Shown: positions 1 to 64,000 of the stretch, piece after piece | Position numbering within the stretch: the first letter of the stretch is position 1 | How the letters are laid out: each line of letters opens with the position of its first letter | NCBI GenBank assembly: GCA_022340465.1 | Contig: JAJDNW010000006.1 | Location: 7,530 to 71,529 of the forward strand | DNA from: Deltaproteobacteria bacterium | Lineage (GTDB): Bacteria; Desulfobacterota; Desulfobacteria; Desulfobacterales; B30-G6 | DNA length: 64,000 nt | Reading direction: 5' to 3' | Position numbers and translations under genes: made by a program | The notes under the pieces: generated by a model | Told to the model about the DNA's origin: nothing | What the model saw: the letters and a program-made list of their open reading frames with translations, nothing else | Database searches by the model: none

Positions 1-176
1 TTGCTGGTGAAACCCACGAGGGTGGGATCGACTTGGGCCTTTTTCATCAAGCGTGTGATCAGTTTACGTACACCCTTGGCCACCCAGCGACCGACAACGA
101 ACACGACCAGAGCGGTAACGATGCTGACGCCGTACAGGCTGACCAGTTCCCATATTTTGTCTACGTATGCTTCCAT
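1..176 (-). CDS. MscS-family mechanosensitive channel, N-terminal part (gene runs off window start)
   Basis: Reverse-strand ATG at 176-174 preceded by GGAGAA. Translates MEAYVDKIWELVSLYGVSIVTALVVFVVGRWVAKGVRKLITRLMKKAQVDPTLVGFTS: one TM helix, then a basic stretch and D-x-TL-x-x-F, as in MscS-like N-termini. Only 58 codons are visible. Confidence 0.45.
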   Translation of the reverse strand, partial: MEAYVDKIWELVSLYGVSIVTALVVFVVGRWVAKGVRKLITRLMKKAQVDPTLVGFTS

Positions 177-388
177 TTTTTTCTCCTTATTGATGAACGT
201 TTGCGTTTATGGCTGTTGTTTTTGTCCACCGAAAGAGATTCTCTATCACATATTAATCGATACGCACAAATAAATTCTAAAACGAACAACCTGGCAGATT
301 CCCCCAGTGTTGGGATTCACTTTGAACTTGCAGTTACTGGCCCGTTTGCGTAGAATCGTTCCTCAACGAGTATGATGGGGAGGACACC

Positions 389-1249
389 ATGGACAGAATC
401 GGAAGCGAAACAGGCAAGCTGCGCTTTATCGTCATGCCGCTGCAGCCCGCGTCGGCGGAGCAATTCAACGGTGTCGGACTGTCGCTGCATTTTTTGTTGG
501 GCAATACGGTTGTGCTGAACACCAACCTGAGAGAGTTCTGGTTCGGCTGGCGAACCAGGAAACTTTTTCCGGTCAAGGCGGATTTCCGGGCCTATTTGAC
601 CGGCAGCAACCGGCCGTTGGCCTTCAAACGGCTGAGTGAGGAGCAGAAGATCCGCTTCTGGCTTTACGGCAGGATCGATGGGAGCAAGGCGGTGCTGTCC
701 ATATACGACAGTGACACGGACAGCCATGCGGACAGCACCATCCCGTTTTCCGTCGACGACGGGTTGGTGGGATTCCGGGAAACGTTCATACAGCAGTTGG
801 GAGGTTACGGCATTGCCTTTCCGCAGGAAATGCAGCCCAAGGCCCTGTGGCATGAAGCGATATCCCTGCAGGGCCTGGATGCGCTGGGGCGCGCCTTGGA
901 GGCTTTCTACTATTATTCCGCCTACACGGACCGCAAAGACCGTATCGATGTGCGCCCTTTTGAACGGGCCGCGGCGCTGTCGCCGCAGGCCTACATGGTC
1001 CAGGACCTGCTGGGGTGGGCCCACTACCGCAACAAGGATTATCAGCCGGCCAGAACGGCATTTTTGAGGGCGGTCCTGGTGAACGCCGCCGGAACAGGGG
1101 CCATGTCGGGGCTTATGTGGTGCGGCATTTTCATGAAGCACAAGGAAGAAGCGCTGTACTGGGCATCGCGGGCCGCCGAGGTCCGCAACCAGGATATCGC
1201 CGAAGCCAGACAGAAGACGCTCAAGCGCTGGAAGAAATACAACGCCTGA
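389..1249 (+). CDS. hypothetical protein (C-terminal helical, TPR-like region)
   Basis: 286-aa ORF with balanced composition. The overlapping 274-aa minus-strand ORF is R/Q/G/P-rich and looks like a shadow ORF. No recognisable catalytic motif. Confidence 0.5.
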   Translation: MDRIGSETGKLRFIVMPLQPASAEQFNGVGLSLHFLLGNTVVLNTNLREFWFGWRTRKLFPVKADFRAYLTGSNRPLAFKRLSEEQKIRFWLYGRIDGSKAVLSIYDSDTDSHADSTIPFSVDDGLVGFRETFIQQLGGYGIAFPQEMQPKALWHEAISLQGLDALGRALEAFYYYSAYTDRKDRIDVRPFERAAALSPQAYMVQDLLGWAHYRNKDYQPARTAFLRAVLVNAAGTGAMSGLMWCGIFMKHKEEALYWASRAAEVRNQDIAEARQKTLKRWKKYNA

Positions 1250-1273
1250 ATTTTCATACCTGGACGCGTTAAA

Positions 1274-1312
1274 GCATTTGCCATATATATGTTCCGTTTC
1301 AACATTGGATTG
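1274..1312. repeat. 39-bp intergenic repeat, copy 1 (GCATTTGCCATATATATGTTCCGTTTCAA[C/A]ATTGGATTG)
   Basis: 38 of 39 positions identical to 21710-21748, same orientation (hand alignment). Lies 25 nt after the stop of the 389-1249 ORF and about 110 nt before the PfpI-like gene. Confidence 0.8.
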
Positions 1313-1423
1313 AAAAATAAACCCGCCACTTTCTTAAGGCATACGGAACTGTTCTGACAAAGACTATAGGCGGCTTCAGAATCATTCAGGGCACGCAATA
1401 ACATACCGGAAAGGAGGGCAACC

Positions 1424-1942
1424 ATGCCTTTAAGCGGGAAAAAAGTGATTATCCTGATCGAGGAGATGTTCAACGTTTTCGAATTCTGGTATCCCTACTA
1501 TCGCCTCAAGGAAGCCGGAGCCGAGGTGACTGTCGTGGGGTCCGGGCGAACGGATGTGTTCAACGGCAAGCCTGGAACCGAGGTCAAGGCGGACATGGCT
1601 GCCGACCAGGTGTCGGTTGACGGTTTCGACGGTGTGGTGATCCCCGGTGGGTACGCACCGGACATGATGCGGCGCTATCCGGCCATGGTCGGGCTGGTGA
1701 AACAGATGTTCGACAGCGGAAAACTGGTGGCGGCCATCTGCCATGCCGGTTGGGTCCTGGCCTCTGCCGGTGTTCTCCCGGGAAAGAAGATGACCTCGTT
1801 TTTTGCTATCAAGGATGACATGGTCAATGCCGGGGCGGACTGGGTCGACCGGGAGGTTGTGGTGGACGGCAACCTGATTACCAGCCGGAAACCGGACGAT
1901 TTGCCGGGCTTCATGCAGGCCATCATCGCATTCTTAGGGTAG
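1424..1942 (+). CDS. DJ-1/PfpI family protein (type 1 glutamine amidotransferase-like)
   Basis: 172 aa. Nucleophile elbow AAICHAGWVL, GGYAPD, and C-terminal NLITSRKPDDLPGF, typical of PfpI/DJ-1. Confidence 0.85.
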   Translation: MPLSGKKVIILIEEMFNVFEFWYPYYRLKEAGAEVTVVGSGRTDVFNGKPGTEVKADMAADQVSVDGFDGVVIPGGYAPDMMRRYPAMVGLVKQMFDSGKLVAAICHAGWVLASAGVLPGKKMTSFFAIKDDMVNAGADWVDREVVVDGNLITSRKPDDLPGFMQAIIAFLG

Positions 1943-1951
1943 GGCGCTGAC

Positions 1952-2407
1952 ATGCGTGCGGTCGTACAGCGGGTGAGCGCGAGCTCGGTGACGGTTGAAG
2001 GCCGTGTGATCGGGGAAATTGGGGCGGGCCTTCTGGTGTTTCTGGGGGTGGCCCGGGACGACGAGGTATCCGCTGCCGATTACCTGGCCGAAAAGATCGT
2101 CAACCTGCGGATTTTCGAGGACGTTGACCGTAAAATGAACCGTTCCCTGCTGGACATCCGGGGGGAAATGCTGGTGGTGTCCCAATTTACCCTGCTGGGA
2201 GACTGCCGCAAGGGCCGGCGGCCCTCTTTTATCCGGGCGGCGGCACCGGAGACGGCGGAGCACCTCTACCGGTATTTTGTCGAACGGGTCCGCGGCAAGG
2301 GAGTGCGGGTGGCAACCGGCCGGTTCCAGGCCATGATGGCCGTGTCCCTGGTCAACGACGGCCCGGTGACCCTGGTCCTCGAGTCCCCCGCCGGGACGGC
2401 CGCGTGA
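1952..2407 (+). CDS. dtd: D-aminoacyl-tRNA deacylase
   Basis: 151 aa. [13 protein letters not shown]...LLVFLGV...SQFTL...GxRPSF...NDGPVT signature of Dtd. Confidence 0.9.
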
Positions 2408-3681
2408 GCCGGGCCTTTTCGTACACGGATAGGCGTATGGGGTGCCGTTTAAGGCTGGGGGCGGTCTTTTTTTTCTTTATCTGCAATTGTCTGGCATGGG
2501 CGCCCGCAGCCGTCTGCATGGCGGGCTCCGATCCGTCTGCATTCGACTTTTCGAGTCTGGCGACCATGCTCGGCGCCAGGGATGCCGTCATGGTGGCGGC
2601 GCCGGACGGGAGGGTTTTGCTGGCCCACAATCCCGACCTCGAGTTGATACCGGCATCGACCCTGAAACTCCTTACCTCCCTGGCGGCGTTGCATTATCTG
2701 ACACCGGATTTCAGGTTTACGACCGCTTTCTACCTGGGGAAAGACGACGGCCTGAAGATCGAGGGGCGCGGCGACCCCCTGCTGATTTCCGAAGTGGTGC
2801 GGGAGATTGCGGCCTTACTGGCAAAAGAGCTGGCAGCCTCCGGGGCGCGGCCGAGGCGTCTCGTTTTGGACAACACCTTTTTCCGGACCCCCGTCATCAT
2901 TCCCGGCGTTTCCGGGTCGTCCGAACCGTATGACGCCCCTAACGGGGCACTGTGCGTCAACTTCAACACCATCAACTTCAAAAAGGAGCGGGGCGCTTTT
3001 GTGAGCGCCGAACCGCAGACGCCGCTTCTGCCGTCAGTGCTGCCCAGGGTAAAAGCCTCCGGCCTCCGGCAGGGGCGCATCACCCTTTCCCACAATCAGG
3101 ACGAAATCACGCGTTACGCCGGCCACCTGTTCAACTATTTTTTTAAGGCGGAGGGCCTTCCCATTGCCGGCGGCACAACCATCGGCAAAGTAACGTCACC
3201 GGATCGTCTCCTGCTCTCTTATCGCTCCCGGTTTTCGCTGGAACAGCTTGTTGCCAAGATGCTCGCCTACTCCAACAACTTCATGGCCAACCAGGTGTTT
3301 CTCTACCTGGGGGCGGCGGAATACGGTGCTCCCGGAACGCTGGAAAAAGGGGCCATGGCGGTTGTCGCCTATGCCCGCAACGAACTTGGCCTGGAACGCT
3401 TCACCGTGAGGGAAGGGTCGGGGATTTCGCGCCTGAATCGGCTGACCGCCGGAGAGATGATGACGGTTTTGAAGGCCTTCGAGCCCTATCACGGCCTCAT
3501 GAGAAACGAGGGCCGGCATTTTTTCAAAACCGGCCACCTCAGGGGCATCCGCACCCAGGTCGGCTACTATGAAATTCCGGCAAGGGGCCGCTACCGGTAT
3601 GTCGTTTTCCTGAACACGCCGGGGAAGTCGATGCTTCCAATTGAACGGCGTCTCCTGAAGATCCTCGAGAGCAACCCTTGA
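2404..3681 (+). CDS. D-alanyl-D-alanine carboxypeptidase/endopeptidase, PBP4 (peptidase S13) family
   Basis: 425 aa. Signal-peptide-like N-terminus, active-site S-x-x-K ([10 protein letters not shown]), and SNNFMANQ and KTGHLRG (KTG) motifs. GTG at 2404 overlaps the dtd stop; ATG at 2437 is an alternative start. Confidence 0.75.
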
Positions 3682-3879
3682 TGTTCTGCTGCATAAGGCC
3701 CTGAAACAGTACCAGCGGGGCCTCGATCATGCCCAGGCCGCCTGGCCCTGGCAGGTGATAAGGACCGGCTTGAGATCGAATCGCTTATATGGGCGTTGGA
3801 ACGGGTCATCGAGGAGTAACCCCCGACGTAGAGGTGAAATTCGCGAGTATGGGTACACGGTCGGTACGCAATTGGGTCG

Positions 3880-3910
3880 TTTTATGATATGGGAGGGCAA
3901 TATCATAAAA
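3880..3910. promoter_or_regulatory. perfect 11-bp inverted repeat TTTTATGATAT-N9-ATATCATAAAA upstream of the ferredoxin-nitroreductase gene
   Basis: Read directly from sequence. The 9-nt centre is GGGAGGGCA. It ends 26 nt before the TTG start at 3937 and is followed by TGGTTTTATTTT. Operator or leader hairpin; function unknown. Confidence 0.4.
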
Positions 3911-3936
3911 TGGTTTTATTTTAAAAGGAGGTTCAA

Positions 3937-4776
3937 TTGAGATTAATTACCATCGATGCGGAAAAGTGTAAACGGGACGCGCTGTGCGTGCGCGAGTGTC
4001 CTACGGCGATCATCAAGCTCAAGGACAAAGAGAGCCTGCCTCAAGTGGTGAAAGGGGGAGAGGATTTCTGCCTGCGCTGCGGGCACTGTGTGGCGGTTTG
4101 CCCCCATGGTGCGCTCGATCACGTCGACGTTCCTCTGGCAGCCTGCCCCTCTATCGAAAAGGCAGCGCCCCTCACTCCGGAACAGGTGGTGCCGTTTCTG
4201 CGGTCGCGGCGCTCCGTGCGTTTTTTCAAGGACCGTGCGGTGGAGCCGGAAATCCTGCGGCAGGTGATCGAGGCCGCCCGCTATGCACCCACCGGCAGCA
4301 ACAGCCAATTGGTGGAATACACGGTATTTACGGACAAGGAAAAGATTAACCAGCTGGCCGGGCTGACCGTCGACTGGATGAAGTACATGCAGAAAAAATA
4401 TCCGGGGGAGCCCACTGCCGCCTATATGCCCATGATCATAGCCGCCTGGAAGATGGGGTTCGATTCGGTCCTGCGGAGCGCCCCGGGCTTGATCGTGGCT
4501 TCCGCCCCCAGGGAATACAAGAACGGCATGGTGGACATCAGCATCGCCCTGGCCTACCTTGAATTAGCCGCCATGCCCCTGGGGCTGGGCACCTGCTGGG
4601 CCGGGCTGCTCCAGGGGGCCATGCTTTCATGGGACCCGCTCAAGGAGGCTGTCGGCCTGCCCGAAGGCCACGGGCACCACTACCCCATGATGATCGGGTA
4701 TGCCAAACCGAAATACTATCGTCTGCCTGAAAGGAAGCCGCCAAAAATTTATTTCAAAGGAGGCAAGCCGGCATGA
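3937..4776 (+). CDS. nitroreductase-family protein with N-terminal 2x[4Fe-4S] ferredoxin domain
   Basis: 279 aa. CKRDALCVRECP and CLRCGHCVAVCP cluster motifs, then RRSVRxF...AARYAPTGSNSQ nitroreductase signature. TTG start with AAAGGAGG SD. Confidence 0.8.
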   Translation: MRLITIDAEKCKRDALCVRECPTAIIKLKDKESLPQVVKGGEDFCLRCGHCVAVCPHGALDHVDVPLAACPSIEKAAPLTPEQVVPFLRSRRSVRFFKDRAVEPEILRQVIEAARYAPTGSNSQLVEYTVFTDKEKINQLAGLTVDWMKYMQKKYPGEPTAAYMPMIIAAWKMGFDSVLRSAPGLIVASAPREYKNGMVDISIALAYLELAAMPLGLGTCWAGLLQGAMLSWDPLKEAVGLPEGHGHHYPMMIGYAKPKYYRLPERKPPKIYFKGGKPA

Positions 4777-5012
4777 TGATAAAACAGGTCGCCGTAATCG
4801 GTATGGGCACCATGGGTAGCCAGATTGGGATTACCTGCGCCGGAGGCGGATTCGATACCATCATGGTGGACACGACCGCCGCCAATATAGAGCGGGGCAT
4901 GGGCGTTGTTCGCGCTTTTCTGGCCGGGCAGGAGAAAAAAGGAAACCCATTTTCAAACCGTAAGGCCGCCGCACTGCAGAGATATTCCTATGTTGAGCAT
5001 TGCAACGGTTAA
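4773..5012 (+). pseudogene. N-terminal fragment of a 3-hydroxyacyl-CoA dehydrogenase-type NAD-binding domain
   Basis: 79-aa ORF with Rossmann start KQVAVIGMGTMGSQIG and continuing helix pattern. It terminates after about 75 residues, 23 nt before the AOR start. Start overlaps the upstream stop (ATGA). Confidence 0.4.
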
Positions 5013-5034
5013 GAATGAATGGAGAAAAGGACAC

Positions 5035-6963
5035 ATGAACGCGAAGACATATGGATGGATGGGAAAGATTGCGAGGATCGACCTCGGCCGTTCGGCGGTC
5101 ACGGAAATCGAGACGAAGGACTATGCCGAGCGGTTTCTAGGCGGGCGGGGCATCGCCACGCAGCTGTACTGGGAAAGCAACGCCTCGGAAGTGGACGCCT
5201 TCGACCCTGACAATCCCTTGATCCTGGTGGCAGGTGCCCTGGTCGCCACCGGCGCACAGGGCGCGACGCGCATGAGCGTGGTCGGCAAGTCCCCCATGCT
5301 GATGCCCGAGGGGTTCTGCTACGGTAACGTAGGCGGTTTTTTCCCGGCCTACCTCAAGCGGGCCGGGTATGACGGTATTGTTGTCACCGGGCGGGCCGCA
5401 ACACCCACCTACATTTTTGTCCATGACGGCGGCGTGGATCTGCTGGAGGCCGCTTCTTTGTGGGGTAAGGGAACCTATGCGGTTCAGAAGCGCCTCAAGG
5501 ACACCCATGGAAAAAACGTTCGTTTTATTGCCACCGGGCCCGCAGGTGAAAACAGGTGCCGCAATGCGACCATCATCACCGATCACGAAGGCAGCGCCAC
5601 AGGCGGTTTCGGCGCGGTTATGGGATCGAAAAACCTGAAGGCCATTGCGGTCAGCGGCACGGGAAAACCGCTGGTAGCCGACAGGGAAGCTTTGAACGGG
5701 CTCAACAGGCATATCATCCATATCAGCAAACGCGGAACCCTGCGCATGCCGGTTCCCAAAAAGCAGATGCAGTTCGTAAAAACAGCGTCCTGCTACCAGT
5801 GTGCCATGGAGTGCGGGCGGGGGCTTTACCGAACGCCGGCCGGGAGGGAAGAGGTCAGGAAGTGCCAGGCCATGACCGTATACATGCCGTATGCGGCCAT
5901 GCGATCCGAAGAAGGTATCGACACGGCCCTGGATGCAACCCGGCTGTGCAACGACTATTCCATCTGCTCTATGGAAGTTCAGAACATCCTTCTCTGGATG
6001 GGCGCCGCCTATCAGGACGGATTCATTTCGGACAAGGACACCGGGCTGGAATTCGCATCCTTGGGCTCGGCCTCGTTTTTCGAACGACTGGTGACCATGA
6101 TCTCCCGGCGTCAAGGGTTCGGCGATATCCTGGCCGAGGGGATTCTGCGCGCCGGAGAAGCCCTCGGGGAACAGGCCAAAACCTATTTCAGCGGATTCAA
6201 CAATGCCGTGGGTCTCGACGGCGTCTACGCGCCCCGCGAGTATTCGATCACGACGCTGCTTTACGGACTGGAACCCAGGCAGCCCATAGCCATGCTGCAC
6301 GATGTCAGCCACCTGATCGCACGCTGGCTGCTGCACCTGATCAGGCCCGACCTGTCGCCTACCTCGGCGCAGGTTTTCCGTGCGGCGGCCGAGAAATTTT
6401 GGGGGCATGCAAAGGCCTGGGACATGACCACGCTGGAGGGGAAGGCCGTGGCAACGGTCAGGATACAGGATCATACCTATGTGAAGGACAGCCTGGGCCT
6501 GTGTGATTTCGGATGGCCCATCATGGATTCCTTCAATACCGGGGACAAGACCGGCGACCCGACGCTCGAAAGGCGGCTTTTTTCGGCGGTTACCGGCATC
6601 GCCACGGATCAGGAGACGCTCGATCGTTACGGTGAACGGATTTTCAACCTTCAGCGGGCCGTCCTGCTGCGCGAAGGCTGGAAGGCGCTGGAGGATGATC
6701 GCCCCAAGGACTTCAATTTTACGGAGCCGCTTGCCTGGGATCCGCTAAACCCGAAACTGATCGTTCCCGGACCGACGGAAGAGCCGGTGTCCGTGAAAGG
6801 CAACACGCTGGATCGGGCAGAGTTCGAAGCGATGCGCAAAACGTTTTACGGGCTCAGGGGCTGGGACGAATCCACGGGCCTCCAGAAAAGGAGCCGGTTG
6901 GAGTCGCTGGACTTGTCGTCCGTGGCCGAGCATCTAGACAACCGGTGTCTGCTGGCCGGTTGA
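5035..6963 (+). CDS. aor: aldehyde:ferredoxin oxidoreductase family (tungstopterin) protein
   Basis: N-terminus YGWMGKIARIDLGRS...ERFLGGRGIATQLYW is the classic AOR N-domain. ATG at 5035 has a GGAGAAAAGG SD; the ORF-track start at 4906 is an upstream extension. Confidence 0.85.
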   Translation: MNAKTYGWMGKIARIDLGRSAVTEIETKDYAERFLGGRGIATQLYWESNASEVDAFDPDNPLILVAGALVATGAQGATRMSVVGKSPMLMPEGFCYGNVGGFFPAYLKRAGYDGIVVTGRAATPTYIFVHDGGVDLLEAASLWGKGTYAVQKRLKDTHGKNVRFIATGPAGENRCRNATIITDHEGSATGGFGAVMGSKNLKAIAVSGTGKPLVADREALNGLNRHIIHISKRGTLRMPVPKKQMQFVKTASCYQCAMECGRGLYRTPAGREEVRKCQAMTVYMPYAAMRSEEGIDTALDATRLCNDYSICSMEVQNILLWMGAAYQDGFISDKDTGLEFASLGSASFFERLVTMISRRQGFGDILAEGILRAGEALGEQAKTYFSGFNNAVGLDGVYAPREYSITTLLYGLEPRQPIAMLHDVSHLIARWLLHLIRPDLSPTSAQVFRAAAEKFWGHAKAWDMTTLEGKAVATVRIQDHTYVKDSLGLCDFGWPIMDSFNTGDKTGDPTLERRLFSAVTGIATDQETLDRYGERIFNLQRAVLLREGWKALEDDRPKDFNFTEPLAWDPLNPKLIVPGPTEEPVSVKGNTLDRAEFEAMRKTFYGLRGWDESTGLQKRSRLESLDLSSVAEHLDNRCLLAG

Positions 6964-7015
6964 GGTTTCCCCAAGGTTGCAGCGATGAGGTCAACGTATT
7001 CTTTTTTTATGCCGG

Positions 7016-7036
7016 AGGACTGCGGCCAGCAGTCTT
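7016..7036 (+). terminator. candidate terminator hairpin after aor
   Basis: GGACTGC-GGCCA-GCAGTC stem-loop followed by TTT, about 55 nt after the aor stop. The short T-tract makes it weak. Confidence 0.3.
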
Positions 7037-7072
7037 TGGTCCCGGTTTGATATCTGGAGTTGAACCGAAAAT

Positions 7073-8980
7073 ATGGAACAAGAAGAATCTAAAAATGAAG
7101 AAGCTCACTCCAAAATCGACCGCCGAATGGCCCGACTGTCATTAGCTGCGTTGGGCGTGGTCTTCGGAGATATCGCCACCAGCCCGATATATGCCATCAG
7201 AGAGTGTTTTCATGGTGAATACGGTATATCCGTGAGCAATGCGAATGTTCTTGGAATCCTCTCTTTGATGTTCTGGGCCCTCGTCATGATCGTGGGTTTC
7301 AAGTACATGGTATTTGTTTTTCGTGCGAACAACCAAGGTGAAGGCGGTATCATCGCTCTGACTGCCCTGATCCACGGACAAAGAGCAGCTTCTCGAAGTC
7401 GGCATCCTTTGGGTGCAGTGGCTTTGGGACTTTTTGCCGCCTGCCTGCTGTACGGGGATGGAATGATCACTCCGGCTATCTCCGTATTAAGCGCCGTTGA
7501 AGGCATCGGAATTATTACTTCTGTGTTTGACCCCTATGTGATCCCGTTGACAATTGTCATTCTCTGCGGCCTGTTTCTGATCCAACGCCACGGGACTGCG
7601 CGGGTAGGCGGTCTTTTCGGTCCAGTAATTCTGATTTGGCTGTGCTTTCTGGCCCTGACCGGGGTGTTTCAGATCGGGAAAGCACCACAAGTATTATTGG
7701 CTATTTTCCCCTGGCATGCTGTTCGATTTCTGGTATTCAACAAACTGCACGGGTTTGTGGTGTTGGGGGCGGTTTTTTTGGTCGTAACCGGAACCGAAGC
7801 GCTATATGCGGATATGGGCCACTTTGGCACTCGGCCAATTCGGCTGACATGGTTTGTTCTTGTTTTTCCCGCTCTGGTTTTGAATTATTTCGGGCAGGGG
7901 GCGCTGTTGCTGGGTCATCCCGAAGTAGCGGCTCATCCGTTTTACGCTATGATTCCTTCATGGGCCATGATTCCAACGGTGTTATTAGCCACGCTGGCCA
8001 CCATAATTGCATCTCAAGCTGTTATCAGCGGTGCCTTTTCCCTAACCCGCCAAGCGATCCAACTGGGATACCTGCCGCGCTTGAACATCAGACATACCTC
8101 AGCAACTCAAATTGGACAGATATACGTGGCCCCTGTAAATTGGATGCTCATGATCTCTACCGTCGCGTTGGTCACAGGCTTTCAATCCTCTAGCAAACTC
8201 GCCGCCGCCTACGGGGTGGCAGTCACATCCACTATGCTCATTACCACGACGCTTTTTTTTATTGTGGCTTACAGACAATGGAAGTGGCCTCTGGTTTGGA
8301 CGGTTCCGCTGACTGCTCTCTTTTTCATAGTGGATGTCCCGTTTTTTGTCGCTAATCTCAGCAAAATCCTTCACGGAGCCTGGTTTCCGTTAGTTATCGG
8401 CGCGGCCTTTTTCACACTGATGCTCACTTGGTCTAAAGGACGTCGCATCCTGGCAAGAAAGTTGCGCGAGATCATGCCACCGATTCATCAATTCATCGTC
8501 GATCTGGCAAGCCTTCCACCAAAAAAAATTGTTGGGGATGCCGTCTTTTTAGCCGGCAGTCCCAGTGCCACACCTGTTGCCCTGGCAAAGAACGTCAAGC
8601 ACAACAAGGTCGTGCACAGTCGAACGATTTTACTTCATTTTCGGGTGGAAAATGTTCCACGGGTTCCTAGTTTTGAAAAAATCCAGACTGAAAAATTGAG
8701 CGTAGGATTTCATCGCATTGTGGCCCGTTATGGATTCATGGAAGATCCGAATTTGGACAGTGTGCTTAGCTTGGCACGAGAGCAGGGTTTAGATCTAAAT
8801 CTGGAAACCACGAGTTTTTACATCGGCCGTGAAAAACTGATCATTGCGGATACATCCGCCATGGCTCACTGGCGTGCATCTCTTTTTATTTTTATGTCCC
8901 GCAATGCCGCTGATGCCACCTCATTTTTCAGTATTCCAGAAGACCACGTGATTGAGGTTGGCGCTCAGCTGGAGATATGA
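7073..8980 (+). CDS. kup: KUP/HAK/KT potassium uptake protein
   Basis: 635 aa. LGVVFGDIATSPIYA, multi-TM core, cytoplasmic C-terminal domain. Full-length Kup architecture. Confidence 0.9.
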   Translation: MEQEESKNEEAHSKIDRRMARLSLAALGVVFGDIATSPIYAIRECFHGEYGISVSNANVLGILSLMFWALVMIVGFKYMVFVFRANNQGEGGIIALTALIHGQRAASRSRHPLGAVALGLFAACLLYGDGMITPAISVLSAVEGIGIITSVFDPYVIPLTIVILCGLFLIQRHGTARVGGLFGPVILIWLCFLALTGVFQIGKAPQVLLAIFPWHAVRFLVFNKLHGFVVLGAVFLVVTGTEALYADMGHFGTRPIRLTWFVLVFPALVLNYFGQGALLLGHPEVAAHPFYAMIPSWAMIPTVLLATLATIIASQAVISGAFSLTRQAIQLGYLPRLNIRHTSATQIGQIYVAPVNWMLMISTVALVTGFQSSSKLAAAYGVAVTSTMLITTTLFFIVAYRQWKWPLVWTVPLTALFFIVDVPFFVANLSKILHGAWFPLVIGAAFFTLMLTWSKGRRILARKLREIMPPIHQFIVDLASLPPKKIVGDAVFLAGSPSATPVALAKNVKHNKVVHSRTILLHFRVENVPRVPSFEKIQTEKLSVGFHRIVARYGFMEDPNLDSVLSLAREQGLDLNLETTSFYIGREKLIIADTSAMAHWRASLFIFMSRNAADATSFFSIPEDHVIEVGAQLEI

Positions 8981-9052
8981 CACATGCCTGTTATCATCAA
9001 TGGCGGCAGTCCTCTATTTGCGATATCTTATTCTTAAACCTCCCACCAAGAG

Positions 9053-9217
9053 TCATAAACGAAATGATACTTTCCCCAGGGGGAATGTGTCTAGCTCCTC
9101 TACTGCGTTTCTGCTGCGGCACGAAACGAGGATTTCACCCCCAGCGGCCACCAGGTCCGTGATGTTTTGCAGCACTCGGACCCTGCTCGAGCCCGTTAGA
9201 ATCTGGATTGTGTTGCA
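9053..9217 (-). pseudogene. C-terminal remnant of a class I SAM-dependent methyltransferase
   Basis: Minus-strand frame open for only ~54 codons: CNTIQILTGSSRVRVLQNITDLVAAGGEILVSCRSRNAVEELDTFPLGKVSFRL. It resembles the T-x-Q..R...i..LvapGG.LLv..R......PWPL C-terminal block of small methyltransferases. No N-terminal SAM-binding part. Confidence 0.3.
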
Positions 9218-9226
9218 CTAAACATA

Positions 9227-10255
9227 TCAACTTGAAGAGCCTCCCTCACCCGAGCCCACATTGATCGGCTTGTTCTCTTCCACACGGTCTACTGGTAAAC
9301 CTGAAAATTCGCTGTCAACGCGAACGATTGGGTTCGGAGCAGTCCGAATGGTCAGTTGAAATGCATCGGGCCTGGCATAATGGCCGGCTACATCCAAATT
9401 CCACTTCGTGCCCCGGATATTGTTTAAATCCACATCGGCATATAAAATTCCTTCCTCTTTGCTCAATGGGCCGGCCAGAATATTTCCTTCAGGATCGGCA
9501 ATCATGCTGTTGCCCGTGTTTATCCAGTCACCGGCTTCTTTGTAGTATGGCTCGAGTTGTGGCATGCGCTCGAGGATATCTCTTTTTTTTAGAACCATAC
9601 AACATCCGACAACATAAACCCGGCCTTCCCTTCCAATGTGGCGAAGCGTGGATTGCCAAGCCTCCCCTTCATCGTATGTTGGTGCCACGTAGAGTTCAAT
9701 ACCCCTACCGTAGAGGCTGTATCGGACTAAAGGCATGTAGTTCTCGTGGCAAATCAGCCCTCCTATTTTGCCAATATTTGTATCATATACATCGAGAGTA
9801 CTTGGATCTCCATATGCCCAAACGGTTCGCTCGGACACCGTAGGTACGAGTTTCTGATGGTAACCTATAATATTTCCATCCGGTCCAATTAGGATATTCG
9901 TATTGAACAAACTTCCTCTGCTCGCACTCTCATTTCGTTCATTAACACCGATGGACAAGTATATCCCTGCCTCTTTCGCGGCCTGGCCCAACCTGTCTGT
10001 TGTCGGGCCCGGTATGGTGACGGCCTGATCTACAAGCTCTCCATAAAGCTGCTGATTTAATACGATCTGGCCGGCTGGAACAAGCCATATCCAGTCAGGG
10101 TAGGTTGGGATGAAAACTTCGGGGAAAACAGCTAACTTGGCACCATTATCACCGATTTCCTTAATCAGAGAACACGCCTTGGCAACGGTTGCATCGCGAT
10201 CCATGAATACTGGAGATGCTTGCACGGCTGCAATCCTAAATGATTTTTTTTCCAT
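9227..10255 (-). CDS. nitrilase / carbon-nitrogen hydrolase family protein
   Basis: 342 aa. Catalytic E (AVFPEVFIP), K (YHQKLVPT) and C (GGLICHENYMPL) in the standard order. The Cys motif reads CHEN rather than the commoner CWEN. Confidence 0.85.
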   Translation of the reverse strand: MEKKSFRIAAVQASPVFMDRDATVAKACSLIKEIGDNGAKLAVFPEVFIPTYPDWIWLVPAGQIVLNQQLYGELVDQAVTIPGPTTDRLGQAAKEAGIYLSIGVNERNESASRGSLFNTNILIGPDGNIIGYHQKLVPTVSERTVWAYGDPSTLDVYDTNIGKIGGLICHENYMPLVRYSLYGRGIELYVAPTYDEGEAWQSTLRHIGREGRVYVVGCCMVLKKRDILERMPQLEPYYKEAGDWINTGNSMIADPEGNILAGPLSKEEGILYADVDLNNIRGTKWNLDVAGHYARPDAFQLTIRTAPNPIVRVDSEFSGLPVDRVEENKPINVGSGEGGSSS

Positions 10256-10621
10256 GTCATTGTCCTTTGAAGATCAGCGCATGACGCACTGTACGGTTGT
10301 ATTTAACGATATTGTATATATCAATCCCGGTTCCATGGGCAACCAACAAATAAAAAGGCCGGCTTGCCTAACGAATGGCAACCCGGCTTTCTATTTAAGA
10401 ACCGTGGCTTTCCGTCCCTGTTTCACAGCAGGTTTGGTTTTTTCATTTCATTCTTATCAATATATATCTTAATTTTTGACACAATGTGGTATTTGTCAAA
10501 TCTAATTTCGACTCTCAAGCAGCTAATAGTGATATGTTTATCATCTTGCGGTGTAGGCAGTTTAGTCATTTGGGCAATTTTATTTTCTAAGCCAATTGCA
10601 GATATGAAAAGTTGGAAAATA

Positions 10622-10657
10622 AAAAATGCAGGGCCGGATTGACAGCCCTGCATTTTT
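10622..10657. terminator. bidirectional intrinsic terminator after the secreted sulfatase gene
   Basis: AAAAATGCAGGGC-N10-GCCCTGCATTTTT. GC-rich stem with flanking A and T tracts, 37 nt downstream of the minus-strand stop at 10694. Confidence 0.7.
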
Positions 10658-10693
10658 CATTACTTCAAAAAGAAACTCTCAACCTGTTTGTCC

Positions 10694-12232
10694 TTACTGG
10701 CGGCTCGCGTTTGATTGCATCTCCATCAAAACGTTGTCTATACTCAGAGAGCTTCCTTTCGTTGGCGGAAACTCCTTGAAACTCTCAAGAAATTTCGCCA
10801 CATACGCCTGGGCGGGAACAAACAAAAACATGGTTTCAGCATAAAAATTACGAAGGTACATGGATGAATCCATTCCCACCTCGTAAGGATCCATCCTCAA
10901 ATTAACGATAATCGGCCAACTTGGTGTTTTGCGATATGCTTCATTAATGGATCCTTCCATGATGGTGAAGTGTGCCTTCCAGTCATTGTAGCGTACTGCA
11001 TTCAGATGGCCCCCTGCATCAAAGTAGAAAATTTCTTTTCTTTTTCCAGAACCTTTACCAGTGAGAAGGTCCATCTGATTGTACCCATCAAGATGCACCT
11101 TGAAATTCTTGCCGGCAGCCTGATGTCCCTTAAGCAACTTTTCTTTGATATCCGGTTCGCCGGCAGCAGCCAAAAGGGTGGGCATCCAGTCTTCATGGGA
11201 AAAAATGTCATTGATAACGGTACCTGGTTTTATGTGACCGGGCCACCTGACCATCTCTGGTACGCGAAAGCCGCCTTCCCAGGTCGTACCTTTCTCACCG
11301 CGAAACGGTGTCGTGCCTCCATCAGGCCAGGTAAACTTCTCCGCGCCATTGTCGGTGCTGAATATAACGATGGTGTTGTCGGCAATGCCCAGTTCCTCCA
11401 ACTTGTCCAGAAGTGCGCCGACACTGTCGTCAAGCTCCATCATACCGTCGGCATAGAGACCATAACCGGACTTATTTTTGTATTTGTCACTCAAATGAGT
11501 CCAGACGTGCATACGCGTTGTGTTATGCCAGACAAAGAAGGGTTTGCCGGCCTTATGGGCTCTCTCAATGAAATCAAGGCTGGCATTGAGAAACTCGGTA
11601 TCAGCTGTTTCCATCCTTTTTGAAGTCAAAGGGCCGGTATCTTCGATCTTACCATCAGCAGTGGCGTGTATCACACCCCTGGGGCCAAACTTTTTATGGA
11701 ACGCTGGATCGTTAGGGTAAAACTGACTCTCCGGTTCTTCTTCAGCATTGAGGTGGTAAAGATTGCCAAAAAATTCGTCGAAACCATGTTTGGTGGGCAG
11801 GTGCTCATCCCGGTCGCCAAGGTGGTTCTTTCCGAATTGCCCGCTCATATAACCATGGTTTTTTAACAGTTCCGCTATGGTCGGGTCCTTATCCTGAATA
11901 CCTTGCTTGGCACCCGGCATACCGATGGTTAACAAACCTGTGCGGAACGGATGCTGGCCAAGAATGAAGGAAGCACGCCCGGCGGTACAGCTTTGCTGTG
12001 CATAAGCATCGGTGAAGATAGCCCCTTCATTTGCGATTCGATCAATATTTGGAGTTCTCCCCCCCATCAAGCCGTTGTGGTAGGCGCTGATGTTCATTAC
12101 GCCGACATCATCGCCCCAGATTACCAGAATGTTGGGTGTGTCTGTTGCCGCCGCCATGCCGTTGGTGAAGGTCAGCAAGATAGCTGCGGCAGCTATGAGC
12201 ATCAAAAATAATAGTTTTCCTTTAATCATCAT
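10694..12232 (-). CDS. secreted Cys-type sulfatase (arylsulfatase family)
   Basis: 512 aa. N-terminal signal peptide (KLLFLMLIAAAAILLTF..AAA), metal site VIWGDDVG, FGly motif SCTAGRASF (C-x-A-x-R variant), GKNHLGD. Confidence 0.85.
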   Translation of the reverse strand: MMIKGKLLFLMLIAAAAILLTFTNGMAAATDTPNILVIWGDDVGVMNISAYHNGLMGGRTPNIDRIANEGAIFTDAYAQQSCTAGRASFILGQHPFRTGLLTIGMPGAKQGIQDKDPTIAELLKNHGYMSGQFGKNHLGDRDEHLPTKHGFDEFFGNLYHLNAEEEPESQFYPNDPAFHKKFGPRGVIHATADGKIEDTGPLTSKRMETADTEFLNASLDFIERAHKAGKPFFVWHNTTRMHVWTHLSDKYKNKSGYGLYADGMMELDDSVGALLDKLEELGIADNTIVIFSTDNGAEKFTWPDGGTTPFRGEKGTTWEGGFRVPEMVRWPGHIKPGTVINDIFSHEDWMPTLLAAAGEPDIKEKLLKGHQAAGKNFKVHLDGYNQMDLLTGKGSGKRKEIFYFDAGGHLNAVRYNDWKAHFTIMEGSINEAYRKTPSWPIIVNLRMDPYEVGMDSSMYLRNFYAETMFLFVPAQAYVAKFLESFKEFPPTKGSSLSIDNVLMEMQSNASRQ

Positions 12233-12572
12233 GAGTCTCCTTTTTTTGTGGTTAGGGATGGATCAATAAATTTTTGAAGGCCGGTTAAAACCGAGTAATT
12301 TTTCCTGATTTTCCTTCTCAAAAATCAGGAAAATAAAAATAACTCTCTGCGTTCTCAGCGTACTCGAGCGCAAGCGGGCGAAAGAAAATGGTTCTTTTAC
12401 CCACACGCAAAGCACAGCTTGGGCCTTCAGCTTAGCCGAAGGTTTAATAGACGAATTAATTTGAGGTCAATCGTTGTAAAAGATGCCGATTGGAAAATAT
12501 AGATTCGGAACGGCATTTTGTCAAACGCTATAACCTCATAGCACAGAAGCAGGTGTTTCAATATGGATGTTG

Positions 12573-15500
12573 TCAAATCATCCTTTCGATCTCCATAATC
12601 CTCTTTTTCAGCTTTTTCAGCGAGACGGGTACGGCGGTCTTCAGCTCCTGGGCGAACAGGGAGACCTTGTACTCCTGGATGTGCCAGAACAGTTCCTCCA
12701 CGGCGGCGCGTTTTTCCGGGGAAGCCGAATCGCCGAGATCTCCTATTAACCTGTTCAGGGAATCGATGGGCATATCGAGGTCCCTGCAGCGTTGCCTGTC
12801 TTTTTCCAGGTTTGCGACGCCCCTCTCCGCCCTGATGGCGACCGCATTGATGTAGCGGGGCAGGTGTCCGAGACGCGCGATGTCATACAGCGATACGAAA
12901 CTTTCCGGAACCAGATCGGCCAAATCACCGCGCAGGGCTTCCAGAAACGTCAGGATTTGTTCCTTGCCCGCGTTGGCGCTTTCCAGGCGGTGGATCACCA
13001 TGCGCGTTTCGAAGTAGGCTTTCAGGGTCTCCACGGTTTTTTCGAATTTTTCATTGCCGCGGGTGTGGATGCCTTCCACGGCGAAGCGCTCCTCCAGGCG
13101 CAGGTATTCCGATTCCGCGCGGATGTCGCGTTCGAACAGGCGCCGGACAGTGTCGTCGAACAGGCACTTTTCCACCTTCCCGCGGCCGCCGAAATACCGG
13201 GCCGCCTTGTCCAGCTGCCCTGGCAGTTTCAGGTTTTGCCGCAGGAATTTCAGGTCCTGGGAAAACGTGCGGGTAAAAAGAGCCGCCACGCCTTTACGGT
13301 GCGATTCCCGGGCCCGGGCGGCGTCCGGGAACAGCCGCAGGCTGATGGTGTCACCCTCGGTTTTCAATCCCGGATAGGCGGTGCATGTCGATCCCCGGTC
13401 ACCTTTCAGGGTAACCGTTTCGGGAAGATCGCCGAAATTCCAGGACCGGATTTCGGGTTTTTCCCACTTTTCCCTGAGCCTTGCCAGGAGATGCGACGCC
13501 GTTTGCGGGGGGGGCGCCTTGTCCAGTATCGTCGTGCTTCGGCCCTGCCGGATGACCCTTTTCCCGGCGTCGACGAGTTCTATTCTCATTTTGAGGTGGT
13601 CCGGCAACGCTTCAAGGGGCCAGGCGTTGGCGGGAATGTCGACATTGAAGCGCCGGTGGATGAAGTTTCCCAGGGCAACGACCAGGGGGGTGTCGCTAGC
13701 GGGCATCTCCCGCACGGCGGTTTCGACGGTGGCATTGACCGGCACGAGCCGCTTGCGATATTCCTTGGGCAGGCTTTTGATCAGGGCGGTGATCTTTTCC
13801 CCGAGCATGCCGGGCACCAGCCAGTCCAGCCTCGCTTTGTCGATGGAGGAGGCATCGGCGGCGGGGATCTTGACGGTCAGTCCGTCGTCTTGTCTTCCGG
13901 GCTCGAACTGGTACAGGGCCTCGAAAGCCTTGTTGCCCAGTCTGACTTTGTCGGGAAAGCGATCGATCTCGTTCTGATCGGGTGTGTAGCGCAGCAGGTC
14001 CTCCTTCGTCAGCTTCAGAAAGTCATCCGACCCTTTTTCCCGGATCATCCGCCTGAGGGTCCGTGTGTCGTAGACCCGCACGGGCAGCCTGTCTTCGTAG
14101 TAGGCAGCCATTTCCGCATCGTGCACCAGGATGTCGCGGCGACGGAATTTGTCTTCCACGGAGCGAATCTCTTCTATCAGTTCAAGGTTGTGTCTCAAAA
14201 ATCCGAAGGGGGTTTTAACCTCTCCGGTCACGAGCGCCTGCTGGATGAATATCCGGGTCGCTTCCGCCGGGTCGATGGGGCCGAAGGAAACCGGTCGCCC
14301 GGGTACGATGATCAACCCGTAAAGGCTGACCTGTTCGGTTGCCACCACTTCTTCCCGGTTTTTTTCCCAGTGCGGGTCACTGTACGTGCGCCGGCACTGG
14401 TTCCCACCGAGGGCTTCCAGCCATTCGACGTCGATGTTGGCCACGATTCTGGCAAACAGCCTGGACGTTTCCACGAACTCCGCGGCCACGATCCAGGGAC
14501 CCGGGCTCTTGAACAGGCCGGACCCCGGGAAGATCATCACCTCCCTGTCACGCGCCCCTTTGTAATACTGTTTTTCCTGCTGGCGGGCGATGTTGGATAA
14601 AAAGCCGCTCAGGATGGATTTGTGCACGGCCGCATAACGTTCGGAAAATCCGGTGCCGGAACGGCCTTTATGGGGCTTGCCATTCCCCGCAATTTTCTTT
14701 CTGTGGGCTTTTATGTCGTTTTCCGCCAGAATCATCGAGATCTGGTTGTGGATGTCGAGCCACTCGCGCATGCGCCGGAAGGAAAGAAAATGCGTTTTGC
14801 AGAATTTTTTCAGTTTGGAGGCGCTTCCCTGCGCCCCTGCCGACGCGTTGTAGCGTTTCCATATATTGAGCAGGGCGATGAAATCGGATTGCGGGTCCCG
14901 AAACACGGCCTGGGCCTCGTCGGCGGCCTGCTTTTTTTCGGCTGGGCGTTCCCGCGGATCCTGGATGCTCAGGGCGGCTGCAATGACGGTGATTTCCTCC
15001 AGGCAGCCTTTTTGGCGGGCCTCGATGATCATCTTGGAAAGTCTGGGATCTAAGGGCAGTTTGGCCATCAGGCGCCCTGTCGCCGTCAGCCGATAGGCAC
15101 CGCTTTGCGGCTGCCGCCCTTTTTTAGGCGTTGCCTTTTTCAGGCGCGGGCCGGATGTTGCCGCCGGCTCGATGGCGCCCAATTCCAGGAGCAGGTTGAT
15201 CCCGTCCTTGATGCTTTTGTCGTCGGGCCGGTCGATGAATGGAAATGTTTCGACCGCCCCCAGTTTCAGGTGGATCATGCGCAGGATGACTTCGGCCAGG
15301 TTCGAACGTAGAATTTCCGGTTTGGTGTACAGGGGGCGGCTGAGGTAGTCTTCTTCCGTGTACAGGCGGATGCAGACGCCGTTCTCCACCCGGCCGCAGC
15401 GGCCCTTGCGCTGGTCTGCGCTGCTGCGGGACACGGGTGCGACGGGCAGGGCCGTGATCCTGTAGCGGGGGTTATAGCGGGAAATGCGGGCCAGGCCGGT

Positions 15501-16610
15501 GTCCACCACGTATTTTATTCCGGGTATGGTGATGGACGTCTCGGCCACGTTGGTGGCCACGATGATCTTGCGTCCGGATATGCGTTTGAACACCTTTTTC
15601 TGCTCGCCGGAGGAAAGCCGGGCATAGAGAGGCAAAACGGTCGTATGGGGATCGTTTTTGCCTTCGATCAGGCTGCAGCACTCGCGGATGTCCTGTTCGG
15701 TGGGCATGAATACCAGTATGTCGCCGAAGCGGCTTTGCCTCTTGAGCCGTTCCACGGCCATGGCGGCCGCTTCGACATGGGTGGTGTCGCCGTCGCCGTC
15801 TTTGCCGCCGGTTTCGGCAGCATGGCGTGTTTCCACAGGGTACATACGTCCGGACACCTCGATGATGGGCGCTTCGCCAAAGGCCTTTGAAAATTTTTCC
15901 GTGTCGATGGTTGCCGAGGTGATAATCAGCTTCAGGTCTCTGCGCCGGTTCAAAAGGTCTTTCAGGATGCCGAGCACGAAATCGATGTTCAGGCTTCTTT
16001 CGTGGGCTTCATCCACGATGATGGTGTCATAGGCGTTCAGATAAGGGTCTGTCTGGGCTTCGGCCAGCAGGATGCCGTCGGTCATGATTTTGACGAACGT
16101 GTTGCCGCCGGTTTTCTCCTTGAAGCGGATCTTGTAGCCGACCGCATCCCCCAGGTTGACGGCCAGTTCATCGGCAATGCGCTGGGAGACGGTGGTGGCT
16201 GCGATTCGGCGGGGCTGGGTACAGCCGATCATACCGGCAATACCCCTTCCGGCCGCCAGGCAGAACTTGGGGAGCTGGGTGGTTTTGCCGGATCCTGTTT
16301 CTCCGGCGACAATCACCACCGGATGTTCACGGACGGCTGTGATGATCTCGTCTTTTGCGGCCGTGATCGGCAGGTCCGGGTCATACGAAACCGCGGGCAC
16401 GTGGTTCTTGCGCCATGTCCGCCTTTCCGCCGATTGCCCGAGGCGTTTCTCGATCCCCCTCAGGAGGTCGCGCACCCGCCCGTGGTTCCCGCCTTTGCGC
16501 TGAAGCTGACGGACCCTTCGAACTTTTTTGAGGGCTTCGATGCGGTCGGCATGCATGGCACCTTGCAGAAGACGGTCGATTCTTTTATGATGTAATAAAA
16601 TGTCAGACAT
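12573..16610 (-). CDS. hrpA: ATP-dependent RNA helicase HrpA (DEAH box)
   Basis: 1345 aa. GETGSGKTTQLPK, DEAHERS, TNVAETSITIPG, QRKGRCGR, plus the long HrpA-specific C-terminal extension. Confidence 0.9.
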   Translation of the reverse strand: MSDILLHHKRIDRLLQGAMHADRIEALKKVRRVRQLQRKGGNHGRVRDLLRGIEKRLGQSAERRTWRKNHVPAVSYDPDLPITAAKDEIITAVREHPVVIVAGETGSGKTTQLPKFCLAAGRGIAGMIGCTQPRRIAATTVSQRIADELAVNLGDAVGYKIRFKEKTGGNTFVKIMTDGILLAEAQTDPYLNAYDTIIVDEAHERSLNIDFVLGILKDLLNRRRDLKLIITSATIDTEKFSKAFGEAPIIEVSGRMYPVETRHAAETGGKDGDGDTTHVEAAAMAVERLKRQSRFGDILVFMPTEQDIRECCSLIEGKNDPHTTVLPLYARLSSGEQKKVFKRISGRKIIVATNVAETSITIPGIKYVVDTGLARISRYNPRYRITALPVAPVSRSSADQRKGRCGRVENGVCIRLYTEEDYLSRPLYTKPEILRSNLAEVILRMIHLKLGAVETFPFIDRPDDKSIKDGINLLLELGAIEPAATSGPRLKKATPKKGRQPQSGAYRLTATGRLMAKLPLDPRLSKMIIEARQKGCLEEITVIAAALSIQDPRERPAEKKQAADEAQAVFRDPQSDFIALLNIWKRYNASAGAQGSASKLKKFCKTHFLSFRRMREWLDIHNQISMILAENDIKAHRKKIAGNGKPHKGRSGTGFSERYAAVHKSILSGFLSNIARQQEKQYYKGARDREVMIFPGSGLFKSPGPWIVAAEFVETSRLFARIVANIDVEWLEALGGNQCRRTYSDPHWEKNREEVVATEQVSLYGLIIVPGRPVSFGPIDPAEATRIFIQQALVTGEVKTPFGFLRHNLELIEEIRSVEDKFRRRDILVHDAEMAAYYEDRLPVRVYDTRTLRRMIREKGSDDFLKLTKEDLLRYTPDQNEIDRFPDKVRLGNKAFEALYQFEPGRQDDGLTVKIPAADASSIDKARLDWLVPGMLGEKITALIKSLPKEYRKRLVPVNATVETAVREMPASDTPLVVALGNFIHRRFNVDIPANAWPLEALPDHLKMRIELVDAGKRVIRQGRSTTILDKAPPPQTASHLLARLREKWEKPEIRSWNFGDLPETVTLKGDRGSTCTAYPGLKTEGDTISLRLFPDAARARESHRKGVAALFTRTFSQDLKFLRQNLKLPGQLDKAARYFGGRGKVEKCLFDDTVRRLFERDIRAESEYLRLEERFAVEGIHTRGNEKFEKTVETLKAYFETRMVIHRLESANAGKEQILTFLEALRGDLADLVPESFVSLYDIARLGHLPRYINAVAIRAERGVANLEKDRQRCRDLDMPIDSLNRLIGDLGDSASPEKRAAVEELFWHIQEYKVSLFAQELKTAVPVSLKKLKKRIMEIERMI

Positions 16611-16795
16611 GCGGGTTGAATCACGACAGCGGGCGCATCATGATCGATTTCCAACAACCGAAACGCCCAGTTCAAATTAGGTATAATTGTGTTTGACCCC
16701 TTTTATGGCTATCGCCGATATAAATCAAGTCTGACTCCCTTCATAAGCCACCGGATCGGCCGGCGATCGCCGATTTTCGGGAAAGGAGCGGCGCC

Positions 16796-17212
16796 ATGAA
16801 AAGTTATCGAAAGGAATTGTGGTTCGAGGTGCCCACGCGGCGGGCCTTCATCAACATCACCCCCGACGTGCAGCAGTGCATCGGCGAAAGCGGCATCGAG
16901 GAGGGCCTGGTGCTCTGCAACGCCATGCACATCACCGCCTCGGTTTTTATCAACGACGACGAATCCGGCCTGCACCACGACTATGACGTCTGGCTGGAGA
17001 AGCTCGCCCCCCACGAGCCGGTGCAACGCTACCGTCACAACGTGGGCGAGGACAATGCCGACGCCCACATGAAGCGGCAGATCATGGGCCGGGAGGTCGT
17101 CGTGGCCATTACGGCCGGACGGCTCGATTTCGGGACGTGGGAGCAGATCTTCTACGGTGAATTCGACGGCCGGCGCCGTAAGCGGGTGCTGGTCAAAGTC
17201 ATCGGCGAATAA
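16796..17212 (+). CDS. YjbQ/UPF0047 family protein (secondary thiamine-phosphate synthase-like)
   Basis: 138 aa. [17 protein letters not shown]...[10 protein letters not shown]...[13 protein letters not shown] pattern typical of YjbQ. Confidence 0.8.
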
Positions 17213-17298
17213 CGGCGTAACGCTTCGTTCGTGGTGTGCTGAAAAATCCACCGGCTGTAGCCGAGGCGGTCGACCCAATAATGTCTGGAGGTGTCTCC

Positions 17299-18354
17299 AT
17301 GGCAACCGACCGGGATAAGATAAAAATTCTAATCATTGAAGATGAGCCATTGGTTCTCGATTTGGTTGTCACCATCTTGAAGCGATTCGATTTCGATTTG
17401 CTGACAGCCACCAACGGCGATGACGGCATCGGGATTTTCGAGAAAGAGATCCCGGCCATTGTTCTCACGGACATCAACCTGCCGGGTGCGTCCGGGATGG
17501 ATATATTGAAGCGGGTCAAACGCGCGTCTCCGGCCACCCAGGTCATCATTTTTTCCGGCGTGGGCACGACCAGCGATGTCATTGAAGCACTCCGCATGGG
17601 GGCCAGCGACTACCTGGTCAAGCCTGTCAACGCGGGGCTTCTCATTCACACGGTCAAACGATGCCTGGAACGCATCGAACTTATCCGTGAGCGTATGGAG
17701 CGCAAGGCCATTCTCGAACGTGAGGTTCGCGAGCGGACGGCCGGGCTCAGACGCATTTTTTACGAAACCGTCAAGGTGCTGGGGCGTCTGACCGAAAAAA
17801 GAGACCCCTATACGGCGGGGCACCAGCAGCGTGTGGCCCTTTTGGCCACGGCCATCGGCCGAAAACTGGGGCTTTCCGCAAACACCCTCGAAATAATAAA
17901 TGTGGCCGGGCTGCTGCATGATATCGGGAAAATCGCCGTGCCCGTCGAATTGCTGGTAAAACCCGCTAAATTGACGGCGCTGGAGATGGATTTGATGCGC
18001 ATGCATCCGCAGGCAAGTTACGACATCATAAGGGACATTCCTTTTGTCGAGTCGCTGGGCAAGGACGTTTCCGAGCTGGTCCTGACCCATCATGAACGGC
18101 TCGACGGCAGCGGGTACCCGCGCGGTCTCACGGGGGATCAAATCGAGCGGGAGTCGAAAATATTGTGCGTGTCGGATGTCATCGAGGCCATGTCTTCCCA
18201 CCGGCCCTATCGTCCGGCCACGGACATGGAAACGACAAAACGGGAAATCATTTCCCAAAAAGGCAGACGCTATTGCCCGGATTGTGTGGAAGCCTGCCTC
18301 GAACTCATCGAGGAGAGCGGTAACGACACCCGCCGTCTTTTTTCGGGCCCTTGA
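17299..18354 (+). CDS. response regulator with HD-GYP c-di-GMP phosphodiesterase domain
   Basis: Receiver (ILIIEDEP...VLTDINLPGASG...K), then HD-GYP (TAGHQQRV...GLLHDIGK...HHERLDGSGYPRG). ATG at 17299 follows GGAGG by 7 nt; the ORF-track start 17236 is probably an extension. Confidence 0.85.
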   Translation: MATDRDKIKILIIEDEPLVLDLVVTILKRFDFDLLTATNGDDGIGIFEKEIPAIVLTDINLPGASGMDILKRVKRASPATQVIIFSGVGTTSDVIEALRMGASDYLVKPVNAGLLIHTVKRCLERIELIRERMERKAILEREVRERTAGLRRIFYETVKVLGRLTEKRDPYTAGHQQRVALLATAIGRKLGLSANTLEIINVAGLLHDIGKIAVPVELLVKPAKLTALEMDLMRMHPQASYDIIRDIPFVESLGKDVSELVLTHHERLDGSGYPRGLTGDQIERESKILCVSDVIEAMSSHRPYRPATDMETTKREIISQKGRRYCPDCVEACLELIEESGNDTRRLFSGP

Positions 18355-18423
18355 CATACAGGACGTTTGTAACGATCTTTTATCACGTAGTTTAAAACTG
18401 TGAAACGATCGAGGGATGGACAG

Positions 18424-18843
18424 ATGCACATTTCCACCGAACAGATGGCGCAAATCAATGACAATCCCCTCTATCGGACCATCGGCCTGCGGGCGGTTTC
18501 CGCTACGGAGGGAAGGGTGGTTTCGGAGCTGCTGCCCCACGACAACGTCTGCTGGCCATTCCCGGGGCAACCCCACGGCGGCATTCTGTTTACCCAGATG
18601 GATTCCACCATGGCCTGGGCCGTGCTGACGGCTTACGGGGAAGAGAGCAGCTGCACCACCGTCAACCTGGAAATTCAGTACCCGTCACCGGCCCAGGGAC
18701 CGATCTTTACCTGTGAGGCAACGGTGGCGCACCGTACCGGCCGTACCTGCTTTGTGAGGGGGGAAAGCCGCGACGAGGAGGGGCGGCTGGTCGCCATGGG
18801 CCAGGGGACGTTTCGGATAATTAAAGTGAAACCCCATTGGTAG
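18424..18843 (+). CDS. PaaI/4HBT hotdog-fold thioesterase
   Basis: ~139 aa. PLYRTIGLR...GRVV....N..G..HGG....MDS.M motif order of PaaI-type thioesterases. Confidence 0.7.
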   Translation: MHISTEQMAQINDNPLYRTIGLRAVSATEGRVVSELLPHDNVCWPFPGQPHGGILFTQMDSTMAWAVLTAYGEESSCTTVNLEIQYPSPAQGPIFTCEATVAHRTGRTCFVRGESRDEEGRLVAMGQGTFRIIKVKPHW

Positions 18844-18960
18844 CCAGTGGTCTATCACCGTCGGCGACACTCGAAATCCATTATTTTACACAATCCCGCC
18901 CGGCCGTGATATAGAATTCAGCCATCGGGTATTTTCACCAGCAAGCATCAGGAGGGCACC

Positions 18961-19956
18961 ATGAGCGAGTCACATTCTGCGGAAACCATCATGAGATCAG
19001 CGCGCGGGTTCATGGCGAGCAGGATACTTTTAACTGCCGCCGAACTGGATCTGTTTACACTCCTCGGGTCGAAACCCATGACGGCCGAAGCGGTGACGGC
19101 CGCGAAGGGGACCGATTCCCGGGGCACGACCATCCTCCTCGATGCACTGACTGCGCTCGGATTTCTGGTCAAGGAAAACAGTCGATACCGGCCGGAACCC
19201 GCGGTAGGCGCTCTGCTTTCGGCCGACGCCCCGGAATCGGTGCTTCCCATGGTCCTGCATTCGGCGACACTGTGGAAAACGTGGTCTCAGCTGACGGGGA
19301 TCGTGCGCGGCGAGGTGAAACCCGGTATGGAGGAAACGGGCGCCCTGGGGAAGGATAACTACAAGGCCTTTATAGGCGCGATGCACGTCGTCGGTTCCCG
19401 TTTTGCGCCTGACGTCGTGGCAGCCATCGATCCACAGGGCGTTCAGGCGTTGATAGATATCGGTGGTGGATCGGGCGCTTACACGCAGGCATTTCTCCGG
19501 GCATGTCCGGAAATGAGAGCGACCCTGTTCGATTTGCCCCGGGTGATCGAAATTGCGCAGGCGCATGCCCGGCGCGCCGGTATGCTCGACCGTATTACCA
19601 TGGTTGCGGGAGATTTTTACCAAGATGACCTGCCGGCCGGACACGACATCGCTTTATTGTCCGCCATTATTCACCAAAACAGTTTGGATCAAAACCTGTC
19701 GCTTTACCGCAAAGCGTATCATGCGCTGAAACCGGGTGGAAGAATTGTCGTTCGAGACCATGTGATGTCTGAAGACCGGACCGATCCGCCTGACGGCGCG
19801 CTGTTTGCCGTCAATATGCTGGCGGGAACGACGGGGGGTCGCACCTATGCATTCCAGGAGATAAGCGCTGGCCTGGTCGAGGCCGGGTTTGAACGTGTGA
19901 ACTTGATCCAAACCAGGGGGATGCTGTCCCTCGTGGAGGGTTACAGACCCGACTGA
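18961..19956 (+). CDS. SAM-dependent O-methyltransferase (family 2, with N-terminal dimerisation/wHTH domain)
   Basis: 331 aa. LIDIGGGSGAY (motif I), LFDLP, VAGDFY. N-terminal LLTAAELDLFTLL winged-helix-like segment. Confidence 0.75.
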   Translation: MSESHSAETIMRSARGFMASRILLTAAELDLFTLLGSKPMTAEAVTAAKGTDSRGTTILLDALTALGFLVKENSRYRPEPAVGALLSADAPESVLPMVLHSATLWKTWSQLTGIVRGEVKPGMEETGALGKDNYKAFIGAMHVVGSRFAPDVVAAIDPQGVQALIDIGGGSGAYTQAFLRACPEMRATLFDLPRVIEIAQAHARRAGMLDRITMVAGDFYQDDLPAGHDIALLSAIIHQNSLDQNLSLYRKAYHALKPGGRIVVRDHVMSEDRTDPPDGALFAVNMLAGTTGGRTYAFQEISAGLVEAGFERVNLIQTRGMLSLVEGYRPD

Positions 19957-20020
19957 AGCGCCCCTATAGAGGCAGATCGAAAAAATGCCCTGACCGCCGG
20001 CGTCGGAAAATATCTCAAAG

Positions 20021-20223
20021 CTACGCGGTTCTGAACAGCAGCGGGATCAAAATCCTTAATAAGAGAATTATGATCCCGAATGCCGCCGGCATCGAGGTCA
20101 CCAACCATTTTTCGACAAAGCTGTCGATGATTGCCTTTTCCAGATTGTTTTCAGGGTATAATACCGTAGCAAGAGACCGCCTACAACAAGAACTACATAA
20201 GCTGCAAGCCGTACGGTATCCAT
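20021..20223 (-). pseudogene. small two-TM membrane protein, apparently frameshifted at a CCC run
   Basis: ATG at 20223 follows AGGAGGTGAA and gives MDTVRLAAYVVLVVGGLLLRYYT... . The intact frame ends at 20098 (41 aa). Adding one C in TATACCCTG joins it to ...PENNLEKAIIDSFVEKWLVTSMPAAFGIIILLLRILIPLLFRTA, which ends at 20021 (67 aa, 2 TM). Confidence 0.3.
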
Positions 20224-20266
20224 TTCACCTCCTGCGTGTAATCCTTTTATCACTGACAAAGTGGGT

Positions 20267-21652
20267 TTAGTGATCTGGCCACGTTTCACCTACAACGCAG
20301 TTGCGCCCTTTCAGTTTGGCCTTGTAAAGGGCTCTGTCTGCCAGCCGGATAAGCTTGTTTTCCGTCAGCGAGTCACTCGGGATGCCGTTGCCGGCTCCAA
20401 TTGTTACGGTAACGTGGCGCGCCACCGGAGATTTTTGGTGTATTATCCGTAGCCGCTCGATGCCGGTCCGTATTTGCTCAGCCAAATGCAATGCACCATC
20501 GAGTGGCGTATTCGGCAAGGAAAGCACAAACTCGTCACCACCGTATCGTGCGACAATATCGGCGGTTCTGTGGACGGTGGTATCAATCGCTTGGGCTATG
20601 TCGCGGAGGCATTGGTCACCGTGGAGGTGCCCGTATGAATCGTTGTAGCTTTTGAAATAATCAACGTCAAAGATAATCAATGACAGTTCACCTTTTTCAC
20701 GTTTGAGGCGAGCCCATTCTTTATGGAAAATTTCGTCAAAATAGCGACGATTGAAAACCTGAGTTAAACCGTCGATGCGAGACAGCGTTTTGAGTTTTTC
20801 GTTAGCCATGAGAAGTTTCTTCTGTGCCGCTTCACTTGCCGTGATATCATCCAAAATTATTACCTGGGTATTTTGAATGTGATCCGATAAAACGACTCGT
20901 ACATCCAATATACGCTCGCCGATGGATATTTTGAGGGGGTTGTCTTCTCTGTCGCTTTTTGATTTGGGAACATCAAGCAATGATAGAATGTTATTGCCGC
21001 TCTCTTCCTTAAACAGCTGATTCACATGGCGCCCCAGCATTTCCTCGGATGATAGATCAAAAAAATCTAAAGCCATTGGATTGGCGTATATAATACGATG
21101 GTTTTGATCAAACTCGATAATTCCGCTGATTATGCTGTCCAGCATAACACGAAAATGGCGATTGATGATGAGAAGCTCACTGGTAATGTTTCGTGGTGCC
21201 AGGTCGTCCACGCCTAAAACCCTATTGCTTAATACCGGATCCCATAACAGCAGCGGTTCAGCTAATAACTGATTGATCATGGCTTCCATTTTGGAATAGA
21301 CAACCTTAGCGACGCAGATATTGGCTCCGAATTTTTTTGTATTGATCGATTCTTCAGCCGCAATGGCGGAGAGGATTACAATGGGTGTTGTCTTGAACTT
21401 CGTTTTGCGTCTAATAATTTGGCACAAGGCTTTTCCGTCTATGTTGGGCATCACCAGATCAATAAAGAACAGATCCGGTGTGTACGATTCGAGAATGTCA
21501 ATTGCGGCAACGGCATCGTTGGCTGTCACAATGTTCAATCCGTGCTTTTCATGGATTCTAACCAAAAATTTAAGCATAATCGGATCATTATCGACAGCGA
21601 GGACATTTTTAATGGAGATTGTGGCCGCTGAATTAGGTAAAGCTTCTATCAT
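20267..21652 (-). CDS. response regulator-PAS-GGDEF diguanylate cyclase
   Basis: 461 aa. Receiver (FIDLVMPNIDG), PAS (IIEFDQNHRIIYANPMAL), GGDEF (RYGGDEFVL) with an RxxD-like site upstream. Confidence 0.85.
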   Translation of the reverse strand: MIEALPNSAATISIKNVLAVDNDPIMLKFLVRIHEKHGLNIVTANDAVAAIDILESYTPDLFFIDLVMPNIDGKALCQIIRRKTKFKTTPIVILSAIAAEESINTKKFGANICVAKVVYSKMEAMINQLLAEPLLLWDPVLSNRVLGVDDLAPRNITSELLIINRHFRVMLDSIISGIIEFDQNHRIIYANPMALDFFDLSSEEMLGRHVNQLFKEESGNNILSLLDVPKSKSDREDNPLKISIGERILDVRVVLSDHIQNTQVIILDDITASEAAQKKLLMANEKLKTLSRIDGLTQVFNRRYFDEIFHKEWARLKREKGELSLIIFDVDYFKSYNDSYGHLHGDQCLRDIAQAIDTTVHRTADIVARYGGDEFVLSLPNTPLDGALHLAEQIRTGIERLRIIHQKSPVARHVTVTIGAGNGIPSDSLTENKLIRLADRALYKAKLKGRNCVVGETWPDH

Positions 21653-21709
21653 TTTGCAAAATCCTCGTTGGTCTTGATCGTTACACCCTGCCGGAGGCGG
21701 GCGGCTAGC

Positions 21710-21748
21710 GCATTTGCCATATATATGTTCCGTTTCAAAATTGGATTG
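21710..21748. repeat. 39-bp intergenic repeat, copy 2
   Basis: 38 of 39 identical to 1274-1312. Lies between the GGDEF gene start (21652) and the PilZ gene stop (21819). Confidence 0.8.
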
Positions 21749-21818
21749 GAAGGTGGAGGGTTTATAGACCTAAGCAGATACGATTGCGTTTCATTGCTTA
21801 CCCCGAGAGGGCTTGAAT

Positions 21819-22181
21819 TTAATCGCATCCTGCAGGCAGCGTGTCTTTATACATCTCGAAGCAAAGGCAGATTGCATCCCTTTCATGGTCCTTCAATGCG
21901 ATGAATCGGCAGCCAATACCCCGCTTTGTCTGGCTGACGATTTTGGCTTTGAATTTTATCGCGCTCCTTTCGGTCGGAAGCTTCGTGTTGACGACAATGG
22001 TTTGACCGAGTTTTAGCTTCCCCGGAATTTCCGCCTCGATAAAAATGCCGCCCAAGCTGATATCCGTAATTTTCTGAACGCCCGTCAGGCCGAGTACGCT
22101 TGCGGTGCAATGAAGTTCGAGCCGTGGGTGCTCTCTTCTCTCAACGCTAACTTTTTTCTGCTCGCTTCTAATATCAGCCAT
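21819..22181 (-). CDS. PilZ domain protein (c-di-GMP receptor)
   Basis: 120 aa. RREHPR ... DISLGGIF (RxxxR and D/NxSxxG PilZ motifs). Confidence 0.75.
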   Translation of the reverse strand: MADIRSEQKKVSVERREHPRLELHCTASVLGLTGVQKITDISLGGIFIEAEIPGKLKLGQTIVVNTKLPTERSAIKFKAKIVSQTKRGIGCRFIALKDHERDAICLCFEMYKDTLPAGCD

Positions 22182-22316
22182 GCCCTTACGGTACTCCTTG
22201 CATATTTTGCGTCTTATGGATGACCACCGTACGTCAGCATATACCTACATGGCAAATGTTGGTAATGGTGTCAAGAATGGATCGCCTAAACCTCAACTAT
22301 GGGGTAAACGGGCGCA

Positions 22317-22943
22317 TTACGTTGCAAGGGGCCACTGGAGATTCATGGCTTCGAGGTGCCAGCCTGAAGACCGAACGGCAATGATGTTCAATGCCGCCAC
22401 ATCCTGCTTCAACCGGAAAAGATTATGTAAGGGCATGCCCAGAAGGTGGCACAACAATACCCTGTTTGTACCGGCATGGCCCACGATTAGCATGTCGTTC
22501 GCGGGCGGTTGCATGAGCTCCTGGAACCGAAAAACGACTCGCTTCTGAAGATCGAGAAAGGACTCACCGCCCGGCGGCCGGAAATGTGCCATATCTTCAC
22601 CACGGCGTTTGTATGCTTCCGGAAAGCTTTTTCTAACATAGTCGAATTCGAGTCCTTCCCAATCACCCAGGTCAATCTCTTTCAGGTCGGGAAACATCAC
22701 CGGCCGAACGCCGTTTCGCCGGCCGATGATGGCGGCGGTGTCCGCGGACCGCTTCAGGCCGCTGCAGGCGATTCGCTTTAACGGGACAGAGGAAAACCAT
22801 TCGGCCCACCGCTCCGCCTGCCGGATGCCCTTCGCACTCAATGCCGCGTCGGTTTGACCGATGTAGCGCCCGGCGGATGTCTCGGGTGTGTGCCCGTGGC
22901 GCAGCAGGAAGACGGTGACATTTTCAAGTCGAATTCCGTTCAT
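22317..22943 (-). CDS. histidine phosphatase family protein (CobC/PGM-like)
   Basis: 208 aa. VFLLRHGHT (RHG catalytic motif), SGLKRSADTA, GHAGTNRVLL. Confidence 0.8.
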   Translation of the reverse strand: MNGIRLENVTVFLLRHGHTPETSAGRYIGQTDAALSAKGIRQAERWAEWFSSVPLKRIACSGLKRSADTAAIIGRRNGVRPVMFPDLKEIDLGDWEGLEFDYVRKSFPEAYKRRGEDMAHFRPPGGESFLDLQKRVVFRFQELMQPPANDMLIVGHAGTNRVLLCHLLGMPLHNLFRLKQDVAALNIIAVRSSGWHLEAMNLQWPLAT

Positions 22944-22950
22944 GTGACGC

Positions 22951-24087
22951 TCAGGTCGTGATGCCTGCCTTCAGGATGATTTCCATAACTGGCCGGTGAA
23001 CAATCGTTTCTACGCACCGGTCGAACCATAATGCCGCCCGCTTTCGTTTTTGGATTTTTTCCCGGATGTCGGTCCGGTCGCCGTACCGCGCAAGGGCGGC
23101 CTCGAACCTGTTTTCCATGGGAATCACCCGGGTGCCCGACACATACTTATCCGCCAGGTAGAGGATTTCCGCTTCGCCGATCCGGCCGTCTTTCCTGACA
23201 GCGATATCGGTGTGTGAGGCGATGACATCCCCTGTGCGGTCAAATCCCAATGCGGCAAGCCACCTGGCGCCGACCTCGGCGTGGCGGGGGCGGCCTTTGG
23301 CGATGTCGTGGAGCATGGCCGCCGCATGCACCAACCCGACATCGACCCCGCTACCGGCCCTTACGAACGCCGATGCGACGGCGCCGGCTACCTGCGCCAC
23401 CTTGCGGCAGTGGCCGAAGACTTCCTCCGAAACCGGATGGAATTCCCGCAGGATCACGTTGCACTCGACCGCACTCGGCACCTCCATGTGCTCCCAGCGC
23501 CTCAGGGCCTCTTCATATTCGTCCGGCGTATCGATGTCGAACAGGATGTTGGCATCCGGCACGGCCACGTCGATGGCGAGAGCCCCGTTTTCGGCGAGGC
23601 AGGCTTTCAATCCCCCGCCACCCTGCCATTCGAGAATATCCGGTACGGTCGAAACGGGAATGAGCGGCGGATGGCCGCGTTTAGCCTGGAAGGTCGGGTA
23701 GATTATATGGTCCGGTGCGTCCGCAAAGCGGCGGATCAGTTCACGCAGGGTCCGGGGGCGCACCAGCGGAATGTCGACCGGAAGGACCAGGACCCCGGCA
23801 CACGGCGAGCCGAGTCCGGTCAGACCGGTTTTCACCGAGGAAAACATGCCTGCCAGGTAGTGCCGGTTTTCCACGGTTTCAACCCCTGCCGCCTGCAGCA
23901 GCGGGGCCAGTTTTTCCCGATTGTGACCGGTTACGAAGCGAATGCTGTCGATGCCGCACTGCCGGAGAAGACGGATAATGCATTGGGCCGCCGGCAGGTC
24001 GCCCAGCGGCAGCAACGCCTTCTGCCTGCCTATGCGCGAAGACAGGCCTGCCGCCAGTACGACGGCGGTTAGCTTAAACGATGTCAT
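22951..24087 (-). CDS. MobA/MocA-like nucleotidyltransferase fused to an HD domain
   Basis: 378 aa. AVVLAAGLSSRIGRQKALLPL (NTP-transferase P-loop-like motif). C-terminal half has AAMLHDIAKG and a second His-Asp region. Confidence 0.7.
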   Translation of the reverse strand: MTSFKLTAVVLAAGLSSRIGRQKALLPLGDLPAAQCIIRLLRQCGIDSIRFVTGHNREKLAPLLQAAGVETVENRHYLAGMFSSVKTGLTGLGSPCAGVLVLPVDIPLVRPRTLRELIRRFADAPDHIIYPTFQAKRGHPPLIPVSTVPDILEWQGGGGLKACLAENGALAIDVAVPDANILFDIDTPDEYEEALRRWEHMEVPSAVECNVILREFHPVSEEVFGHCRKVAQVAGAVASAFVRAGSGVDVGLVHAAAMLHDIAKGRPRHAEVGARWLAALGFDRTGDVIASHTDIAVRKDGRIGEAEILYLADKYVSGTRVIPMENRFEAALARYGDRTDIREKIQKRKRAALWFDRCVETIVHRPVMEIILKAGITT

Positions 24088-24105
24088 CGGGTCCTTTCGC
24101 CGGCT

Positions 24106-25452
24106 TCAGCCGATGCCGTACTTTTTCATCTTGCGCCACAGGGTGGACTTGTCGATGTCCAGAAATGCGGCGGTTTTTCCGCGGTGCCCCTGGTGGCGTT
24201 TCAAGGCCGCCACGATGGCTTCCTTCTCCGCCTGGTGCAGGCGCAGCGCCGCGGGTGGTGTTTCGCTTTCACCCCGGGCCGCAACTGTTTTCTGCCATTC
24301 GATCTGCCTGATATCGGGGGCGAGATGGTCTGCTTCGATCGTGTCGCCCCGGCACAGCACGAAGGCGTATTCGATGATGTTCTCCAGTTCGCGGATGTTT
24401 CCCGGAAAAGGGTAGCGCATCAGGATTTTCAAGGCTTCGTTCGATATCCCCCTTATGTTTTTGGCTTTAAGCGCATTGAATTTTCGGATGAAGTTGCGGA
24501 CCAGGAGGGGGATGTCCTCCCGGCGGTCTGCAAGGGGAGGGAGCTCGAGCCGGATGACATTGAGACGGTAGAACAGATCTTCCCGGAAGGTTCCCCGCGC
24601 CATGAGTGTCGAGAGGGTCCGGTTGGTCGAGGCGATAATGCGGGCATCGGTCTTTTGGGTGGCGGTGGCCCCCAGCGGTTCGTACTCCTTTTCCTGCAGC
24701 ACCCGCAGCAGTTTTACCTGCAGGGCGGTGGAAATGTCGCCGATTTCATCCAGAAAAAGGGTGCCCCCGGCCGCCCGGGCAAAGCGGCCGGGCTTGTCTT
24801 TTTTTGCTTCGCTGAAAGCACCTTTGCGGTAGCCGAAGAGTTCCGACTCGAGCAGCGTGTCCGGAAGTGCCGCGCAGTTGACGGCCACGAACTCGCCAGC
24901 CTGGCCGCTGACATTGTGAATTGCCCTGGCAAACAGTTCCTTGCCGGACCCGCTGGGCCCCTCGATGAGGATGGTGCTTCCACTGACTGCGATGTCCGGC
25001 AGGATGTCGAAAATCTGCTGCATCTCATAGTTTTTACTGACGATATCCTCGAAACGATATTGGTTGTCTATCTTCTTTCGCAGGGTTTCCACGGTGGTCA
25101 GATCCCTGAAAATTTCAACCCCGCCGATGGTGTGCTCCCTGTCGTCCACGAGCACCGAGGTGCTCACGCTGGCGTCGATGCGTTCCCCCTCGCTGTTCAG
25201 AATATTGACCGATATGTTGATGCCCTGTTTTCCCGATGCCATGGTTTGTCCCAGCGCGCAGGATGTCTGGCATATATTGGCCCGGAATACATCGAAACAC
25301 TTTTTCCCCAGCGCCTGTTTTTTGGACACGCCGGTGATGATTTCCGCGGCGCGGTTGAAATAGGTGATGTTGAAATCGAGATCGATGGTGAACACGCCGT
25401 CGGCAATGGAGTCCAAAATCGTTTCGTAGTGGGCTTTGGTGTCTGTTTTCAT
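24106..25452 (-). CDS. sigma-54-dependent transcriptional activator (PAS-AAA+-Fis HTH)
   Basis: Real start MKTDTKAHYETILDSIADGVFTID (ATG at 25452). PAS, GPSGSGKE Walker A, ESELFGYRKGAFSEA (GAFTGA variant), DEIGD, C-terminal HTH. The 892-aa ORF-track version adds 444 low-complexity residues that cross the intergenic promoter region. Confidence 0.85.
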   Translation of the reverse strand: MKTDTKAHYETILDSIADGVFTIDLDFNITYFNRAAEIITGVSKKQALGKKCFDVFRANICQTSCALGQTMASGKQGINISVNILNSEGERIDASVSTSVLVDDREHTIGGVEIFRDLTTVETLRKKIDNQYRFEDIVSKNYEMQQIFDILPDIAVSGSTILIEGPSGSGKELFARAIHNVSGQAGEFVAVNCAALPDTLLESELFGYRKGAFSEAKKDKPGRFARAAGGTLFLDEIGDISTALQVKLLRVLQEKEYEPLGATATQKTDARIIASTNRTLSTLMARGTFREDLFYRLNVIRLELPPLADRREDIPLLVRNFIRKFNALKAKNIRGISNEALKILMRYPFPGNIRELENIIEYAFVLCRGDTIEADHLAPDIRQIEWQKTVAARGESETPPAALRLHQAEKEAIVAALKRHQGHRGKTAAFLDIDKSTLWRKMKKYGIG

Positions 25453-25545
25453 TCTTATACCTAACTCGAGCGATTTGCGGGTTTGCCGCAGATGCAAGGA
25501 AAAGGTCATTTCGCTGTATTTGAAACGCTCAATGTAAATCACAAT

Positions 25546-25603
25546 ATATTGCAATACTGCAAATAATTGCAACAATAAAATTGCAATAATGCAATTAATT
25601 GCG
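25546..25603. promoter_or_regulatory. array of TGCAA half-sites including two perfect ATTGCAAT palindromes (putative enhancer/UAS)
   Basis: ATTGCAAT at 25548-25555 and 25580-25587 (32 bp apart). More TGCAA at 25558, 25568, 25590. Sits ~100-130 bp upstream of the sigma-54 promoter. A third ATTGCAAT lies at 25732-25739. Confidence 0.55.
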
Positions 25604-25680
25604 CCCGCCTCTGTGCCGTCAATTTTTATATCTAACTGAAATAAAATTAAAAAATAAAATATCGTTGATGTTCCCATTAC

Positions 25681-25696
25681 TGGCACGGAAGATGCT
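25681..25696 (+). promoter_or_regulatory. sigma-54 (-24/-12) promoter
   Basis: TGGCACGGAAGATGCT. GG and GC are exactly 12 nt apart, a good match to TGGCACG-N4-TTGCW. 54 nt before the ATG at 25750. Confidence 0.7.
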
Positions 25697-25749
25697 GTTC
25701 TTAATGGCTGCATGACGGCAATTGGGTATCGATTGCAATGAGGGGCAAC

Positions 25750-26349
25750 ATGAAGCTGGCCATTCCGGTTTTTCATACAAAAATTTCCCCCAGGTTCGAC
25801 GAGACGCAGGGATTTGTTCTTCTGGAGACAGAGGGCGGCAACGTCGTTTCCAGAGAGGAGCTGTCGACGAGGGGATGGTCGGAAATCGAAAAGATAAAGC
25901 AATTGCTGAATCTCGGTGTCGAGACGCTGATTTGTGGCGGCATCGACCGCTCTTCTTTGCAGTATTTGAGTTTCAATGGCGTTCATGTCTTTTCCTGGGT
26001 GACGGGTGAGATCGAAGATGCCGTAACCTGTTTCCTGGACGACCGCATGAAGCCCGGCATCATTTTGGGAGCGCAGGGCAAGATGACGGGGCGGTGGCAG
26101 TTTTGCAAGGGTAGGAATCACGTGTGCAACATGTTTCAGACCGGTTTTTACCATGCTGTTGAGGAGGTGAAGACGATGCCGAAAGGCGATGGAACAGGAC
26201 CGCGCAGCCAGGGACCCCAGTCCGGAAGAGGTCGCGGCGGATGCAAGGGCGGTAAAGGCGGCCGCGGCCAGGGTAGAGGGCAGGGACGCGGGCAGGGCGC
26301 TGACACGGGCCAAGGGCCCAAGTCCGGAGGAGAGAAGGGAAGACGGTAA
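25750..26349 (+). CDS. NifX/NifB-like (MTH1175-like) domain fused in frame to a DUF5320-like Gly/Arg-rich tail
   Basis: N-terminal KLAIPV...ISPRFDETQGFVL...ICGGID resembles dinitrogenase FeMo-cofactor-biosynthesis-like domains. From 26176, MPKGDGTGPRSQGPQSGRGRGGCKGG... matches the MPxGDGTGPxGxGPxTGRG start of DUF5320 proteins. GAGGAGGTG lies 6 nt before that internal ATG. Confidence 0.75.
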   Translation: MKLAIPVFHTKISPRFDETQGFVLLETEGGNVVSREELSTRGWSEIEKIKQLLNLGVETLICGGIDRSSLQYLSFNGVHVFSWVTGEIEDAVTCFLDDRMKPGIILGAQGKMTGRWQFCKGRNHVCNMFQTGFYHAVEEVKTMPKGDGTGPRSQGPQSGRGRGGCKGGKGGRGQGRGQGRGQGADTGQGPKSGGEKGRR

Positions 26350-26560
26350 GCACGTGTTGGAATAAAGCGCCCGCATCGGGCTGGCCGGAGAGATTGGCTC
26401 GCGGCGAGCCGGGATGGTGCGCGAGGAAAAACAGACGAATGCCTGACGGGGGTGTGTAGCGCACCGTGAGGCGGAACATCCCCTGCGGCTTGCCGTAGCA
26501 AAGTGCAGGTCACGACCCTCGGGGCGTGCCTGCCGGAGGGGATCGAAATGGGATGCAGAG

Positions 26561-26941
26561 ATGATGCGAACAATCGTTGCCGGCACGGCGTTGGCTGCCG
26601 CGTCGGCCTTCATAGAAACAATTAAAGCAAACAGCGTCAGGGTGCTGAGCCTGGACACTGCCGGGGAAGCGATTGCAGCGCTGTCAGCAGGGGGGTTCGA
26701 CCTGCTGGTGGCGGCGGAAGATTTGGGGGACATGTCGGGGCTCGAACTGATCGAAGCCGTGGTCAAATCGAGCCCCATGCTCAACTGCGCCGTGGTGAGC
26801 TCGCTTTCGCCCGAAGACTATCATGAGGCCAGCGAGGGGTTGGGGATATTGATGCAGCTGCCCCCCGACCCCGGACCGGAGGAAGCCGTGGCACTGGTCA
26901 ACCATCTGAAAAAGATTCGATCGTTCGGGGTGGGGCCATGA
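26561..26941 (+). CDS. receiver-like (CheY-fold) protein, degenerate
   Basis: 126 aa. DLLVAAEDLGDMSGLELIE resembles the phospho-acceptor region, but the N-terminal acidic pair is absent. Stop overlaps the next start (ATGA). Confidence 0.5.
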   Translation: MMRTIVAGTALAAASAFIETIKANSVRVLSLDTAGEAIAALSAGGFDLLVAAEDLGDMSGLELIEAVVKSSPMLNCAVVSSLSPEDYHEASEGLGILMQLPPDPGPEEAVALVNHLKKIRSFGVGP

Positions 26942-27786
26942 TTATCAGCGTAGCAAGCGGTAAAGGCGGAACCGGCAAAACGACCGTGGCCACCAATCTT
27001 GCGGTTGCCATCGGCGAGGGCGTGCAGCTTATGGATTGCGACGTCGAAGAGCCCAATGCCCACTTGTTCGTTGCGCCGTCCATGGACCGATCGCGAACCG
27101 TTTTTACCATGGTGCCCGAAATCGACGAGCAAAAATGCACTCTGTGCCGCAAGTGTGTGGAGATCTGCCGTTTCAAGGTGATCGCCATTGCCGGCAAAAC
27201 CATCCTGACGTTCCCGGAGCTTTGCCACAGCTGCGGCGGCTGTACGGCCGTGTGCCCCGAGGGGGCCGTTGCCGAGGGCCGACGTGAACTCGGGGAACTG
27301 GAGCAGGGATCGTTCCGGGCCGGGTATTTCGCCCACGGTCGCCTGCGGGTCGGTGAGGCCATGTCGCCCCCGCTGATCAGGGAAGTCAGATCACAGGCCA
27401 GACCGGACATGGTCAATATCATCGATGCCCCTCCCGGGACCTCCTGTCCGGTGATAGCGGCCATGAAGGATACGGATTTTGTGGTCATGGTCACGGAGCC
27501 AACCCCTTTCGGCCTCCACGATTTAAAACTGGCTGTCGAAGCGGTGAAACTGTTGAAGATACCCCACGGCCTGGTGATTAACCGCTCCGATATGGGCAAT
27601 GACATGGTGAGGGCGTATGCGCAGGCGGAAAATCTTCCGATTCTGATGGAGATACCCTTTGATAGAAAGATCGCGGAGGCTTATTCCAGGGGCATCCTGA
27701 TGGTGGATGCTCTGCCGGAGTGGCGGGAAAAGTTTAAAGGGCTGTTTGAGAGCATCACTTTTTATAGTTCTGTTGAGAAGACATGA
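26938..27786 (+). CDS. MinD/ParA-type P-loop ATPase with inserted 2x[4Fe-4S] ferredoxin domain
   Basis: 282 aa. Deviant Walker A SGKGGTGKTT, then CTLCRKCVEICRF and CHSCGGCTAVCP, then IIDAPPGTSCPV. Confidence 0.85.
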   Translation: MIISVASGKGGTGKTTVATNLAVAIGEGVQLMDCDVEEPNAHLFVAPSMDRSRTVFTMVPEIDEQKCTLCRKCVEICRFKVIAIAGKTILTFPELCHSCGGCTAVCPEGAVAEGRRELGELEQGSFRAGYFAHGRLRVGEAMSPPLIREVRSQARPDMVNIIDAPPGTSCPVIAAMKDTDFVVMVTEPTPFGLHDLKLAVEAVKLLKIPHGLVINRSDMGNDMVRAYAQAENLPILMEIPFDRKIAEAYSRGILMVDALPEWREKFKGLFESITFYSSVEKT

Positions 27787-27932
27787 TACCACACATTGAA
27801 AATGTTAACCGGCTTAACTTACTGACGCTGAACGTTGTCAAAACACCTTTCCATTGGATATCCGCATTGATGAATACAAAGAAAGAAAAAATTCTTGCTT
27901 TAACTCCCTTCATCTTCCACCGGCGGCTGTTA

Positions 27933-27948
27933 TGGAAACTTTGTTGCT
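27933..27948 (+). promoter_or_regulatory. candidate internal sigma-54 promoter
   Basis: TGGAAACTTTGTTGCT. GG/GC spacing is correct (12 nt), the -12 TTGCT is perfect, and the -24 keeps only TGG. TATGGAAAC is duplicated 20 nt downstream. Lies in an AT-rich 213-nt spacer, 52 nt before the ATG at 28000. Confidence 0.35.
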
Positions 27949-27999
27949 ATATGGAAACCTCACCGGCTGAGCCGGTGGCTTGTGAAGGGAGTTAAGCGC

Positions 28000-28869
28000 A
28001 TGAAAGAGTTGGTCATTCTAAGCGGCAAGGGTGGAACCGGAAAGACGAGTCTGACGGCAGCTTTTGCCTCGATTGCCGAAAACAGCGTGCTTTGCGATGC
28101 GGATGTGGATGCCGCCGACCTGCACCTCCTGATGAACCCGGTCGTGCGGGAACGCATGGAATTTATGGGGGGCAACCTGGCCGCCATCGACCCCGGCAGA
28201 TGCTCTCAGTGCGGCCAGTGCATCGATCTCTGCCGCTTCGACGCCATTTCCAGCGATTTCGTGGTCGATGAAATCGACTGTGAAGGCTGCGGCGTCTGTG
28301 TCGATTTCTGCCCCGAGCAGGCCATCGATTTTCCAATCAACAAATGCGGCGAGTGGTATATTTCCGAGACCCGCTTCGGTCCCATGGTGCATGCGAGGCT
28401 GGGCATTGCCGAGGAGAATTCCGGAAAGCTCGTGACCCTCGTTCGGCAGGAGGCCGGCAAACTGGCTGAATCCACAAAGCGGGAGTTGATTATTACGGAC
28501 GGCCCCCCGGGTGTGGGTTGCCCGGTAATTGCTTCGGTGGGAGGGGCCACGGCCCTCCTGGTGGTCACGGAGCCGACGGTATCGGGAGTGCATGACATGC
28601 AGCGCCTGCTGGACCTCGCCGCTTATTTCAAGGTTCCCAGCATGGTTTGTGTGAACAAATACGACTTGAATCCGGAGCAGAGTGCGGCCATCAAGGAGCT
28701 GGCGGACGAAAAGGGCATACCGTATGTCGGTAACATCCCCTTCGATCCCCAGTTTGTCGAATCCATGGTTGCGGGCAAAACGGTTCTGGAGCATCGACCG
28801 GATGGTGAATTGGGCGCTATTGTCAAGCAAGTTTGGGCGAGTGTCCAGGGAGAAATGAACATTAACTGA
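28000..28869 (+). CDS. MinD/ParA-type P-loop ATPase with inserted 2x[4Fe-4S] ferredoxin domain (paralog)
   Basis: SGKGGTGKTS Walker A, CSQCGQCIDLCRF and CEGCGVCVDFCP, ITDGPPGVGCPV. ATG at 28000; the ORF-track GTG at 27982 is less likely. Confidence 0.85.
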   Translation: MKELVILSGKGGTGKTSLTAAFASIAENSVLCDADVDAADLHLLMNPVVRERMEFMGGNLAAIDPGRCSQCGQCIDLCRFDAISSDFVVDEIDCEGCGVCVDFCPEQAIDFPINKCGEWYISETRFGPMVHARLGIAEENSGKLVTLVRQEAGKLAESTKRELIITDGPPGVGCPVIASVGGATALLVVTEPTVSGVHDMQRLLDLAAYFKVPSMVCVNKYDLNPEQSAAIKELADEKGIPYVGNIPFDPQFVESMVAGKTVLEHRPDGELGAIVKQVWASVQGEMNIN

Positions 28870-28886
28870 CAGGGAGAATTGGATCT

Positions 28887-29279
28887 ATGCAAAACGGAAG
28901 GATAGCAGTCCCCTCGAACGGGGCAGGCGGCTTGGACGGTATGCGGGCAGGACACTTCGGACATTGTGATGTCTTTACCTGCATCGACGTCGAGGACGGT
29001 GAGATAAAGAATGTTTCCATTATTCAGAACGAGGAGCATGTTCAGGGCGGTTGCATGGTGCCGGTGAATCTTCTGGCAGGCCACAAGGTCAATGCCCTGA
29101 TTGTGGGGGGCATCGGCATGCGGCCGCTGATGGGTTTCAAACAGGTGGGCATCGACGTGTACCACGATGCCGTAAGACCGGAGATACGGCCGGTGGTGGA
29201 AGATCTGATCGCCGGCAATCTGCCGGAGATTCGCAGCGATCAGGTGTGCGGCGGCGGTGGCGGTCGTATGGCGTCTTAA
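28887..29279 (+). CDS. NifX/NifB-like (MTH1175-like) domain protein
   Basis: 130 aa. RIAVPSNG...HFGHCDVFT...LIVGGIGMRP pattern of the dinitrogenase FeMo-cofactor biosynthesis domain family. Confidence 0.8.
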   Translation: MQNGRIAVPSNGAGGLDGMRAGHFGHCDVFTCIDVEDGEIKNVSIIQNEEHVQGGCMVPVNLLAGHKVNALIVGGIGMRPLMGFKQVGIDVYHDAVRPEIRPVVEDLIAGNLPEIRSDQVCGGGGGRMAS

Positions 29280-29300
29280 TATGGAAGAGGGGAGCAGGAA

Positions 29301-29660
29301 ATGAAAATTGCCGTTACATCTCAGGGAACGGATTTAGATGCACAGGTTGACCCCAGGTTCGGCCGCGCCAAGTATATTCTGATTATCGACATGGACGATG
29401 GCAATCTGGAAGTTCTGGACAACGCCGAAAATGTGAACGCCTTCAAGGGGGCGGGCATTCAGGCGGCAGCTAGCGTGGGCGACAGGGGGGCTGACGTGTT
29501 GCTGACAGGTTACTGCGGTCCCAACGCGTTCAAGACCCTGGCCGCGGCCGGGGTCAAAGTGGCCAATGACGCTTCCGGAACGGTCAGGGAGGCGGTGGCG
29601 GCTTTCGAGGAGGGCCGGTTGACCATCGCCGACGGGGCCAATGTGGATGGCCATTGGTAA
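29301..29660 (+). CDS. NifX/NifB-like (MTH1175-like) domain protein
   Basis: 119 aa. KIAVTSQG...VDPRFGRAKYILIID...LLTGYCGPNAFKTL, the canonical form of this family. Confidence 0.8.
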   Translation: MKIAVTSQGTDLDAQVDPRFGRAKYILIIDMDDGNLEVLDNAENVNAFKGAGIQAAASVGDRGADVLLTGYCGPNAFKTLAAAGVKVANDASGTVREAVAAFEEGRLTIADGANVDGHW

Positions 29661-29859
29661 CAGACGGGCAGTAATGTCCCATAGGGGGAGTAGATGAGCT
29701 CATAGCTGCCAGGTCATCGTTCATGGCACGCTATCAGCTATGCGTTATGCGCTTTTTCCTCCTCGCCCCTGGGCCCCCATGCCTTCGGCTTTAGCGGAAG
29801 GTGATTGACTTTGATTATAAAACGTTATGAACCTCAACCTTGAGGTGAACCGTTTTCGA

Positions 29860-29922
29860 CACCACCGGCAGAAATCTTCCCTCTCTGGAAACCAAAGCCA
29901 GATTCCCTCGCTGCCGGTGGTG
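29860..29922. repeat. perfect 12-bp inverted repeat CACCACCGGCAG-N39-CTGCCGGTGGTG in a 414-nt non-coding gap
   Basis: Read directly. The 39-nt spacer contains a nested TCTGG/CCAGA pair. No convincing ORF spans it. Confidence 0.6.
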
Positions 29923-30073
29923 TTGAAGTCCTCGAGTCGTTTTTCGGTCGGGACGGTATCTTCCCCCCGGTTGTCGATCAACCTTCGTTTGGACTATAGG
30001 TTATTAAAATTGATTTGTTATTTTGCATCCTTGTGGTTCAAAATGCATCAGGAAAAATGTGGTGCAGGGAGGG

Positions 30074-30505
30074 ATGATGAACGACAGGGATTTTGATTTC
30101 TTTCGGGACCATTCGAGAAACTATCTCGAGATGGCCCTCACCAGGGATCGGCAGGAATCGATGGCCAACCCTGACGGCTACGGTCGACGAACCGGCGTCT
30201 GCGGGGACACCGTGGAAATATTCTTAAAGGTCGGGCAAGGCCGTGTGGAGAGCGTTTCCTACCAGTTGGACGGGTGCATCAACACGAATGCCTGCTGCAA
30301 CACCGTCGCCGTGATGGCCGAAGGGAAGAGCATCGACAGCGCCTGGGGCATTACGCCGGAAAAAGTGATCGATTTTCTGGGGACACTCCCGCCGGAGAAT
30401 GCCCACTGCGCCGAACTGGCTGTAGGGGCGTTGTACCTCGCGCTTGCCAACTGCAGGGAACTCGGCCGCCATCCCTGGAAAAAGGCATACAGCGTTCACC
30501 GGTGA
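30074..30505 (+). CDS. IscU/NifU-N-like Fe-S cluster scaffold protein
   Basis: GVCGDTVEIFL...VSYQLDGCINTNAC...NAHCAELAV: three-Cys scaffold pattern (C-G-D, internal C, H-C). ATG at 30074 after GCAGGGAGGG. Confidence 0.75.
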   Translation: MMNDRDFDFFRDHSRNYLEMALTRDRQESMANPDGYGRRTGVCGDTVEIFLKVGQGRVESVSYQLDGCINTNACCNTVAVMAEGKSIDSAWGITPEKVIDFLGTLPPENAHCAELAVGALYLALANCRELGRHPWKKAYSVHR

Positions 30506-30560
30506 CCTGCATCGGGAGCGATGCGTCGACCACGGCTGTAAATCAATCAAGGAGGGGAGC

Positions 30561-30914
30561 ATGGCGAATTTTTTGTTTGTGCTGAGTAAGGATGACAACC
30601 AAAAGGCGACGCGTTGTTTTCAGTTCGCCAAAATTGCCGCCGAGAAGGGGCATGACGTAAATTTGTTTTTCGTAGACGGCGGGGTTATGTGGGCCGACTC
30701 CACCAGGGATTTCAACACAGCGACCACCACCGGGGACTGCCCCAATGATTACCTGCCGTATATTGTGGAGAATGAAATCCCCATCGGCGTCTGAATCCCC
30801 TGTGCCAAGGCTCGTCAGGTTGACGAGAGCAATTTTTTCAGCAACATGGCACTGGATGGCGCCCCCCGTCTCATCGACCTTGCTGCGGAAGCAAGGGTGT
30901 TCAACTTTGACTGA
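30561..30914 (+). CDS. DsrE/DsrF-like protein, predicted selenoprotein (TGA 30792-30794 read as Sec)
   Basis: ATG after GGAGGGG. The DsrE-like fold sequence stops at ...ENEIPIGV-TGA, but the same frame stays open for 39 more codons (IPCAKARQVDESNFF...AEARVFNFD) to TGA at 30912, completing the family C-terminus and giving a U-I-P-C motif. Hairpin CTCGTCA-GGT-TGACGAG at 30811-30827. Confidence 0.7.
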
Positions 30915-30926
30915 TAAGGAGAGATC

Positions 30927-32282
30927 ATGAAAAAAGGAGAAAAGCTTGTCATCGTAGGGTGCAGTGGCTCAGGGGGGCCGGCTGCCATGCGCGCGCGCCA
31001 ATTGATGCCCGATATCGACATAACGGTCATCCGCAAGGAAAAGTGTTTCATCGTCAGGTGAGCGCTTCCGCATGTGGTGGCCGGTCTGGCTGCCGGGGAA
31101 TCGGTGATTATGCCCGACAAAATGCTTGAAAACGCCGGAATCAACGTTGTCAGAGACGAGGTGGACCAGGTGGATCCCAAGAGTCGACGCGTGATGACGA
31201 CCGGTGGTAAAACGTTTGCATATGACAAATTGTACCTGGCCATGGGGGCCAGCCCCTTTATTCCGCCCATCGAGGGAAAGGACCTGAAGGGGGTCGTGGC
31301 ATTGCGCGGCCTATCCGATGCTGAAAACATCAGAGCATACATGGCCGAAGAAAAACCCAGAAATATTATTTTCATCGGTGCGGGCTTTATCAGCATGGAA
31401 ATTGCCTCGCTGATAGCGCAACACATGCCCTATAACTACAACATCAAGGTGATCGAACTCATGGACCGGCCGCTTCCACTGATGCTGGATAAAGAGATGG
31501 CGGAACTGGTCCAGTCCTATCTTGAGAAAAAGGGGATCGGTGTCCTGACCGGGAAGAAGGTGGAAAAACTGACCGGGCAGAATGGGAAAATCGCTGCCGT
31601 GGAACTGGCTTCCGGTGAAAAATTCGCTGCGGACCTGGTGTTTATGAACGTGGGCGTACGGCCCAACGGTAAGCTCGCCATGGACATGGGCCTTGAAATG
31701 GGCCAGTTCGGCATCAAGGTGAACGCCTATCAGGAAACGTCGGACCCCCACATCCTGGCAGGAGGCGACTGCGTCGAAAAGATCAATTTCATTACCCAGA
31801 AGCCAACGCCGGGGCAGCTTCGCGGGCCGGCGGTGCTCCAGGGACGCCTGGCAGCCAAACGGCTGGCCGGGTTCGACATTCCCTTTCCGGGCGTCGTGGA
31901 CGCGGGCGGCTGCAAAATGTTCGATCTCACCATTACGGCCACCGGCCTTACCGAAGAACGCGCCGCCCAGGAGGGCATCGAAACCATTTGCTCCGTGGTC
32001 GATTCCCGCAGCAAGCACAACATGATACCGGGCACGCAACCATGGAAGATCAAATTGGTGTTCAACAAGCACAACCAGGAGCTGATCGGTGGACAGATCG
32101 TCAGCCGCGATGTGGGACCGGCAAGGGAAATCGATGCCGTTACCGCCTTTATCCTGGGCAGGAAGACCATTGCGGACCTGACCACGTTTACGTCCGCCTG
32201 CAATCCGGACATCTCGTCGGAACCGAGTGCCGAACCGATTACCATTGCGGCGGAACAAGCCCTGGGAAGACTGAGACCGTAA
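30927..32282 (+). CDS. CoA-disulfide reductase / NADH oxidase family flavoprotein, predicted selenoprotein (TGA 31059-31061 read as Sec)
   Basis: ATG at 30927 gives MKKGEKLVIVGCSGSGGPAAMRARQL...KCFIVR-TGA-ALPHVVAG in the same frame as the 402-aa ORF at 31074. The TGA aligns with the redox Cys of the SFANC(A/G)LPY motif. The GxGxxG FAD fold lies only upstream of the TGA. Hairpin GGTGGCC-GGTCT-GGCTGCC at 31076-31094. Confidence 0.75.
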
Positions 32283-32326
32283 CCTCGCCATATCTCAGAT
32301 CGGACCCCTGGCTTATTTAATGACGT

Positions 32327-32361
32327 ATCTCTACCCTGGTCCTTTGGGCCAGGGTAGAGAT
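32327..32361 (+). terminator. strong hairpin after the selenoprotein operon
   Basis: Perfect 13-bp stem ATCTCTACCCTGG-N9-CCAGGGTAGAGAT, 45 nt after the stop at 32282. No U-tract, so factor-independent termination is not certain. Confidence 0.5.
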
Positions 32362-32707
32362 AGTTGGCTGTGACGGTAATAGGGGTAATAAAATTCCAAA
32401 CACCAAATCCGAAATCTCATATTTGGGTTAACGTGTTTCTTGGGTTTATTGGGCTCATTGGGTTAGCGGTTTAACGACCCCAACCGTTCGTTTTTTTTAA
32501 CCGCAGACAATCGCGGACACAAAAAAACTCAACGAACACAACAAACGCAATGAACAACACGCTTACAGGGTGAAACCTGTGCCGAGCCCTGCGAGCGGGG
32601 GTATCTACGTGAACCTTATGGTTGCATAAACAGTCTGGCAAGCGTATATTGTAATTCACCCTTGGGCTGAGCGTTTCAAATAATAGGAATCGATTAAGGA
32701 GGCCGGC

Positions 32708-33730
32708 GTGTATGCATTGAATTTCGACCCCGCCATCTGTGAATCGTGCGACACCTGCGACTGCCTGATGAAGTGCCAGTACATGCACTTTGACCTTGCG
32801 GAGGCCAGGCAGGAGAAGGCCAACATCAACAACGGCGGGCCATCGCGGGTGTTGACCGAATGCGCCACTTGCTATGCCTGTGAAGAGTACTGCCCCAACG
32901 ACAACCATCCTTTTTACCTGATCGTCGAGCGCCAGGAAGCGTTGGGCATCCTGCCTTCGCCTGCGCCCATCACCCGCCAGCAGATTCTGATGATGAAGCC
33001 CAGGGGAACCATTATTCCGGAGAAGGTCAGCCCCCCGGTGATCGACATGTGCTATTTCCCCCCGCTGACCGCAGGCATAAAGGAACCGCTTTATGAAAAT
33101 CCATCCGTCATCGTGGGGAGTGATATCTTCTGCAACATCATGTGGCTGCATTTTGCCCGCAACTCCGTTATCAGAGAGCGGCTTCCCAGGGTCATAGACA
33201 ATATATGGCAGTATTATTTGCGGGACAGCGGTGTCGAGGAGCTGATCTGCTTTCACGACGAATGCTATGCAACCTTCAGCCACCTGGCGCCGGCATTTAA
33301 TATCGATGTGCCTTTTCGGCCTGTGCATGTGTTCGAGTATATAGCCGGCAGGCTGGAAACGCTGAAAGACAGGATTACGCCGCTCAATGCAAAGGTGGCC
33401 TACCAGCGCCCCTGCTCGAACCGGCTGATACCGGAAACGCAGCACTGGGTGGATGACATTTTTGAAAAAATAGGGGCTGAAAGGGTGGCGCGCAGGTACG
33501 ACCGGGAAAATGCGCTGTGCTGCGGTCAGGTTCTGAGGGCCCATCAAAGGGATGACACGGCCGACGACCTGCAGGCCCGCAACCTGGGCGATATGAAGGC
33601 GACGGGGGCGGCTTACTGCGTCTTCAACTGCCCCGCCTGCATGATGACCCTCGCGGAACCCGCCGCTGAACAGGGGTTGTTTCCCATTCACCTGAGTGAC
33701 CTCTGCCAACACGCACTGACGTCGTCATGA
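32708..33730 (+). CDS. HdrD-like Fe-S/CCG-domain oxidoreductase subunit
   Basis: 340 aa. CESCDTCDCLMKC and CATCYACEEYCP cluster motifs, followed by cysteine-rich CCG-type regions (NALCCG, FNCPACMMT). GTG start 6 nt after AAGGAGG. Confidence 0.75.
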   Translation: MYALNFDPAICESCDTCDCLMKCQYMHFDLAEARQEKANINNGGPSRVLTECATCYACEEYCPNDNHPFYLIVERQEALGILPSPAPITRQQILMMKPRGTIIPEKVSPPVIDMCYFPPLTAGIKEPLYENPSVIVGSDIFCNIMWLHFARNSVIRERLPRVIDNIWQYYLRDSGVEELICFHDECYATFSHLAPAFNIDVPFRPVHVFEYIAGRLETLKDRITPLNAKVAYQRPCSNRLIPETQHWVDDIFEKIGAERVARRYDRENALCCGQVLRAHQRDDTADDLQARNLGDMKATGAAYCVFNCPACMMTLAEPAAEQGLFPIHLSDLCQHALTSS

Positions 33731-33756
33731 CCGGGACGCAACAGGAGGGGAGGCCT

Positions 33757-35135
33757 ATGACCGAAATGTACGCTAGACTCGTGGAGATCGTCGGCTCGGG
33801 ATTCGTGTCCGATGCTCCGGAGGAAAAGTATATCTATGCCATGGATCCCGGAACCATGCCGGCCTGCGAACCGGACATGGTGGTCATGCCGGGGAGTACG
33901 GCCGAGGTCCGGAAGATCGTGCTGGCCGCCAATGAATTCCATGTGCCTCTGATTCCGCTGGGAGCGGGACTGGTGCTTTCAGGATTGTCCCGGGCCTTGA
34001 AAGGCGGCGTCATCGTGGACATGAAAAGGATGAACCGCATTCTGGAAGTCAATGCCGTGAGCCGTTATGCACTGGTGGAAGCAGGAACATCCCAGGGGAT
34101 GCTCAAGGCCCACCTGCAAAAGCACTATCCGGGCCTCAAGCATTCGATGCCGGATGCCCCTCCGGCTGCGACCATCGCAGGGAATATATGCATACACGGG
34201 TCCGGTCACCTCTCGCACGTGGGTGGATTTCATTCCGAGATGCTCAACGGTTTGGAAGTGGTGCTGCCCACCGGTGAAATTGTCAACATCGGTTCCTGCG
34301 CCACCTCCCCGTACTGGTTTGCCAGGGCCCCGCTGCCGGACCTGGCAGGGCTTTTTCTGGGATGGGCCGGAACGACGGGCATCATAACCAAGCTGTCCAT
34401 AAAGCTGTATCCCAACCATCCCATCAACGATGTGGGCGTGTTCGTCTGCGAGGATGCCGATCTTATGCCGGATATTTTGAACCGATTGACGGGTGCGCAG
34501 CTCGCGGAGGACATCACCACCTGGATGACGCCCAAACCGGACTGGGCCGAGGGCTTCCTGCATTGTAATGTCAATTACGGCGCCGGGTCCAAGGAGGAGC
34601 TCGTCTGGAAACGCAACTTGATTCGATCGGCGGTGGCCGGCTATATCGATGACAAGACCGGGGGCTTTCTGCCGCTGCCGGCGATGATGAAGAAGAGATT
34701 CCTGGAGGTTCCCGCCACGCAGCTTTCCCGGTTTGCGGACGTCCGCAAAGGCGGGGGGTTCGAATATGTGGGCGCCATCATGCCGGTGGAATTTTTCCCC
34801 GATGCCTATGCCTTAGGCCTGGAAGTCGCCCGCCAAACGGGCGTGAGCTACTCCATGGGCTGCCGTGTGGTCGGCGTCAATCACTGCATGATGTTTTTCT
34901 ATGCCTATGCCTTCAACCGGGCGGACGCCGCCGATGTGGCCAGGGCCCAGGAAGCGCTGGGGGAAACCAACAAGCGGGTCGTGGCGATGGGCGGTATTCC
35001 CTGGAAAGCCGAGGAACCCGCCCAGAAGGAGATTCTCAGCAAGATGGATCCCAACATGTTCGCCATGATGAACCGGGTGCGGGAGACACTGGATCCCAAC
35101 GGTATCATGAATCCCGGGAACTGGGAGGCTGGCGT

Positions 35136-35139
<4 letters not shown>
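33757..35139 (+). CDS. FAD-binding oxidoreductase (GlcD / D-lactate dehydrogenase-like, FAD_binding_4)
   Basis: VVMPGSTAEVRKIV...PLIPLGAGLVLSG FAD-binding PCMH pattern; C-terminal LDPNGIMNPG. ATG at 33757 after AGGAGGGG. Confidence 0.8.
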
Positions 35140-36308
<1,169 letters not shown>

Positions 36309-36654
36309 GAGGCCCTACCAATGTAAAAAATGACTGGTGGCGATAATAAGCTCATACATTATCTTGTATGTGCTAACCCATAATTTGTTCAAAATTTGGA
36401 TCAGCATGTAAATATCTACCGACTCGTTTTATCGTCAATATGTTGGCCTCCCCTAAGTGAAAGATACCATTGACAAGATATGGTAATCAACACCTCCGAC
36501 CGGCACTATCCGACAGTTACGTGATCCATTAATTTGGGGTATAATGGTAGAGCCCATACCATAGGCCGAGAATAATGCTATCATTTTGACCAGGAACCGA
36601 TCAAAGTCAATGACAGATGCCCGATAGGGCTGGTGCATTGGATTGGGCATATGT

Positions 36655-37308
36655 TCAAGTTTGCATAGGTATGACGTAATACAGAACGGCGAAGAAATGA
36701 AGGATGCTGCCAGCTAATACAAATATGTGCCAGACCGCATGATTAAATTTGAGGTTCTTCCAACGATAGAAAATAATTCCGGAGGTATAGGCGAGCCCGC
36801 CCAATAGGAGCAAAATGAGTCCGCCTGTAGCCACAGATGAAATTAGCGGTTTAATTGCCACCAGGACTGTCCAGCCCATTCCAATATATAATACCAGAGA
36901 CACTACCCGCCATCTCTCCATTCGGCCTATCTGAATAGCTGTACCGATAAACGCAAGGCACCATACAACAGCAAAAAGCGACCATCCCCATGGACCACGA
37001 AGATTCACGAGCGTAAAGGGAGTGTATGTGCCAGCAATAAGCATGTAAATGGCAGAGTGATCGAGGATCTGGAAAATATTTTTAGTCCGGGGATCCTGAA
37101 TGCTGTGGTAAAGGGTTGAAGCCGTGTAAAGGAGAATCAATGTAAAACCGTACACACTGACGCTGATAACATGCCAGGGATTGCCATAGATGCCGGCAAA
37201 GGTAGCGAGGATGCCTAAGGCACCAACCGCGAGAACAATGCCTATGCCATGGGTTATGCTGTTAGCGACCTCTTCTTTGATGCTATATCTCTTGGTGGTC
37301 GATTCCAT
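36655..37308 (-). CDS. hemolysin III / PAQR family membrane protein
   Basis: 217 aa, 7 TM. EEVANSITHGIG, DHSAIY, HAVWHIFVL conserved His/Asp motifs. Confidence 0.85.
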   Translation of the reverse strand: MESTTKRYSIKEEVANSITHGIGIVLAVGALGILATFAGIYGNPWHVISVSVYGFTLILLYTASTLYHSIQDPRTKNIFQILDHSAIYMLIAGTYTPFTLVNLRGPWGWSLFAVVWCLAFIGTAIQIGRMERWRVVSLVLYIGMGWTVLVAIKPLISSVATGGLILLLLGGLAYTSGIIFYRWKNLKFNHAVWHIFVLAGSILHFFAVLYYVIPMQT

Positions 37309-37643
37309 ATGCTTTGATGCTAATTCTATTTACCGTTAAAAAGATAATCACAGAGGTAACTTTTAGCCTGGAATCGCATCAAAGTGTTAGATTATTGTTT
37401 CGGTTACAATTGTTTTACAATGTGAAAAACTTAATGCTCCCATTATAACGAGAAAATCGGTTTTTAGCCGCATACAATATGTTGTGTATGTAATATTTTA
37501 AGGGGGTTAGGCCACTAAATCATAAAGTCCAAACGCATTAGAATTCTCCTAATTTGGCGTAATCTACATAAATGAAAGCGATAATCCAATTATCATTAGC
37601 GTTTGTAGTCTTTTCTTTTAAATATCAATTTATATTTATTCGC

Positions 37644-37672
37644 TTGCAAAAGTTAAAATACTGGCTTATATT
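37644..37672 (+). promoter_or_regulatory. candidate sigma-70 promoter of the toxin-antitoxin pair
   Basis: TTGCAA-N17-TATATT, 38 nt upstream of the ATG at 37710, in AT-rich DNA where such matches occur by chance. Confidence 0.3.
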
Positions 37673-37709
37673 CTTACCAGTAAAAACGTAATAATATTGG
37701 AGTAGAATA

Positions 37710-37973
37710 ATGCCAAGAATTGGAACTACCAAAATGTCTTCAAAAGGGCAGGTCGTAATACCAGAAGATATCAGGAACCAATTGAAGCTCAAAACTGGCG
37801 ATCAATTTGTCGTTGTTGGAGATAAAGACACGGTGGTTTTAAAGGCCATCTCACCACCACCCGTGGACGAATTCGAGTATTTATTGAAATATGCTCGTCA
37901 GCAAGCAAGAAAAGTGGGGCTGAAACGCTCAGATATTAAAAAGGCTGTTGCTAAGGTTCGGGGAAAGAATTGA
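37710..37973 (+). CDS. AbrB/MazE/SpoVT-family antitoxin
   Basis: 87 aa. SSKGQVVIPEDIRNQLKLKTGDQFVV looped-hinge-helix motif. Stop overlaps the toxin start. Confidence 0.8.
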   Translation: MPRIGTTKMSSKGQVVIPEDIRNQLKLKTGDQFVVVGDKDTVVLKAISPPPVDEFEYLLKYARQQARKVGLKRSDIKKAVAKVRGKN

Positions 37974-38371
37974 GAATCGTTCTCGATACCAATGTTTTTA
38001 TATCTGGTGTATTCTTCAGTGGGCCTCCTTATGATATTCTAAAGGCCTGGATAGATGAACGAATTCAGATAGTAATATCATCTGAGATTTTACAAGAATA
38101 TCAGCGCGTCGGTGAAGAACTCCAGTACCGATATCCTGAAATTAAAATAATACCCATCCTCAAGTCTTTTTCAAAAAATGCGATATTGATTTCAGCCCCT
38201 AGTTTGCCTCACCAGGTTTGTGTGGACCCTGATGATGATAAATTTCTTGCATGTGCCGTTGCAGGTAATGCAGAATTGATTATCAGTGGAGACAGGCATT
38301 TATTAGATATAAATGATTTTCAGAGTATCAAAATTATCAAACCCCGAATGTTTCTAGACGAATACCTATAA
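37970..38371 (+). CDS. PIN-domain toxin (putative ribonuclease)
   Basis: 133 aa. RIVLDTNVFISG (first acidic residue), ...DPDDDKFLACA, ...LISGDRHLL (PIN acidic quartet pattern). Confidence 0.8.
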   Translation: MRIVLDTNVFISGVFFSGPPYDILKAWIDERIQIVISSEILQEYQRVGEELQYRYPEIKIIPILKSFSKNAILISAPSLPHQVCVDPDDDKFLACAVAGNAELIISGDRHLLDINDFQSIKIIKPRMFLDEYL

Positions 38372-38450
38372 TCCTCAAGAAAATATCAGGATATAGCCAC
38401 AATAGCACAGCAGCAAAACCACATGATCCTATCTCAGGGTGCAGGAGCAT

Positions 38451-38529
38451 CCATTCCTGAAAAACATCTAAATTCGAAAGTTACCCCACCACAACATGTA
38501 GTTTTTTCCCTATATATTTCAATAGTATA
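38451..38529. repeat. ~79-bp imperfect direct repeat, copy 1 (core AAATTCGAA..TTACCCCACCACAA)
   Basis: Ungapped hand alignment with 52951-53029: 61 of 79 positions identical, including a perfect 14-nt block TTACCCCACCACAA. Confidence 0.75.
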
Positions 38530-38858
38530 CGTTATAAACACGGCTCTTTCGCCCCGGGGTGGAAGGCTCTTTTCTCCTGGGCAAAAACTTTATGCGCTGT
38601 TTGTTTGGCGGACTAAAAACTCCTTCTGGATTCTTAGCGAAATTCCTCGCACTTTGGCACCTCGCTATCGCTTGGATTTTTGTTTTACCTATCTAACTAT
38701 ACTGAATAATGACCATAACAGACTATTAATAAGAGAAAAATGATACGTTCAGTTTGAAGGTGACCGGATAGGCAAAAAAATTATTCTTGACACATTTGCT
38801 CTCATAAAGTTAACTATATGAAACCCTATAAAACTATAAGAAACTCTGCGACTGAGCA

Positions 38859-39452
38859 ATGGAGCAACCCATGGATCCGTTCAGCGTCGCCAAGGCGATT
38901 AAAAATCTCAGGAAGGAAAAGGGCTATAGTCTCAACAGGCTGGCCTCACTGTCCGGCCTCTCGAAAGGATATCTATCCAAAATCGAAAACGGCATCAATG
39001 TCCCCACTATTACCACCATGGCCAGAATTGCCACCGCCCTGGAAGTGGAGGTGACCTTTTTTTTTATGCAGCAAGGGGCAAGCAGCCGGAACCGGAAGAT
39101 GGTGATTGTCCGCAGTGACGAAAGAAAGGAAATCAACATCAAGAGTCCGGAAAGCGTCGTTAGAAAACGGTGGCCGCTTGCAAGTCAGAAATATGACCGG
39201 CATATGCATCCATATATCATCGAAGTGCCGGTCGAGCCGACTAATCTGTATCAGTTCGAAGGCCAGGAGTTTTATTACATGCTCGATGGCAGTATTGAAA
39301 TGACCTATGACGGGGAAACGTTTGTTTTCGATGAGGGTGATTCCGTGTACATCGATTGCGACCTTCCATATTCCGGACGGAGTATGGGGCCGGGGCCTGC
39401 CAGGGTGCTTGTGGTAGTCTACCATATGGGGCCCAAAGAAAATAAGGCATAA
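38859..39452 (+). CDS. XRE-family HTH regulator with C-terminal cupin sensor domain
   Basis: 197 aa. IKNLRKEKGYSLNRLASLSGLSKGYLSKIENG HTH. C-terminal YYMLDGSIEMTYDGETFVFDEGDSVYI cupin strands. Confidence 0.8.
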   Translation: MEQPMDPFSVAKAIKNLRKEKGYSLNRLASLSGLSKGYLSKIENGINVPTITTMARIATALEVEVTFFFMQQGASSRNRKMVIVRSDERKEINIKSPESVVRKRWPLASQKYDRHMHPYIIEVPVEPTNLYQFEGQEFYYMLDGSIEMTYDGETFVFDEGDSVYIDCDLPYSGRSMGPGPARVLVVVYHMGPKENKA

Positions 39453-39537
39453 AGGGCATCATAAATCATATTTTTTAGTTAGTTCATGTAAAATTTAAAA
39501 TAAGATAGGGCAATAAACAACCAAAGGAGAAAAGCAG

Positions 39538-40995
39538 ATGATAAGATCAAGCAGCGGTGGGATAGACACTGTCCGGTTTTTAAAGGACAGTGACATGCAG
39601 AAGATTCATGAGCAGGCGCTATACCTGTTGGAGAATACCGGCATCGGCATCGAGCACCAGGTAGGCATGGAGATGCTCGAAAATACCGGCGCTGTTGTGG
39701 ATTACGACAAGAAAACAGCCCGCTTTTCAGCGTCGCTGGTGGAAAAGTGCCTGGCATCCGTACCCCGTAAAATCACCCTGGCCGGCAGAAATCCGGAGCG
39801 AGACCTGATCCTGGAACCAGGCGGCACCATTCGGACCCGCAATACCGGCGGGATGACCCAGATACACGACCTTGAAACCGGGGAAATCAGAGAATCCGTT
39901 CTTTCTGACACGGCCGACTTTGCCAGGCTCTTGGACGGACTGGACAACATCGATTTCATTGCGCCTCTATATGCGGCCGACGTGCCCCTTGAAATCCTGG
40001 AGCTCCAGGTGCTGGAAACCATGATGTGCAATACGGACAAGCATATCAACATCCGGGCTCTAGACAAAAGGACCTTTCCCTATCTTATCAAGATGGGCGA
40101 GATCGTGGCCGGCGGTAAGGAAGCTTTGAAAAAGCGACCGGTCATCAGCATTCTCGAAGCACCCATTTCCCCGCTGGTATTCCCCGATGTTTTTGTTGAT
40201 TCGCTCCTTTTAGGCGGGGAGGCCGGAATACCAATCGAAATCTGTTCTATGCCCAACGTGGGCGGAACCGGACCGATTACCCTGGCGGGATCGCTGCTGC
40301 TATCGACGGTCGAACACCTGGCGACCATTGTCATTTCACAGACGGGTTGTCCGGGGGCGCCCCTAGTCTGGGCATCGCGCTTCCCGGCCCTGGACATGAA
40401 GACCGGCAACACTGGCATGCTCACGGAGGGTGCCCTGGTGTCGGCGGCGGCCGCCCAGTTGGCATCGGAACACTACAACCTAATCTGCGACCTGCACGGC
40501 CCGGCCACCAATGCTGTCAACCCGGAAGGCGAGTCCGTCTTCGAAGAGTGCATCGGTGCGTTCGTGACGGGCTTTGCTGGGCGCCCGGCCGTTCTGTGCG
40601 GTGCAGGCGGGATGGAGCTGGGCATTGCCACCAGCTTCGAGCAGCTGGTCATCTCCAATGAGATTTATGCGGTGTTCCGCAGAGTACTGGAAGGATTTGT
40701 TGTCAATGACGATACGCTGGGCATGGATGCCATCGCTCAGGCGGGGATCGGTGGCAATTACCTGGGAGAACAGCACACCCTCGACCACCTGCGCAGCGAA
40801 CGGTTGAATTCCGACCTGCTGAAACCGAAAACAAGGGCCAAGTGGCTCGAAGAGGGCTCTAAAAGCCTGGTTGACCTGGCCCGTGAAAAAGCACGCGCCA
40901 TCCTGGCGGAGCACAAACCGGCGCGCCTGGACGACGCCACCCTGGCAAGCCTCAAAGCACTTGTCAAGAAGGCACAAAATGAATTCACCGGCTAA
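39538..40995 (+). CDS. MttB-superfamily (trimethylamine methyltransferase-like) protein, non-pyrrolysine
   Basis: 485 aa, uninterrupted (no in-frame TAG). LSDxxxxKIHEQAL.LLE.TG., [23 protein letters not shown] blocks are typical of PF06253-type proteins as I remember them. Confidence 0.8.
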   Translation: MIRSSSGGIDTVRFLKDSDMQKIHEQALYLLENTGIGIEHQVGMEMLENTGAVVDYDKKTARFSASLVEKCLASVPRKITLAGRNPERDLILEPGGTIRTRNTGGMTQIHDLETGEIRESVLSDTADFARLLDGLDNIDFIAPLYAADVPLEILELQVLETMMCNTDKHINIRALDKRTFPYLIKMGEIVAGGKEALKKRPVISILEAPISPLVFPDVFVDSLLLGGEAGIPIEICSMPNVGGTGPITLAGSLLLSTVEHLATIVISQTGCPGAPLVWASRFPALDMKTGNTGMLTEGALVSAAAAQLASEHYNLICDLHGPATNAVNPEGESVFEECIGAFVTGFAGRPAVLCGAGGMELGIATSFEQLVISNEIYAVFRRVLEGFVVNDDTLGMDAIAQAGIGGNYLGEQHTLDHLRSERLNSDLLKPKTRAKWLEEGSKSLVDLAREKARAILAEHKPARLDDATLASLKALVKKAQNEFTG

Positions 40996-41065
40996 GCAAG
41001 AGACAGGTAAAACGCACTCTTTCCACAGATAGGAATTGGCGAAAATAGATAAAGGAGAGAACAAG

Positions 41066-42286
41066 ATGAAAGCGATCGTACTTGGCGGTTGCGGGGCCGT
41101 CGGCAGCAATGCCGTTAAAACCCTGGTGAAGACGGAGACCTTTGCGGAGGTGGTTATCGGAGATTTCAACGAGGGAAAAGCCTCAGAAATGGTCGCCCAG
41201 TTAGGCGGTAAACTGTCCTTCGTCAAAATGGATGCCACCGACAGGGCCAGCATCGCAACGGCTATCGATGGTTGTGACTTGGTTGTGAATTGTGTCGGCC
41301 CATTTTACAGCACCGTTGAAAATATTCTTGCGACGGTTATCGAAGCGGGCATCGATTATGTGGATGTGTGTGATGATCCCGATGTGACGCTCAAGATTCT
41401 GGAACTAGACAGGAAGGCCAAGGACGCAGGTATTCTGGCCTTGATCGGCATGGGGGCGTCTCCCGGCATCACCAACCTTTTGGGCAAACTGATCGCCGAA
41501 GATTTCCTGGACGAAACCAATTCTATCGACATTTTTCACACCCACGGCGGAGAGTCCATCGAAGGGGAAGGCGTCATCGGGCACCGTTTCCACTGCATGA
41601 GCATCGACATTCCCATGTATCTGGACGGGGAGCTGAAATACGTAAAGTATTTCGAAAAGGACGGCATGGCCCTGCGGCAGCTGTTCGACTTTCCGGTGAT
41701 CGGCAAAAATATACCGGTGTTTCCCTATCCCCACCCGGAGCAATTGACCATGCCGGAGTATATCAAGCTCAAACAGGTTACCAACAAAGGATCCGTCCTG
41801 CCCATTCCTTATTACGAGCTGACCTCGGAATTATGTCGCATGGGTTTTGCGGACGATGAACCGCTGATGGTCAAGGGGCATACGGTGAAACCTTACGACT
41901 TTGCCGTTGCCTATATCATTCGGGAACGCAAGCGCATTCTCGAAGAGACGGGGTTCGGTTCCCAGCGGGGCGCCATGAGCGTGGTCGTCAAGGGAAGCAA
42001 AGGTGACAAACCACAGGAATACAGAGTGCATATAGTTTCGTCGGATAAGGCGCTGGGCGAGGGCACCGGCATTCCGGCCGCCGTGGGGGCCATCCTGCTG
42101 GGTCAGGGGAAATTGTCCGGCAAGGGTGTTCTACCGCCGGAGGCCTGTGTCGATCCCAAGGAATTCATCGAGGTGGTCAAGCCACTGATGGACATGACCG
42201 AGCAGGCCGACGGCAAAGTAGCCGACAGCAGCATCATTTTCGAGCATGTGGATGAGACGGGCAACGTTACAGTACTCGATTTTTAG
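41066..42286 (+). CDS. saccharopine dehydrogenase-family NAD(P) oxidoreductase
   Basis: MKAIVLGGCGAVGSNAV Rossmann start, VVNCVGPFY, ~400-aa two-domain size. ATG at 41066 after AAAGGAGAG. Confidence 0.75.
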   Translation: MKAIVLGGCGAVGSNAVKTLVKTETFAEVVIGDFNEGKASEMVAQLGGKLSFVKMDATDRASIATAIDGCDLVVNCVGPFYSTVENILATVIEAGIDYVDVCDDPDVTLKILELDRKAKDAGILALIGMGASPGITNLLGKLIAEDFLDETNSIDIFHTHGGESIEGEGVIGHRFHCMSIDIPMYLDGELKYVKYFEKDGMALRQLFDFPVIGKNIPVFPYPHPEQLTMPEYIKLKQVTNKGSVLPIPYYELTSELCRMGFADDEPLMVKGHTVKPYDFAVAYIIRERKRILEETGFGSQRGAMSVVVKGSKGDKPQEYRVHIVSSDKALGEGTGIPAAVGAILLGQGKLSGKGVLPPEACVDPKEFIEVVKPLMDMTEQADGKVADSSIIFEHVDETGNVTVLDF

Positions 42287-42346
42287 TGGGGGATATAAAA
42301 GTAGATTGCCAGGGGTCAGAAATCCGGCACAGTAGAGAGTAAGGGA

Positions 42347-44044
42347 GTGTACCAAGTGGGCAAACAAGATGACTTTTACCCGGACTGGACGACCAGGGCC
42401 CCTGAAAAAGGCACCTACCGGTCCATATTCAAATGGGGTGCTCCTGATCGCTTCAAACACCCCAATGCAGGTTTTTACAGTCTTTTAAAAGACGAACTCG
42501 GGTTGACGGATGCCGACTTTCAAGAGAAGCGCAACCAGGGAAATGGCCGGGTGCAATGCGACATCCCCATAAGCCTGAACACGGATCAGGTTCAACACTT
42601 CAAACAGATTGTCGGCGAAGACAACGTTGCCATGGACGACTACTCCAGGGTGAAATACTCACATGGTAAAACCGCCGAGGAGATCATGAAACTGCGGCGG
42701 GAGATCGTCGGCGATTTGGCCGACCTGGTGGTGCAACCCAGGAACAAGAGGGATGTCCGGGATATCATCTCTTATTGCCATGCTCAGAAAATAGCACTGT
42801 ATGCCCGGGGGGGCGGCTCCTCGGTCACCATGGGGTTCAAGTGCACCCGGGGCGGCATCTGCCTGGATTTGAGCAGGTACATGAACAAGGTTTTGGAACT
42901 GAACGAGACCAACCACACGGCCACGGTCGAATCGGGCATCCTTGGCCCCCAATACGAACACGCGCTCAATCATGCGCCGGCCCAAATGAGGGCCAAAAGG
43001 CGCTATACCTGCGGGCATTTCCCCCAGTCCTTCGAGTATTCCTCCGTCGGGGGCTGGATTGCCGCCCTGGGTTCCGGACAGCAGTCCACTTATTACGGCG
43101 ACATGTATGACCTTGTCGTCAGCCAGGAATATGTCACCCCGGTGGGTGAATTCAAAACTCTGGATTTCCCGGCCACAGCCACCGGCCCCAAGGTGAACGA
43201 CATCATGAAGGGCAGCGAGGGGGCTTTCGGGGTTCTGGTGAGCGCGACACTGAAAATATTCAGGTACATGCCGGAAAACCGGCAGCGTTTCGCCTTTGTG
43301 TTTCCCGATTGGCAAGCGGCCGTTGACGGCACAAGGGAAGTCTGCCAGGGGGAATTTGGGATGCCCTCGGTGTTCAGGATTTCCGACCCGGAAGAGACGG
43401 AGATCGCCCTGCGTTTGTACGGGATCGAGGGCACGGTCATAGACAAGGGCATCGTGCTACGCGGATACAAACCGGGCAAACGGTGCATCCTGGTGGGTCA
43501 GGCCGAAGGGGCCCTTTCCTATGCGAAAAATGTAAAAAAGAACATCAAGAAGGTGTGCCGGGCCCACAAGGCCATGTACATCGGCGGTTACCCCATGAAA
43601 AACTGGGAACACGGCAGGTATGCCGATCCTTACATGCGCGAGGATCTGGACGACTACGGCGTTATGGTCGACACACTTGAGTCGAGTGTCGCTTGGGACA
43701 ATCTCCACCGCCTGTATGAGGGTGTCAGGGAGTATATTAAATCCAGGGAGCATACGGTTTGCATGACCCATGCCTCCCATTTCTATCCCCAGGGGACGAA
43801 CCTATATTTTATCTTCATTTCTCGCATGGAAGACATAGAGGATTACCGGCAGTTCCAAAGCGGCATTATCGAACGCATAGCGGCATACGGCGGATCCCTG
43901 AGCCACCATCACGGTGTGGGCAAGATGATCGGTCCCTGGATGACAAAACACCTGGGGGATCAGCAGATGAATGTTCTGAGGGCTGTTAAAAACCATTTCG
44001 ACCCTCACGGCATCATGAATCCGGGGGGCACCTTGGGGCTATGA
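42347..44044 (+). CDS. FAD-linked oxidase (FAD_binding_4 plus FAD-oxidase_C), alkyl-DHAP-synthase-like
   Basis: 565 aa. Long N-terminal extension with KWGAPDRFKHP, then VVQPRNKRDVRDII...ALYARGGGSSV, C-terminal HHHGVGK and DPHGIMNPG. GTG at 42347 or 42356. Confidence 0.75.
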   Translation: MYQVGKQDDFYPDWTTRAPEKGTYRSIFKWGAPDRFKHPNAGFYSLLKDELGLTDADFQEKRNQGNGRVQCDIPISLNTDQVQHFKQIVGEDNVAMDDYSRVKYSHGKTAEEIMKLRREIVGDLADLVVQPRNKRDVRDIISYCHAQKIALYARGGGSSVTMGFKCTRGGICLDLSRYMNKVLELNETNHTATVESGILGPQYEHALNHAPAQMRAKRRYTCGHFPQSFEYSSVGGWIAALGSGQQSTYYGDMYDLVVSQEYVTPVGEFKTLDFPATATGPKVNDIMKGSEGAFGVLVSATLKIFRYMPENRQRFAFVFPDWQAAVDGTREVCQGEFGMPSVFRISDPEETEIALRLYGIEGTVIDKGIVLRGYKPGKRCILVGQAEGALSYAKNVKKNIKKVCRAHKAMYIGGYPMKNWEHGRYADPYMREDLDDYGVMVDTLESSVAWDNLHRLYEGVREYIKSREHTVCMTHASHFYPQGTNLYFIFISRMEDIEDYRQFQSGIIERIAAYGGSLSHHHGVGKMIGPWMTKHLGDQQMNVLRAVKNHFDPHGIMNPGGTLGL

Positions 44045-44070
44045 AAATTCAAGGTTTCGAGGGAACAACA

Positions 44071-44116
44071 CATAGCCGATAGTGTATAGTTCATCGTCTA
44101 CTATCAGCTATGAACT
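44071..44116. promoter_or_regulatory. overlapping inverted repeats in the leader of the first FGGY kinase gene
   Basis: CATAGCCGATAGT (44071-83) pairs with ACTATCAGCTATG (44100-12), 12 of 13. AGTTCAT (44088-94) pairs with ATGAACT (44110-16). The two pairings are mutually exclusive. Ends 34 nt before the ATG at 44150. Confidence 0.4.
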
Positions 44117-44149
44117 TTCTGCTGATCACTCTTGCGAAAAGGAGGGTAC

Positions 44150-45745
44150 ATGAACAGTAAGGTTCAGGAAAAGTACATTCTCGCAGTCGATCACGGGTCT
44201 ACGGGCTTGAAAACGTCCCTTTTCTCGACTTCCGGAAAGAGTATCGATTTCGAATTCGAGCCGACGCCCATCACCATACTGCCGGAAGGCGGGGCTGAAC
44301 AGGATCCCGAAGAGTGGTGGCAGGCAACCATCAAAACGTGCCGCCGGCTGGTGGAAAAAAAGAGCGTACCGGCTGAGGACATCGTGGCCATCGGTGTGTC
44401 CAGCACTTTTTCCAGCACCGTCGCAGTGGGCAGGAACAGGAAGCCGTTGATGAATGCGCTGACCTGGGCGGACAGCCGCGGTGCGAAGTATGTTCGGAAG
44501 ATCATGGGTGGGGCCATTGAAATCGGAGGGTACAGCCTGACAAATCTCCTAACCTGGATTCCCAAGACCGCCGGTGCACCGGCCCTGTCTGGAAAAGACG
44601 ACATCGCCCATGTGCTCTACATTAAAAATGCCCACCCGGAAATCTATGCGAACACGCACATGTTTCTGGGCAGCAAGGACTACCTCAACCTGAGATTGTC
44701 AGGTGAATTTGCCTCTTCCCCGGACTCCATGACCCTGTTTTGGGTGGTGAACATCAAGGACATTGACAACCTGGATTACGATGACCGGTTGATCCGCAAG
44801 CTTGATATCGACCTTGGCAAACTGCCCCCCCTGAAGCAGGCGACCGACATATTAGGGAACGTCCGGCCGGAGGTAGCCGATGAAATTGGCATCAAGCGGG
44901 ATGTGAAGGTCGTGGTCGGTTCTCCGGACCTGCAGTCGGCCGGTGTCGGGGCGGGCACGGTGGAGGATTACCAGGGACACATATATATCGGTACCGGGTC
45001 CTGGATCCATTGCGTGGTGCCCTACAAAAAAGCCGATGTTTTCCATCAGATTGCCACTTTTCCGCACGCCGTTCCAGGTAAATACTACACCGCCAATGCA
45101 CAGGACATTGCCGGCGGAAACCTGGCATTTTTGAAATCAAACCTGATTTATTATCAGAACGAATTGAACATTCAACGGCCCTCCGATTATCCAGACAACA
45201 TCTACGACACCTTCAACAAGATTGTCGAAGGTGTCGAGCCGGGTGCCGGGAAACTGATCTACACCCCCTGGCTGCACGGGGAAAGAACGCCGGTGGACAT
45301 CAATTCCCTGCGCGGCGGTTTTCACAACATGTCCATTTCCGCCACAATGAGTCACATGATCCGAGCCGTGTACGAGGGCGTGGCATTTAATACCAGGTGG
45401 ATGCTTTACTATGTGGAGAAATTTATTAAAAGAAAAATGGAATCTTTGTTGCTGGTCGGGGGAGGCGGTAATTCAGATGTCTGGTGCCAGATTTTCGCCG
45501 ATGTGCTAGACAGAGAAATCAGGCAGATTGAGGATCCGATTCAGTGCAATGGCCGGGGGGCTGCGTTTTTAGCTGCCATCGCCCTGGGTTATCAAACGGT
45601 TGCGGATCTTCCCCGACTGGTGAAGTGTACCGCCACCTACAGCCCCAATTCCGATAACCGAAAAATCTATGATGAATTGTATGACGCATTTCTGACCATA
45701 TATAAAAACAATAAAAAATTGTATAAACGGTTGAACCGTCAATAG
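44150..45745 (+). CDS. FGGY-family carbohydrate kinase
   Basis: YILAVDHGSTGLKT N-terminal ATPase motif, GSPDLQSAGVGAG, LLVGGGGNSDVWCQIFADVL C-terminal motif. ATG at 44150 after AAAGGAGGG. Confidence 0.85.
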   Translation: MNSKVQEKYILAVDHGSTGLKTSLFSTSGKSIDFEFEPTPITILPEGGAEQDPEEWWQATIKTCRRLVEKKSVPAEDIVAIGVSSTFSSTVAVGRNRKPLMNALTWADSRGAKYVRKIMGGAIEIGGYSLTNLLTWIPKTAGAPALSGKDDIAHVLYIKNAHPEIYANTHMFLGSKDYLNLRLSGEFASSPDSMTLFWVVNIKDIDNLDYDDRLIRKLDIDLGKLPPLKQATDILGNVRPEVADEIGIKRDVKVVVGSPDLQSAGVGAGTVEDYQGHIYIGTGSWIHCVVPYKKADVFHQIATFPHAVPGKYYTANAQDIAGGNLAFLKSNLIYYQNELNIQRPSDYPDNIYDTFNKIVEGVEPGAGKLIYTPWLHGERTPVDINSLRGGFHNMSISATMSHMIRAVYEGVAFNTRWMLYYVEKFIKRKMESLLLVGGGGNSDVWCQIFADVLDREIRQIEDPIQCNGRGAAFLAAIALGYQTVADLPRLVKCTATYSPNSDNRKIYDELYDAFLTIYKNNKKLYKRLNRQ

Positions 45746-45760
45746 GGAAAGGGGAGACGT

Positions 45761-47041
45761 ATGAATACGAAACTTGAAGACGAAACCCGGGGGCATGAAT
45801 CGAAATCATCAGGCTATAAATGGATAGTTTTTGGGGTCATGTTTGCCATCATGGGGATCGTCCTCGGAGCCAACTGGATGGTCATGCCGGTACTGTTCAC
45901 GCAGATGTCCGAAACCACCGGCATTGCCTTGTCGGCATTTCAGACCATCTGGGCACTGATTCCGCTCGCCGGTATTCTTATATGCCTGCCCGCCGGCCTG
46001 TTGGCCGACAAATTGGGTGTCTACTGGGTAATCGGTACATCTTTGATACTCTGTACCGTGTTTGGCTCCCTGCGAGGGGCGTTTTCCTCTTATGCCGGTA
46101 TTGCCGCCGCCACTTTTCTATGGGGGGGATCATCTTATGTATTCATGGTCAACTACCCTAAAGTCATCGGTCAATGGTTTCCGCCGAACCAACTGGCGGC
46201 GATCAACGGACTGGTCATGGCTGCCTATTCCATCGGGGCCGCTGTGGGCATGTCCATATCCGGCACGATGATTTCTACAGCCGTGGGCGGCTGGCAGAAC
46301 ACCTATCACTTCTGGGCGGCCCTGACGGGATTGTGTACGATTCTCTGGTTTGTGCTGGTCAAAGAAAAGCGGGATGCCGCTTCGGATATGGGGAAAAGTC
46401 AGGAAGCCATAGCAGCCGAAGCCAGTATCGGATCCTTGAGCATGGTCGGCAATATTCTGAAAATCAGGGATTCATGGTATCTGATCGCTATTTTTTCTCT
46501 GTTGATGGGTGGCTGGATAGGCCTCACGGGCTTATTCCCCAGCATGATGGAGCAATTGGGGTGGCCCCGGGCGGATGCCAACAATTCCATGGCGGTAGCG
46601 ACAGTGGCCATGATTGTCGGCTGTGCGATTTTGCCCACGCTGTCGGACTGGATCGGCAAGCGACGATGGATTTTTTCAGTTTCCATGATGTTATGCGGAT
46701 TGGCGACCGTGATGATGTTTCTCGCTGTTAAAACACCTGGCAATTCCATGTTGTGGGTATCTCTGACGGTTTTGGGTTTCATGGCCGGTGCCATGCCCAT
46801 CATTCTGGCGATACCCGTTGAATTGAAAGCCATCGGTATCGGCCTGGCTGGTACGGCGGTCGGGCTCATGAACATGGGCAGCAACATCACCGGATTCCTC
46901 TTTCCCCTGGCCGGGATGTCCATGTTAAACATCGAGCCCATCTGGTCGGGTCTATTGTTCGGTGGTGTTGGTTTTGTGCTGGCGGGCCTCCTGGCGCTGA
47001 TGCTTACGGAAACGGGAGCAAAAGCCAGGTCGAAACCCTGA
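45761..47041 (+). CDS. MFS transporter
   Basis: 426 aa, ~12 predicted TM segments. LADKLG loop 2-3 motif. Confidence 0.8.
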   Translation: MNTKLEDETRGHESKSSGYKWIVFGVMFAIMGIVLGANWMVMPVLFTQMSETTGIALSAFQTIWALIPLAGILICLPAGLLADKLGVYWVIGTSLILCTVFGSLRGAFSSYAGIAAATFLWGGSSYVFMVNYPKVIGQWFPPNQLAAINGLVMAAYSIGAAVGMSISGTMISTAVGGWQNTYHFWAALTGLCTILWFVLVKEKRDAASDMGKSQEAIAAEASIGSLSMVGNILKIRDSWYLIAIFSLLMGGWIGLTGLFPSMMEQLGWPRADANNSMAVATVAMIVGCAILPTLSDWIGKRRWIFSVSMMLCGLATVMMFLAVKTPGNSMLWVSLTVLGFMAGAMPIILAIPVELKAIGIGLAGTAVGLMNMGSNITGFLFPLAGMSMLNIEPIWSGLLFGGVGFVLAGLLALMLTETGAKARSKP

Positions 47042-47058
47042 CCCGAAAGGGAAGCTGA

Positions 47059-48519
47059 ATGTTAAAGACACGCAATGGCGGCATCAAAAGTGTTCGGTTT
47101 TTAACGAATGCGGACTTTTTGAAAATTCATGAACAATCCCTTTGCCTGCTGCAGGAAAAAGGGGTCGGGATTACACATGAATCTGCGCTAAAAAACCTGG
47201 CGGACTGCGGTGCAAATGTCAATTTTCAGACCAAGAACGTCACCATCAGTGCTGGCCTTGTTGAACAGGCTCTCAAGACAGTACCCCGTGAAATAACCAT
47301 GGCTGCAAGAAGTCAGGAGCGGGATATCGTCCTGGAACCCGGCGGAAAAATGTATACCAGGAATTCGGGGGGCATGACCCAGATCGTGGATATTGAATCC
47401 GGAGAGATAAGAGATGCGGTGCTTTCCGATACAGAAGATTTTACAAGGCTTGCAGATGCGTTAGAGCATATCAATGTGGTGGCCCCTCTATACCCTAGTG
47501 ATATGCCGCTGGAAATTTTAGAGCTGTATACGCTGAAAGCCATGTTCAAGCACACGGACAAGCATATAAGCGTGCGGGCACTGAATCCGGGGACCTTTCC
47601 TTTCATTGTAGAGATGGCCGGAGCTGTTGCCGGTGGTAGTGAGAAATTAAGAAAGCGGCCGATTATCAGTATACTGGACTCCCCCATATCCCCATTGTCT
47701 TTTCCCGATATTTTCGTAGACGCCTTGTACACAGGCGGTGAATACGGGATCCCGGTGGAAGCATGCTCCACACCGAATATCGGGGCCACCGGCCCCATAA
47801 CTCTGGCCGGCTCCCTGCTGCTGGCCAATGTCGAACAATTGGCCACCATCGTTATCTCACAGTTGGCCCACCCTGGTGCACCCCTTATATGGGCACCGAG
47901 GTTCCCCGCAATGGATATGTCCACCGGCATTACGGGCATGCTGACGGAGGGTGCCTTGATTTCAGCCGCGGCGGCACAAATGGCGGAGGAGTTCTATCGG
48001 CTGATCTGTGACTTTCATGGTCCGGCAACCAATGCCATCGTCGCTGGCTCGGAATCTGTTTTCCAGGAGTGCATCGCTGCATTCGTGACATCTTTTGCAG
48101 GCAGGCCGGCCTTATTGTGCGGGGCCGGGGCCTTGGAACTGGGGATCATTGCCAGTTTTGAAGATTTGGTTATCGCTGACGAACTTTTTGCTGTCTTGAA
48201 AAGGTCCATTGATGGCATCATCATCAATGAGGATACACTTGGGGCCGATGCAATAGCGGACGTCGGCATCGGGGGACATTATCTAGGCCACGAACACACG
48301 CTGAAACACCTCAGGGACAATCGTCTGAATTCATTCTTGTTGAAACCCAAAACCAGGGAACAGTGGGTTGAACAGGGCTCTCCATCGCTCGTCAAGAGGG
48401 CCGGTGATAAGGCGCGGGAGATATTGAAACATTACCAACCTGGAAAATTGGATGAGAGAACAGAAAAGGAACTTAACAACATCATCCATGCAGCCCACAA
48501 GGAATTATCCGATAATTAA
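47059..48519 (+). CDS. MttB-superfamily protein, non-pyrrolysine (paralog of 39538-40995)
   Basis: 486 aa, collinear with the first copy. Long shared blocks ([62 protein letters not shown]). Confidence 0.8.
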
Positions 48520-48532
48520 GCAGGGGGTTTCA

Positions 48533-50116
48533 ATGCCGTCGAAAAATGAATTTGATTATGATTATATAGTGATAGGTTCAGGCTTTGGGGGAAGTGTTTC
48601 TGCTTTGCGCCTGTCTGAAAAGGGGTACAAAGTGGCGGTCCTGGAAAAAGGGAAGCAATGGCAAAAAAAGATTTCCCCGAGACCAATTGGAATACGAAAA
48701 AATACATGTGGTTGCCTCAACTGGGTTGCTACGGTTACCAGATGCTGACGCAATTGAAGCACGTTCTCATATTTCATGGCGGGGGTGTGGGCGGTGGTAG
48801 TCTTGTTTATGCCAATCAACTGTTGATTCCACCGGATGAGGTCTTTGATCAGCCGGAATGGGGTCCGGGTGATTGGAAAGCCAACTTGATGCCGCATTAT
48901 AATGAAGCCAAAAGGATTTTGGGTGCCAATCCGAGTCCACAGATTGGTATTGCCGACAAATACCTTCGCGAAGTGGGCATAGAAATGCGCGGTGAGGATA
49001 CTTTTCATAAAAACGATGTCGGAATTTTTTTTTGGAACTCCGGATAAGACGGTTCCTGATCCCTATTTTGATGGTAGGGGACCAGATCGCACCGGCTGCA
49101 CATTTTGTGGGTCTTGCATGGTCGGCTGCCCAGTCGGTGCAAAAAATACGCTGGACAAAAACCATCTGCATCTGGCTGACGGATTAGGCGCTCGAATTAT
49201 CCCGGAAACTGAAGTGACTGGGGTTTTACCGCGCAACGGTGGATACGAGGTTTTGACCCGCAGATCAACGGGTGTCTTTCATCCTAAAAAAACTTATCGT
49301 GCCGGGGGGGTGATCTTCAGCGGGGGTGTTTTGGGATCGGTAAAACTTTTAATGAAATGCAAACAAAAAGGTTTGCTGCCGAAAATATCGGATCAATTGG
49401 GCAATTATGTACGCACCAACTCCGAAGCCCTTCTGGGTGTGAAATCAAAAGACAAGCATGTAGACTGGAATGATCAAATTGCCATTACCTCGGGCATTTA
49501 TGCGGATGAAACGACCCATATTGAAATGGTTCGTTATAACAAGGGTTCCGATGTTCTGCTGGATCTTTTTACCGTTATGACCGGTGGTGGCGGAAAAATC
49601 CCGTGTCCTATGCGGTTTTTAGGAAATATTTTCAGGCACCCCATACGTTTTGTAAAGCTATTGTGGCCACTGGGGAAAGCGGCAACAACCACGGTTGTCC
49701 TGGTAATGCAGACCGATAAAAACTACCTAAAGCTTGACTACAAACCGCGGTGGTGGCGACTTGGCGGCTACAGCATGAATAGTAAGGTTCCGGATGGCTT
49801 AAAGCGAGCACCCGTCTATATACCTGTTGCCAACGAGGTTGCCGAACGCTTGTCTCGCAAGATGAATGGCATACCACTGAGCCTTTTGCCCGAAGCCGCA
49901 TTCAATTCATCCACTACGGCGCATATCCTGGGCGGATGCTGTATGGCAGAATCGTCGGACAAAGGCGTAATTGGGTATAATGGAGAAGTGTTTAACTATC
50001 CAAATCTTTATGTTGTCGATGGTTCGGTGATACCAGCCAATTTGGGTGTAAATCCAAGCCTGACCATTACTGCGCTATCAGAGCATATTATGTCTCAGTT
50101 TCCTGAAAAAGAGTAA
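48533..50116 (+). pseudogene. GMC-family FAD oxidoreductase (cholesterol-oxidase-like), disrupted by two compensating homopolymer frameshifts
   Basis: Three consecutive ORFs: [15 protein letters not shown]...EKGKQW / KKDFPETNW...GGGVGGGSLVYAN...HKNDVGIFF / GTPDKTVPDPYF...CGSCMVGCP...HILGGC...VVDGSVIPANLGVNP. The frame changes at an A7 run (48663-69; A8 restores) and a T9 run (49025-33; T8 restores). Confidence 0.7.
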
Positions 50117-50183
50117 GGGGCATTTCACACATGTGCGTCTTTTAAATATTCCGAGCAAACAGTAAAGATTGGGTGATGGTTTT

Positions 50184-51758
50184 ATGAAAGAGAAATATGT
50201 GCTTGCCTTTGATCACGGCACCTCGGGCATGAAGTCTGCCATTGTTGACAGCACGGGGCAGGTGCTGGATTTTGAGTTCAAGGATACCCCCCTCTATTTT
50301 TCCCCCAATGGAGGAGCAGAACAAGACCCACAAGATTGGTGGGAAGCGCTTTTACTGACTGCCAAAAAATTGGTGAAACGCAAATCAGTACCCCCTGATC
50401 AAATTGTGGCCATCGGTATTTCCAGTACATTTTCAAGTACCGTGTCAGTGGACAAAGATGGTAAGCATTTGATGAATTCCCTTACCTGGATGGATTCCAG
50501 GGGCGCACCCTTTATCCAGAAACATATTGCCGGATTTCCGGAAGTGAACGGACTGAATGTGTTTAAGGCTTTGAAGTGGATATCAAAAACTGCGGGAGCA
50601 CCTTCTCCTTCCGGTAAGGATGACATAGCCCATGTCCTGCTGACCAAACACGAATTTCCCGAAGTGTATGAAAAAACCTTCATGTTTTTGCCGAGTAAAG
50701 ACTATTTAAATCTACGGTTGACCGGTCAGTTTGCGGCATCATACGATTCCATGCATCTCTTTTGGGTGACCAACATAAAAAATATCAACAAGATGTATTA
50801 TGATGACCGTCTGTTGAAACTGGCAGGCATCGAAAAGGATAAACTTCCCTCCATGAAACAGGCTACCGATATTCTCGGGACCGTTTCTGCAGCGGTGGCA
50901 GATGAGATCGGCATCAGCCGGGATGTAAAGGTGGTTATGGGATCACCGGACCACCAGTGCGCCTGTATCGGGTCTGGAGCTGTGAGGGACTTTGAAGGGC
51001 ATTTATATATAGGGACATCTTCCTGGCTAGAGTGTATGGTTCCCTTTAAGAAGACCGATATTCTGCACTCTATTGCCTCCTTCCCTACGGCTATTCCGGG
51101 AAAATACCAGTGTGTCAATGAGCAGGACCTGGCTGGCGGCTGTTTAACTTTTCTTATGGATAACATTCTGTTTTATGATAGTCCTCAAATTCCTACGGTC
51201 GTTCCCGACGCCGCTTATGATGCCTTGAACAAGGTAGCTGAGCAAGTTCCGCCGGGCAGCGATAAACTGATTTTTACACCCTGGTTAAACGGTGAACGGA
51301 CGCCGGTGGACGATACGCTGTTAAGGGGTGGTTTTCATAACATGTCCAAAACAACGAATCGTAATCATATGATTCGGGCTGTCTTGGAAGGTGTTGCCTA
51401 TAATACACGCTGGATGCTTCACTATATAGAAAAATACATCGGCCGTCCCCTGAATCCCATTAGCATTATCGGCGGGGGGGCAAAATCGAGGATATGGTGT
51501 CAGATTTTCGCCGATGTTTTGCAGCGGGATATTCGACAAGTGAAAAATCCCATCCACGCGAATGCACGCGGAGCCGCCTTTATCGCAATGGCCGGGCTAG
51601 GTGAACTTACGTTTGAGGATGTCGCCAATCGGGTGCAATACGACGCCACGTTTACTCCCAATCCAGGCAATATCGAAATGTATAATGAATTGTATAAAGC
51701 CTTCATCAAGATTTACACCACGAACAAAAAGATTTACCAAAAACTGAACTGTCAATGA
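50184..51758 (+). CDS. FGGY-family carbohydrate kinase (paralog of 44150-45745)
   Basis: YVLAFDHGTSGMKS, GSPDHQCACIGSGA, IIGGGAKSRIWCQIFADVL. Collinear with the first copy. Confidence 0.85.
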   Translation: MKEKYVLAFDHGTSGMKSAIVDSTGQVLDFEFKDTPLYFSPNGGAEQDPQDWWEALLLTAKKLVKRKSVPPDQIVAIGISSTFSSTVSVDKDGKHLMNSLTWMDSRGAPFIQKHIAGFPEVNGLNVFKALKWISKTAGAPSPSGKDDIAHVLLTKHEFPEVYEKTFMFLPSKDYLNLRLTGQFAASYDSMHLFWVTNIKNINKMYYDDRLLKLAGIEKDKLPSMKQATDILGTVSAAVADEIGISRDVKVVMGSPDHQCACIGSGAVRDFEGHLYIGTSSWLECMVPFKKTDILHSIASFPTAIPGKYQCVNEQDLAGGCLTFLMDNILFYDSPQIPTVVPDAAYDALNKVAEQVPPGSDKLIFTPWLNGERTPVDDTLLRGGFHNMSKTTNRNHMIRAVLEGVAYNTRWMLHYIEKYIGRPLNPISIIGGGAKSRIWCQIFADVLQRDIRQVKNPIHANARGAAFIAMAGLGELTFEDVANRVQYDATFTPNPGNIEMYNELYKAFIKIYTTNKKIYQKLNCQ

Positions 51759-52178
51759 CATTCAGTTCATGCAATAAAAGGGCGCGGTGATTAAATTACC
51801 CACTTGGCGTTTTTAAATCTTCAAGCTGAATTAAATTCCTTTTATCTAAAGTGCTCAGGATGAATGATGGTATATTCTGGTAGGTGATATCCCGTCAAAA
51901 AAGATGGAGATAGATGTCGTAGTAATTTGACATTTGGTTGGGTCTTCATTTGAAAATTCACAAGATAGCCCGACCTGCATGACAGCAACAAGCCGGGCCA
52001 TAAGAAAGGAGGTATAAAGGAGGTGCACATGATATGGGCCCAAATTCCCATACCAATACAACATATAGTATGAATAGATAAAAATGTCAATAAAAATAAA
52101 AAATGAAACACACAATTAAGGACGGGAGTGTAGGGGAGAGCTTACAATATCTCTTCTGCCGATAGTATATAAACCTAT

Positions 52179-52367
52179 TCAGGCATAACAACCGATAAAC
52201 TCGCCGCAGTGATCGTTGAAAAACTCCAAAGCTTCATCAACAGAGTCAAACATGATCCAGTCGTGCTTAATAACTCTTTCACCCTGCATACGGATGCGTT
52301 CAATCTCCGTGTTCCCAAAATATTCAAAATGGTCTTGGTAATCTGTGTATATTTCCTGTGTTCTCAT
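52179..52367 (-). CDS. hypothetical small acidic protein
   Basis: 62 aa. Strong SD (AAAGGAGGGTAAAA) before the ATG at 52367. No recognisable family. Confidence 0.45.
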   Translation of the reverse strand: MRTQEIYTDYQDHFEYFGNTEIERIRMQGERVIKHDWIMFDSVDEALEFFNDHCGEFIGCYA

Positions 52368-52497
52368 TTTTACCCTCCTTTTGCTGAATGATTGAGCTCA
52401 GATTACCATATGGGTTTGACAGATCCGGTCACAGTGTTGTAAATTTATTGATATTTTTACAGAGAACAAGCAGGCAAAATCATAAAAAGGGTTTCCT

Positions 52498-52773
52498 ATG
52501 AACAAACTCGAAGTTATTCAGACCATTTGTGCTCAGAATGGCCTCTCCAAAGCCGAAGCGACAAGAATCGTATCTGTCTTTTTCGAGCAGATGTCAGCTG
52601 CATTGGAAAGAGGGGACCGCGTGGAGATCCGTGGTCTATGTTCTTTTTACGTTAAGGATTATCCGGGTTATTCTGGTAGAAACCCTAAGACGGGAGTAAC
52701 CGTGGAGGTCGCGCCGAAAAAACTGCCATTTTTCAAGTGTGGAAAAGAACTGAAAGATCGGATGAATAAATGA
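52498..52773 (+). CDS. IHF/HU-family DNA-bending protein (IHF-beta-like)
   Basis: 91 aa. RVEIRGLCSF...GRNPKTGVTVEVAPKKLPFFKCGKELKDRMN, the beta-arm signature of IHF/HU. Confidence 0.85.
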   Translation: MNKLEVIQTICAQNGLSKAEATRIVSVFFEQMSAALERGDRVEIRGLCSFYVKDYPGYSGRNPKTGVTVEVAPKKLPFFKCGKELKDRMNK

Positions 52774-52937
52774 TGGTCGATAAAATTGCAGGAATTGTAT
52801 TTGGCATGCTGGCCGTTGGCATTTATGCCTGGAAATTCAAGGAAACCCCTTTATGCCGGCCATGAATCATGATGCCTTTGGGATTAGGCGTCGGGTACGC
52901 TGTTTATTGGCTGGTTAAGAAGGTGGCGATAGGGTAG
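52773..52937 (+). CDS. candidate two-TM micro-protein with in-frame TGA (possible C-x-x-U selenopeptide), or a 30-aa peptide ending at 52865
   Basis: ATG overlaps the IHF stop (TGATG). MVDKIAGIVFGMLAVGIYAWKFKETPLCRP-TGA-IMMPLGLGVGYAVYWLVKKVAIG-TAG in a single frame. Hairpin TGATGCCT-TTGGGATT-AGGCGTCG at 52870-52893. Confidence 0.25.
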
Positions 52938-52950
52938 GGCGAAGAAGCCC

Positions 52951-53029
52951 CCATTCGTCAGAAACACTCAAATTCGAATATTACCCCACCACAATATCTA
53001 GTGGCTTCTCTATAAATATCAATAGGCTA
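52951..53029. repeat. ~79-bp imperfect direct repeat, copy 2
   Basis: See copy 1 (38451-38529). Same orientation, exactly 14,500 bp downstream. Confidence 0.75.
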
Positions 53030-53229
53030 TCTTCAATCATATAATCAACTTCTATTAGGTCTCCAAAAAATTATAAAAATCTTTAGGTCTGACAACTTAC
53101 GATCGGTTGCCATTTGCGTTTGTAATCTTTCTCACAGTAAAAAACTTTTCCGGAACAGGCTATGGATATGGCGATGAGAAAGTGGCAATGCGTTAAGTGG
53201 CGAATCTTACAGGAGGTCTCCGAGGCAAG

Positions 53230-54345
53230 TTAACCGGATCTGATTTCCTCAATCAGCTTATTAAAAGTACTTGATGTGTGGTGATAAAAGTTCAGCCAAC
53301 CTTCACAAAAATGACTGACGCCACCGGTTTTCACTAAATAACCGCGGTGTTTTAAACAGTCGCCTTGGCACAAGTCAAGATAGACGCAGGATTTGCATTC
53401 TGTTGCCACTACTGATTTTTGACAGCCAAAGTCCTGGAAGATTGACGAAGAAAGGGCCTCTTCCCAGCTTGTGTCCATAATATTGCCAATTTTTAAATCC
53501 TGCCGGACAAAAAAATCACATGGAAAAATATCACCGTTGTGTTCCACCAGAAAATACTGACAGCAATTATTAGAGAGGCTGCAGGCCGTTATGGAACCAT
53601 CATAACGTTTATTGAGAATATCATCAAAGTGGCGCACCGAAACTTTGTGAATATCATTCGGGTACCATGCGTCAAAAACCTCCAGTAGGAACCGTCCCCA
53701 TTCAGGTCCGCTGATTGAATAGGGAAAAGGATTGCCTTTTGGGTCTAATTCCAGGCACGGGATGTATTGATGATAATAGAAACCTCGCTTTACAAGATAC
53801 TGGTAAACCTCACGGGCATGTCTCACATTGGCCTGACTGACCACGGTAAGAATGTTTACGGCTACACCGAAGTGCTGCAACCTCCGGATTCCGTTGAGGA
53901 CGATCGAGTGAGAGCCTTTACCGCCTGAAAATTTTCTGAATCGATTGTGTAATTCAGGGGGGCCATCGAGACTGCAACCTACCAGATAACAGTAGCTCGC
54001 TAAAAACTCTGCCAGGGTATTGTCAATGAGGGTTGCATTCGTCTGGAGGCCATTTGAAACCAGTGAGCCGGGGCGGGCATACTTATTCTGAAACCCGGCA
54101 ACCTGTTTAAAAAATTCGACGCCCATCAGGAGGGGTTCACCGCCCTGCCATCCAAAGGTATAATTCGGTTGGTCGGTTTTCAGATAGGTTTTCACCAATT
54201 GCTCGAGCACGGTCTCAGGCATTCTGTGAGCTCTGGATTGAGGGTACAGTTTGCGCTTATCCAGGTAGAAACAGTAGTCACAGTTCATATTGCAGTCCGC
54301 AGAAGTTGGCTTTATTAAAAGGCTGAATGGCTTCACAGACGACAC
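53230..54345 (-). CDS. anaerobic sulfatase-maturating enzyme (radical SAM/SPASM)
   Basis: 371 aa. LLIKPTSADCNMNCDYCFY (CxxxCxxC), GGEPLL, C-terminal Cys clusters (CQYF...CDFF..., CKSCVYLDLCQGDC), typical of anSME. Confidence 0.85.
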   Translation of the reverse strand: MSSVKPFSLLIKPTSADCNMNCDYCFYLDKRKLYPQSRAHRMPETVLEQLVKTYLKTDQPNYTFGWQGGEPLLMGVEFFKQVAGFQNKYARPGSLVSNGLQTNATLIDNTLAEFLASYCYLVGCSLDGPPELHNRFRKFSGGKGSHSIVLNGIRRLQHFGVAVNILTVVSQANVRHAREVYQYLVKRGFYYHQYIPCLELDPKGNPFPYSISGPEWGRFLLEVFDAWYPNDIHKVSVRHFDDILNKRYDGSITACSLSNNCCQYFLVEHNGDIFPCDFFVRQDLKIGNIMDTSWEEALSSSIFQDFGCQKSVVATECKSCVYLDLCQGDCLKHRGYLVKTGGVSHFCEGWLNFYHHTSSTFNKLIEEIRSG

Positions 54346-54520
54346 CTCAGATCAAAACGGATTCTCAATTGTTTTCTTGGTTTGTTTACCAACAGTCTCT
54401 GCATGGCGTAACAGGCGAAAACAGCATTTTGCGATGCAAAGCAAATGTCAATTAATCATTTCAGATCGGGAATCTAAACGCCCCTAATATTGAACTAAAA
54501 GCATTCAAACCGGCATGTTG

Positions 54521-57500
54521 CTATTTTTCAACGTGGAGCGATTGCCTTTTCAGGGATTTGACATCCATCCTGAGCTGGCGCATGCGGCTGTAGACACTGG
54601 TGCGATTCATCCCTAGAATTTCGGCTGCGCCACCCGTACCGCCGATCTGACCCTTGGTTTTCTTTATTACGAATTCAATGTATCGGCGCTGAAGGTTTCC
54701 CAAGGTTGGGAAATCCTCAAAAGGGTTCGTTGATTGGCCTCGCATGTCAACTGGGAGTGAAAATTCCAGTTGTTTATCCGTTGATAACAATACCGCCCTT
54801 TCGATAATATTCTGTAACTCCCTGACATTGCCCGGCCATTTGTATGTCCGCAGTATGGTTACCTGCTCTCCTGTTAATTTCAGATCGTGCCGGTTGTATT
54901 TCTTCGTGTAGCGATCAATGAAATGGTCGGCCAACAAAGCAATGTCCTCTTGCCGTTCCCGCAGAGGCGGTAAATGGATGGGAATGACGTTCAGCCGATA
55001 ATACAAGTCCTCACGGAAACGGCTTTCAGCGATCTCTTTTTCGAGATCTCGGTTAGTGGCGGCGATCAATCGAAAATTCGAACGAATCGTACGCGTCCCG
55101 CCGAGGCGGTTAAACTCCTTCTCCTGAATGGCACGCAGCAGCTTTACCTGAGCCGGCAAGGGCAATTCACCGATCTCGTCTAAAAAAAGGGTGCCTTCAT
55201 GCGCCATCTCGATTCGGCCCAATCTGCGCCGGTCGGCTCCGGTGAAGGCACCGCGTTCGTGACCAAACAATTCACTTTCCAGCAGGTTTTCAGGAATGGT
55301 GGTTGCATCCACGACGATAAAAGGCTTTTCTGAGCGCTGGCTGCTGCGGTGGATCCTGTAGGCCAGCAACTCTTTGCCGGTTCCGGTTTCCCCAGTGATC
55401 AATATCGTGGAATCGGTCCCTGCAATCTGATCGGTCACCTTCAGCAGATGCTTCATTTTCTCTGATTTTGCAACGATTTGACGCGAATCGCGCGCATCGT
55501 CGTGAGATTTCATGGAAACAAGAAGATTGCGCTCTTCCTCGATCCGGAGATGGTGTAAGCGGCGTTCGACAACCAGGTTGGTGTGGCGCGCAATGTCACG
55601 CATAATTTCCGGGTCCAGAAAATCGAAGGCATCCGAGAGGTAGGAGTTGTCAAAGTACATGACGCCGTGCACGGAACCACCGACCTCGACCGGTATACTC
55701 AACATGGAAAACACCCTCGGATAGCCCTTTTGGCGATCGCCTTCGGGCGATCTGCCCAACTGAGGCTGGTTTGTATGAAAGGCCTTCAGCACCATGGCCA
55801 GATTTGTTTTAAAGCTCTCATGTTCAATTTCTGCCGCCGGCAAATTACACGTCGCCCGCAACTTCGGCACGGCAGTGTACTTGCCGCCGGGAAACCAGAA
55901 AAGGGCACTGCGCTCGGCCCCGAACAATCGATTTGCCCGTGAGAGCACCCCTGCCAGGATTTCCTGTCTGGTTTCAATAGGGTAAAGCGATTCGATCATC
56001 TCGAGGTAGCTTTGCATGGTTTGTCTACGGCGGTGATCCGGGTCTAGCGGGCTCTCCTGATTTTCGAACAGATGCCTGAATTCGTCAGGAAAGAATTCCT
56101 CGGTATAACCACCCAGCAGGTGCCGGGCCTTTCTGGCAAGTTGTCTGGCTTTTTCGCGGTCACCGCACCTCAATTCAGTGCGGGCCATTTCAAGTATTGT
56201 TTTCGAGAGCTGGACGGGATCGCCGGATTGCTCCAGGTAGTGCATGCTCTGAACAAGGTCGTCCCTAATCCCATCGATGTGCTCATTGTTCGATGATTTT
56301 TCGTGGGCTTTCAATCTAAAGGCAACGCCCTTTAAATGAACGTTGACACCCGTGAGTATGCGGTGCATTTCATCCGGAAAATGTATCTTGTCGGCTATTT
56401 GAAAACCCAGCCGGTGGAACTCATAATTCATTTCCAATATCCATGGAGAAGCATATTGCCGGATGATGCCGGCCTGGGTGCTTTTCTTGACAGCACTGTT
56501 GCTAGCTCGACAGGCTTTCTCCATGCGCCCCTCGAGAAAATGGTGCAGGGTAAACCCACCCCGGGCTAAATGCACACCCAGTGCGTTGCCACATCCCAGG
56601 GCTTCTTCAAGGGCCTCCTCTAGATTATTTAAACCCTCTTTTTGCTTGCGCAGCAAAATGAGCACGGTACCCAGGGTGGCTTGGATGGTGGAAGCCAGCG
56701 CCGTATCCGATCGATCCTTGGCCAGGCGCCACTGGTAGTCAAGGTTTCCAATGGCGCGGTGAAACTGACCCAGGTACACGGCACAGTAGCCGGTCAGAAA
56801 AGGCGCTGTGGGATGGGTCAAAACGCCCCATTTGGCTGTCCCGAAGGCCTGTTCCGCTTTTTCAAAGTGCTCGATGGCCTTTTTGTGGAGCCCCTTGGTA
56901 AAGTATAAAAGACCGAGAAAAAGGGCGGATTGGCCTAGAATGTCGTCGTCGCCCAGTTCATGAATTTCCTCAAAGCCCATGGACAGGGCTACTATTGCCT
57001 CATCCCGGCGGTTGGAAAAATAATAGAGCCGGCCCAGATGTAAATTGAGAAGGGCATGGGAGCGCTGATCGCCCATTTTTTGGGTAACCTCACCGGCGCT
57101 GTTCAGATATGTTACAATTTCGCCAAACCCGTACCCCAGGGAAAAAAGCATATTGGAAAGCTCAAGCACACTGGAAACAAACATTCTGTTTGCAACATCT
57201 TGGGCGCGTATTGGATACAAATGCTCTACAGCGGCCTGAAGGTAAACCCGCGACGTTTCGAAATCATTATTGTTAAACGCTGCATGGGCTAACCCTATTT
57301 CGTACTCAGCTGCCTCCCGTCTGCGGCCCGTTCTGGTGAGCAGGGTCAGCATCTCTTCGGGCCCGACATTTTCATGCATCTGCTTCAGATAGAGATTGTC
57401 GACCATGTCGTTCAGGGAGCTCTTTCCATTCAATGCGATCAGATGGTCTCGGATGTCATCCGGCAGGTCGGCAGATAAGGAAAAACAATTGTTCTTATCC

Positions 57501-57670
57501 TGACGCAGCCATCCGGCAGAGCGTCCCTTTTCAATCAGGTCAAAAAGCGGTCCTGGCAGAAGCGGCGCAAGCGCACCGGCTGTGTCTGCGGATACTGGTC
57601 CGCCAAAGGCCTCCAGGACGGCCAGAAACTGCCACTGATTATCGGTAAGTACCACGTTGGTGTTTTTCAT
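54521..57670 (-). CDS. large sigma-54-dependent activator (helical/TPR-like N-terminus, GAF, AAA+, Fis HTH)
   Basis: 1049 aa. GETGTGKE Walker A, ESELFGHERGAFTGA, DEIGEL, C-terminal HTH. About 650 aa of sensory region upstream. Confidence 0.85.
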   Translation of the reverse strand: MKNTNVVLTDNQWQFLAVLEAFGGPVSADTAGALAPLLPGPLFDLIEKGRSAGWLRQDKNNCFSLSADLPDDIRDHLIALNGKSSLNDMVDNLYLKQMHENVGPEEMLTLLTRTGRRREAAEYEIGLAHAAFNNNDFETSRVYLQAAVEHLYPIRAQDVANRMFVSSVLELSNMLFSLGYGFGEIVTYLNSAGEVTQKMGDQRSHALLNLHLGRLYYFSNRRDEAIVALSMGFEEIHELGDDDILGQSALFLGLLYFTKGLHKKAIEHFEKAEQAFGTAKWGVLTHPTAPFLTGYCAVYLGQFHRAIGNLDYQWRLAKDRSDTALASTIQATLGTVLILLRKQKEGLNNLEEALEEALGCGNALGVHLARGGFTLHHFLEGRMEKACRASNSAVKKSTQAGIIRQYASPWILEMNYEFHRLGFQIADKIHFPDEMHRILTGVNVHLKGVAFRLKAHEKSSNNEHIDGIRDDLVQSMHYLEQSGDPVQLSKTILEMARTELRCGDREKARQLARKARHLLGGYTEEFFPDEFRHLFENQESPLDPDHRRRQTMQSYLEMIESLYPIETRQEILAGVLSRANRLFGAERSALFWFPGGKYTAVPKLRATCNLPAAEIEHESFKTNLAMVLKAFHTNQPQLGRSPEGDRQKGYPRVFSMLSIPVEVGGSVHGVMYFDNSYLSDAFDFLDPEIMRDIARHTNLVVERRLHHLRIEEERNLLVSMKSHDDARDSRQIVAKSEKMKHLLKVTDQIAGTDSTILITGETGTGKELLAYRIHRSSQRSEKPFIVVDATTIPENLLESELFGHERGAFTGADRRRLGRIEMAHEGTLFLDEIGELPLPAQVKLLRAIQEKEFNRLGGTRTIRSNFRLIAATNRDLEKEIAESRFREDLYYRLNVIPIHLPPLRERQEDIALLADHFIDRYTKKYNRHDLKLTGEQVTILRTYKWPGNVRELQNIIERAVLLSTDKQLEFSLPVDMRGQSTNPFEDFPTLGNLQRRYIEFVIKKTKGQIGGTGGAAEILGMNRTSVYSRMRQLRMDVKSLKRQSLHVEK

Positions 57671-57821
57671 AATCTATCCATTTATCGCATTGCCACCGCA
57701 GAGTCAACATGGTGATCGTATTGAGACACAGTTTGTTTTAATTAAGACTACCGGAGCGTGGAGCTATTTGAAAAGCTATTTAAACAATTGTAAACATTAT
57801 AAAATAAATATTATCACACGA

Positions 57822-57837
57822 TGGCATACCTCTTGCT
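57822..57837 (+). promoter_or_regulatory. sigma-54 (-24/-12) promoter
   Basis: TGGCATACCTCTTGCT. Near-consensus with correct 12-nt GG/GC spacing, 67 nt before the ATG at 57904. Preceded by very AT-rich DNA and a GCTATTT direct repeat. Confidence 0.75.
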
Positions 57838-57903
57838 GTTGATGCTATTACATCTGATTCTTTCAAAATCTCACCAGGTAATTTTTAAACGGACAACCTG
57901 AAA

Positions 57904-58302
57904 ATGGCAGTTTTCAAAAACAGAGAGACCATGGAGATGGTGTACGAAGAAATCTGGGATCAGCTGATCCGCGAAACGGACATAGGCTTAAGAATGAAGA
58001 AAGCCGGCATTAACATCCTCTTCAGGTTTACCGATCCCGACATGGTGATGTACATCGATGAGAAAGGCGCTCTCTTTGGAGAAACGGCTGAAGCACAACG
58101 ACCGGTCATTATGGAAAGCTTGAGCGGTGATACCGCCCACCGGTTCTGGCTGAACAAAATCGATATGACCAGGGCCCTGGCATCCCATCAGATTAAGGCC
58201 AAAGGCTCGGCCGTGAAAATGCTGCAGCTGTTGCCGCTGTTAAAGCCGGTAAAGGATATCTATCCGGTGTATTGCCGAAAATACAATCTACCCGTGGACT
58301 GA
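57904..58302 (+). CDS. SCP2 (sterol carrier protein 2-like) domain protein
   Basis: 132 aa. Alternating pattern ILFRFTDPD..MYIDEKG...MESLSGDTAHRFWLNKIDMTRALASHQIKAKGS..KMLQLLPL matches the SCP2 fold consensus (G-k-l....A...G-k-i-k-v-k-G). Confidence 0.65.
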   Translation: MAVFKNRETMEMVYEEIWDQLIRETDIGLRMKKAGINILFRFTDPDMVMYIDEKGALFGETAEAQRPVIMESLSGDTAHRFWLNKIDMTRALASHQIKAKGSAVKMLQLLPLLKPVKDIYPVYCRKYNLPVD

Positions 58303-58357
58303 CAGACGATTATTTTTTGTTAATCAATTGTTAAGGCCTCAAAACCGCTGGTGACAA

Positions 58358-60256
58358 ATGGATGAGAAAAGCAGAAAATCCGCCAATACTTTCGAAAGCA
58401 TCGCTAAATGGAGTGCTATTGGGGTGGTCCTGGCCATGGTTGCCTACCACGTAATCATCGTCTGGAAACCGTTGTTCGGATCCCAGATCAACCAGAACAA
58501 CCACCTGGGTTTTTGTCTGGTACTGCTTTTTTTGCACTGGGCCATCATGGATACGCGCAAATGGTTGAAAATCATCTATCTGATATGCATCCCCTTAAGC
58601 TTGGGGCTGTTGACGTTCATGGCCATGGAAAACATGCGCCTGATGATGGAGGTAGGGTTTCCTGAAAACAAGGATATCGTTGTTGGTGTGCTGCTGATCA
58701 TCCTGGTTTTGGCCGGCACCTGGAAGACCTTCGGTCCCATCTTCCCGGTCATGGTCATGGTGGCGCTGGCCTACACCTTCTGGGGCCATCTCATCCCCGG
58801 GGTGCTCAACCACCCCAAATTCGAGTTCGGCTACGTGGTGTCGAATTTGAGCACCGGATTTCAGGGCATCTACGGCATGCTCCTGGATGCCTCGGTCAAC
58901 CTTTTATTTTTGCTGATCATCTTCGGGTCCATATTTGAAGCCACCGGTGTCACCGCCTTTTTTATGGAGTTGGGAAAATGGCTGGGCCGCAATCTGATCG
59001 GCGGAGCCGGGCAAACCGCCGTGTTTTCCTCTTCCTTCGTGGGAATGGTCAACGGTGCGGCAGCGGCCAATGTCGCCATCACCGGCGCCTATACGATACC
59101 GGTCATGAAAAAAGCCGGCTTCCGCAGCGAAACCGCGGCAGCCATCGAGGCCATGGCCTCCACCGGTGGGCAGCTGACCCCGCCGATCATGGGTATTGCC
59201 GTGTTTATCATGGCCAGTTTTATCGGGGTCAGCTACGGCGAGCTGATGTTCAAAGCGGTGCTGCCGGCGGTGTTCTATTATGCCCTGGCGGTTTTCGGGG
59301 TGATCATCATAGCCGCCCGCGAGAAAATACCCATGGGCACCGAGCAGATGGACAAACGCATCTTCCTGGCGGGTCTGCCGGTTTTTGTCGTTCCCATGGG
59401 CGTGTTGACCGCCATGCTGGTTTTGCACTTTTCCATCGGTTATTCGGCCCTTTTCGGAATCATTACCATTTTAGCCATATCCATGCTGCGCAGGATCACG
59501 CGGCCCGCCCTCAAGGTGCTGATACGCAACCTCGTGACCGGAGCGATCATGGCGGCCTCCATCGGCATCGCCTGCGGCTGCATCGGGATTTTCATCAAAA
59601 GCCTGACCCTGTCCGGTGCCATGACCAAACTGGCCCTGTTGGTCGGTGATATCAGCGGGGGACACCTTTTGCCGACCCTTTTTCTCACCATGATCCTGTC
59701 GATCGTGCTCAGCTCGTCCATGCCGACGGTCATCGCCTATATCGTGGTGGCTTTTGTGTCCGCACCGATACTAAAGGATTTGGGATTGCCTCAGCAGACG
59801 GCTCACTTTTTTGTGTTCTATTTTGCCATCCTGGCGGCGGTCACCCCGCCGATTGCCGGGGCGGCCATGGTCGGCTCCCAGATTGCCGGTTCCAGATACA
59901 TGAAGGTGTCTTGGGAGAGTTTCAAGCTCGTGGGCCCGTTTTTTATCCTGCCCTATTTTACCATTAACAATCCCATCGTGTTTATGGAGTACCAGCAGCC
60001 CGTGCAGGCGATTGCCGTGCTGATCACCATGGTCATTGCACTGGGCGCCATGATGTGCCTGTTTCAGGGATATTGCTTCAGGTCCACCGGCAGGGCGGAA
60101 AAACTTTTTTTGATCACGGCAGCAGGTTGCGCGGTGCTGTTCGGGTTGTATCATCATCCAGCGCTGTTTGCCGGCGCTGCCTTGTCCGCAGCTGCTTTTC
60201 TGGCTTTTCAGCGGCGAAAGATCAGTGGAAAAATTTTAAATGCGAAACCTGCATGA
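58358..60256 (+). CDS. TRAP transporter fused permease (4TM/12TM fusion, TAXI-type)
   Basis: 632 aa, ~17 hydrophobic segments. The size and the adjacent TAXI-like binding protein fit the fused DctQM of TAXI-TRAP systems. Confidence 0.75.
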   Translation: MDEKSRKSANTFESIAKWSAIGVVLAMVAYHVIIVWKPLFGSQINQNNHLGFCLVLLFLHWAIMDTRKWLKIIYLICIPLSLGLLTFMAMENMRLMMEVGFPENKDIVVGVLLIILVLAGTWKTFGPIFPVMVMVALAYTFWGHLIPGVLNHPKFEFGYVVSNLSTGFQGIYGMLLDASVNLLFLLIIFGSIFEATGVTAFFMELGKWLGRNLIGGAGQTAVFSSSFVGMVNGAAAANVAITGAYTIPVMKKAGFRSETAAAIEAMASTGGQLTPPIMGIAVFIMASFIGVSYGELMFKAVLPAVFYYALAVFGVIIIAAREKIPMGTEQMDKRIFLAGLPVFVVPMGVLTAMLVLHFSIGYSALFGIITILAISMLRRITRPALKVLIRNLVTGAIMAASIGIACGCIGIFIKSLTLSGAMTKLALLVGDISGGHLLPTLFLTMILSIVLSSSMPTVIAYIVVAFVSAPILKDLGLPQQTAHFFVFYFAILAAVTPPIAGAAMVGSQIAGSRYMKVSWESFKLVGPFFILPYFTINNPIVFMEYQQPVQAIAVLITMVIALGAMMCLFQGYCFRSTGRAEKLFLITAAGCAVLFGLYHHPALFAGAALSAAAFLAFQRRKISGKILNAKPA

Positions 60257-60280
60257 AACCCAATGAGAGAGGAGAAAAAA

Positions 60281-61351
60281 ATGAAGCGAAAACCAATTTT
60301 GGCTGTAATCCTGATCACTGCAATGGTTCTGGCGGTGCAATGGAATGCCGTTGGTGCTGAAACCAAAAAACCGGTGGATGTGACCATTTTGACCACACCG
60401 TTCGGTACGCCCATGTATAATATCGGGGCTGCCATGGAGCAGGTATTTAAAAAAACCGGTTCCTGGGTGCGTATCAAACACCAGGAAACACCCGGGGCCA
60501 TGTATATGCTCAAATACTACAAAACCAACCAGCACAAAATGATATCCGGTGAAATGCCCTGGGCCATTACCGTAGGGGGTGCCTTGTCCATGGACTTCGT
60601 GGCCGAGGGCCGGCCGCCGCTGGATAAACTGGCCATTCCTAACTATCGTGCCATCATGGACGGTCCCGCTGCCATCGCCTTCTATGGCACCTTTGACCCG
60701 GAGATCAAGAGCCTGAAGGATATGGCCGGCAAGAAAATGGGGACGGTCGAACCGCCGCGTTTGTTTGCCGGAACGCTTGTCGAAGGGCCGCTATTCGATC
60801 ATCTGGGTATCAACGATAAAATCGATTGGCAGCGCATCGGAACCACGGCGTCAAAAGACGGCATGCTCAATGGTTCCATCGATGCCATGCGGCTGCTGTT
60901 TATCGGCAAGCTTAAGGTGGCGGAAGACGGCAGCCTTTATATCCCGCAGATGTTTCCCTCTCCTGCGGCCATGGAGCTGATCGGGTCGGGAAAGACGTTT
61001 CATTTTCTGCCCATCGAACGTGAGTGGACCACCGCAGGTTTTGACTATTCCAGGGATGTCTATGTCTTGCCCTGCAGGATTAAAAAAGGTTCTTTTAAAA
61101 CCGTTGACAAAGAATTCTGGGCCCAGGTCAGTCCATTGACCATCACCAGCATCGCCGAACTGCCCGATGACATTGTCGAGGAAATCATCCGGGTGGCCCA
61201 TCAACACCATGCGGCATTCGGCAAAATCCACGCCATGCTGGGGTTTATGCCCGAAAACCCCTATCCTGTGGGCGCGCCGCAGCATCTGGTGCATCCCGGT
61301 GTGGTCAAAGCCATGAAAAAGTTGAACCTGCCCGTGCCCAAATTGAGGTAA
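60281..61351 (+). CDS. TAXI-family TRAP solute-binding protein
   Basis: Signal peptide (KPILAVILITAMVLAVQWNAVGA), then TILTTPFGTPMYNIGAAM...QETPGAMYMLK, resembling the TAXI T-g-G-t-Y-G and s-t-G-s-N-l motifs. ATG at 60281 after GAGAGGAG. Confidence 0.65.
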   Translation: MKRKPILAVILITAMVLAVQWNAVGAETKKPVDVTILTTPFGTPMYNIGAAMEQVFKKTGSWVRIKHQETPGAMYMLKYYKTNQHKMISGEMPWAITVGGALSMDFVAEGRPPLDKLAIPNYRAIMDGPAAIAFYGTFDPEIKSLKDMAGKKMGTVEPPRLFAGTLVEGPLFDHLGINDKIDWQRIGTTASKDGMLNGSIDAMRLLFIGKLKVAEDGSLYIPQMFPSPAAMELIGSGKTFHFLPIEREWTTAGFDYSRDVYVLPCRIKKGSFKTVDKEFWAQVSPLTITSIAELPDDIVEEIIRVAHQHHAAFGKIHAMLGFMPENPYPVGAPQHLVHPGVVKAMKKLNLPVPKLR

Positions 61352-61363
61352 AGGAGGAGCAAG

Positions 61364-63628
61364 ATGAGCGGTTCCGAGCAATTCAAAGGCAAGATCGGAC
61401 GCACCATAAAAGATTCGACGCCCTGGTGGCCTGCACCCAGGCGTCCGAAAGCGGGTAGTCCGAATGTGGTGGTCATCCTGCTGGACGATACCGGGTTCGG
61501 CCATTTCGGCTGCTATGGATCCACGATTGAGACGCCTAATTTCGACCGTCTGGCCGCGGGCGGGCTGCGCTACAACAACTTCCACACCACGGCGCTGTGC
61601 TCTCCCACAAGGGCCAGCCTGTTGACCGGGCGCAATCATCACACCGTGGGCATGCGCGCCCTGTCCAATTTTGACACCGGTTATCCCCACATGCGCGGTT
61701 GCATCTCACCGCATGCAGCCACCATCGCCGAAATTCTGCGTGAAGAGGGCTATGCCACCTTAGCTGTCGGCAAATGGCATCTGGCGCCCATGGAGGAAGC
61801 CTCAACCGCCGGACCGTTCGACAACTGGCCCTTGCAGCGCGGGTTCGACCGTTTTTACGGTTTTTTGCAGGGGGAAACCGATCAGTTTCATCCTGAGTTG
61901 ACCTATGACAATCACCCGGTTGATCCGCCCTGCGGACCGGAAGAGGGCTACCACCTCAGTGAAGACCTTGTCGATCAGTCCATGGCCTTTATCCGCGATT
62001 CAACGTCCATTCGGCCGGATCGGCCCTTTTTTCTGTACCTGGCTTTCGGAGCCACCCATTCGCCGCATCAGGCCCCCCGGGAATTCATCGAAAAATATCG
62101 CGGCCGTTTTGATGAGGGCTGGGATGTCGTCCGTGAAAAATGGTACCGCAGGCAGATCGAAATGGGGGTCATTCCTGAAGATACGGAGCTGGCACCGCGC
62201 AATCCAGGGGTGCGTCCCTGGGATGCGCTTTCGGAAAACGAGAAGAAGTTTGCCCTGCGGCTCCAGGAAGCGTTTGCCGCCATGCTGGATCACACCGACC
62301 AGCAGGTTGGGCGGCTGATCGATTTTCTCGAAGAGATGCAACAAATCGACAACACCTTGATAGTACTGCTCTCGGATAACGGTGCCAGCCAGGAAGGCGG
62401 CCCCACCGGTGTGATGGACGAGTTCAGGTATTTCAATGGGGTGCCTGAAGACGTTGATGCCGTCCAGGATCGGCTGGATGAAATCGGCGGACCCCACAGC
62501 CATTCCAACATCCCCTGGGGTTGGGCCCAGACTGGAAATTCACCCCTCAAGTGGTACAAGCAAAACACCCACGGCGGCGGTGTCCGCGACCCCCTGATCA
62601 TGCATTGGCCCGCACGCATTAAGGGCCACGGGGGGGTTCGCGGCCAATTCCACCATGTTTCGGACATCGTACCGACCATCCTGGAGATGTTGGATGTCGA
62701 CCCGCCCGACACCTACCGCGGGTGTGAGCAGATGCCCATGACCGGGACATCCATGGCCTATAGCTTTGATGAGGCCAACGAGCCTACCCGCAAGCAGGTC
62801 CAATATTTCGAGATGTTCGGACACCGCGGTATCTGGGCCGACGGCTGGAAGGCCGTCACCTACCACCGGCCGGACACGCCCTTTAGTGACGATGAGTGGG
62901 AGCTTTACCATCTGACCGAAGATTTTTCCGAAAGCCGCAACCTGGCCGCCGAACATCCCGATAAACTGCGCGAAATGATCGACCTGTGGTGGGTTGAAGC
63001 CGGACGGCAGGGTGTGCTGCCCTTGGACGACCGTCGTTTTTTATTTCAATCCATGCGCCGTCCTGGCACACCGCATGAAAAGCGGCACTATACCTACTAT
63101 CCTCCGCTCTCGCATGTGCCCTCGGATGTGGCGCCCACCCTGGGCAGCCGCACCTGGACCATGCGCGTCGAGGTTGATCGGCCGGATGCCTCCGTCCAGG
63201 GTGTCATCGCGGCCCAGGGGACCCAAAACGGCGGATACAGCTGGTATATCAAGGATAACAAAATGGTGTTCGACTACAATATTTTCACCGAACACCATGT
63301 GGTCCGTTCTGATACAGAGGTCCCCATCGGTCGGATCCCGCTTGAAATACGCTTCGTGCGCGATGGAGATACCGGAAAGATCACCCTGGTGATGGAAGGA
63401 CAGGAATGCGGTACCATCCAGGTGCCTTATGTGATGCGCATGATCAGTTCCACGGGCCTCGATATCGGCAAAGACAGCCTGTCGCCGGTAACAAACGACT
63501 ATGCGGCCCCATTTGCATTTGGCGGGAGAATCCGCAGGCTCGATGTCGTCCTGCACCGCTACCGCAGCCCCAAGGAAAAGCAGGAGGATGAAGACGTCAG
63601 GATGCGCACCGAAATGGCCAAACAATAG
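61364..63628 (+). CDS. Cys-type sulfatase, large (754 aa), no signal peptide
   Basis: VVILLDDTGFG metal site, canonical FGly motif LCSPTRASLLTGRNHH, GKWHL, LSDNGAS, ~230-aa beta-rich C-terminal extension. The N-terminus is hydrophilic (MSGSEQFKGKIGRTIKDSTPWW). Confidence 0.85.
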   Translation: MSGSEQFKGKIGRTIKDSTPWWPAPRRPKAGSPNVVVILLDDTGFGHFGCYGSTIETPNFDRLAAGGLRYNNFHTTALCSPTRASLLTGRNHHTVGMRALSNFDTGYPHMRGCISPHAATIAEILREEGYATLAVGKWHLAPMEEASTAGPFDNWPLQRGFDRFYGFLQGETDQFHPELTYDNHPVDPPCGPEEGYHLSEDLVDQSMAFIRDSTSIRPDRPFFLYLAFGATHSPHQAPREFIEKYRGRFDEGWDVVREKWYRRQIEMGVIPEDTELAPRNPGVRPWDALSENEKKFALRLQEAFAAMLDHTDQQVGRLIDFLEEMQQIDNTLIVLLSDNGASQEGGPTGVMDEFRYFNGVPEDVDAVQDRLDEIGGPHSHSNIPWGWAQTGNSPLKWYKQNTHGGGVRDPLIMHWPARIKGHGGVRGQFHHVSDIVPTILEMLDVDPPDTYRGCEQMPMTGTSMAYSFDEANEPTRKQVQYFEMFGHRGIWADGWKAVTYHRPDTPFSDDEWELYHLTEDFSESRNLAAEHPDKLREMIDLWWVEAGRQGVLPLDDRRFLFQSMRRPGTPHEKRHYTYYPPLSHVPSDVAPTLGSRTWTMRVEVDRPDASVQGVIAAQGTQNGGYSWYIKDNKMVFDYNIFTEHHVVRSDTEVPIGRIPLEIRFVRDGDTGKITLVMEGQECGTIQVPYVMRMISSTGLDIGKDSLSPVTNDYAAPFAFGGRIRRLDVVLHRYRSPKEKQEDEDVRMRTEMAKQ

Positions 63629-63676
63629 GCGGGCGGATGTCTGCTGTCTTCTACGAACCCAATAGGGAGGATGAGC

Positions 63677-64000
63677 ATGGGAACCAAGCAAAACAGCAAT
63701 GATTCAACATGGGAGGCCCACAAATCCATGTTTCGCCCAAGGGGCGTGCACATGGGGATGATGCAGTGCGATGCGGAATTGTGCACCCAGTGCGGGCTTT
63801 GTATCGAGAACTGCCCCTTCAGGGCCTGGGAAGCGGACGAAAGCAACATTCCCAGGTTGAGGCCGGGCTATGCCTGCTTCAGCTGCTACAACTGTATGGT
63901 GGCCTGTCCCACAGGGGCCATCTCGATTGTCACGCCCTACCAGGTGGACAAGGGGAGCTTTTATGAAACCCTGGGCGGCCCCCTGGAACCTAAAGAGCCC
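63677..64000 (+). CDS. 2x[4Fe-4S] ferredoxin-domain protein (3' end outside window)
   Basis: ATG 6 nt after AGGGAGG. CTQCGLCIENCP and CFSCYNCMVACP. The frame is open to the last base of the window. Confidence 0.65.
   Translation, partial: MGTKQNSNDSTWEAHKSMFRPRGVHMGMMQCDAELCTQCGLCIENCPFRAWEADESNIPRLRPGYACFSCYNCMVACPTGAISIVTPYQVDKGSFYETLGGPLEPKEP

Follow-up and report, generated by a model that had tools for sequence, protein, structure and literature searches.

The attC sites of integrons are recognised in folded form, as imperfect hairpins with R''/L''-L'/R' boxes and a GTTRRRY crossover box (PMC2727003, PMC3053210). In the dif modules of Acinetobacter, discrete small modules, which often encode toxin-antitoxin systems, are bounded by pdif sites and are shuffled, the recombinases being XerC/XerD (PMC6449649, PMC7399989). 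Here we describe an element, named element E, from uncultured Desulfobacterales, and we show that it is a non-coding junction element located at the downstream edge of self-contained modules in a strain-variable region.

Within the window, by which we mean the whole 64 kb stretch of DNA that was analysed, a pair of imperfect direct repeats had been noted previously at 38451-38529 and 52951-53029, and the identity claimed for them is borne out, as 61 of the 79 bases match in a gapless alignment. A repeat finder reports the pair as 38436-38525 and 52936-53025 (77% identity over 90 nt, start-to-start distance 14500), and a profile built from relatives places copy 1 at 38426-38545 and copy 2 at 52926-53049, which is longer than first noted. 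Both repeats are copies of a conserved element of approximately 120 bases, in which no coding signal was found. A search of the 64 kb for its 25-nt core, AAATTCGAANNTTACCCCACCACAA, gave exactly two occurrences even when three mismatches were tolerated, and the core is absent from all 100 dinucleotide-preserving shuffles. The AT-rich setting of both copies (GC 0.42-0.45 versus 0.55-0.58 nearby) and their gene contexts, with AbrB/MazE plus PIN genes before copy 1 and an IHF/HU-family gene plus micro-ORFs before copy 2, are as originally described. The spacing of 14,500 bp was likewise measured; however, it is 14,503 bp in a sister strain (ENA contig k141_2863283) and therefore the exact figure carries no meaning.

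The region from 36534 to 53145 is a partly decayed module array without a recombinase. It begins with a spacer remnant (36534..36625, plus strand), which was identified by BLAST and by alignment to contigs L105, L092, L106 and L108 and contains the motif TTGGGGTATAATGGTAGAGCCCATACCATAGGCC, found only once in the window. In relatives, the counterpart of this remnant separates an Xer-like tyrosine recombinase gene from the first downstream module. The position 36533/36534 is a strain-variable junction with three different left contexts; to the right of 36534 strain L007 matches the window with 100% identity, whereas its left-hand sequence is unrelated, and contig L001 begins exactly at 36534. 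The spacer remnant is followed by a reversed module, an HlyIII-family gene (36655..37308, minus strand; Pfam PF03006, E value 2.8e-42), and by E', a degenerate third copy of the element directly upstream of AbrB-PIN (37464..37531, plus strand). E' was detected with nhmmer at 9.9 bits and an E value of 0.25 (profile positions 57-123), and in a BLAST comparison it matches the second element of L108 with 80% identity over 60 nt (E value 7e-8); statistical support for remnant element copies is weak. Weak similarity may reach from E' leftward to about 37440. Next comes an element extension (37532..37709, plus strand), defined by alignments of six module left flanks, with AATTTGGCGTAATCTACAT at 37551-37569 and then CATTAGCGTTTGTAGTCTTTTC; it runs into the AbrB promoter region and is kept upstream of every AbrB-PIN module. 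The AbrB-PIN module itself (37710..38371, plus strand; Pfam) encodes an AbrB/MazE-type antitoxin (37710-37973) and a PIN_3 toxin (37970-38371).

Copy 1, an A-type element on the plus strand (38426..38545), is truncated on its right side, where the TTCAATCATA block has lost about 4-7 nt, and no extension follows it. It is followed by the MttB/FGGY metabolic island (38546..52177, plus strand; Pfam), with genes for an HTH-cupin regulator, two MttB proteins, a saccharopine dehydrogenase-like protein, an FAD oxidase, two FGGY kinases, an MFS protein and a split GMC oxidoreductase. The IHF-like module (52179..52937, plus strand; Pfam, NCBIfam), a block kept in L011, L012, L013, L014 and L006, consists of a 62-aa ORF on the minus strand (52179-52367) and, on the plus strand, the IHF/HU-family gene (52498-52773), micro-ORF1 of 31 aa (52770-52865) and micro-ORF2 of 22 aa (52869-52937). 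Copy 2 (52926..53049, plus strand) is a complete B-type element, and the extension after it (53050..53145, plus strand), delimited by right-flank comparison, is the remnant of an AbrB-upstream-like region (..AAAAATCTTTAGG.., GCCATTTGCGTTTGTAATCTTTCT, CAGTAAAAAAC) with no AbrB-PIN genes behind it. In agreement with the original prediction, no recombinase or transposase was found in the window by tblastn, for which the queries were the recombinase of the relatives and six further mobile-element proteins; the Pfam scan covered part of the window ORFs.

Fifteen distinct versions of E were recovered from related Desulfobacterales metagenome contigs, and E is a low-copy, lineage-restricted family of these uncultured sulfate-reducer relatives. 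All 15 have the same orientation and lie just downstream of a small gene module. This module is AbrB-PIN in the window, L009, L092, L098 and L094/L096; the IHF-like gene in the window (together with the two micro-ORFs), L011 and L012; a 140/52-aa gene pair in L092, L105 and L106; a MaoC gene and also a reversed 231/177-aa pair in L108; and, in L092, a reversed pair of ATPase and reverse transcriptase genes. The AbrB-PIN module is present in at least seven unrelated neighbourhoods. The left, core and middle segments, which distinguish A-type from B-type versions, track the left-hand genes; the extension types do not. Homology between the window and its relatives stops 0-10 nt past the CAATCATA block (window positions 38533, 53044 and 53046), and on the left sides of modules the homology edges are scattered over tens of bases rather than falling on one nucleotide. 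Between copy 1 and its orthologue in L009 the core is identical at 48/48 positions, compared with 88% for the whole block, and between paralogous copies 23/25 core positions are identical although the flanks of those paralogues are unalignable.

In four relatives (L092, L105, L106 and L108), head-to-tail module arrays start beside a divergent gene for a 268/278-aa Xer-like tyrosine recombinase. The recombinase is present in these contigs at 77-91% identity, and the contigs contain three, one, one and two E sites, respectively. All seven of these copies are on the strand opposite the recombinase gene, regardless of the orientation of the intervening genes. The recombinase-proximal spacer is conserved and the first module after it varies, being the 140/52-aa pair, a 52-aa remnant, MaoC or, in the window, HlyIII. 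An HU gene is located beside the recombinase gene in L105, L106 and L108. The best NCBIfam match of the 278-aa recombinase is a XerA-type model (113 bits, cut-off 220), its score against the integron-integrase model TIGR02249 is 47.7 bits (cut-off 265), and its closest solved structure is a XerC-like recombinase. The gene is broken by a one-base shift at an A9 run in all four contigs, and therefore the recombinase could be inactive. The link between recombinase and E comes from these four contigs, which represent one lineage, and no E was found near a 64%-identical recombinase gene in the complete Desulfobacteraceae genome L107.

The element itself was compared with the sites of known recombination systems. 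RNAalifold, run on nine versions, returned 0 pairs for the plus strand and 8 weak pairs at -0.76 kcal/mol for the minus strand, and single-stranded DNA folds of both strands of four versions gave z-scores of -2.06 to +0.77, with no fold above background. Neither inverted repeats inside the element nor a dyad-symmetric core common to the versions were found; the sole dyad, CCACA-ATA-TGTGG, is present in some A-type versions only and lost in B-type. No conserved 11-6-11 dif-type site and no IHF consensus match at a conserved position were seen in E, and the locus shows no clear switch in GC skew. The attC boxes GTTRRRY (3') and RYYYAAC (5') are absent from E when its sequence is read directly: copy 2 lacks any GTT, and the two GTTs of copy 1 precede ACC and ATA, not RRR. 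A search of the window with ARAGORN found no tRNA or tmRNA. The idea of a tRNA-derived att fragment was rejected on this ground and also because the bases around TTCGAA are not complementary.

The best reading, which we put forward tentatively, is that E serves as a recombination site at cassette boundaries and contains, in addition, a leftward promoter-like signal whose position is conserved. A role of E in recombination as a boundary site of small modules, beside the Xer-like recombinase of the relatives, is plausible. In this view, modules would be exchanged by a site-specific recombinase acting on E or on a site within it, which would explain why E is found at their boundaries, and E would play the same part as attC in integrons or the sites of dif modules. 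The left segment of the element would move with the left-hand module and the extension with the right-hand DNA. The sigma-70-like promoter would point toward the recombinase end, so as to read antisense into co-oriented modules and in sense into reversed ones. The conservation of the core between copy 1 and L009, judged from sequence comparison, may be a sign of selection and would support this reading. In its favour are also the constant position and orientation of E after modules, the arrays beside the recombinase gene, the variable DNA beyond E, the independent assortment of left segments and extensions, hints of heterogeneity in close strains (the junction 36533/36534 and a contig end inside the core of copy 2) and the hexamers retained in most versions. 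Against it are the lack of attC and dif architecture, the lack of a recombinase gene in the window, the single lineage and the interrupted gene of the related recombinase, the L107 recombinase gene without E, the scattered left-side homology edges, the weakness of the remnant copies and the fact that no excised circle, empty site or hybrid junction was recovered.

The main rival, which we consider doubtful, is that E is purely regulatory and spread only through being carried along with modules. E would then consist of a leftward sigma-70 promoter and, after it, a conserved region that is initially transcribed or acts as an operator (GTGGTGGGGTAAC-TTTCGAATTT...). The RNA would run antisense to co-oriented modules at their 3' end (PIN, micro-ORFs), and it would be a sense transcript for reversed modules (HlyIII in the window, the reverse transcriptase/ATPase pair in L092 and the 231/177-aa pair in L108). 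A reverse-strand pair of hexamers had been predicted and is indeed present at both copies, but a promoter scan reports it at copy 2 only (TTGATA-18-GATATT), an independent call that favours a regulatory role, and gives nothing above its thresholds at copy 1, where a separate scan finds TTGAAA-18-CATGTT (8/12 match). Most versions keep TTGnAA, a low-information spacer of 17-18 nt and (C/G)AT(A/G)TT, and hexamer position and spacing are kept in 8/11 versions. The information profile with its two conserved blocks around this spacer, the TTG of the -35 and A2/T3 of the -10 as the best-kept hexamer positions and the strong conservation 25-45 nt downstream of the -10 are all in agreement with a regulatory function, as is the finding that every reversed module has a right-hand E pointing into its genes in sense. 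The micro-ORFs encode short hydrophobic peptides, a kind of peptide that, in type I toxin-antitoxin systems, is under the control of convergent antisense RNAs. However, the hexamers match at only 7-9/12 positions, a level that shuffled sequence reaches about twice per kb with the same scan tool, and three versions (L092_C, L105_C, L106_C) have a degenerate promoter. The small-RNA cassette that had been suggested is possible in so far as the hexamers keep their position, but no minus-strand terminator-like site was found downstream of them at either copy, no conserved RNA structure was seen, and E has no Rfam match at the gathering threshold or at E values up to 10. In addition, the micro-ORFs are kept without E in L006, L013 and L014 and therefore do not depend on it, and a purely regulatory element leaves the fixed orientation relative to the recombinase and the variable DNA beyond E unexplained.

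It is improbable that E and its extension are functionless DNA, namely the long stretch upstream of an AbrB-PIN operon in an ancestor, duplicated in tandem together with that operon, such that any E found after other genes would be what remained when AbrB-PIN modules were deleted. This would fit with the finding that E continues into a conserved extension, usually 60-190 bp long and matching the AbrB upstream region, in 13 of the 15 versions, and with the AbrB-like upstream sequence without genes behind it after copy 2 and in L106 and L108. On the other hand, the core identities given above, both to L009 and between paralogues, are far beyond neutral expectation, a lost tandem partner would be needed for each of five independent AbrB-PIN contexts, and after some modules (copy 1 and L094) there is an E but no AbrB remnant behind it.

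A REP- or MITE-like repeat inserting at many intergenic sites would, like E, be short, non-coding, AT-rich and present more than once per genome, and a JGI contig does break off within the core of copy 2, at ...CCACCACAAT, which is a hint of heterogeneity in close strains. The family of intergenic repeats that had been proposed is real but not REP-like: the 64 kb contain no more than two full copies and a degenerate one, and a strict search with the core found five loci of two context types only in 241 million metagenome records and none in 185,579 species-representative genomes, nor any match in viral contigs, plasmids or phages. As E has neither terminal inverted repeats nor a palindrome, and we found no presence/absence pair in which both flanks are conserved, we regard a dispersed repeat of this kind as very improbable.

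The same applies, if anything more strongly, to the original prediction that the copies are att-like scars of the MttB/FGGY island. Orthologues of copy 1 follow AbrB-PIN in five further contexts, and orthologues of copy 2 follow the IHF-like gene in three further genomes, none of them with the island, from which it follows that the duplication is older than these genomes. The island is missing beside these modules in more distant relatives and present in the same-species contigs L001, L002, L004 and L005. Homology to relatives breaks at 38533 and picks up again at 52178, and the IHF-like module is thus inside the bracket but not island DNA; contrary to what had been proposed, copy 2 is not an outer edge of the island, which stops at the left edge of this module. 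Hence, although the copies are same-orientation direct repeats on both sides of a gene block with AT-rich edges and no counterpart in relatives, an attL and attR pair left by site-specific integration of the 14.5-kb island can be dismissed as highly improbable, since the copies belong to separate A-type and B-type lineages, each tied to its left-hand genes in island-free genomes, with lineage-specific left and middle segments and no hybrid arms between them, and there is no integrase in island or window. The check for an empty site proposed at the outset gave none with a single copy, in which one E would join PIN to the radical-SAM gene, among the loci recovered, and neither an excised circle nor a hybrid junction was recovered. 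The island is more probably cargo that landed between two modules and was not integrated by recombination between E copies.

Taking the cassette-boundary reading further, the arrays might represent a previously undescribed integron-like gene-capture system in uncultured Desulfobacterales, in which the Xer-like recombinase (268/278 aa) encoded beside an HU gene shuffles modules, although we consider this rather unlikely. If it were true, the modules would include toxin-antitoxin pairs, the IHF-like gene, defence-type ATPase/reverse transcriptase pairs and metabolic genes, exchange would proceed via a double-stranded, non-palindromic site of 120-300 bp (E plus extension) and not via a folded attC hairpin, and the window would be a recombinase-less array that trapped a 13.6-kb quaternary-amine/sugar-kinase island.

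The antisense RNAs of type I toxin-antitoxin systems and excludon-type antisense promoters share with E the promoter-like sequence downstream of hydrophobic-peptide ORFs (and of the PIN toxin) that points back at them. They differ in that no terminator or structure was found for E, that the micro-ORFs occur without E in relatives, and that E also faces genes in sense. Lambda-type att sites, namely attP, attL and attR with their arm and IHF sites, are similarly long (120-300 bp), AT-rich, asymmetric and non-coding sites beside a tyrosine recombinase gene, and IHF/HU-family genes are adjacent to E, the IHF-like gene before copy 2 and HU beside the recombinase in L105, L106 and L108. Unlike at lambda att sites, there is no element with a single hybrid att pair, no identical crossover core beyond the conserved blocks, no phage or ICE genes and no positioned IHF consensus match. 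As in the Acinetobacter dif modules, small modules bounded by sites have moved among contexts and the recombinase is of the Xer family; pdif, however, is a 28-bp site (11-6-11) with dyad symmetry and alternating orientation, whereas E is about 120 bp long, has no conserved dyad and is direct in all copies, in an apparently chromosomal setting in Desulfobacterales. In comparison with integrons, E lacks the attC hairpin and the GTTRRRY box, the 278-aa recombinase is Xer-like and not an IntI (about 320 aa with an IntI-specific insertion), the arrays are short (one to three modules seen), and one 'module' of the window is a 13.6-kb metabolic island. The layout nevertheless follows that of attC arrays: a repeat of approximately 120 bp, close to the 123-126 bp of the Vibrio cholerae integron repeats, is located in constant orientation at the downstream end of each small module, the arrays start at a divergent tyrosine recombinase gene with a conserved proximal spacer and a variable first module, the modules include toxin-antitoxin pairs and some are reversed, and the array in the window, which is without a recombinase, is comparable to integrase-less CALINs.

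The two direct repeats of about 79 bp described in the original prediction were recovered as a gapless alignment of 38451-38529 with 52951-53029, in which 61 of 79 positions are identical. They are part of a conserved non-coding element of about 120 bases, referred to here as E, with copy 1 at 38426-38545 and copy 2 at 52926-53049. A repeat finder lengthened the alignment to 90 nt with 77% identity, and the 25-nt core AAATTCGAANNTTACCCCACCACAA occurs twice in the window with up to three mismatches allowed and in none of 100 shuffles. The spacing of 14,500 nt was also measured; however, the round figure is accidental, since the spacing in a sister strain is 14,503. As predicted, both copies are set in AT-rich DNA, the genes to the left of copy 1 encode AbrB/MazE and PIN_3 proteins, those to the left of copy 2 are an IHF/HU-family gene and micro-ORFs, of which there are two (31 aa at 52770-52865 and 22 aa at 52869-52937), and the MttB/FGGY genes lie in between. 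The other strand encodes a radical-SAM/SPASM protein and a sigma-54 activator to the right of copy 2. No tRNA overlaps either copy, and no Rfam family was found over them, even at E-values up to 10.

The anatomy of E was read on the plus strand from an alignment of 11 versions. From 5' to 3', a short variable stretch capable of forming a hairpin is followed by ATTCnTnAnAAAC, a strongly conserved block AAATTCGAAAgTTaCCCCAC-CACAAyATnTrG, 17-18 poorly conserved nucleotides, TTtCAATAG and the best-conserved block of the element, CTACnTTCAATCATA. The conserved sequence that continues rightward from E, here called the extension, carries the motif aaTTTGatGTAATCTnnAT 35-45 nt beyond E in 13 of 15 versions, often followed by CATTAGCGTTTGTAATCT, and the two together make up the sequence that precedes every AbrB gene. 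Copy 1 and the version on the related contig L094 are truncated directly past E, and the extension of copy 2 runs to 53145 without AbrB-PIN genes. Neither strand has a conserved secondary structure, E folds no better than shuffled sequences and no consistent internal repeats were found in it.

Several candidate identities were considered and rejected. A structured RNA or attC-like hairpin was set aside for want of a consensus structure or significant fold, and a tRNA or tmRNA 3' fragment (TTCGAA ... CCACCA) because there was neither an ARAGORN match nor T-stem pairing. A minus-strand leader peptide with tandem Trp codons, M/I-LWWGN(F/I)RI, survives in the first four versions and is destroyed in others, namely L098 (by a 9-nt insertion), L094 and L012. 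Plus-strand coding, or read-through from the second micro-ORF into E, is opposed by one-base indels between versions and by non-synonymous substitution patterns. A chromosomal dif site would call for a conserved 11-6-11 dyad and a clear skew switch, neither of which is present, and internal direct half-sites (AAATTCGAAAGT-TACC and AAATTCCAATAGTCTACC), which were seen by eye, were absent from the repeat-finder output in five versions.

E is a low-copy element that borders small gene modules on their downstream side, and the DNA beyond it varies among strains. Further contigs fetched through PIN protein homologues add four neighbourhoods, unrelated to one another, in which E follows AbrB-PIN (L092, L098, L094-97 and L096), and on L012, which encodes an IHF-like protein with 91% identity, E lies downstream of the IHF-like gene. 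The left part of E tracks the module on that side, whereas types of extension assort independently. On four contigs, arrays of such modules lie beside a tyrosine recombinase gene. On L105 (NCBI GCA_018678665.1), an HU gene is followed by the recombinase gene on the opposite strand, a pair of 140-aa and 52-aa genes, a diverged E and AbrB-PIN. Contig L092 begins within the same recombinase gene and continues with a 142/44-aa pair, E, AbrB-PIN, a second E, a reversed pair encoding a DUF4143 ATPase and a reverse transcriptase, and a third, partial E. Two more arrays were reached via the contexts of two further recombinase homologues; their order is HU, recombinase, 52-aa gene remnant, E and extension on L106, and HU, recombinase, MaoC gene, E, reversed 231/177-aa pair and E on L108. 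All seven E copies on these four contigs lie on the strand opposite the recombinase gene, whichever way the intervening genes point. As a separate observation on L108 (at about 2470-2540 and 1890-1990), the second micro-ORF has left a 3'-terminal remnant, which lies with a B-type hairpin part (B-type being the version of E that follows IHF-like genes) upstream of the MaoC dehydratase gene, and the remainder of that element lies downstream, so that the MaoC ORF appears to sit inside an E element.

The recombinase is Xer-like; its closest solved structure is a XerC-like protein, it scores 113 bits against a XerA-type model, which is under that model's cut-off, and 47.7 bits against the integron-integrase model, for which the cut-off is 265. 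No close relatives were found on known plasmids (at most 29% identity). On all four contigs the gene contains a run of nine A residues, and the frame is shifted after about 20 codons, whereas homologues with 60% identity are intact proteins of 278 aa. The run, seen as T9 on the listed strand (L105 2290-2360, L092 180-250, L106 about 9940-10000 and L108 about 2580-2640), contains an A AAA AAA slippery-type sequence, with the first 20 or so codons one base out of frame, and may point to programmed slippage, to an internal start site or to a defect common to the four contigs.

The window holds a recombinase-less version of such a module array. In the arrays, the recombinase gene and the first module are separated by a spacer to which the stretch 36534-36625 is homologous. 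From a sharp, strain-variable junction at 36533/36534 rightward, identity among the window, L007 and L001 is 99.9-100%; leftward of it, L007 has DNA unrelated to that of the window, and L001, a contig of 41.9 kb, starts at the same base. Rightward of this junction follow a reversed HlyIII gene, a degenerate E at 37464-37531, an extension with AbrB-PIN, copy 1, the 13.6-kb MttB/FGGY block, the IHF-like module, copy 2 and an extension remnant. Our homologue search of the 64-kb window found no recombinase or transposase, in agreement with the original prediction. Another degenerate copy, lying left of the IHF-like module at about 52043-52105, is not claimed, as its short collinear matches are not significant, and an invertible segment around the IHF-like gene, bounded by the inverted repeat 52446-52463/53007-53024, was rejected because L012 lacks conservation of the left arm.

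What E does is less certain. The reading that we favour, tentatively and with a little less than even confidence, is that E is, or contains, a site at which modules would be exchanged. Against this, E has no conserved dyad or hairpin, its link to the recombinase is confined to one lineage, the array recombinase gene may be inactive, homology fades diffusely at the left edges of modules, and neither a circle nor an empty site nor a hybrid junction was recovered. In the complete genome L107, a related recombinase with 64% identity has toxin-antitoxin neighbours and no E was found near it. 'Half-sites' broken at the core centre, considered as evidence for a crossover point, are kept as a hint only: in a comparison with the second element of L108, the remnant in the window proved to reach further left, which leaves one clear case (L092 5097-5154) plus one contig end. 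The 8.2-kb contig L005/L010 (JGI Ga0316576_10004787) ends within the copy 2 core right after ...TTACCCCACCACAAT, which could reflect population heterogeneity or a mere assembly end.

The main rival to an exchange site, possible though rather doubtful, is a leftward promoter with a conserved leader. The promoter-like hexamers TTGnAA and (C/G)ATRTT hold their positions and keep the low-information spacer of 17-18 nt; however, they match only modestly, and neither a terminator nor a structure is present. A promoter and an exchange site can be compatible. The remaining readings are less likely than these two. The core is under constraint, copy 1 and its orthologue being identical at 48 of 48 core positions as against 88% over the whole block; that E is passive leftover DNA seems unlikely. 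A family of intergenic repeats had also been proposed, and E does recur in relatives, but a generic dispersed repeat is very improbable. The strict core has no match in one genome per species across 185,579 species or in viral contigs, and searches of plasmids, phages and viral contigs with E gave nothing above chance-level matches. The five loci found in the metagenome collection, from the species of the window, an uncultured Desulfobacterales bacterium, and from a relative with 81-88% identity, are of two kinds only, with E following either AbrB-PIN or the IHF-like gene and micro-ORFs.

In that relative, E after PIN is followed on the right by unrelated DHDPS, FGGY, cyclase and alcohol dehydrogenase genes, and the IHF-like block is preceded on the left by ClpB, DnaJ, MerR and others, none of which are present in the window. 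Homology between the window and relatives ends at 38533 and 53044, the right end of E, and starts again at the left boundary of the IHF-like block (52178). The versions of E after PIN have in common an A-type middle segment, ATGTGGGCTnTTTCATTAAATTCCA, and those after the IHF-like gene a B-type segment, ATCTAGATATTCTCTTAATATTTCA, from which we infer that copies 1 and 2 are old paralogues, each inherited with its left-hand genes, rather than reciprocal products of a recent integration. That they are att-like scars of island integration, as had been proposed, is therefore barely credible, and the idea of the MttB/FGGY island as a bounded integrative element is corrected whether E acts in recombination or as a promoter. 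Within the island, two FGGY kinases (compared at 44349-44472 and 50371-50494) and two MttB-family methyltransferases (39538-40995 and 47059-48519) form paralogue pairs, which suggests an internal duplication of a gene set. A GMC oxidoreductase at 48658-50116 appears to be in pieces, with a 129-aa ORF and a 374-aa ORF containing partial N and C domains, and is called as pieces of 129, 99 and 247-254 aa in sister contigs; it is probably a pseudogene.

The micro-ORFs of the IHF-like module, which overlap or adjoin each other, encode the hydrophobic peptides MMVDKIAGIVFGMLAVGIYAWKFKETPLCRP and MMPLGLGVGYAVYWLVKKVAIG. These are conserved in three contigs (L006, L013 and L014) that carry the IHF-like gene and micro-ORFs without E, even where the DNA has diverged, and the micro-ORFs are thus probably real small membrane proteins. 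In the relative L011 (7858-9633), an inserted beta-ketoacyl-synthase-like gene separates the IHF-like gene from the 62-aa ORF, and some 50 bp of promoter-region sequence (window 52401-52449) is present on either side of the insertion. The sigma-54 activator (L012 55-2082, window 54521-57670) lies in L012 on the opposite side of the IHF-like module and in opposite relative orientation, so that the module has been rearranged relative to it. Elsewhere in the window, a c-di-GMP-I-GGC riboswitch aptamer (RF03167) on the minus strand at 10373-10447 is matched over its full length with 64.4 bits, the gathering score being 59.

If E is a recombination site, the arrays would represent a cassette-shuffling system without IntI and without folded attC sites, and in metagenomes E would provide a sequence tag for gene modules that differ between strains. 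In this host group, which is important in the environment, very few mechanisms of mobile elements have, to our knowledge, been characterised. If E is a promoter or antisense element only, it would be a conserved regulator common to a PIN toxin-antitoxin pair and an IHF-like/micro-ORF locus.

Among known systems, those that the arrangement most resembles in the way it would work are integron cassette arrays and dif-module systems, although it does not qualify as either. Unlike integrons, E lacks the folded attC architecture and the GTTRRRY box (PMC2727003, PMC3053210), and IntI is absent from its arrays; unlike dif modules, the arrays have neither a 28-bp dyad site nor alternating site orientation (PMC6449649, PMC7399989). 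In length, asymmetry and adjacency to an IHF/HU gene, E resembles the att sites of lambda-type systems. We file the arrangement as a site-bounded gene module array with a putative mechanism.

Follow-up and report, generated by a model that had tools for sequence, protein, structure and literature searches.

A Desulfobacterales-type gene cluster that most likely encodes an undescribed anaerobic breakdown route for a methylated, glycerol-like compound

A cluster in which two MttB-family methyltransferases sit beside FGGY kinases and flavin- and NAD(P)-type oxidoreductases raises the question of which compound is being handled, and by what chemistry. An earlier note on this DNA had offered two answers: that the MttB TIM barrels carry out a corrinoid-independent reaction, or that the cluster degrades a methylated-amine polyol or glyceryl compound. 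We found the latter to be the best working hypothesis, although it is unproven. The cluster most likely encodes an undescribed anaerobic breakdown route for a methylated, glycerol-like compound, and we assign a probability of about 0.5 to a scheme that starts with phosphorylation of a methylated polyol or glyceryl compound and proceeds through B12-dependent demethylation and oxidation to a cleavage that yields dihydroxyacetone phosphate (DHAP).

Gene content and conservation of the cluster

Within the window (the whole 64-kb stretch of DNA that we analyzed), Pfam and NCBIfam searches recovered the nine genes that the earlier note had described, all on one strand and separated by short gaps of 13 to 87 nt, and HMM and BLAST comparisons upheld its family assignments. 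In order, the genes are as follows:

38859..39452, +, XRE-type HTH plus cupin regulator of PuuR-like architecture (Pfam HTH_3 and Cupin_2; weak PuuR similarity)
39538..40995, +, MttB1, non-pyrrolysine MttB-superfamily methyltransferase (MTTB, PF06253, 255 bits)
41036..42286, +, Sacc, saccharopine-dehydrogenase-family NAD(P) oxidoreductase (Sacchrp_dh_NADP/_C; PF03435 and PF16653)
42347..44044, +, ADPS-like, alkyl-DHAP-synthase-type flavoenzyme (FAD_binding_4 and FAD-oxidase_C)
44132..45745, +, FGGY1, FGGY-family polyol/ketose kinase of the Sacc-partner clade (FGGY_N and FGGY_C)
45761..47041, +, MFS_1 transporter, weakly anion:cation-symporter-like, presumed importer (Pfam MFS_1)
47059..48519, +, MttB2, second MttB of the same clade as MttB1 (MTTB, PF06253, 260 bits)
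48533..50116, +, GMC-family flavin oxidoreductase, cholesterol-oxidase-like, with two frameshifts (homology; NCBIfam ChoxAB)
50169..51758, +, FGGY2, FGGY kinase (FGGY_N and FGGY_C)

This layout is best explained by one catabolic operon, or a pair of adjacent ones, in a sulfate-reducer-like anaerobe of Desulfobacterales type. The cluster was found again in five further Desulfobacterales-type contigs, and conservation of the neighborhood, a test that the earlier note had set, was evident in L002, L003, L007, and L166, where the gene order is the same, the XRE-cupin regulator again heads the cluster, and the MttB1 orthologs are 84 to 93% identical. The MFS transporter scored 75 bits against TIGR00893 (cutoff, 395) and is 92% identical to that of L166.

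The GMC gene (ChoxAB, 383 and 69 bits, under the cutoff of 850) is indeed frameshifted, carrying two ±1 homopolymer indels relative to the intact 527-aa orthologs of L003 and L166: a -1 in an A7 run (48663 to 48669) and a +1 in a T9 run (49025 to 49033). A tblastn search with the intact L003 protein split into three frame segments, and the sequence was also read directly. Since the middle segment, although out of frame, retains 75% identity to its ortholog, the indels are either errors of sequencing or the mark of an inactivation that happened very recently.

The collinear MttB and FGGY paralog pairs that the earlier note had pointed out do exist, but they are old (MttB1 and MttB2 are 61% identical, FGGY1 and FGGY2 57%), and the duplicated module of MttB, oxidoreductase, and kinase that had been read into them did not hold up. 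The first half and the second half carry unrelated oxidoreductases, GMC-FGGY2 occurs without MttB2 in L003 and MttB2-GMC without FGGY2 in L166, and the additional MttB found in L001, like that in L002, is no ortholog of MttB2. Such an extra copy was acquired independently at least three times among the loci compared. MttB2, whose L166 ortholog is 84% identical, has a GC3 of 0.56 versus 0.61 to 0.70 in the upstream genes, and it is a later addition to the cluster.

The MttB proteins and their corrinoid partners

The best solved-structure match of MttB1 was the pyrrolysine-containing trimethylamine methyltransferase MttB of Methanosarcina barkeri (PDB 7xcl; 196 bits), although the two window proteins scored 395 and 385 bits against TIGR02369, under the 525-bit equivalog cutoff. 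Both genes are free of internal stops and end in TAA, which bears out the absence of an in-frame TAG, and the pyrrolysine position is Ala in both proteins (A323 in MttB1), making free trimethylamine an unlikely substrate. The glycine betaine methyltransferase MtgB of Desulfitobacterium hafniense (PDB 2qne, 9yce; 176 bits) shares their fold and superfamily and likewise has no pyrrolysine. However, its four glycine-betaine-binding residues, Y97, R312, H348, and F356, align with G104, D318, C354, and G362 of MttB1, and in the GAG(G/M)xELG segment the window proteins are nearer to pyrrolysine-type MttB. MtgB R312 is reported to be conserved in MthB and all other characterized members. On these alignments, MttB1 and MttB2 belong to an uncharacterized clade without the acid-binding Arg, and since all four MtgB residues are missing, which counts against our preferred scheme, the substrate may be of another type and its heteroatom may be N, O, or S.

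Pfam scans of ~50 ORFs and six-frame tblastn (E ≤ 1) of the 64-kb window detected no corrinoid protein, in agreement with the earlier note, and no pterin-binding or URO-D methyltransferase, DUF1638 protein, or APH kinase; no second methyltransferase or activase was found within the window either. Genes for a corrinoid protein, a second methyltransferase, or an activase were also missing from the 8 to 21 kb seen around the close relatives L002, L003, L007, and L166. If the MttB barrels had abandoned corrinoid chemistry, these absences and the loss of the canonical substrate-binding residues would be in keeping, yet we consider this reading very improbable. MttB1 and MttB2 are full-length and nearest to genuine MttB, and their orthologs (60 to 65% identical) adjoin a corrinoid protein (PF02607 plus PF02310; MtgC-like, 212 bits) inside the MttB-Sacc-ADPS block of L001, L004, L005, L012, and L086. 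L001 additionally encodes a methyl-THF:corrinoid methyltransferase (347 bits versus an NCBIfam cutoff of 259) with a 66% identical homolog in L086; MttB relatives at 45% identity adjoin such partners as well; and Sacc is linked to corrinoid proteins in L034 and L043, the latter also holding URO-D and DUF1638. Given these orthologous clusters, the absence of a corrinoid protein from the window is local. Since no partners lie within 64 kb or around the close relatives, their being encoded in trans is an assumption, for which the sharing of corrinoid modules between systems provides precedent (PMC12478193).

One of the nearest known arrangements is the choline:THF system of Eubacterium limosum, in which MthK phosphorylates choline, a hydroxylated quaternary amine, so that the MttB-family MthB can demethylate it, and a corrinoid protein and methyl-THF methyltransferase complete the set (PMC12155760). 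There, as here, a gene for an MttB-superfamily MT1 adjoins a kinase gene, and the type-A relatives (L001, L004, L005, L012, and L086) mirror mthK-mthB-mthC-mthA with the order APH, MttB, further genes, corrinoid protein, and in some cases a pterin methyltransferase. The window differs in that its kinases are of the FGGY sugar/polyol type rather than the APH/choline-kinase type, it has no local corrinoid or MT2 genes, and nothing in the mth cluster corresponds to its Sacc, ADPS-type flavoenzyme, or GMC enzyme.

Sacc, the ADPS-like flavoenzyme, and the kinases

Across the 11 loci of this MttB clade, Sacc lies directly 3' of MttB in every case, and an ADPS-type enzyme with the R/R/Y/HHH set is present in 10, while phosphorylation and uptake are solved in different ways. 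An MFS transporter with FGGY kinase serves in the window, L002, L003, and L166, and APH with two FGGY kinases and a G3P-dehydrogenase-like enzyme in L004, L005, and L012. In L172, a galactitol/ascorbate-type PTS, together with HPr and a PRD regulator, takes their place, and the MttB-Sacc genes sit between the PTS components. In L167, an FGGY gene overlaps the MttB start, accompanied by an OpuAC-type ABC importer and GlpA/B-like enzymes, and the MttB relatives at 45% identity neighbor APH, choline-kinase, or PfkB genes.

Sacc scored far under every NCBIfam equivalog cutoff. In ~45 of 80 genome loci, a gene for an FGGY2-type kinase lies no more than ~3 kb 3' of a Sacc homolog, and FGGY2 is orthologous to the kinase found 3' of Sacc in most genomes, being 53 to 60% identical to those encoded next to Sacc in Desulfatibacillum, Desulfosudis, and Heimdallarchaeota, 91% to FGGY2 of L003, and 64% to FGGYb of L004. 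FGGY1 scored 244 bits against XylB (cutoff, 380) and is 25% identical to the FGGYa clade.

Among characterized members of PF03435, saccharopine reductase and carboxy(nor)spermidine dehydrogenase form or cleave the C-N bonds of secondary amines, and Sacc could, as its family name suggests, be an amine-oxidizing enzyme instead, which would count against our preferred scheme. Sacc would then be the amine-cleaving step: after demethylation by MttB1 and then MttB2, it would oxidize the secondary amine R-CH2-NH-CH3 to an aldehyde and methylamine (for example, 1-methylamino-glycerol-3-phosphate to glyceraldehyde-3-phosphate), leaving ADPS-like and GMC as auxiliaries. The weak matches of Sacc to these enzymes, its invariable place behind MttB, and the repeated recruitment of a second MttB, which fits sequential demethylation, speak for this reading. 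It is nevertheless improbable, as similarity to the amine-acting members is very low (41 bits versus a cutoff of 800), most Sacc+FGGY pairs have no demethylase nearby, and non-pyrrolysine MttBs are known solely for removing one methyl group from quaternary amines.

The ADPS-like protein best matched Dictyostelium alkyl-DHAP synthase (2uuu) among PDB entries (240 bits, E 6e-70), with D-lactate dehydrogenase at 93 bits. It shares with ADPS/AGPS (EC 2.5.1.26; Dictyostelium 2uuu, guinea pig 4bby) the FAD_binding_4/FAD-oxidase_C domains, an N-terminal extension, the catalytic Arg, Arg, and Tyr, and the SHHHG loop: R344, R431, and Y487 align with Dictyostelium R352, R447, and Y508, and H520-522 with guinea-pig H615-617, all invariant throughout our alignment (A2). 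The catalytic roles of these residues are taken from PMC3509576. Unlike ADPS/AGPS, the window gene stands in a transporter/kinase/demethylase operon of a strict-anaerobe lineage rather than among ether-lipid biosynthesis genes, and it has neither an acyltransferase nor a fatty-acyl reductase gene alongside. Shorter paralogs without the N-terminal extension occur in L002, L034, and L172, those of L034 and L172 paired with a CCG iron-sulfur protein.

Across 80 metagenomic loci, the ADPS-like enzyme most often has as neighbors a DAO+DAO_C enzyme resembling G3P dehydrogenase (52 loci), an FGGY kinase (43), and a regulator of the GntR/FadR type (38), and its family thus belongs to a widespread, undescribed operon of these components, whose logic of kinase, polyol-phosphate dehydrogenase, and DHAP derivative is what our preferred scheme requires. 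Brucella erythritol catabolism, with the FGGY kinase EryA and the GlpD-like polyol-phosphate dehydrogenase EryB, follows a matching course. Its path from polyol to polyol phosphate to keto-phosphate via a FAD G3P-dehydrogenase-like enzyme resembles that of the ADPS-like triad and of the type-A and type-C relatives, although the next enzyme here is an ADPS-type flavoenzyme rather than isomerases, and the window itself has no GlpD-like gene. EryA is cited in PMC3245297.

The same operon could instead turn over ether lipids (alkylglycerol or ether-phosphatidylcholine, e.g., lyso-PAF) by a reversed pathway, from alkylglycerol to alkyl-G3P to alkyl-DHAP to DHAP plus alcohol, with the MttBs demethylating the released choline-type head group. 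Relatives such as Desulfatibacillum make and live among alkylglycerol lipids. Besides the conserved ADPS catalytic set, this reading draws on the FadR-type (acyl-CoA-sensing) regulators that head the ADPS-like operon in the 38 loci and in L019 and L022, on the genes for an alpha/beta hydrolase, AMP-dependent ligases, and an acyl-CoA thioesterase that several loci carry close to Sacc-FGGY, and on the absence of a transporter from most triad operons. We judge it unlikely, however, given that the MttB-linked uptake systems (ACS-like MFS, PTS, OpuAC-type ABC) suit small hydrophilic solutes, FGGY kinases have no known action on lipids, and the window regulator is XRE-cupin rather than FadR.

A candidate pathway

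The cluster is best explained as a mosaic of three older modules: MttB/corrinoid, the widespread Sacc+FGGY pair, and the widespread (G3P-dehydrogenase-like)+ADPS-like+FGGY set. Since most occurrences of the latter two lack MttB, the linkage could in part be modular co-location rather than a sign of one pathway. A possible, if doubtful, extension of this is that the modules share no substrate, an ordinary quaternary-amine (e.g., choline- or phosphocholine-type) MttB set being co-located and co-regulated with an independent polyol or glycerolipid-backbone module of Sacc, ADPS-like, FGGY, and GMC. In support, MttB is missing from ~40 genome loci with Sacc+FGGY2, including those of Asgard archaea and Actinomycetota, and from 79 of 80 metagenome loci with the ADPS-like triad; the GC3 of the 3' genes differs, and 3'-end gene content varies between close relatives. 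Against this stand the constant MttB-Sacc adjacency and the short gaps along the whole cluster, the retention of the ADPS-type enzyme even where a PTS replaces transport and phosphorylation (L172), and the interleaving of corrinoid genes after the ADPS-like gene, not by MttB, in L004, L005, L012, and L086.

Under our preferred scheme of phosphorylation, demethylation, oxidation, and cleavage, the compound would enter by the MFS transporter, and an FGGY kinase would phosphorylate its primary hydroxyl to create an acidic handle, by analogy with the action of MthK on choline before MthB. Methyl transfer by MttB1 and MttB2 would follow, first to a corrinoid protein whose gene lies at another genomic site and then to tetrahydrofolate, a step suggested by their family membership and by corrinoid partners found only in orthologous loci. 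Oxidation of the secondary alcohol by Sacc and/or GMC would yield a 1-substituted dihydroxyacetone phosphate. Finally, as the conserved catalytic residues suggest, the ADPS-type flavoenzyme would deprotonate C1, form a flavin N5 adduct, and expel the C1 substituent, releasing the head group and DHAP, the latter feeding glycolysis. To our knowledge, ADPS is known solely as a biosynthetic, ether-forming enzyme, and a catabolic, head-group-releasing role would be unprecedented.

Also counting against this scheme, a G3P-dehydrogenase-like partner is absent from the window, where GMC, which could take its place, is frameshifted, and a quaternary amine would be an unusual PTS substrate (L172). In its favor, the co-occurrence of MttB, Sacc, and the ADPS-type enzyme is kept across three phosphorylating and uptake solutions, the ADPS-like enzyme retains the residues for DHAP chemistry, and its family usually partners a glycerol-3-phosphate-dehydrogenase-like enzyme and an FGGY kinase. 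The substrate is most likely a small methylated compound with a glycerol- or polyol-type moiety, N-methylated and quaternary, and tentative candidates are glycerophosphocholine-type compounds, deacylated betaine-lipid head groups (glyceryl-trimethylhomoserine and relatives), or amino-polyol betaines.

Gene content, integrity, and recurrence of the island

The earlier note had described nine co-directional genes, and ORF listing together with Pfam and NCBIfam scans recovered all of them. In order, they encode an XRE-HTH and cupin regulator, MttB1, a saccharopine-dehydrogenase-family protein (Sacc), a FAD_binding_4/FAD-oxidase_C protein (the alkyl-DHAP-synthase-type flavoenzyme, hereafter ADPS-like), FGGY1, an MFS_1 transporter, MttB2, a GMC oxidoreductase (GMC), and FGGY2, with intergenic distances of 13-87 nt across the island. 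Both MttB genes are uninterrupted and terminate in TAA, in agreement with the claim that neither has an in-frame TAG. The reported frameshift in GMC was also borne out, its reading frame being split by two homopolymer indels relative to intact 527-aa orthologues.

38859-51758 (+): the nine-gene island
47059-51758 (+): 3' part of the island
48663-48669: A7 run in GMC, -1 indel
49025-49033: T9 run in GMC, +1 indel
37710-38371 (+): MazE-type antitoxin and PIN-domain toxin pair, directly 5' of the island
52498-52773: HU-like DNA-binding protein gene, directly 3' of the island

The GMC_oxred_N/GMC_oxred_C frame that is broken in the window is intact in the close relatives L003 and L166, and the out-of-frame middle of the window copy is still 75% identical to its orthologue; the frameshifts are either sequencing error or a very recent inactivation. 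GC3 is 0.61-0.70 in the six genes from the XRE regulator through the MFS transporter and 0.56, 0.48, and 0.51 in MttB2, GMC, and FGGY2, and this lower GC3 suggests that the 3' part may be a separate, later acquisition. Rfam found no riboswitch or other RNA control element 5' of the island, and scans for promoter and terminator consensus gave counts not above those in shuffled sequence.

No database entry was identical to MttB1, whose relatives begin at 83-93% identity and continue in a graded series to 35%; the closest genome loci are Thermodesulfobacteriota/Desulfobacterales MAGs. The synteny that the earlier note had treated as a unit recurs in all four of the closest, window-type (type-B) loci. 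L003 has the window order without MttB2, while L166 includes MttB2 (84% identical) and ends in a carboxyltransferase gene, not FGGY2. L002 reads XRE-cupin, MttB, Sacc, FGGY, MFS, a short ADPS-type enzyme, and a different second MttB, and L007 reads XRE-cupin, MttB, Sacc, and ADPS-like up to the contig end. Since the flanking genes differ in every close relative, the island acts like a mobile cassette whose 3' end varies.

We also considered how the paralogue pairs arose. MttB1 and MttB2 are 61% identical, and the second MttB of L001 shares 72% identity with its own first copy, that of L002 55%. These second copies are independent recruits, so that a second MT1 has been gained at least three times, and this repetition may reflect demethylation in sequence or a pair of related substrates. 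The paralogue identities, together with presence and absence in L003 and L166, speak against a recent three-gene tandem duplication, and the idea of a duplicated module of MttB, oxidoreductase, and kinase was therefore dropped.

Corrinoid partners and substrate-binding residues of the MttB clade

The earlier note had raised the potential that the island is corrinoid-less and that its MttB proteins catalyze some other chemistry. Pfam analysis of approximately 50 ORFs and six-frame tblastn indeed found no corrinoid protein (PF02607 plus PF02310) in the 64-kb window, and six-frame tblastn found no pterin-binding, URO-D, DUF1638, APH, GlpD-like, or PTS homologues there. However, a corrinoid protein lies inside the orthologous cluster of five more distant loci (type A: L001, L004, L005, L012, and L086), in which MttB is 60-65%, Sacc 63-66%, and ADPS-like about 70% identical to the island proteins. 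In L004, L005, L012, and L086, with some genes missing in individual cases, the 5' part comprises MFS, a G3P-dehydrogenase-like protein (DAO plus DAO_C; G3PDH-like), the kinases FGGYa and FGGYb, an SDR, and a divergent sigma-54 activator, and it continues with APH kinase, MttB, Sacc, ADPS-like, and the corrinoid protein. L001 consists of MttB, Sacc, corrinoid protein, pterin-binding methyltransferase, and a second MttB; NCBIfam identified its corrinoid protein as MtgC-like and its Pterin_bind protein as a methyl-THF:corrinoid methyltransferase (347 bits, above the cut-off of 259), of which L086 carries a 66% identical homologue.

More distant clade members (45% identity) likewise adjoin corrinoid proteins. 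Given these neighbors in both the orthologous and the 45% loci, we conclude that this is a normal corrinoid-dependent MT1 family, and the partners are simply not encoded locally in the window and its closest type-B relatives. One corrinoid module serving two methyltransferase functions has precedent (PMC12478193). This precedent and the partners in orthologous loci make it very improbable that the MttB proteins act independently of corrinoid, despite the lack of a corrinoid gene in the window.

MttB1 and MttB2 each contain a full-length PF06253 TIM-barrel domain (255 and 260 bits, profile positions 27-499), and the M. barkeri MttB match scored 196 bits. The pyrrolysine column of M. barkeri MttB is Ala across the whole clade, MttB1 and MttB2 included. 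To compare binding sites, we used the 9yce alignment to locate in MttB1 the positions equivalent to Y97, R312, H348, and F356, with which D. hafniense MtgB binds glycine betaine (PMC13080624). The corresponding residues are G104, D318, C354, and G362, so that neither the acid-binding Arg (R312) nor the aromatic pair (Y97 and F356) is kept in MttB1, and the motif C(D/S/N)LHGPATN at the R312 position is common to all clade members. Given that R312 is conserved in all MttB members of known function (PMC13080624) and absent here, the clade is not assignable to MtgB, MtpB, MtcB, MtyB, or MthB. The Arg of a TRN motif (R101), three residues ahead of the Y97 column, is conserved throughout the clade and might bind an acidic or phosphate group. 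Because type-A loci resemble mthK-mthB-mthC-mthA, we considered whether MttB1 could be an orthologue of MthB (phosphocholine); this was rejected on account of the missing R312, and MthB was retained as a working analogy. To our knowledge, just about six or seven substrates are known for the very large MttB superfamily, and the characterized non-Pyl members all use acidic quaternary amines, held through one Arg.

Kinases, Sacc, and the ADPS-type flavoenzyme

Counting over 11 clade loci (the window, L001-L005, L007, L012, L086, L166, and L172), we found Sacc immediately 3' of MttB in every one and an ADPS-type flavoenzyme in all except L001 (10/11). The uptake and phosphorylation genes differ among these loci, with MFS and FGGY in window-type loci and APH, two FGGY, and G3PDH-like in type-A loci. 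L172 (989-11321) encodes a complete galactitol/ascorbate-family PTS (EIIA, EIIB, EIIC-GAT, HPr, and PRD regulator), with MttB and Sacc sitting amid the PTS genes; genes for a CCG iron-sulfur protein and a short ADPS-type enzyme come after them. It would be unusual for a PTS to supply a corrinoid methyltransferase. The Chloroflexota MAG locus L034 has the corrinoid-Sacc ... short ADPS-type-CCG layout in common with L172. Because both loci have such FAD and CCG pairs, we tested a GlcD-like and CCG pair at 33727-36308 of the window for membership in the island and rejected it, its identity being just 23-34% and the R/Y/HHH motif absent.

A phosphorylating step together with MttB is the constant theme across relatives. 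At L167 (7425-13452), an FGGY gene shares 14 nt with the beginning of an MttB gene whose product is 46% identical to MttB1, with OpuAC-type ABC importer and GlpA/GlpB-like dehydrogenase genes as neighbors, and the kinases near the 45% MttB relatives are APH, choline-kinase, or PfkB. APH adjoins MttB in all five type-A loci. No choline-kinase/APH-type kinase was found in the window, where the FGGY kinases share the operon of MttB1 and do not adjoin it. Experiments have shown a phosphorylating step similarly coupled with an MttB-family enzyme in the choline metabolism of E. limosum, in which MthK makes phosphocholine because MthB requires an acidic quaternary amine (PMC12155760).

Sacc matches PF03435 and PF16653 (68 and 40 bits), and its NAD(P)-site (GxGxxG) motif, LGGCGAVG, is invariant. 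Its best match to saccharopine reductase/carboxynorspermidine synthase reached 41 bits versus a cut-off of 800, giving no equivalence, and its PDB matches had E values of 1e-14 or weaker. FGGY1 and FGGY2 contain FGGY_N and FGGY_C; the best equivalog was XylB (244 and 273 bits, below the cut-off of 380), and no specific PDB relative was found for either. Searching genomes with the Sacc alignment yielded 80 loci (L006-L085) in taxa that include Thermodesulfobacteriota (among them Desulfatibacillum alkenivorans DSM 16219, locus L021, and a Desulfosudis oleivorans MAG, locus L019), SAR324, Heimdall-/Promethearchaeota, Bathyarchaeia, Actinomycetota, and Thermoplasmatales. In about 45 of the 80, an FGGY2-type kinase gene lies 3' of Sacc within ~3 kb, usually directly, as seen in L019, L021, L036, and L038. 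Both island kinases belong to this Sacc-partner clade, sharing 57% identity with each other, 50-64% with other members, and only about 25% with FGGYa and triad kinases.

De novo clustering of Sacc neighborhoods revealed no universally conserved partner besides the FGGY kinase. Other neighbors vary (TetR regulator, HAD phosphatase, thioesterase, and sulfatases); in a Bathyarchaeia MAG (L045:212-4400), a RuBisCO-like protein (form IV type, 440 aa) lies between Sacc and FGGY, and in an actinobacterial MAG the neighbors are DUF1638, URO-D, and a corrinoid protein. In L019 and L022, the Sacc-FGGY2 pair adjoins a FadR - G3PDH-like - FGGYa (- ADPS-like) operon, and the Sacc-FGGY2 and ADPS-like modules are thus functionally linked where MttB is absent, too.

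ADPS-like has VAO-type FAD and cap domains and is nearest to ADPS, not to D-lactate/glycolate dehydrogenases: it scored 240 bits (E 6e-70) to Dictyostelium ADPS and 186 to the guinea-pig enzyme versus 93 for the best D-lactate dehydrogenase, and it is alignable to both ADPS proteins across about 480 residues. With chain numbering verified against R352/R447/Y508 and T568/Y578/H615-617, the following residues correspond.

ADPS-like R344: Dictyostelium R352, guinea-pig R419
ADPS-like R431: Dictyostelium R447
ADPS-like Y487: Dictyostelium Y508, guinea-pig Y578
ADPS-like H520-522: HHH loop

None of these positions varies among 7 orthologues, and the short paralogues of L002, L034, and L172 retain them too; the ADPS catalytic residues are missing from the ordinary GlcD-like protein at 33727-35139. 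The HHH loop has a catalytic role in ADPS. Mutagenesis showed R352, R447, and Y508 of the Dictyostelium enzyme to be important, and Y508 is the proposed base for C1 deprotonation of the DHAP moiety, with a flavin N5 adduct and departure of the C1 substituent to follow (PMC3509576). Given that the catalytic residues are kept, ADPS-like is very probably built for C1 chemistry on 1-substituted dihydroxyacetone phosphate. The operon contains no lipid-biosynthetic partner genes, and its context argues for a physiological substrate other than the ether-lipid one. So far, we know of ADPS-type flavoenzymes solely in ether-bond formation of ether lipids.

Scanning metagenomes with the ADPS-like alignment yielded at least 587 relatives, and we surveyed the best 80 loci (55-71% identical) by tblastn mapping and de novo clustering. 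The dominant operon comprises a GntR/FadR-type regulator (38/80), a DAO plus DAO_C G3P-dehydrogenase-like protein (52/80), ADPS-like, and an FGGYa-type kinase (43/80), sometimes with a DUF362 protein added and as a rule without a transporter; MttB occurs in just one of these 80 loci (L086). This widespread operon, which belongs to metagenome loci L087-L165, may represent an anaerobic glyceryl-ether or 1-substituted-glycerol pathway; it has the logic of kinase followed by polyol-phosphate dehydrogenase in common with erythritol catabolism, to which it adds an ADPS-type step. The type-A partners were rejected as a true glycerol kinase and GlpD, FGGYa being XylB-like and the GlpD-like protein scoring 273 bits, below the cut-off of 360. 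We found no description of either the island or this operon in searchable literature.

A candidate pathway and the surrounding genes

We interpret the island as an MttB/corrinoid methyltransferase system that would operate inside an undescribed polyol-phosphate/ADPS-type pathway, its key biochemistry being hypothetical. The simplest reading to account for every conserved part has five steps, of which we infer the reactions, the order, and the substrate. A methylated compound ending in a glycerol- or polyol-type moiety would be imported (step 1) and phosphorylated at a primary hydroxyl (step 2). MttB1 and MttB2 would demethylate it via a corrinoid protein, passing methyl groups to THF (step 3); the adjacent secondary alcohol would be oxidized by Sacc, or by GMC or G3PDH-like enzymes in variant clusters (step 4); and the ADPS-type flavoenzyme would cleave the product to DHAP and the head group (step 5). 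The observed part of this model consists of the genes themselves and their conservation, the family assignments, the retained catalytic residues, and the corrinoid partners that orthologous loci encode. Candidate substrates include glycerophosphocholine, deacylated betaine lipids such as glyceryl-O-trimethylhomoserine (betaine lipids being an idea of the earlier note), and amino-polyol betaines, each of which we consider a long shot taken singly; for glycerophosphocholine, phosphocholine would be a good C1 leaving group and is also the MthB type of substrate.

More broadly, the ADPS-type flavoenzyme could be a catabolic, O2-independent "glyceryl-X lyase" that, across hundreds of operons in anaerobes, partners a polyol-phosphate dehydrogenase and a polyol kinase and is coupled here to a new MttB clade acting on phosphorylated, polyol-linked methylated head groups of the betaine-lipid/glycerophosphocholine type. 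This reading is tentative (probability about 0.3), and it would amount to a new anaerobic route for abundant algal and eukaryotic lipid head groups. Several observations sit awkwardly with the five-step model: a PTS serving a cationic substrate, the missing R312, the frameshifted GMC, and the absence of a demethylase from most Sacc and ADPS-like modules. The strongest rival explanation is a mosaic of co-located genes with no single shared substrate, which we think unlikely. The MttB clade lacking R312 is consistently tied to sugar/polyol kinases or a PTS, to Sacc, and to an ADPS-type flavoenzyme. The earlier note's proposal of a catabolic pathway built from these families is partly supported; its corrinoid-less and duplicated-module elements are not supported.

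If the five-step model holds, corrinoid-dependent demethylation would extend to polyol- or glyceryl-linked methylated compounds, and ADPS chemistry would gain its first catabolic role. It would also indicate how sediment and digester anaerobes degrade lipid head groups, for example glycerophosphocholine or betaine-lipid residues, without oxygen and without releasing trimethylamine. The island is relevant to research on anaerobic methylotrophy and lipid-head-group turnover. The analysis further exposed two widespread unannotated modules, Sacc plus FGGY and the GntR/FadR - G3PDH-like - ADPS-like - FGGY operon.

The window is otherwise that of a Desulfobacterales-type anaerobe, with an aldehyde:ferredoxin oxidoreductase, sigma-54 activators, sulfatases, and a candidate selenoprotein.

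9227-10255 (-): carbon-nitrogen hydrolase gene
10373-10447 (-): c-di-GMP-I-GGC riboswitch aptamer (RF03167, 64 bits versus a gathering score of 59), just 5' of the hydrolase gene
10694-12232: further sulfatase
30927-32282 (+): 451-aa CoA-disulfide-reductase/NADH-oxidase-like (Pyr_redox_2) frame with one in-frame TGA
31059-31061: the in-frame TGA
53230-63628: radical SAM/SPASM protein (possible anaerobic sulfatase-maturating enzyme), 1049-aa sigma-54 activator with GAF/TPR, fused TRAP DctM transporter, and 754-aa sulfatase

The ORF finder had initially called the Pyr_redox_2 gene shorter, at 31074-32282. Its TGA lies precisely where the codon for the redox-active Cys is expected (..CFIVR-[TGA]-ALPHVVAG..) and is a candidate selenocysteine codon.

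Follow-up and report, generated by a model that had tools for sequence, protein, structure and literature searches.

In Pseudomonas, sulfate esters are taken up by the ABC importer AtsRBC, which works together with the cytoplasmic sulfatase AtsA. The substrates known for characterised TRAP and TAXI systems are carboxylates or amino acids, and the TRAP importers of organosulfonates use, as far as is known, DctP-type binding proteins. SCP2 folds are met in two further settings, namely as the substrate-recruiting C-terminal domain of the class III (S3) alkylsulfatases SdsA1 and Pisa1, and in eukaryotic peroxisomes, where SCP2 is tied to an SCPx-type thiolase and an acyl-CoA dehydrogenase. To our knowledge, a route that joins import, desulfation and degradation of a lipid-like sulfate ester has not yet been described for anaerobes.

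The window analysed here, a 64-kb stretch of DNA, comes from an uncultured marine deltaproteobacterium.

The locus that we describe in this window (Table 1) probably comprises the regulatory section and the first genes of a long operon for the catabolism of a lipid-like organic sulfate ester; the operon as a whole would have at least 16 genes over about 20 kb. TAXI-TRAP import followed by cytoplasmic desulfation and CoA-dependent catabolism is the reading we favour on comparative evidence, with moderate confidence. All open reading frames listed in the first-pass annotation are present, and its gene list was borne out gene by gene except for a free ferredoxin at the end.

Table 1. Features of the locus, with their positions in the window
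Feature	Position	Strand	Evidence
IHF-beta-like DNA-bending protein gene	52498..52773	+	NF001222 91.5 bits, below cutoff 115
anSME (radical SAM/SPASM)	53230..54345	-	TIGR03942 380 bits, cutoff 349
Sigma-54 enhancer-binding activator, 1049 aa	54521..57670	-	Sigma54_activat E 3e-69
Two 15-nt direct repeats, probable upstream activator sequence	57713..57748	+	intergenic alignment
Sigma-54 promoter, TGGCAT-N5-TTGCT (GG-N10-GC)	57822..57837	+	motif match, conserved
Free-standing SCP2-fold protein, 132 aa, first operon gene	57904..58302	+	AF2 fold, family matches
Fused TRAP permease, 632 aa, small and large membrane components	58358..60256	+	TIGR02123, DctM
Divergent TAXI-family periplasmic solute-binding protein	60263..61351	+	TIGR02122, AF2 fold
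Cys-type formylglycine sulfatase, 754 aa	61364..63628	+	PF00884 E 2e-66
2x[4Fe-4S] N-terminal domain of a 343-aa Fer4-Nitroreductase fusion	63677..64000 (gene cut by window end)	+	Fer4 matches

Regulatory DNA and operon structure

The activator consists of a TPR-like helical N-terminus, a GAF domain, an AAA+ domain and a Fis-type HTH. The helical and GAF sensor part that had been proposed for it is supported by weak TPR matches in the N-terminal 520 residues and by a GAF match at residues 568-698 (23.9 bits, above the cutoff of 22.4); AAA_lid_14 was also matched, and the GAFTGA loop can be read directly in the sequence. Full-length homologues (55-80% identity) stand divergent from SCP2 genes in five other loci (L089, L091, L093, L004 and L098).

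The divergent intergenic region between the activator and SCP2 genes contains the near-consensus sigma-54 promoter TGGCATACCTCTTGCT. The pattern TGGCAY-N5-TTGCW has this single match on both strands of the 64 kb, where 0.25 matches are expected, and it occurred at least once in 22 of 100 shuffled sequences. The promoter is kept 69-84 nt 5' of the SCP2 ATG in five other distinct loci (L089/L090, L091/L092, L093/L094, L004 and L098). Approximately 75-110 nt upstream of its -24 element, beyond an AT-rich stretch, lie the direct repeats TGATCGTATTGAGAC (57713-57727) and TGTTTTAATTAAGAC (57734-57748), 21 bp apart, which stand out as the best conserved parts of an intergenic alignment that covers operons with the transporter and sulfatase genes as well as operons that lack them. 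They constitute a putative binding site of the activator. The IHF-beta-like protein may act as an accessory for this promoter, its membership in the system being uncertain.

Within the window, the genes from SCP2 through Fer4-nitroreductase are separated by gaps of 55, 24, 12 and 48 nt, none of the four containing a terminator-like site, and the gaps between the downstream operon genes are at most 29 nt. These genes are thus likely to be co-transcribed. Three more lineages (L089/L097, L091 and L098) keep the same gene order, with protein identities of 78-93%.

Transporter, sulfatase and SCP2 module

The fused TRAP permease scores well above the TIGR02123 cutoff (415 bits against 321; DctM E 2e-55). 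Fused TRAP permeases are the usual partner type for TAXI binding proteins. The binding protein itself, whose probable true start at 60281 is preceded by the ribosome-binding site GAGAGGAG, carries a Sec signal peptide (hydrophobicity 3.18). Its assignment to the TAXI family is supported by its predicted structure: the AF2 model (pLDDT 90.6) has TAXI proteins as all of its seven best PDB matches (E 1e-18 to 2e-16), although the match to TIGR02122 (E 2e-17 across the full length) reaches 63 bits and misses the cutoff of 84.

Relatives of the TAXI protein (40-53% identical) are found in other Desulfobacterota, including the cultured Desulfatitalea alkaliphila. In about half of their loci they adjoin signal-peptide-less sulfatases of two unrelated classes, a Cys-type S1 enzyme and/or an MBL protein with Alkyl_sulf_dimr and an intact HxHxDH motif (L095/L099, L096 in D. 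alkaliphila, L104, L105, L108, L118, L120 and L122), which lends independent support to the link between transporter and sulfatase. Three distant TAXI loci have no such flank, and about eight relatives, roughly the other half, have no detectable sulfatase neighbour and adjoin CoA ligases, succinyl-CoA-synthetase-like genes or AOR instead. The subfamily is therefore not exclusively tied to sulfate esters.

The sulfatase combines a PAS-like catalytic core (residues 32-550) with a C-terminal domain of about 200 residues. It carries the motif C79-S-P-T-R83 and the PAS catalytic residues (D41, D42, C79, R83, K137, H139, H232, D338, N339 and K399), and among solved structures P. aeruginosa AtsA/PAS is the nearest to it (E 2e-84). 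PAS, also the closest characterised enzyme, is an arylsulfatase and not a lipid sulfatase. No signal peptide was found on the sulfatase, and the hydrophilic N-terminal motif that stands in its place is conserved in 80 orthologues, so that the enzyme is predicted to be cytoplasmic. About 80 orthologues occur in other phyla without this gene context. The anSME next to the activator has Radical_SAM and SPASM matches in Pfam and both Cys motifs, CX3CX2C at residues 18-25 and CX2CX5CX3C at residues 317-330; in one lineage (L091) it is not adjacent.

The SCP2 identity of the first operon gene holds at the level of fold and family. By its own sequence, the 132-aa product matches nothing in Pfam, NCBIfam or the PDB, whereas 22 of its 35 relatives match PF02036 (SCP2) and 26 match PF14864. 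In Foldseek, its AF2 model (pLDDT 93) matches SCP2 structures with a best E of 4e-8 and a TM of 0.65, including Yarrowia and human SCP2 (E 4e-8 to 6e-7) and the C-terminal domain of SdsA1/Pisa1 (E 6e-5). No signal peptide was found on it, and it is predicted to be a cytoplasmic protein, putatively a carrier for a hydrophobic substrate or product. The idea that it is a specific partner of the sulfatase did not hold up, since its conserved partners elsewhere are the activator, ACAD and the SCPx-type thiolase. Four loci (L093, L004, L005 and L007) encode a homologous activator (55%), SCP2 (39-53%), ACAD (45-48%) and thiolase (50-54%) behind the same promoter and repeats but contain neither transporter nor sulfatase. 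A probably older module of activator, SCP2, ACAD, CoA ligase and thiolase occurs in other Desulfobacterota and in Firmicutes without the insert, and the TRAP, TAXI and sulfatase genes appear to have been inserted into it in the present lineage.

The locus might instead serve an organic acid without a sulfate group, for instance a hydroxy fatty acid, a branched fatty acid or a carboxylate resembling bile acids, imported by the TRAP system for the CoA pathway, with the sulfatase trimming an occasional sulfated variant or being a passenger. Such an acid would suit the solved TAXI proteins, 13-16% identical to the one here, whose ligands are small carboxylates or amino acids; it would suit the TAXI relatives that stand beside CoA ligases without a sulfatase, and also L093 and L004, where the CoA module has no sulfatase. 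However, the order TRAP-TAXI-sulfatase is conserved in four lineages, unrelated sulfatase classes stand beside TAXI genes of this subfamily at eight more loci, and the operons without a sulfatase have no transporter either, so both were gained together. We therefore regard a non-sulfated substrate as unlikely.

Downstream genes and the proposed route

The last gene of the window does encode a 2x[4Fe-4S] protein that runs past its end, as first described, but it is not a free ferredoxin: the full-length 343-aa gene, present in L001, L002 and L003, adds a Nitroreductase domain (PF00881). The operon continues for at least 14 kb beyond the window with genes for CoA-dependent lipid degradation. Fer4-nitroreductase is followed by a CoA ligase, a thiolase of the "lipid-transfer protein" type, Usp, Zn-ADH and ACAD, and then by an EcKL/APH kinase, a His phosphatase, another CoA ligase, an SdsA-like protein, a Mo-oxidoreductase and an exported sulfatase. 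The SdsA-like protein is a full-length homologue of SdsA (E 2e-47 to 2e-40); it has an SCP2-like domain of its own and a degenerate metal site, SHHH--YTGG instead of the HxHxDH zinc motif, and no signal peptide was found on it. The recovered stretch showed no enoyl-CoA hydratase, 3-hydroxyacyl-CoA dehydrogenase or aldehyde dehydrogenase, which leaves the degradative route incomplete on paper.

The first CoA ligase matches models of benzoate- and 3-hydroxybenzoate-CoA ligases, well below their cutoffs. Together with the closeness of the sulfatase to PAS, a member of SulfAtlas family S1_4 (PMC5066984), this would fit an aromatic sulfate ester, for example a sulfated phenolic acid such as zosteric acid, or a phenyl or catechol sulfate; a desulfated phenolic acid would be CoA-activated and its side chain shortened, and TRAP import would be in keeping with a carboxylated substrate. 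We nevertheless consider an aromatic substrate improbable. PAS-type enzymes have mostly been assayed with artificial aryl substrates only (PMC5066984), no genes for aromatic-ring reduction were seen, and an aliphatic or lipid substrate is indicated by the presence of SCP2, an SCPx-type thiolase and an SdsA-like protein in the operon and by the alkylsulfatase-like genes next to TAXI relatives.

An importer paired with a signal-peptide-less PAS-like sulfatase is also the layout of AtsRBC/AtsA, and esters might accordingly be imported and hydrolysed only for biosynthetic sulfur, as with the Pseudomonas ats genes. Scavenging of this kind is very unlikely here, given that a ligand-sensing sigma-54 activator drives the operon, that more than 10 of its genes are carbon-catabolic, and that its relatives are Desulfobacterota, probably typical of places where sulfate is not limiting.

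Import and cytoplasmic hydrolysis of an amphipathic sulfate ester, as proposed in the first-pass annotation, thus stands in part. The sulfatase without a signal peptide, the recurrence of sulfatases beside TAXI genes and the SdsA-like and CoA genes argue for it, while SCP2 turned out not to be sulfatase-specific and about half of the TAXI relatives are sulfatase-free. For a lipid-like sulfate ester, the substrate class suggested by the gene content, we propose the following route. The large TPR-GAF activator would sense the compound or a derivative, bind the tandem repeats and fire the sigma-54 promoter. The TAXI protein would capture the anionic ester in the periplasm and hand it to the permease for import. 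In the cytoplasm, the sulfatase, once anSME has turned its Cys79 into formylglycine, would hydrolyse the ester to alcohol and sulfate. SCP2 may hold the poorly soluble product in solution, whereupon the Zn-ADH, the two acyl-CoA ligases, the acyl-CoA dehydrogenase and the SCPx-type thiolase would oxidise it, convert it to an activated CoA thioester and break it down. The released sulfate may be used for respiration; nothing in the 64-kb window shows sulfate reduction by the organism.

Comparison with described systems

The proposed route shares with Pseudomonas AtsRBC/AtsA the logic of ester import followed by cytoplasmic hydrolysis, and AtsA, which matches the sulfatase over residues 32-550, is likewise a formylglycine enzyme without a signal peptide. 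In contrast to the Pseudomonas system, however, the importer is a TAXI-TRAP secondary transporter instead of an ABC system, maturation relies on the oxygen-independent anSME, the sulfatase has its additional C-terminal domain, and its gene lies inside a carbon-catabolic operon under a sigma-54 activator and not in the cys regulon.

The SCP2-like domain of SdsA1/Pisa1 shares the fold of the 132-aa protein but is fused to an S3 enzyme, whereas SCP2 is a separate gene here and the window's sulfatase belongs to the S1 formylglycine enzymes; the full-length homologue within the operon departs from SdsA1/Pisa1 in its metal site and has no signal peptide. Yarrowia SCP2, human SCP2 and the SCP2 domain of MFE-2 are the top fold matches of the 132-aa protein, at about 20% identity, and the tie to an SCPx-type thiolase and an acyl-CoA dehydrogenase is here a genetic one, between separate genes instead of fused domains and in a bacterial, anaerobic, sigma-54-controlled setting instead of the peroxisome.

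Characterised TAXI-TRAP systems (Thermus GluBP, 1US4/8U79; Vibrio VcGluP, 9IBO/8S4J; VCA0144) have the same fold (TM 0.66-0.77 normalised on target), and the signal peptide and the gene position beside a fused permease are further likenesses. Apart from its low identity to them and its score under the TIGR02122 cutoff, the TAXI protein here differs by about 50 extra residues and by its genomic partners, which are sulfatases instead of amino-acid or dicarboxylate genes. The organosulfonate TRAP importers of sulfidogenic bacteria, such as the isethionate importer IseP (PDB 8T9T), a remote fold match of the TAXI protein, share the concept of bringing an organosulfur anion into an anaerobe through TRAP. 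There, C-S bonds are cleaved by glycyl-radical enzymes, whereas here a C-O-S ester would be hydrolysed.

Gene content and predicted sigma-54 control

An ORF map of 48-64 kb recovered, in place, every gene that the first-pass annotation had listed (table), with a change of identity for the last ORF, which had been read as a ferredoxin; on identical contigs its 343-aa product joins a 2x[4Fe-4S] domain at the N-terminus to a nitroreductase domain. The anSME carries the radical-SAM CX3CX2C motif (C18, C22, C25) and the SPASM cysteines C317, C320, C326 and C330. An Rfam scan of 51500-64000 returned no RNA family. Along 53230-64000, G+C content runs from 0.457 in the anSME gene through 0.519 (activator), 0.494 (SCP2), 0.546 (TRAP) and 0.527 (TAXI) to 0.581 in the sulfatase gene, with a window mean of 0.531; this rise would suit modules of different origin but does not prove it.

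Features of the locus and of its downstream continuation (plain numbers are window positions; L128 is a comparison contig from public data)
Feature	Operon gene	Position	Strand	Basis or remark
anSME		53230-54345	-	TIGR03942, 380 bits vs cutoff 349
Sigma-54 activator, 1049 aa		54521-57670	-	Sigma54_activat, E 3e-69
Direct repeats		57713-57727 and 57734-57748		~75-110 nt upstream of -24 element
Sigma-54 promoter		57822-57837	+	TGGCAY-N5-TTGCW match
SCP2-fold protein, 132 aa	1	57904-58302	+	AlphaFold model and family
Fused TRAP permease	2	58358-60256	+	TIGR02123, 415 bits vs cutoff 321
TAXI binding protein	3	60263-61351	+	Fold, signal peptide, adjoining permease
Cys-type sulfatase, 754 aa	4	61364-63628	+	PF00884, E 2e-66
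Ferredoxin-nitroreductase (343 aa full length), N-terminal part	5	63677 onward	+	Cut by window end
Acyl-CoA ligase 1, 528 aa	6
SCPx-type thiolase	7			"Lipid-transfer protein" models
Usp	8
Zn-dependent alcohol dehydrogenase	9
Acyl-CoA dehydrogenase (ACAD)	10
EcKL/APH-family kinase	11
Histidine phosphatase	12
Acyl-CoA ligase 2, 578 aa	13
SdsA-type protein, 585 aa	14	L128:13599-15356, ~8 kb past window end		MBL, dimerisation and SCP2-like C-terminal domains
Cytoplasmic Mo-bisPGD oxidoreductase, 744 aa	15	L128:15358-17592		Fdh/Phs group
Third S1 sulfatase, exported, Cys-type (start)	16	L128:17633-18031		Signal peptide, AAVCSPTR

In the activator, residues 568-698 form a GAF domain, the N-terminal half gives weak TPR matches, and the translation contains a GAFTGA loop. 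The near-consensus promoter reported earlier, TGGCATACCTCTTGCT, is the sole occurrence of TGGCAY-N5-TTGCW when both strands of the window are scanned, where 0.25 would be expected by chance, and it is kept in related loci. It sits within the 233-bp divergent intergenic region and combines the GG-N10-GC spacing and TGGCA/TTGC core with a cognate AAA+ activator and conservation. When the intergenic regions of the two operon types discussed below are aligned, two 15-nt direct repeats, 21 bp apart, are also conserved, with an AT-rich stretch between them and the -24 element; these repeats are putative binding sites for the activator. An IHF-beta/HU-like gene (91.5 bits vs an IHF-beta cutoff of 115) lies at 52498-52773 (+), between an FGGY kinase gene and the anSME gene.

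The sulfatase and the neighbouring transporter

The sulfatase scores 224.5 bits against PF00884 (cutoff 25), and its best solved relative is the P. aeruginosa arylsulfatase AtsA (PAS), which SulfAtlas lists as S1_4 (PMC5066984). The two align from residue 32 of the window's protein, and D41, D42, C79, R83, K137, H139, H232, D338, N339 and K399 fall on the PAS residues D13, D14, C51, R55, K113, H115, H211, D317, N318 and K375, with the C/S-x-P/A-x-R signature reading C79-S-P-T-R83. The first-pass description of a CSPTR sulfatase with a hydrophilic N-terminus held up, and no export signal was found. The first 31 residues are hydrophilic, and the maximal 12-residue hydropathy within the first 60 residues is 1.6, compared with 3.0-3.2 for the signal peptides of the same locus. 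Among 80 orthologues, a motif F-x-G-x-I-G-R-T-x-x-E-S-x-P-W-W-P is conserved before the first strand, and a single locus has a hydrophobic N-terminal stretch, which appears only if the protein is extended upstream as far as is conceivable. The RR at residues 26-27 was considered as a Tat signal and rejected on reading the sequence, in which P-K-A and then the first strand of the fold follow directly. Given this hydrophilic, conserved N-terminus and the lack of a Tat signal, we take the sulfatase to be cytoplasmic, which would fit its maturation by the cytoplasmic anSME.

Relatives of the sulfatase are encoded in at least 597 reference-genome stretches. Around the best 80 of these, which are nearly all full-length, share 57-72% identity and come from Acidimicrobiia, Asgard archaea, Dehalococcoidia and Proteobacteria, the TRAP/SCP2 context is absent; the family is thus common and not tied to this system. 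In the Asgard locus L013, two sulfatase copies are paired with an anSME. The C-terminal extension of ~200 aa (residues ~560-754) has no Pfam match and is conserved in full-length orthologues of Acidimicrobiia, Asgard archaea and Dehalococcoidia. Elsewhere in the window, a second S1 sulfatase of 512 aa (10694-12232, -) bears a clear signal peptide, and its formylglycine motif is a C-T-A-G-R variant; this exported enzyme, too, could be served by the anSME.

The TAXI protein scores below the cutoffs of its family models (TIGR02122, 62.8 vs 84.35; PF16868, 23.5 vs 27). In precomputed annotations, PF16868 is on record for many of its relatives at 33-87% identity, while others have no Pfam match. 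The predicted structure (pLDDT 90.6) finds TAXI proteins as all seven of its best Foldseek matches in the PDB (E 1e-18 to 2e-16), the signal peptide is clear, and the adjoining upstream gene encodes the TIGR02123 fused permease.

Relatives at 40-53% identity form a deltaproteobacterial subfamily whose gene neighbourhoods bear directly on the ligand. The comparison loci L095/L099 encode, in this order, a sigma-54 activator, an S1-family protein, three proteins with MBL and Alkyl_sulf_dimr domains, a fused permease, a TAXI protein, a hydrolase, a Fer4 protein and a Cys-type S1 sulfatase; cultured Desulfatitalea alkaliphila (L096) has an activator, an S1-family protein, one MBL-Alkyl_sulf_dimr protein, a permease and a TAXI protein. 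The hydrolases of these loci all lack signal peptides, the MBL proteins among them retain HGHVDH or HGHLDH, and the TAXI proteins have a signal peptide. A metagenome scan added six loci (L104, L105, L108, L118, L120, L122) in which one or two MBL-Alkyl_sulf_dimr genes adjoin the TRAP/TAXI pair. Two unrelated classes of cytoplasmic sulfate-ester hydrolase therefore recur beside one TAXI subfamily, and this recurrence, frequent but not universal, is the strongest argument that transporters of this subfamily carry sulfate esters into the cell. No sulfatase neighbour was detected for about eight relatives (L100/L101, L106, L107, L109, L111, L113/L115, L114, L117), which adjoin CoA ligases, succinyl-CoA-synthetase-like genes or an aldehyde oxidoreductase, or at three distant TAXI loci (23-27% identity). 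The PF00884 proteins heading L095 (1390-2844, 484 aa) and L096 (5207-6673, 488 aa) read C-P-T-I-P-T-R-R-A-L-L-T-G and may not be formylglycine sulfatases, because Thr rather than Cys or Ser occupies the formylglycine position.

The SCP2 protein and the history of the operon

An identical sulfatase is encoded on three public contigs, the longest of which was extended by a second look-up. Downstream genes form an uninterrupted array on the same strand with gaps of at most 29 nt (table). Since the gaps within the window are also short (55, 24, 12 and 48 nt) and none contains a terminator-like site, co-transcription is likely.

Three other lineages (L089/L097, L091, L098) keep the gene order from the activator to the ACAD or beyond; their front genes share 78-93% protein identity and the ferredoxin-nitroreductase, CoA ligase 1 and ACAD somewhat less. 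A simpler operon type is found in other Desulfobacterota, a Syntrophobacteraceae MAG and Desulfofundulus (L093, L004, L005, L007), the full set of its elements being absent from some loci. Its activator of ~1040 aa is 55% identical over the whole length to that of the window, the same sigma-54 promoter lies 69-78 nt from the SCP2 start, and SCP2 (39-53%), ACAD (45-48%) and SCPx-type thiolase (50-54%) are all recognisably related, accompanied by a CoA ligase and two DUF2148 proteins. Transporter and sulfatase are absent from all four of these loci. On the simplest history, an older activator-SCP2-ACAD-ligase-thiolase module would have gained a TRAP-TAXI-sulfatase cassette by insertion. The paired DUF2148 genes are constant in the sulfatase-less operons (L093:8101-9708, L004:11710-13101, L007:7103-8733); BLASTP finds no similarity between them and the ferredoxin-nitroreductase, which holds a similar operon position, and the latter resembles the Fer4 protein of L095 in nothing beyond the cluster motifs. 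The literature searched makes no mention of DUF2148.

This history changes the reading of the SCP2 protein. The 132-aa protein itself has no Pfam or NCBIfam match even at E 10 and no PDB match by phmmer, and its assignment was reached solely through family alignment and fold search, both of which bear out the earlier identification. Among 35 scanned members of a family of 62 homologues, 22 match PF02036 (SCP2; best E 1.8e-9) and 26 match PF14864, the alkylsulfatase C-terminal domain. In the PDB, the AlphaFold model (pLDDT 93) finds 38 structures at E <= 0.001, and every one is SCP2 or SCP2-like (SCP2, MFE-2 SCP2L, UbiJ-SCP2 and alkylsulfatase C-terminal domains), with E 4e-8 to 6e-7 for Yarrowia and human SCP2 and ~6e-5 for the C-terminal domain of SdsA1/Pisa1. 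The conserved partners of this protein are the acyl-CoA enzymes, as in eukaryotic SCPx/SCP2, and not the sulfatase. The proposal of ester import and cytoplasmic desulfation is partly supported: its parts on transporter and sulfatase gain from the link of the transporter to sulfatases and from a sulfatase without signal peptide, whereas the pairing of SCP2 with the sulfatase gives way to one with acyl-CoA enzymes.

Farther along the operon, the SdsA-like protein lacks a signal peptide and is a full-length homologue of YjcS, Pisa1 and SdsA1 (E 2e-47 to 2e-40; SdsA1 2e-40), with SHHH--YTGG in place of the HxHxDH zinc motif. SulfAtlas defines family S3 by HxHxDH together with at least 30% identity to SdsA1 (PMC5066984); by this definition the protein would not be a bona fide S3 alkylsulfatase, and it could be a relative without catalytic activity or with different metallation. 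The Mo oxidoreductase has an N-terminal 4Fe-4S motif and no Tat signal, and is most closely related to formate dehydrogenase and thiosulfate reductase. When the kinase and ACAD were considered as a possible 4-hydroxyacyl-CoA kinase-ACAD pathway of the Lva (LvaA/LvaC) or ACAD10/11 type, the kinase, which matches PF02958 and PF01636, resembles the ACAD11 structure 8V3V weakly (E 0.0097), and the best models for the operon ACAD are acryloyl-CoA reductase-like, far below cutoffs.

Proposed pathway, substrate and known systems

We propose that the activator would sense the substrate or a derivative and switch on the sigma-54 promoter, after which an anionic ester would be imported by the TAXI protein and permease and cleaved in the cytoplasm by the anSME-matured formylglycine sulfatase to sulfate and an alcohol. 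SCP2 would buffer the hydrophobic product, and the alcohol dehydrogenase, CoA ligases, ACAD and thiolase would carry it into CoA-dependent degradation. Given the SCP2 protein, the SCPx thiolase, the SdsA relatives and the fatty-acid-type ligases, the substrate class is probably aliphatic or lipid-like; an aryl sulfate is conceivable, the nearest characterised enzyme being an arylsulfatase. Choline sulfate, an idea raised by two MttB-like genes upstream, was rejected: the sulfatase scores 78 bits against a choline-sulfatase cutoff of 433, and the MttB genes lie outside the operon. These MttB-superfamily methyltransferase genes (39538-40995 and 47059-48519, +) look like a separate quaternary-amine or methylated-compound locus; between or around them lie genes for an MFS transporter, FGGY kinases, an FAD-linked oxidase and a saccharopine-dehydrogenase-like protein.

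A more specific reading, which we consider improbable, would have a marine deltaproteobacterium process sterol or steroid sulfates by an oxygen-independent pathway, with diatom or animal sterol sulfates or bile-alcohol sulfates as examples of substrates. TAXI-TRAP import would be followed by cytoplasmic 3-O-desulfation, SCP2 would act as sterol carrier, and the side chain would be activated and cleaved by steroid-24-oyl-CoA-synthetase-like CoA ligases, the ACAD and the SCPx-type thiolase; the EcKL-family kinase and the Mo enzyme would help to functionalise it. CoA ligase 2 indeed has CasG as its best model, but at 391 bits, well below the cutoff of 750, and the ligase matches to CasG and CasI, all below cutoffs, barely differ in score from those to generic fatty-acid ligases. 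Further hints are the kinase, a member of the ecdysteroid-kinase-like family, and a cholesterol-oxidase-like gene with frameshifts, situated ~3 kb upstream of the anSME gene and ~8 kb from the promoter. Against this reading, the Mo enzyme is Fdh/Phs-like and not of the steroid C25 dehydrogenase type, and no ring-degradation genes were seen. The cholesterol-oxidase-like gene, a GMC oxidoreductase at 48452-50116 (+), extends over three frames (48452-48748, 48658-49047, 48992-50116) whose pieces cover NF058674 positions 2-44, 42-167 and 171-535, and its two frameshifts may reflect either a pseudogene or assembly errors.

The first-pass idea that the released sulfate serves as electron acceptor is still a reasonable inference for Desulfobacterota, but dsr, apr and sat were not among the window ORFs scanned. 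In marine sediments, sulfate esters account for a large pool of organic sulfur. How far anaerobes can desulfate organics in sediments is "essentially unknown", according to a review of sulfur cycling in this setting (PMC5573963). If correct, our proposal would define a recurring, sigma-54-controlled Desulfobacterota module of TAXI-TRAP importer, cytoplasmic sulfatases and anSME, a route of sulfated-lipid uptake that supplies the cell internally with sulfate as well as a carbon skeleton. TAXI transporters would have a new ligand class in sulfate esters, and the widespread free-standing bacterial SCP2 family would gain a role. The related module in cultured Desulfatitalea alkaliphila makes the hypothesis directly testable.

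Full-text searches of the literature brought up no equivalent of the locus, and no account of any TRAP-coupled sulfatase system or of the SCP2-ACAD-DUF2148 cluster. The likeness to the Pseudomonas AtsRBC/AtsA system lies in the logic of an importer serving a cytoplasmic PAS-type sulfatase. In contrast to that system, the locus described here employs a transporter of the TAXI-TRAP class, oxygen-independent maturation and substrate-type sigma-54 control, includes a free-standing SCP2, and is coupled to a long carbon-catabolic operon.
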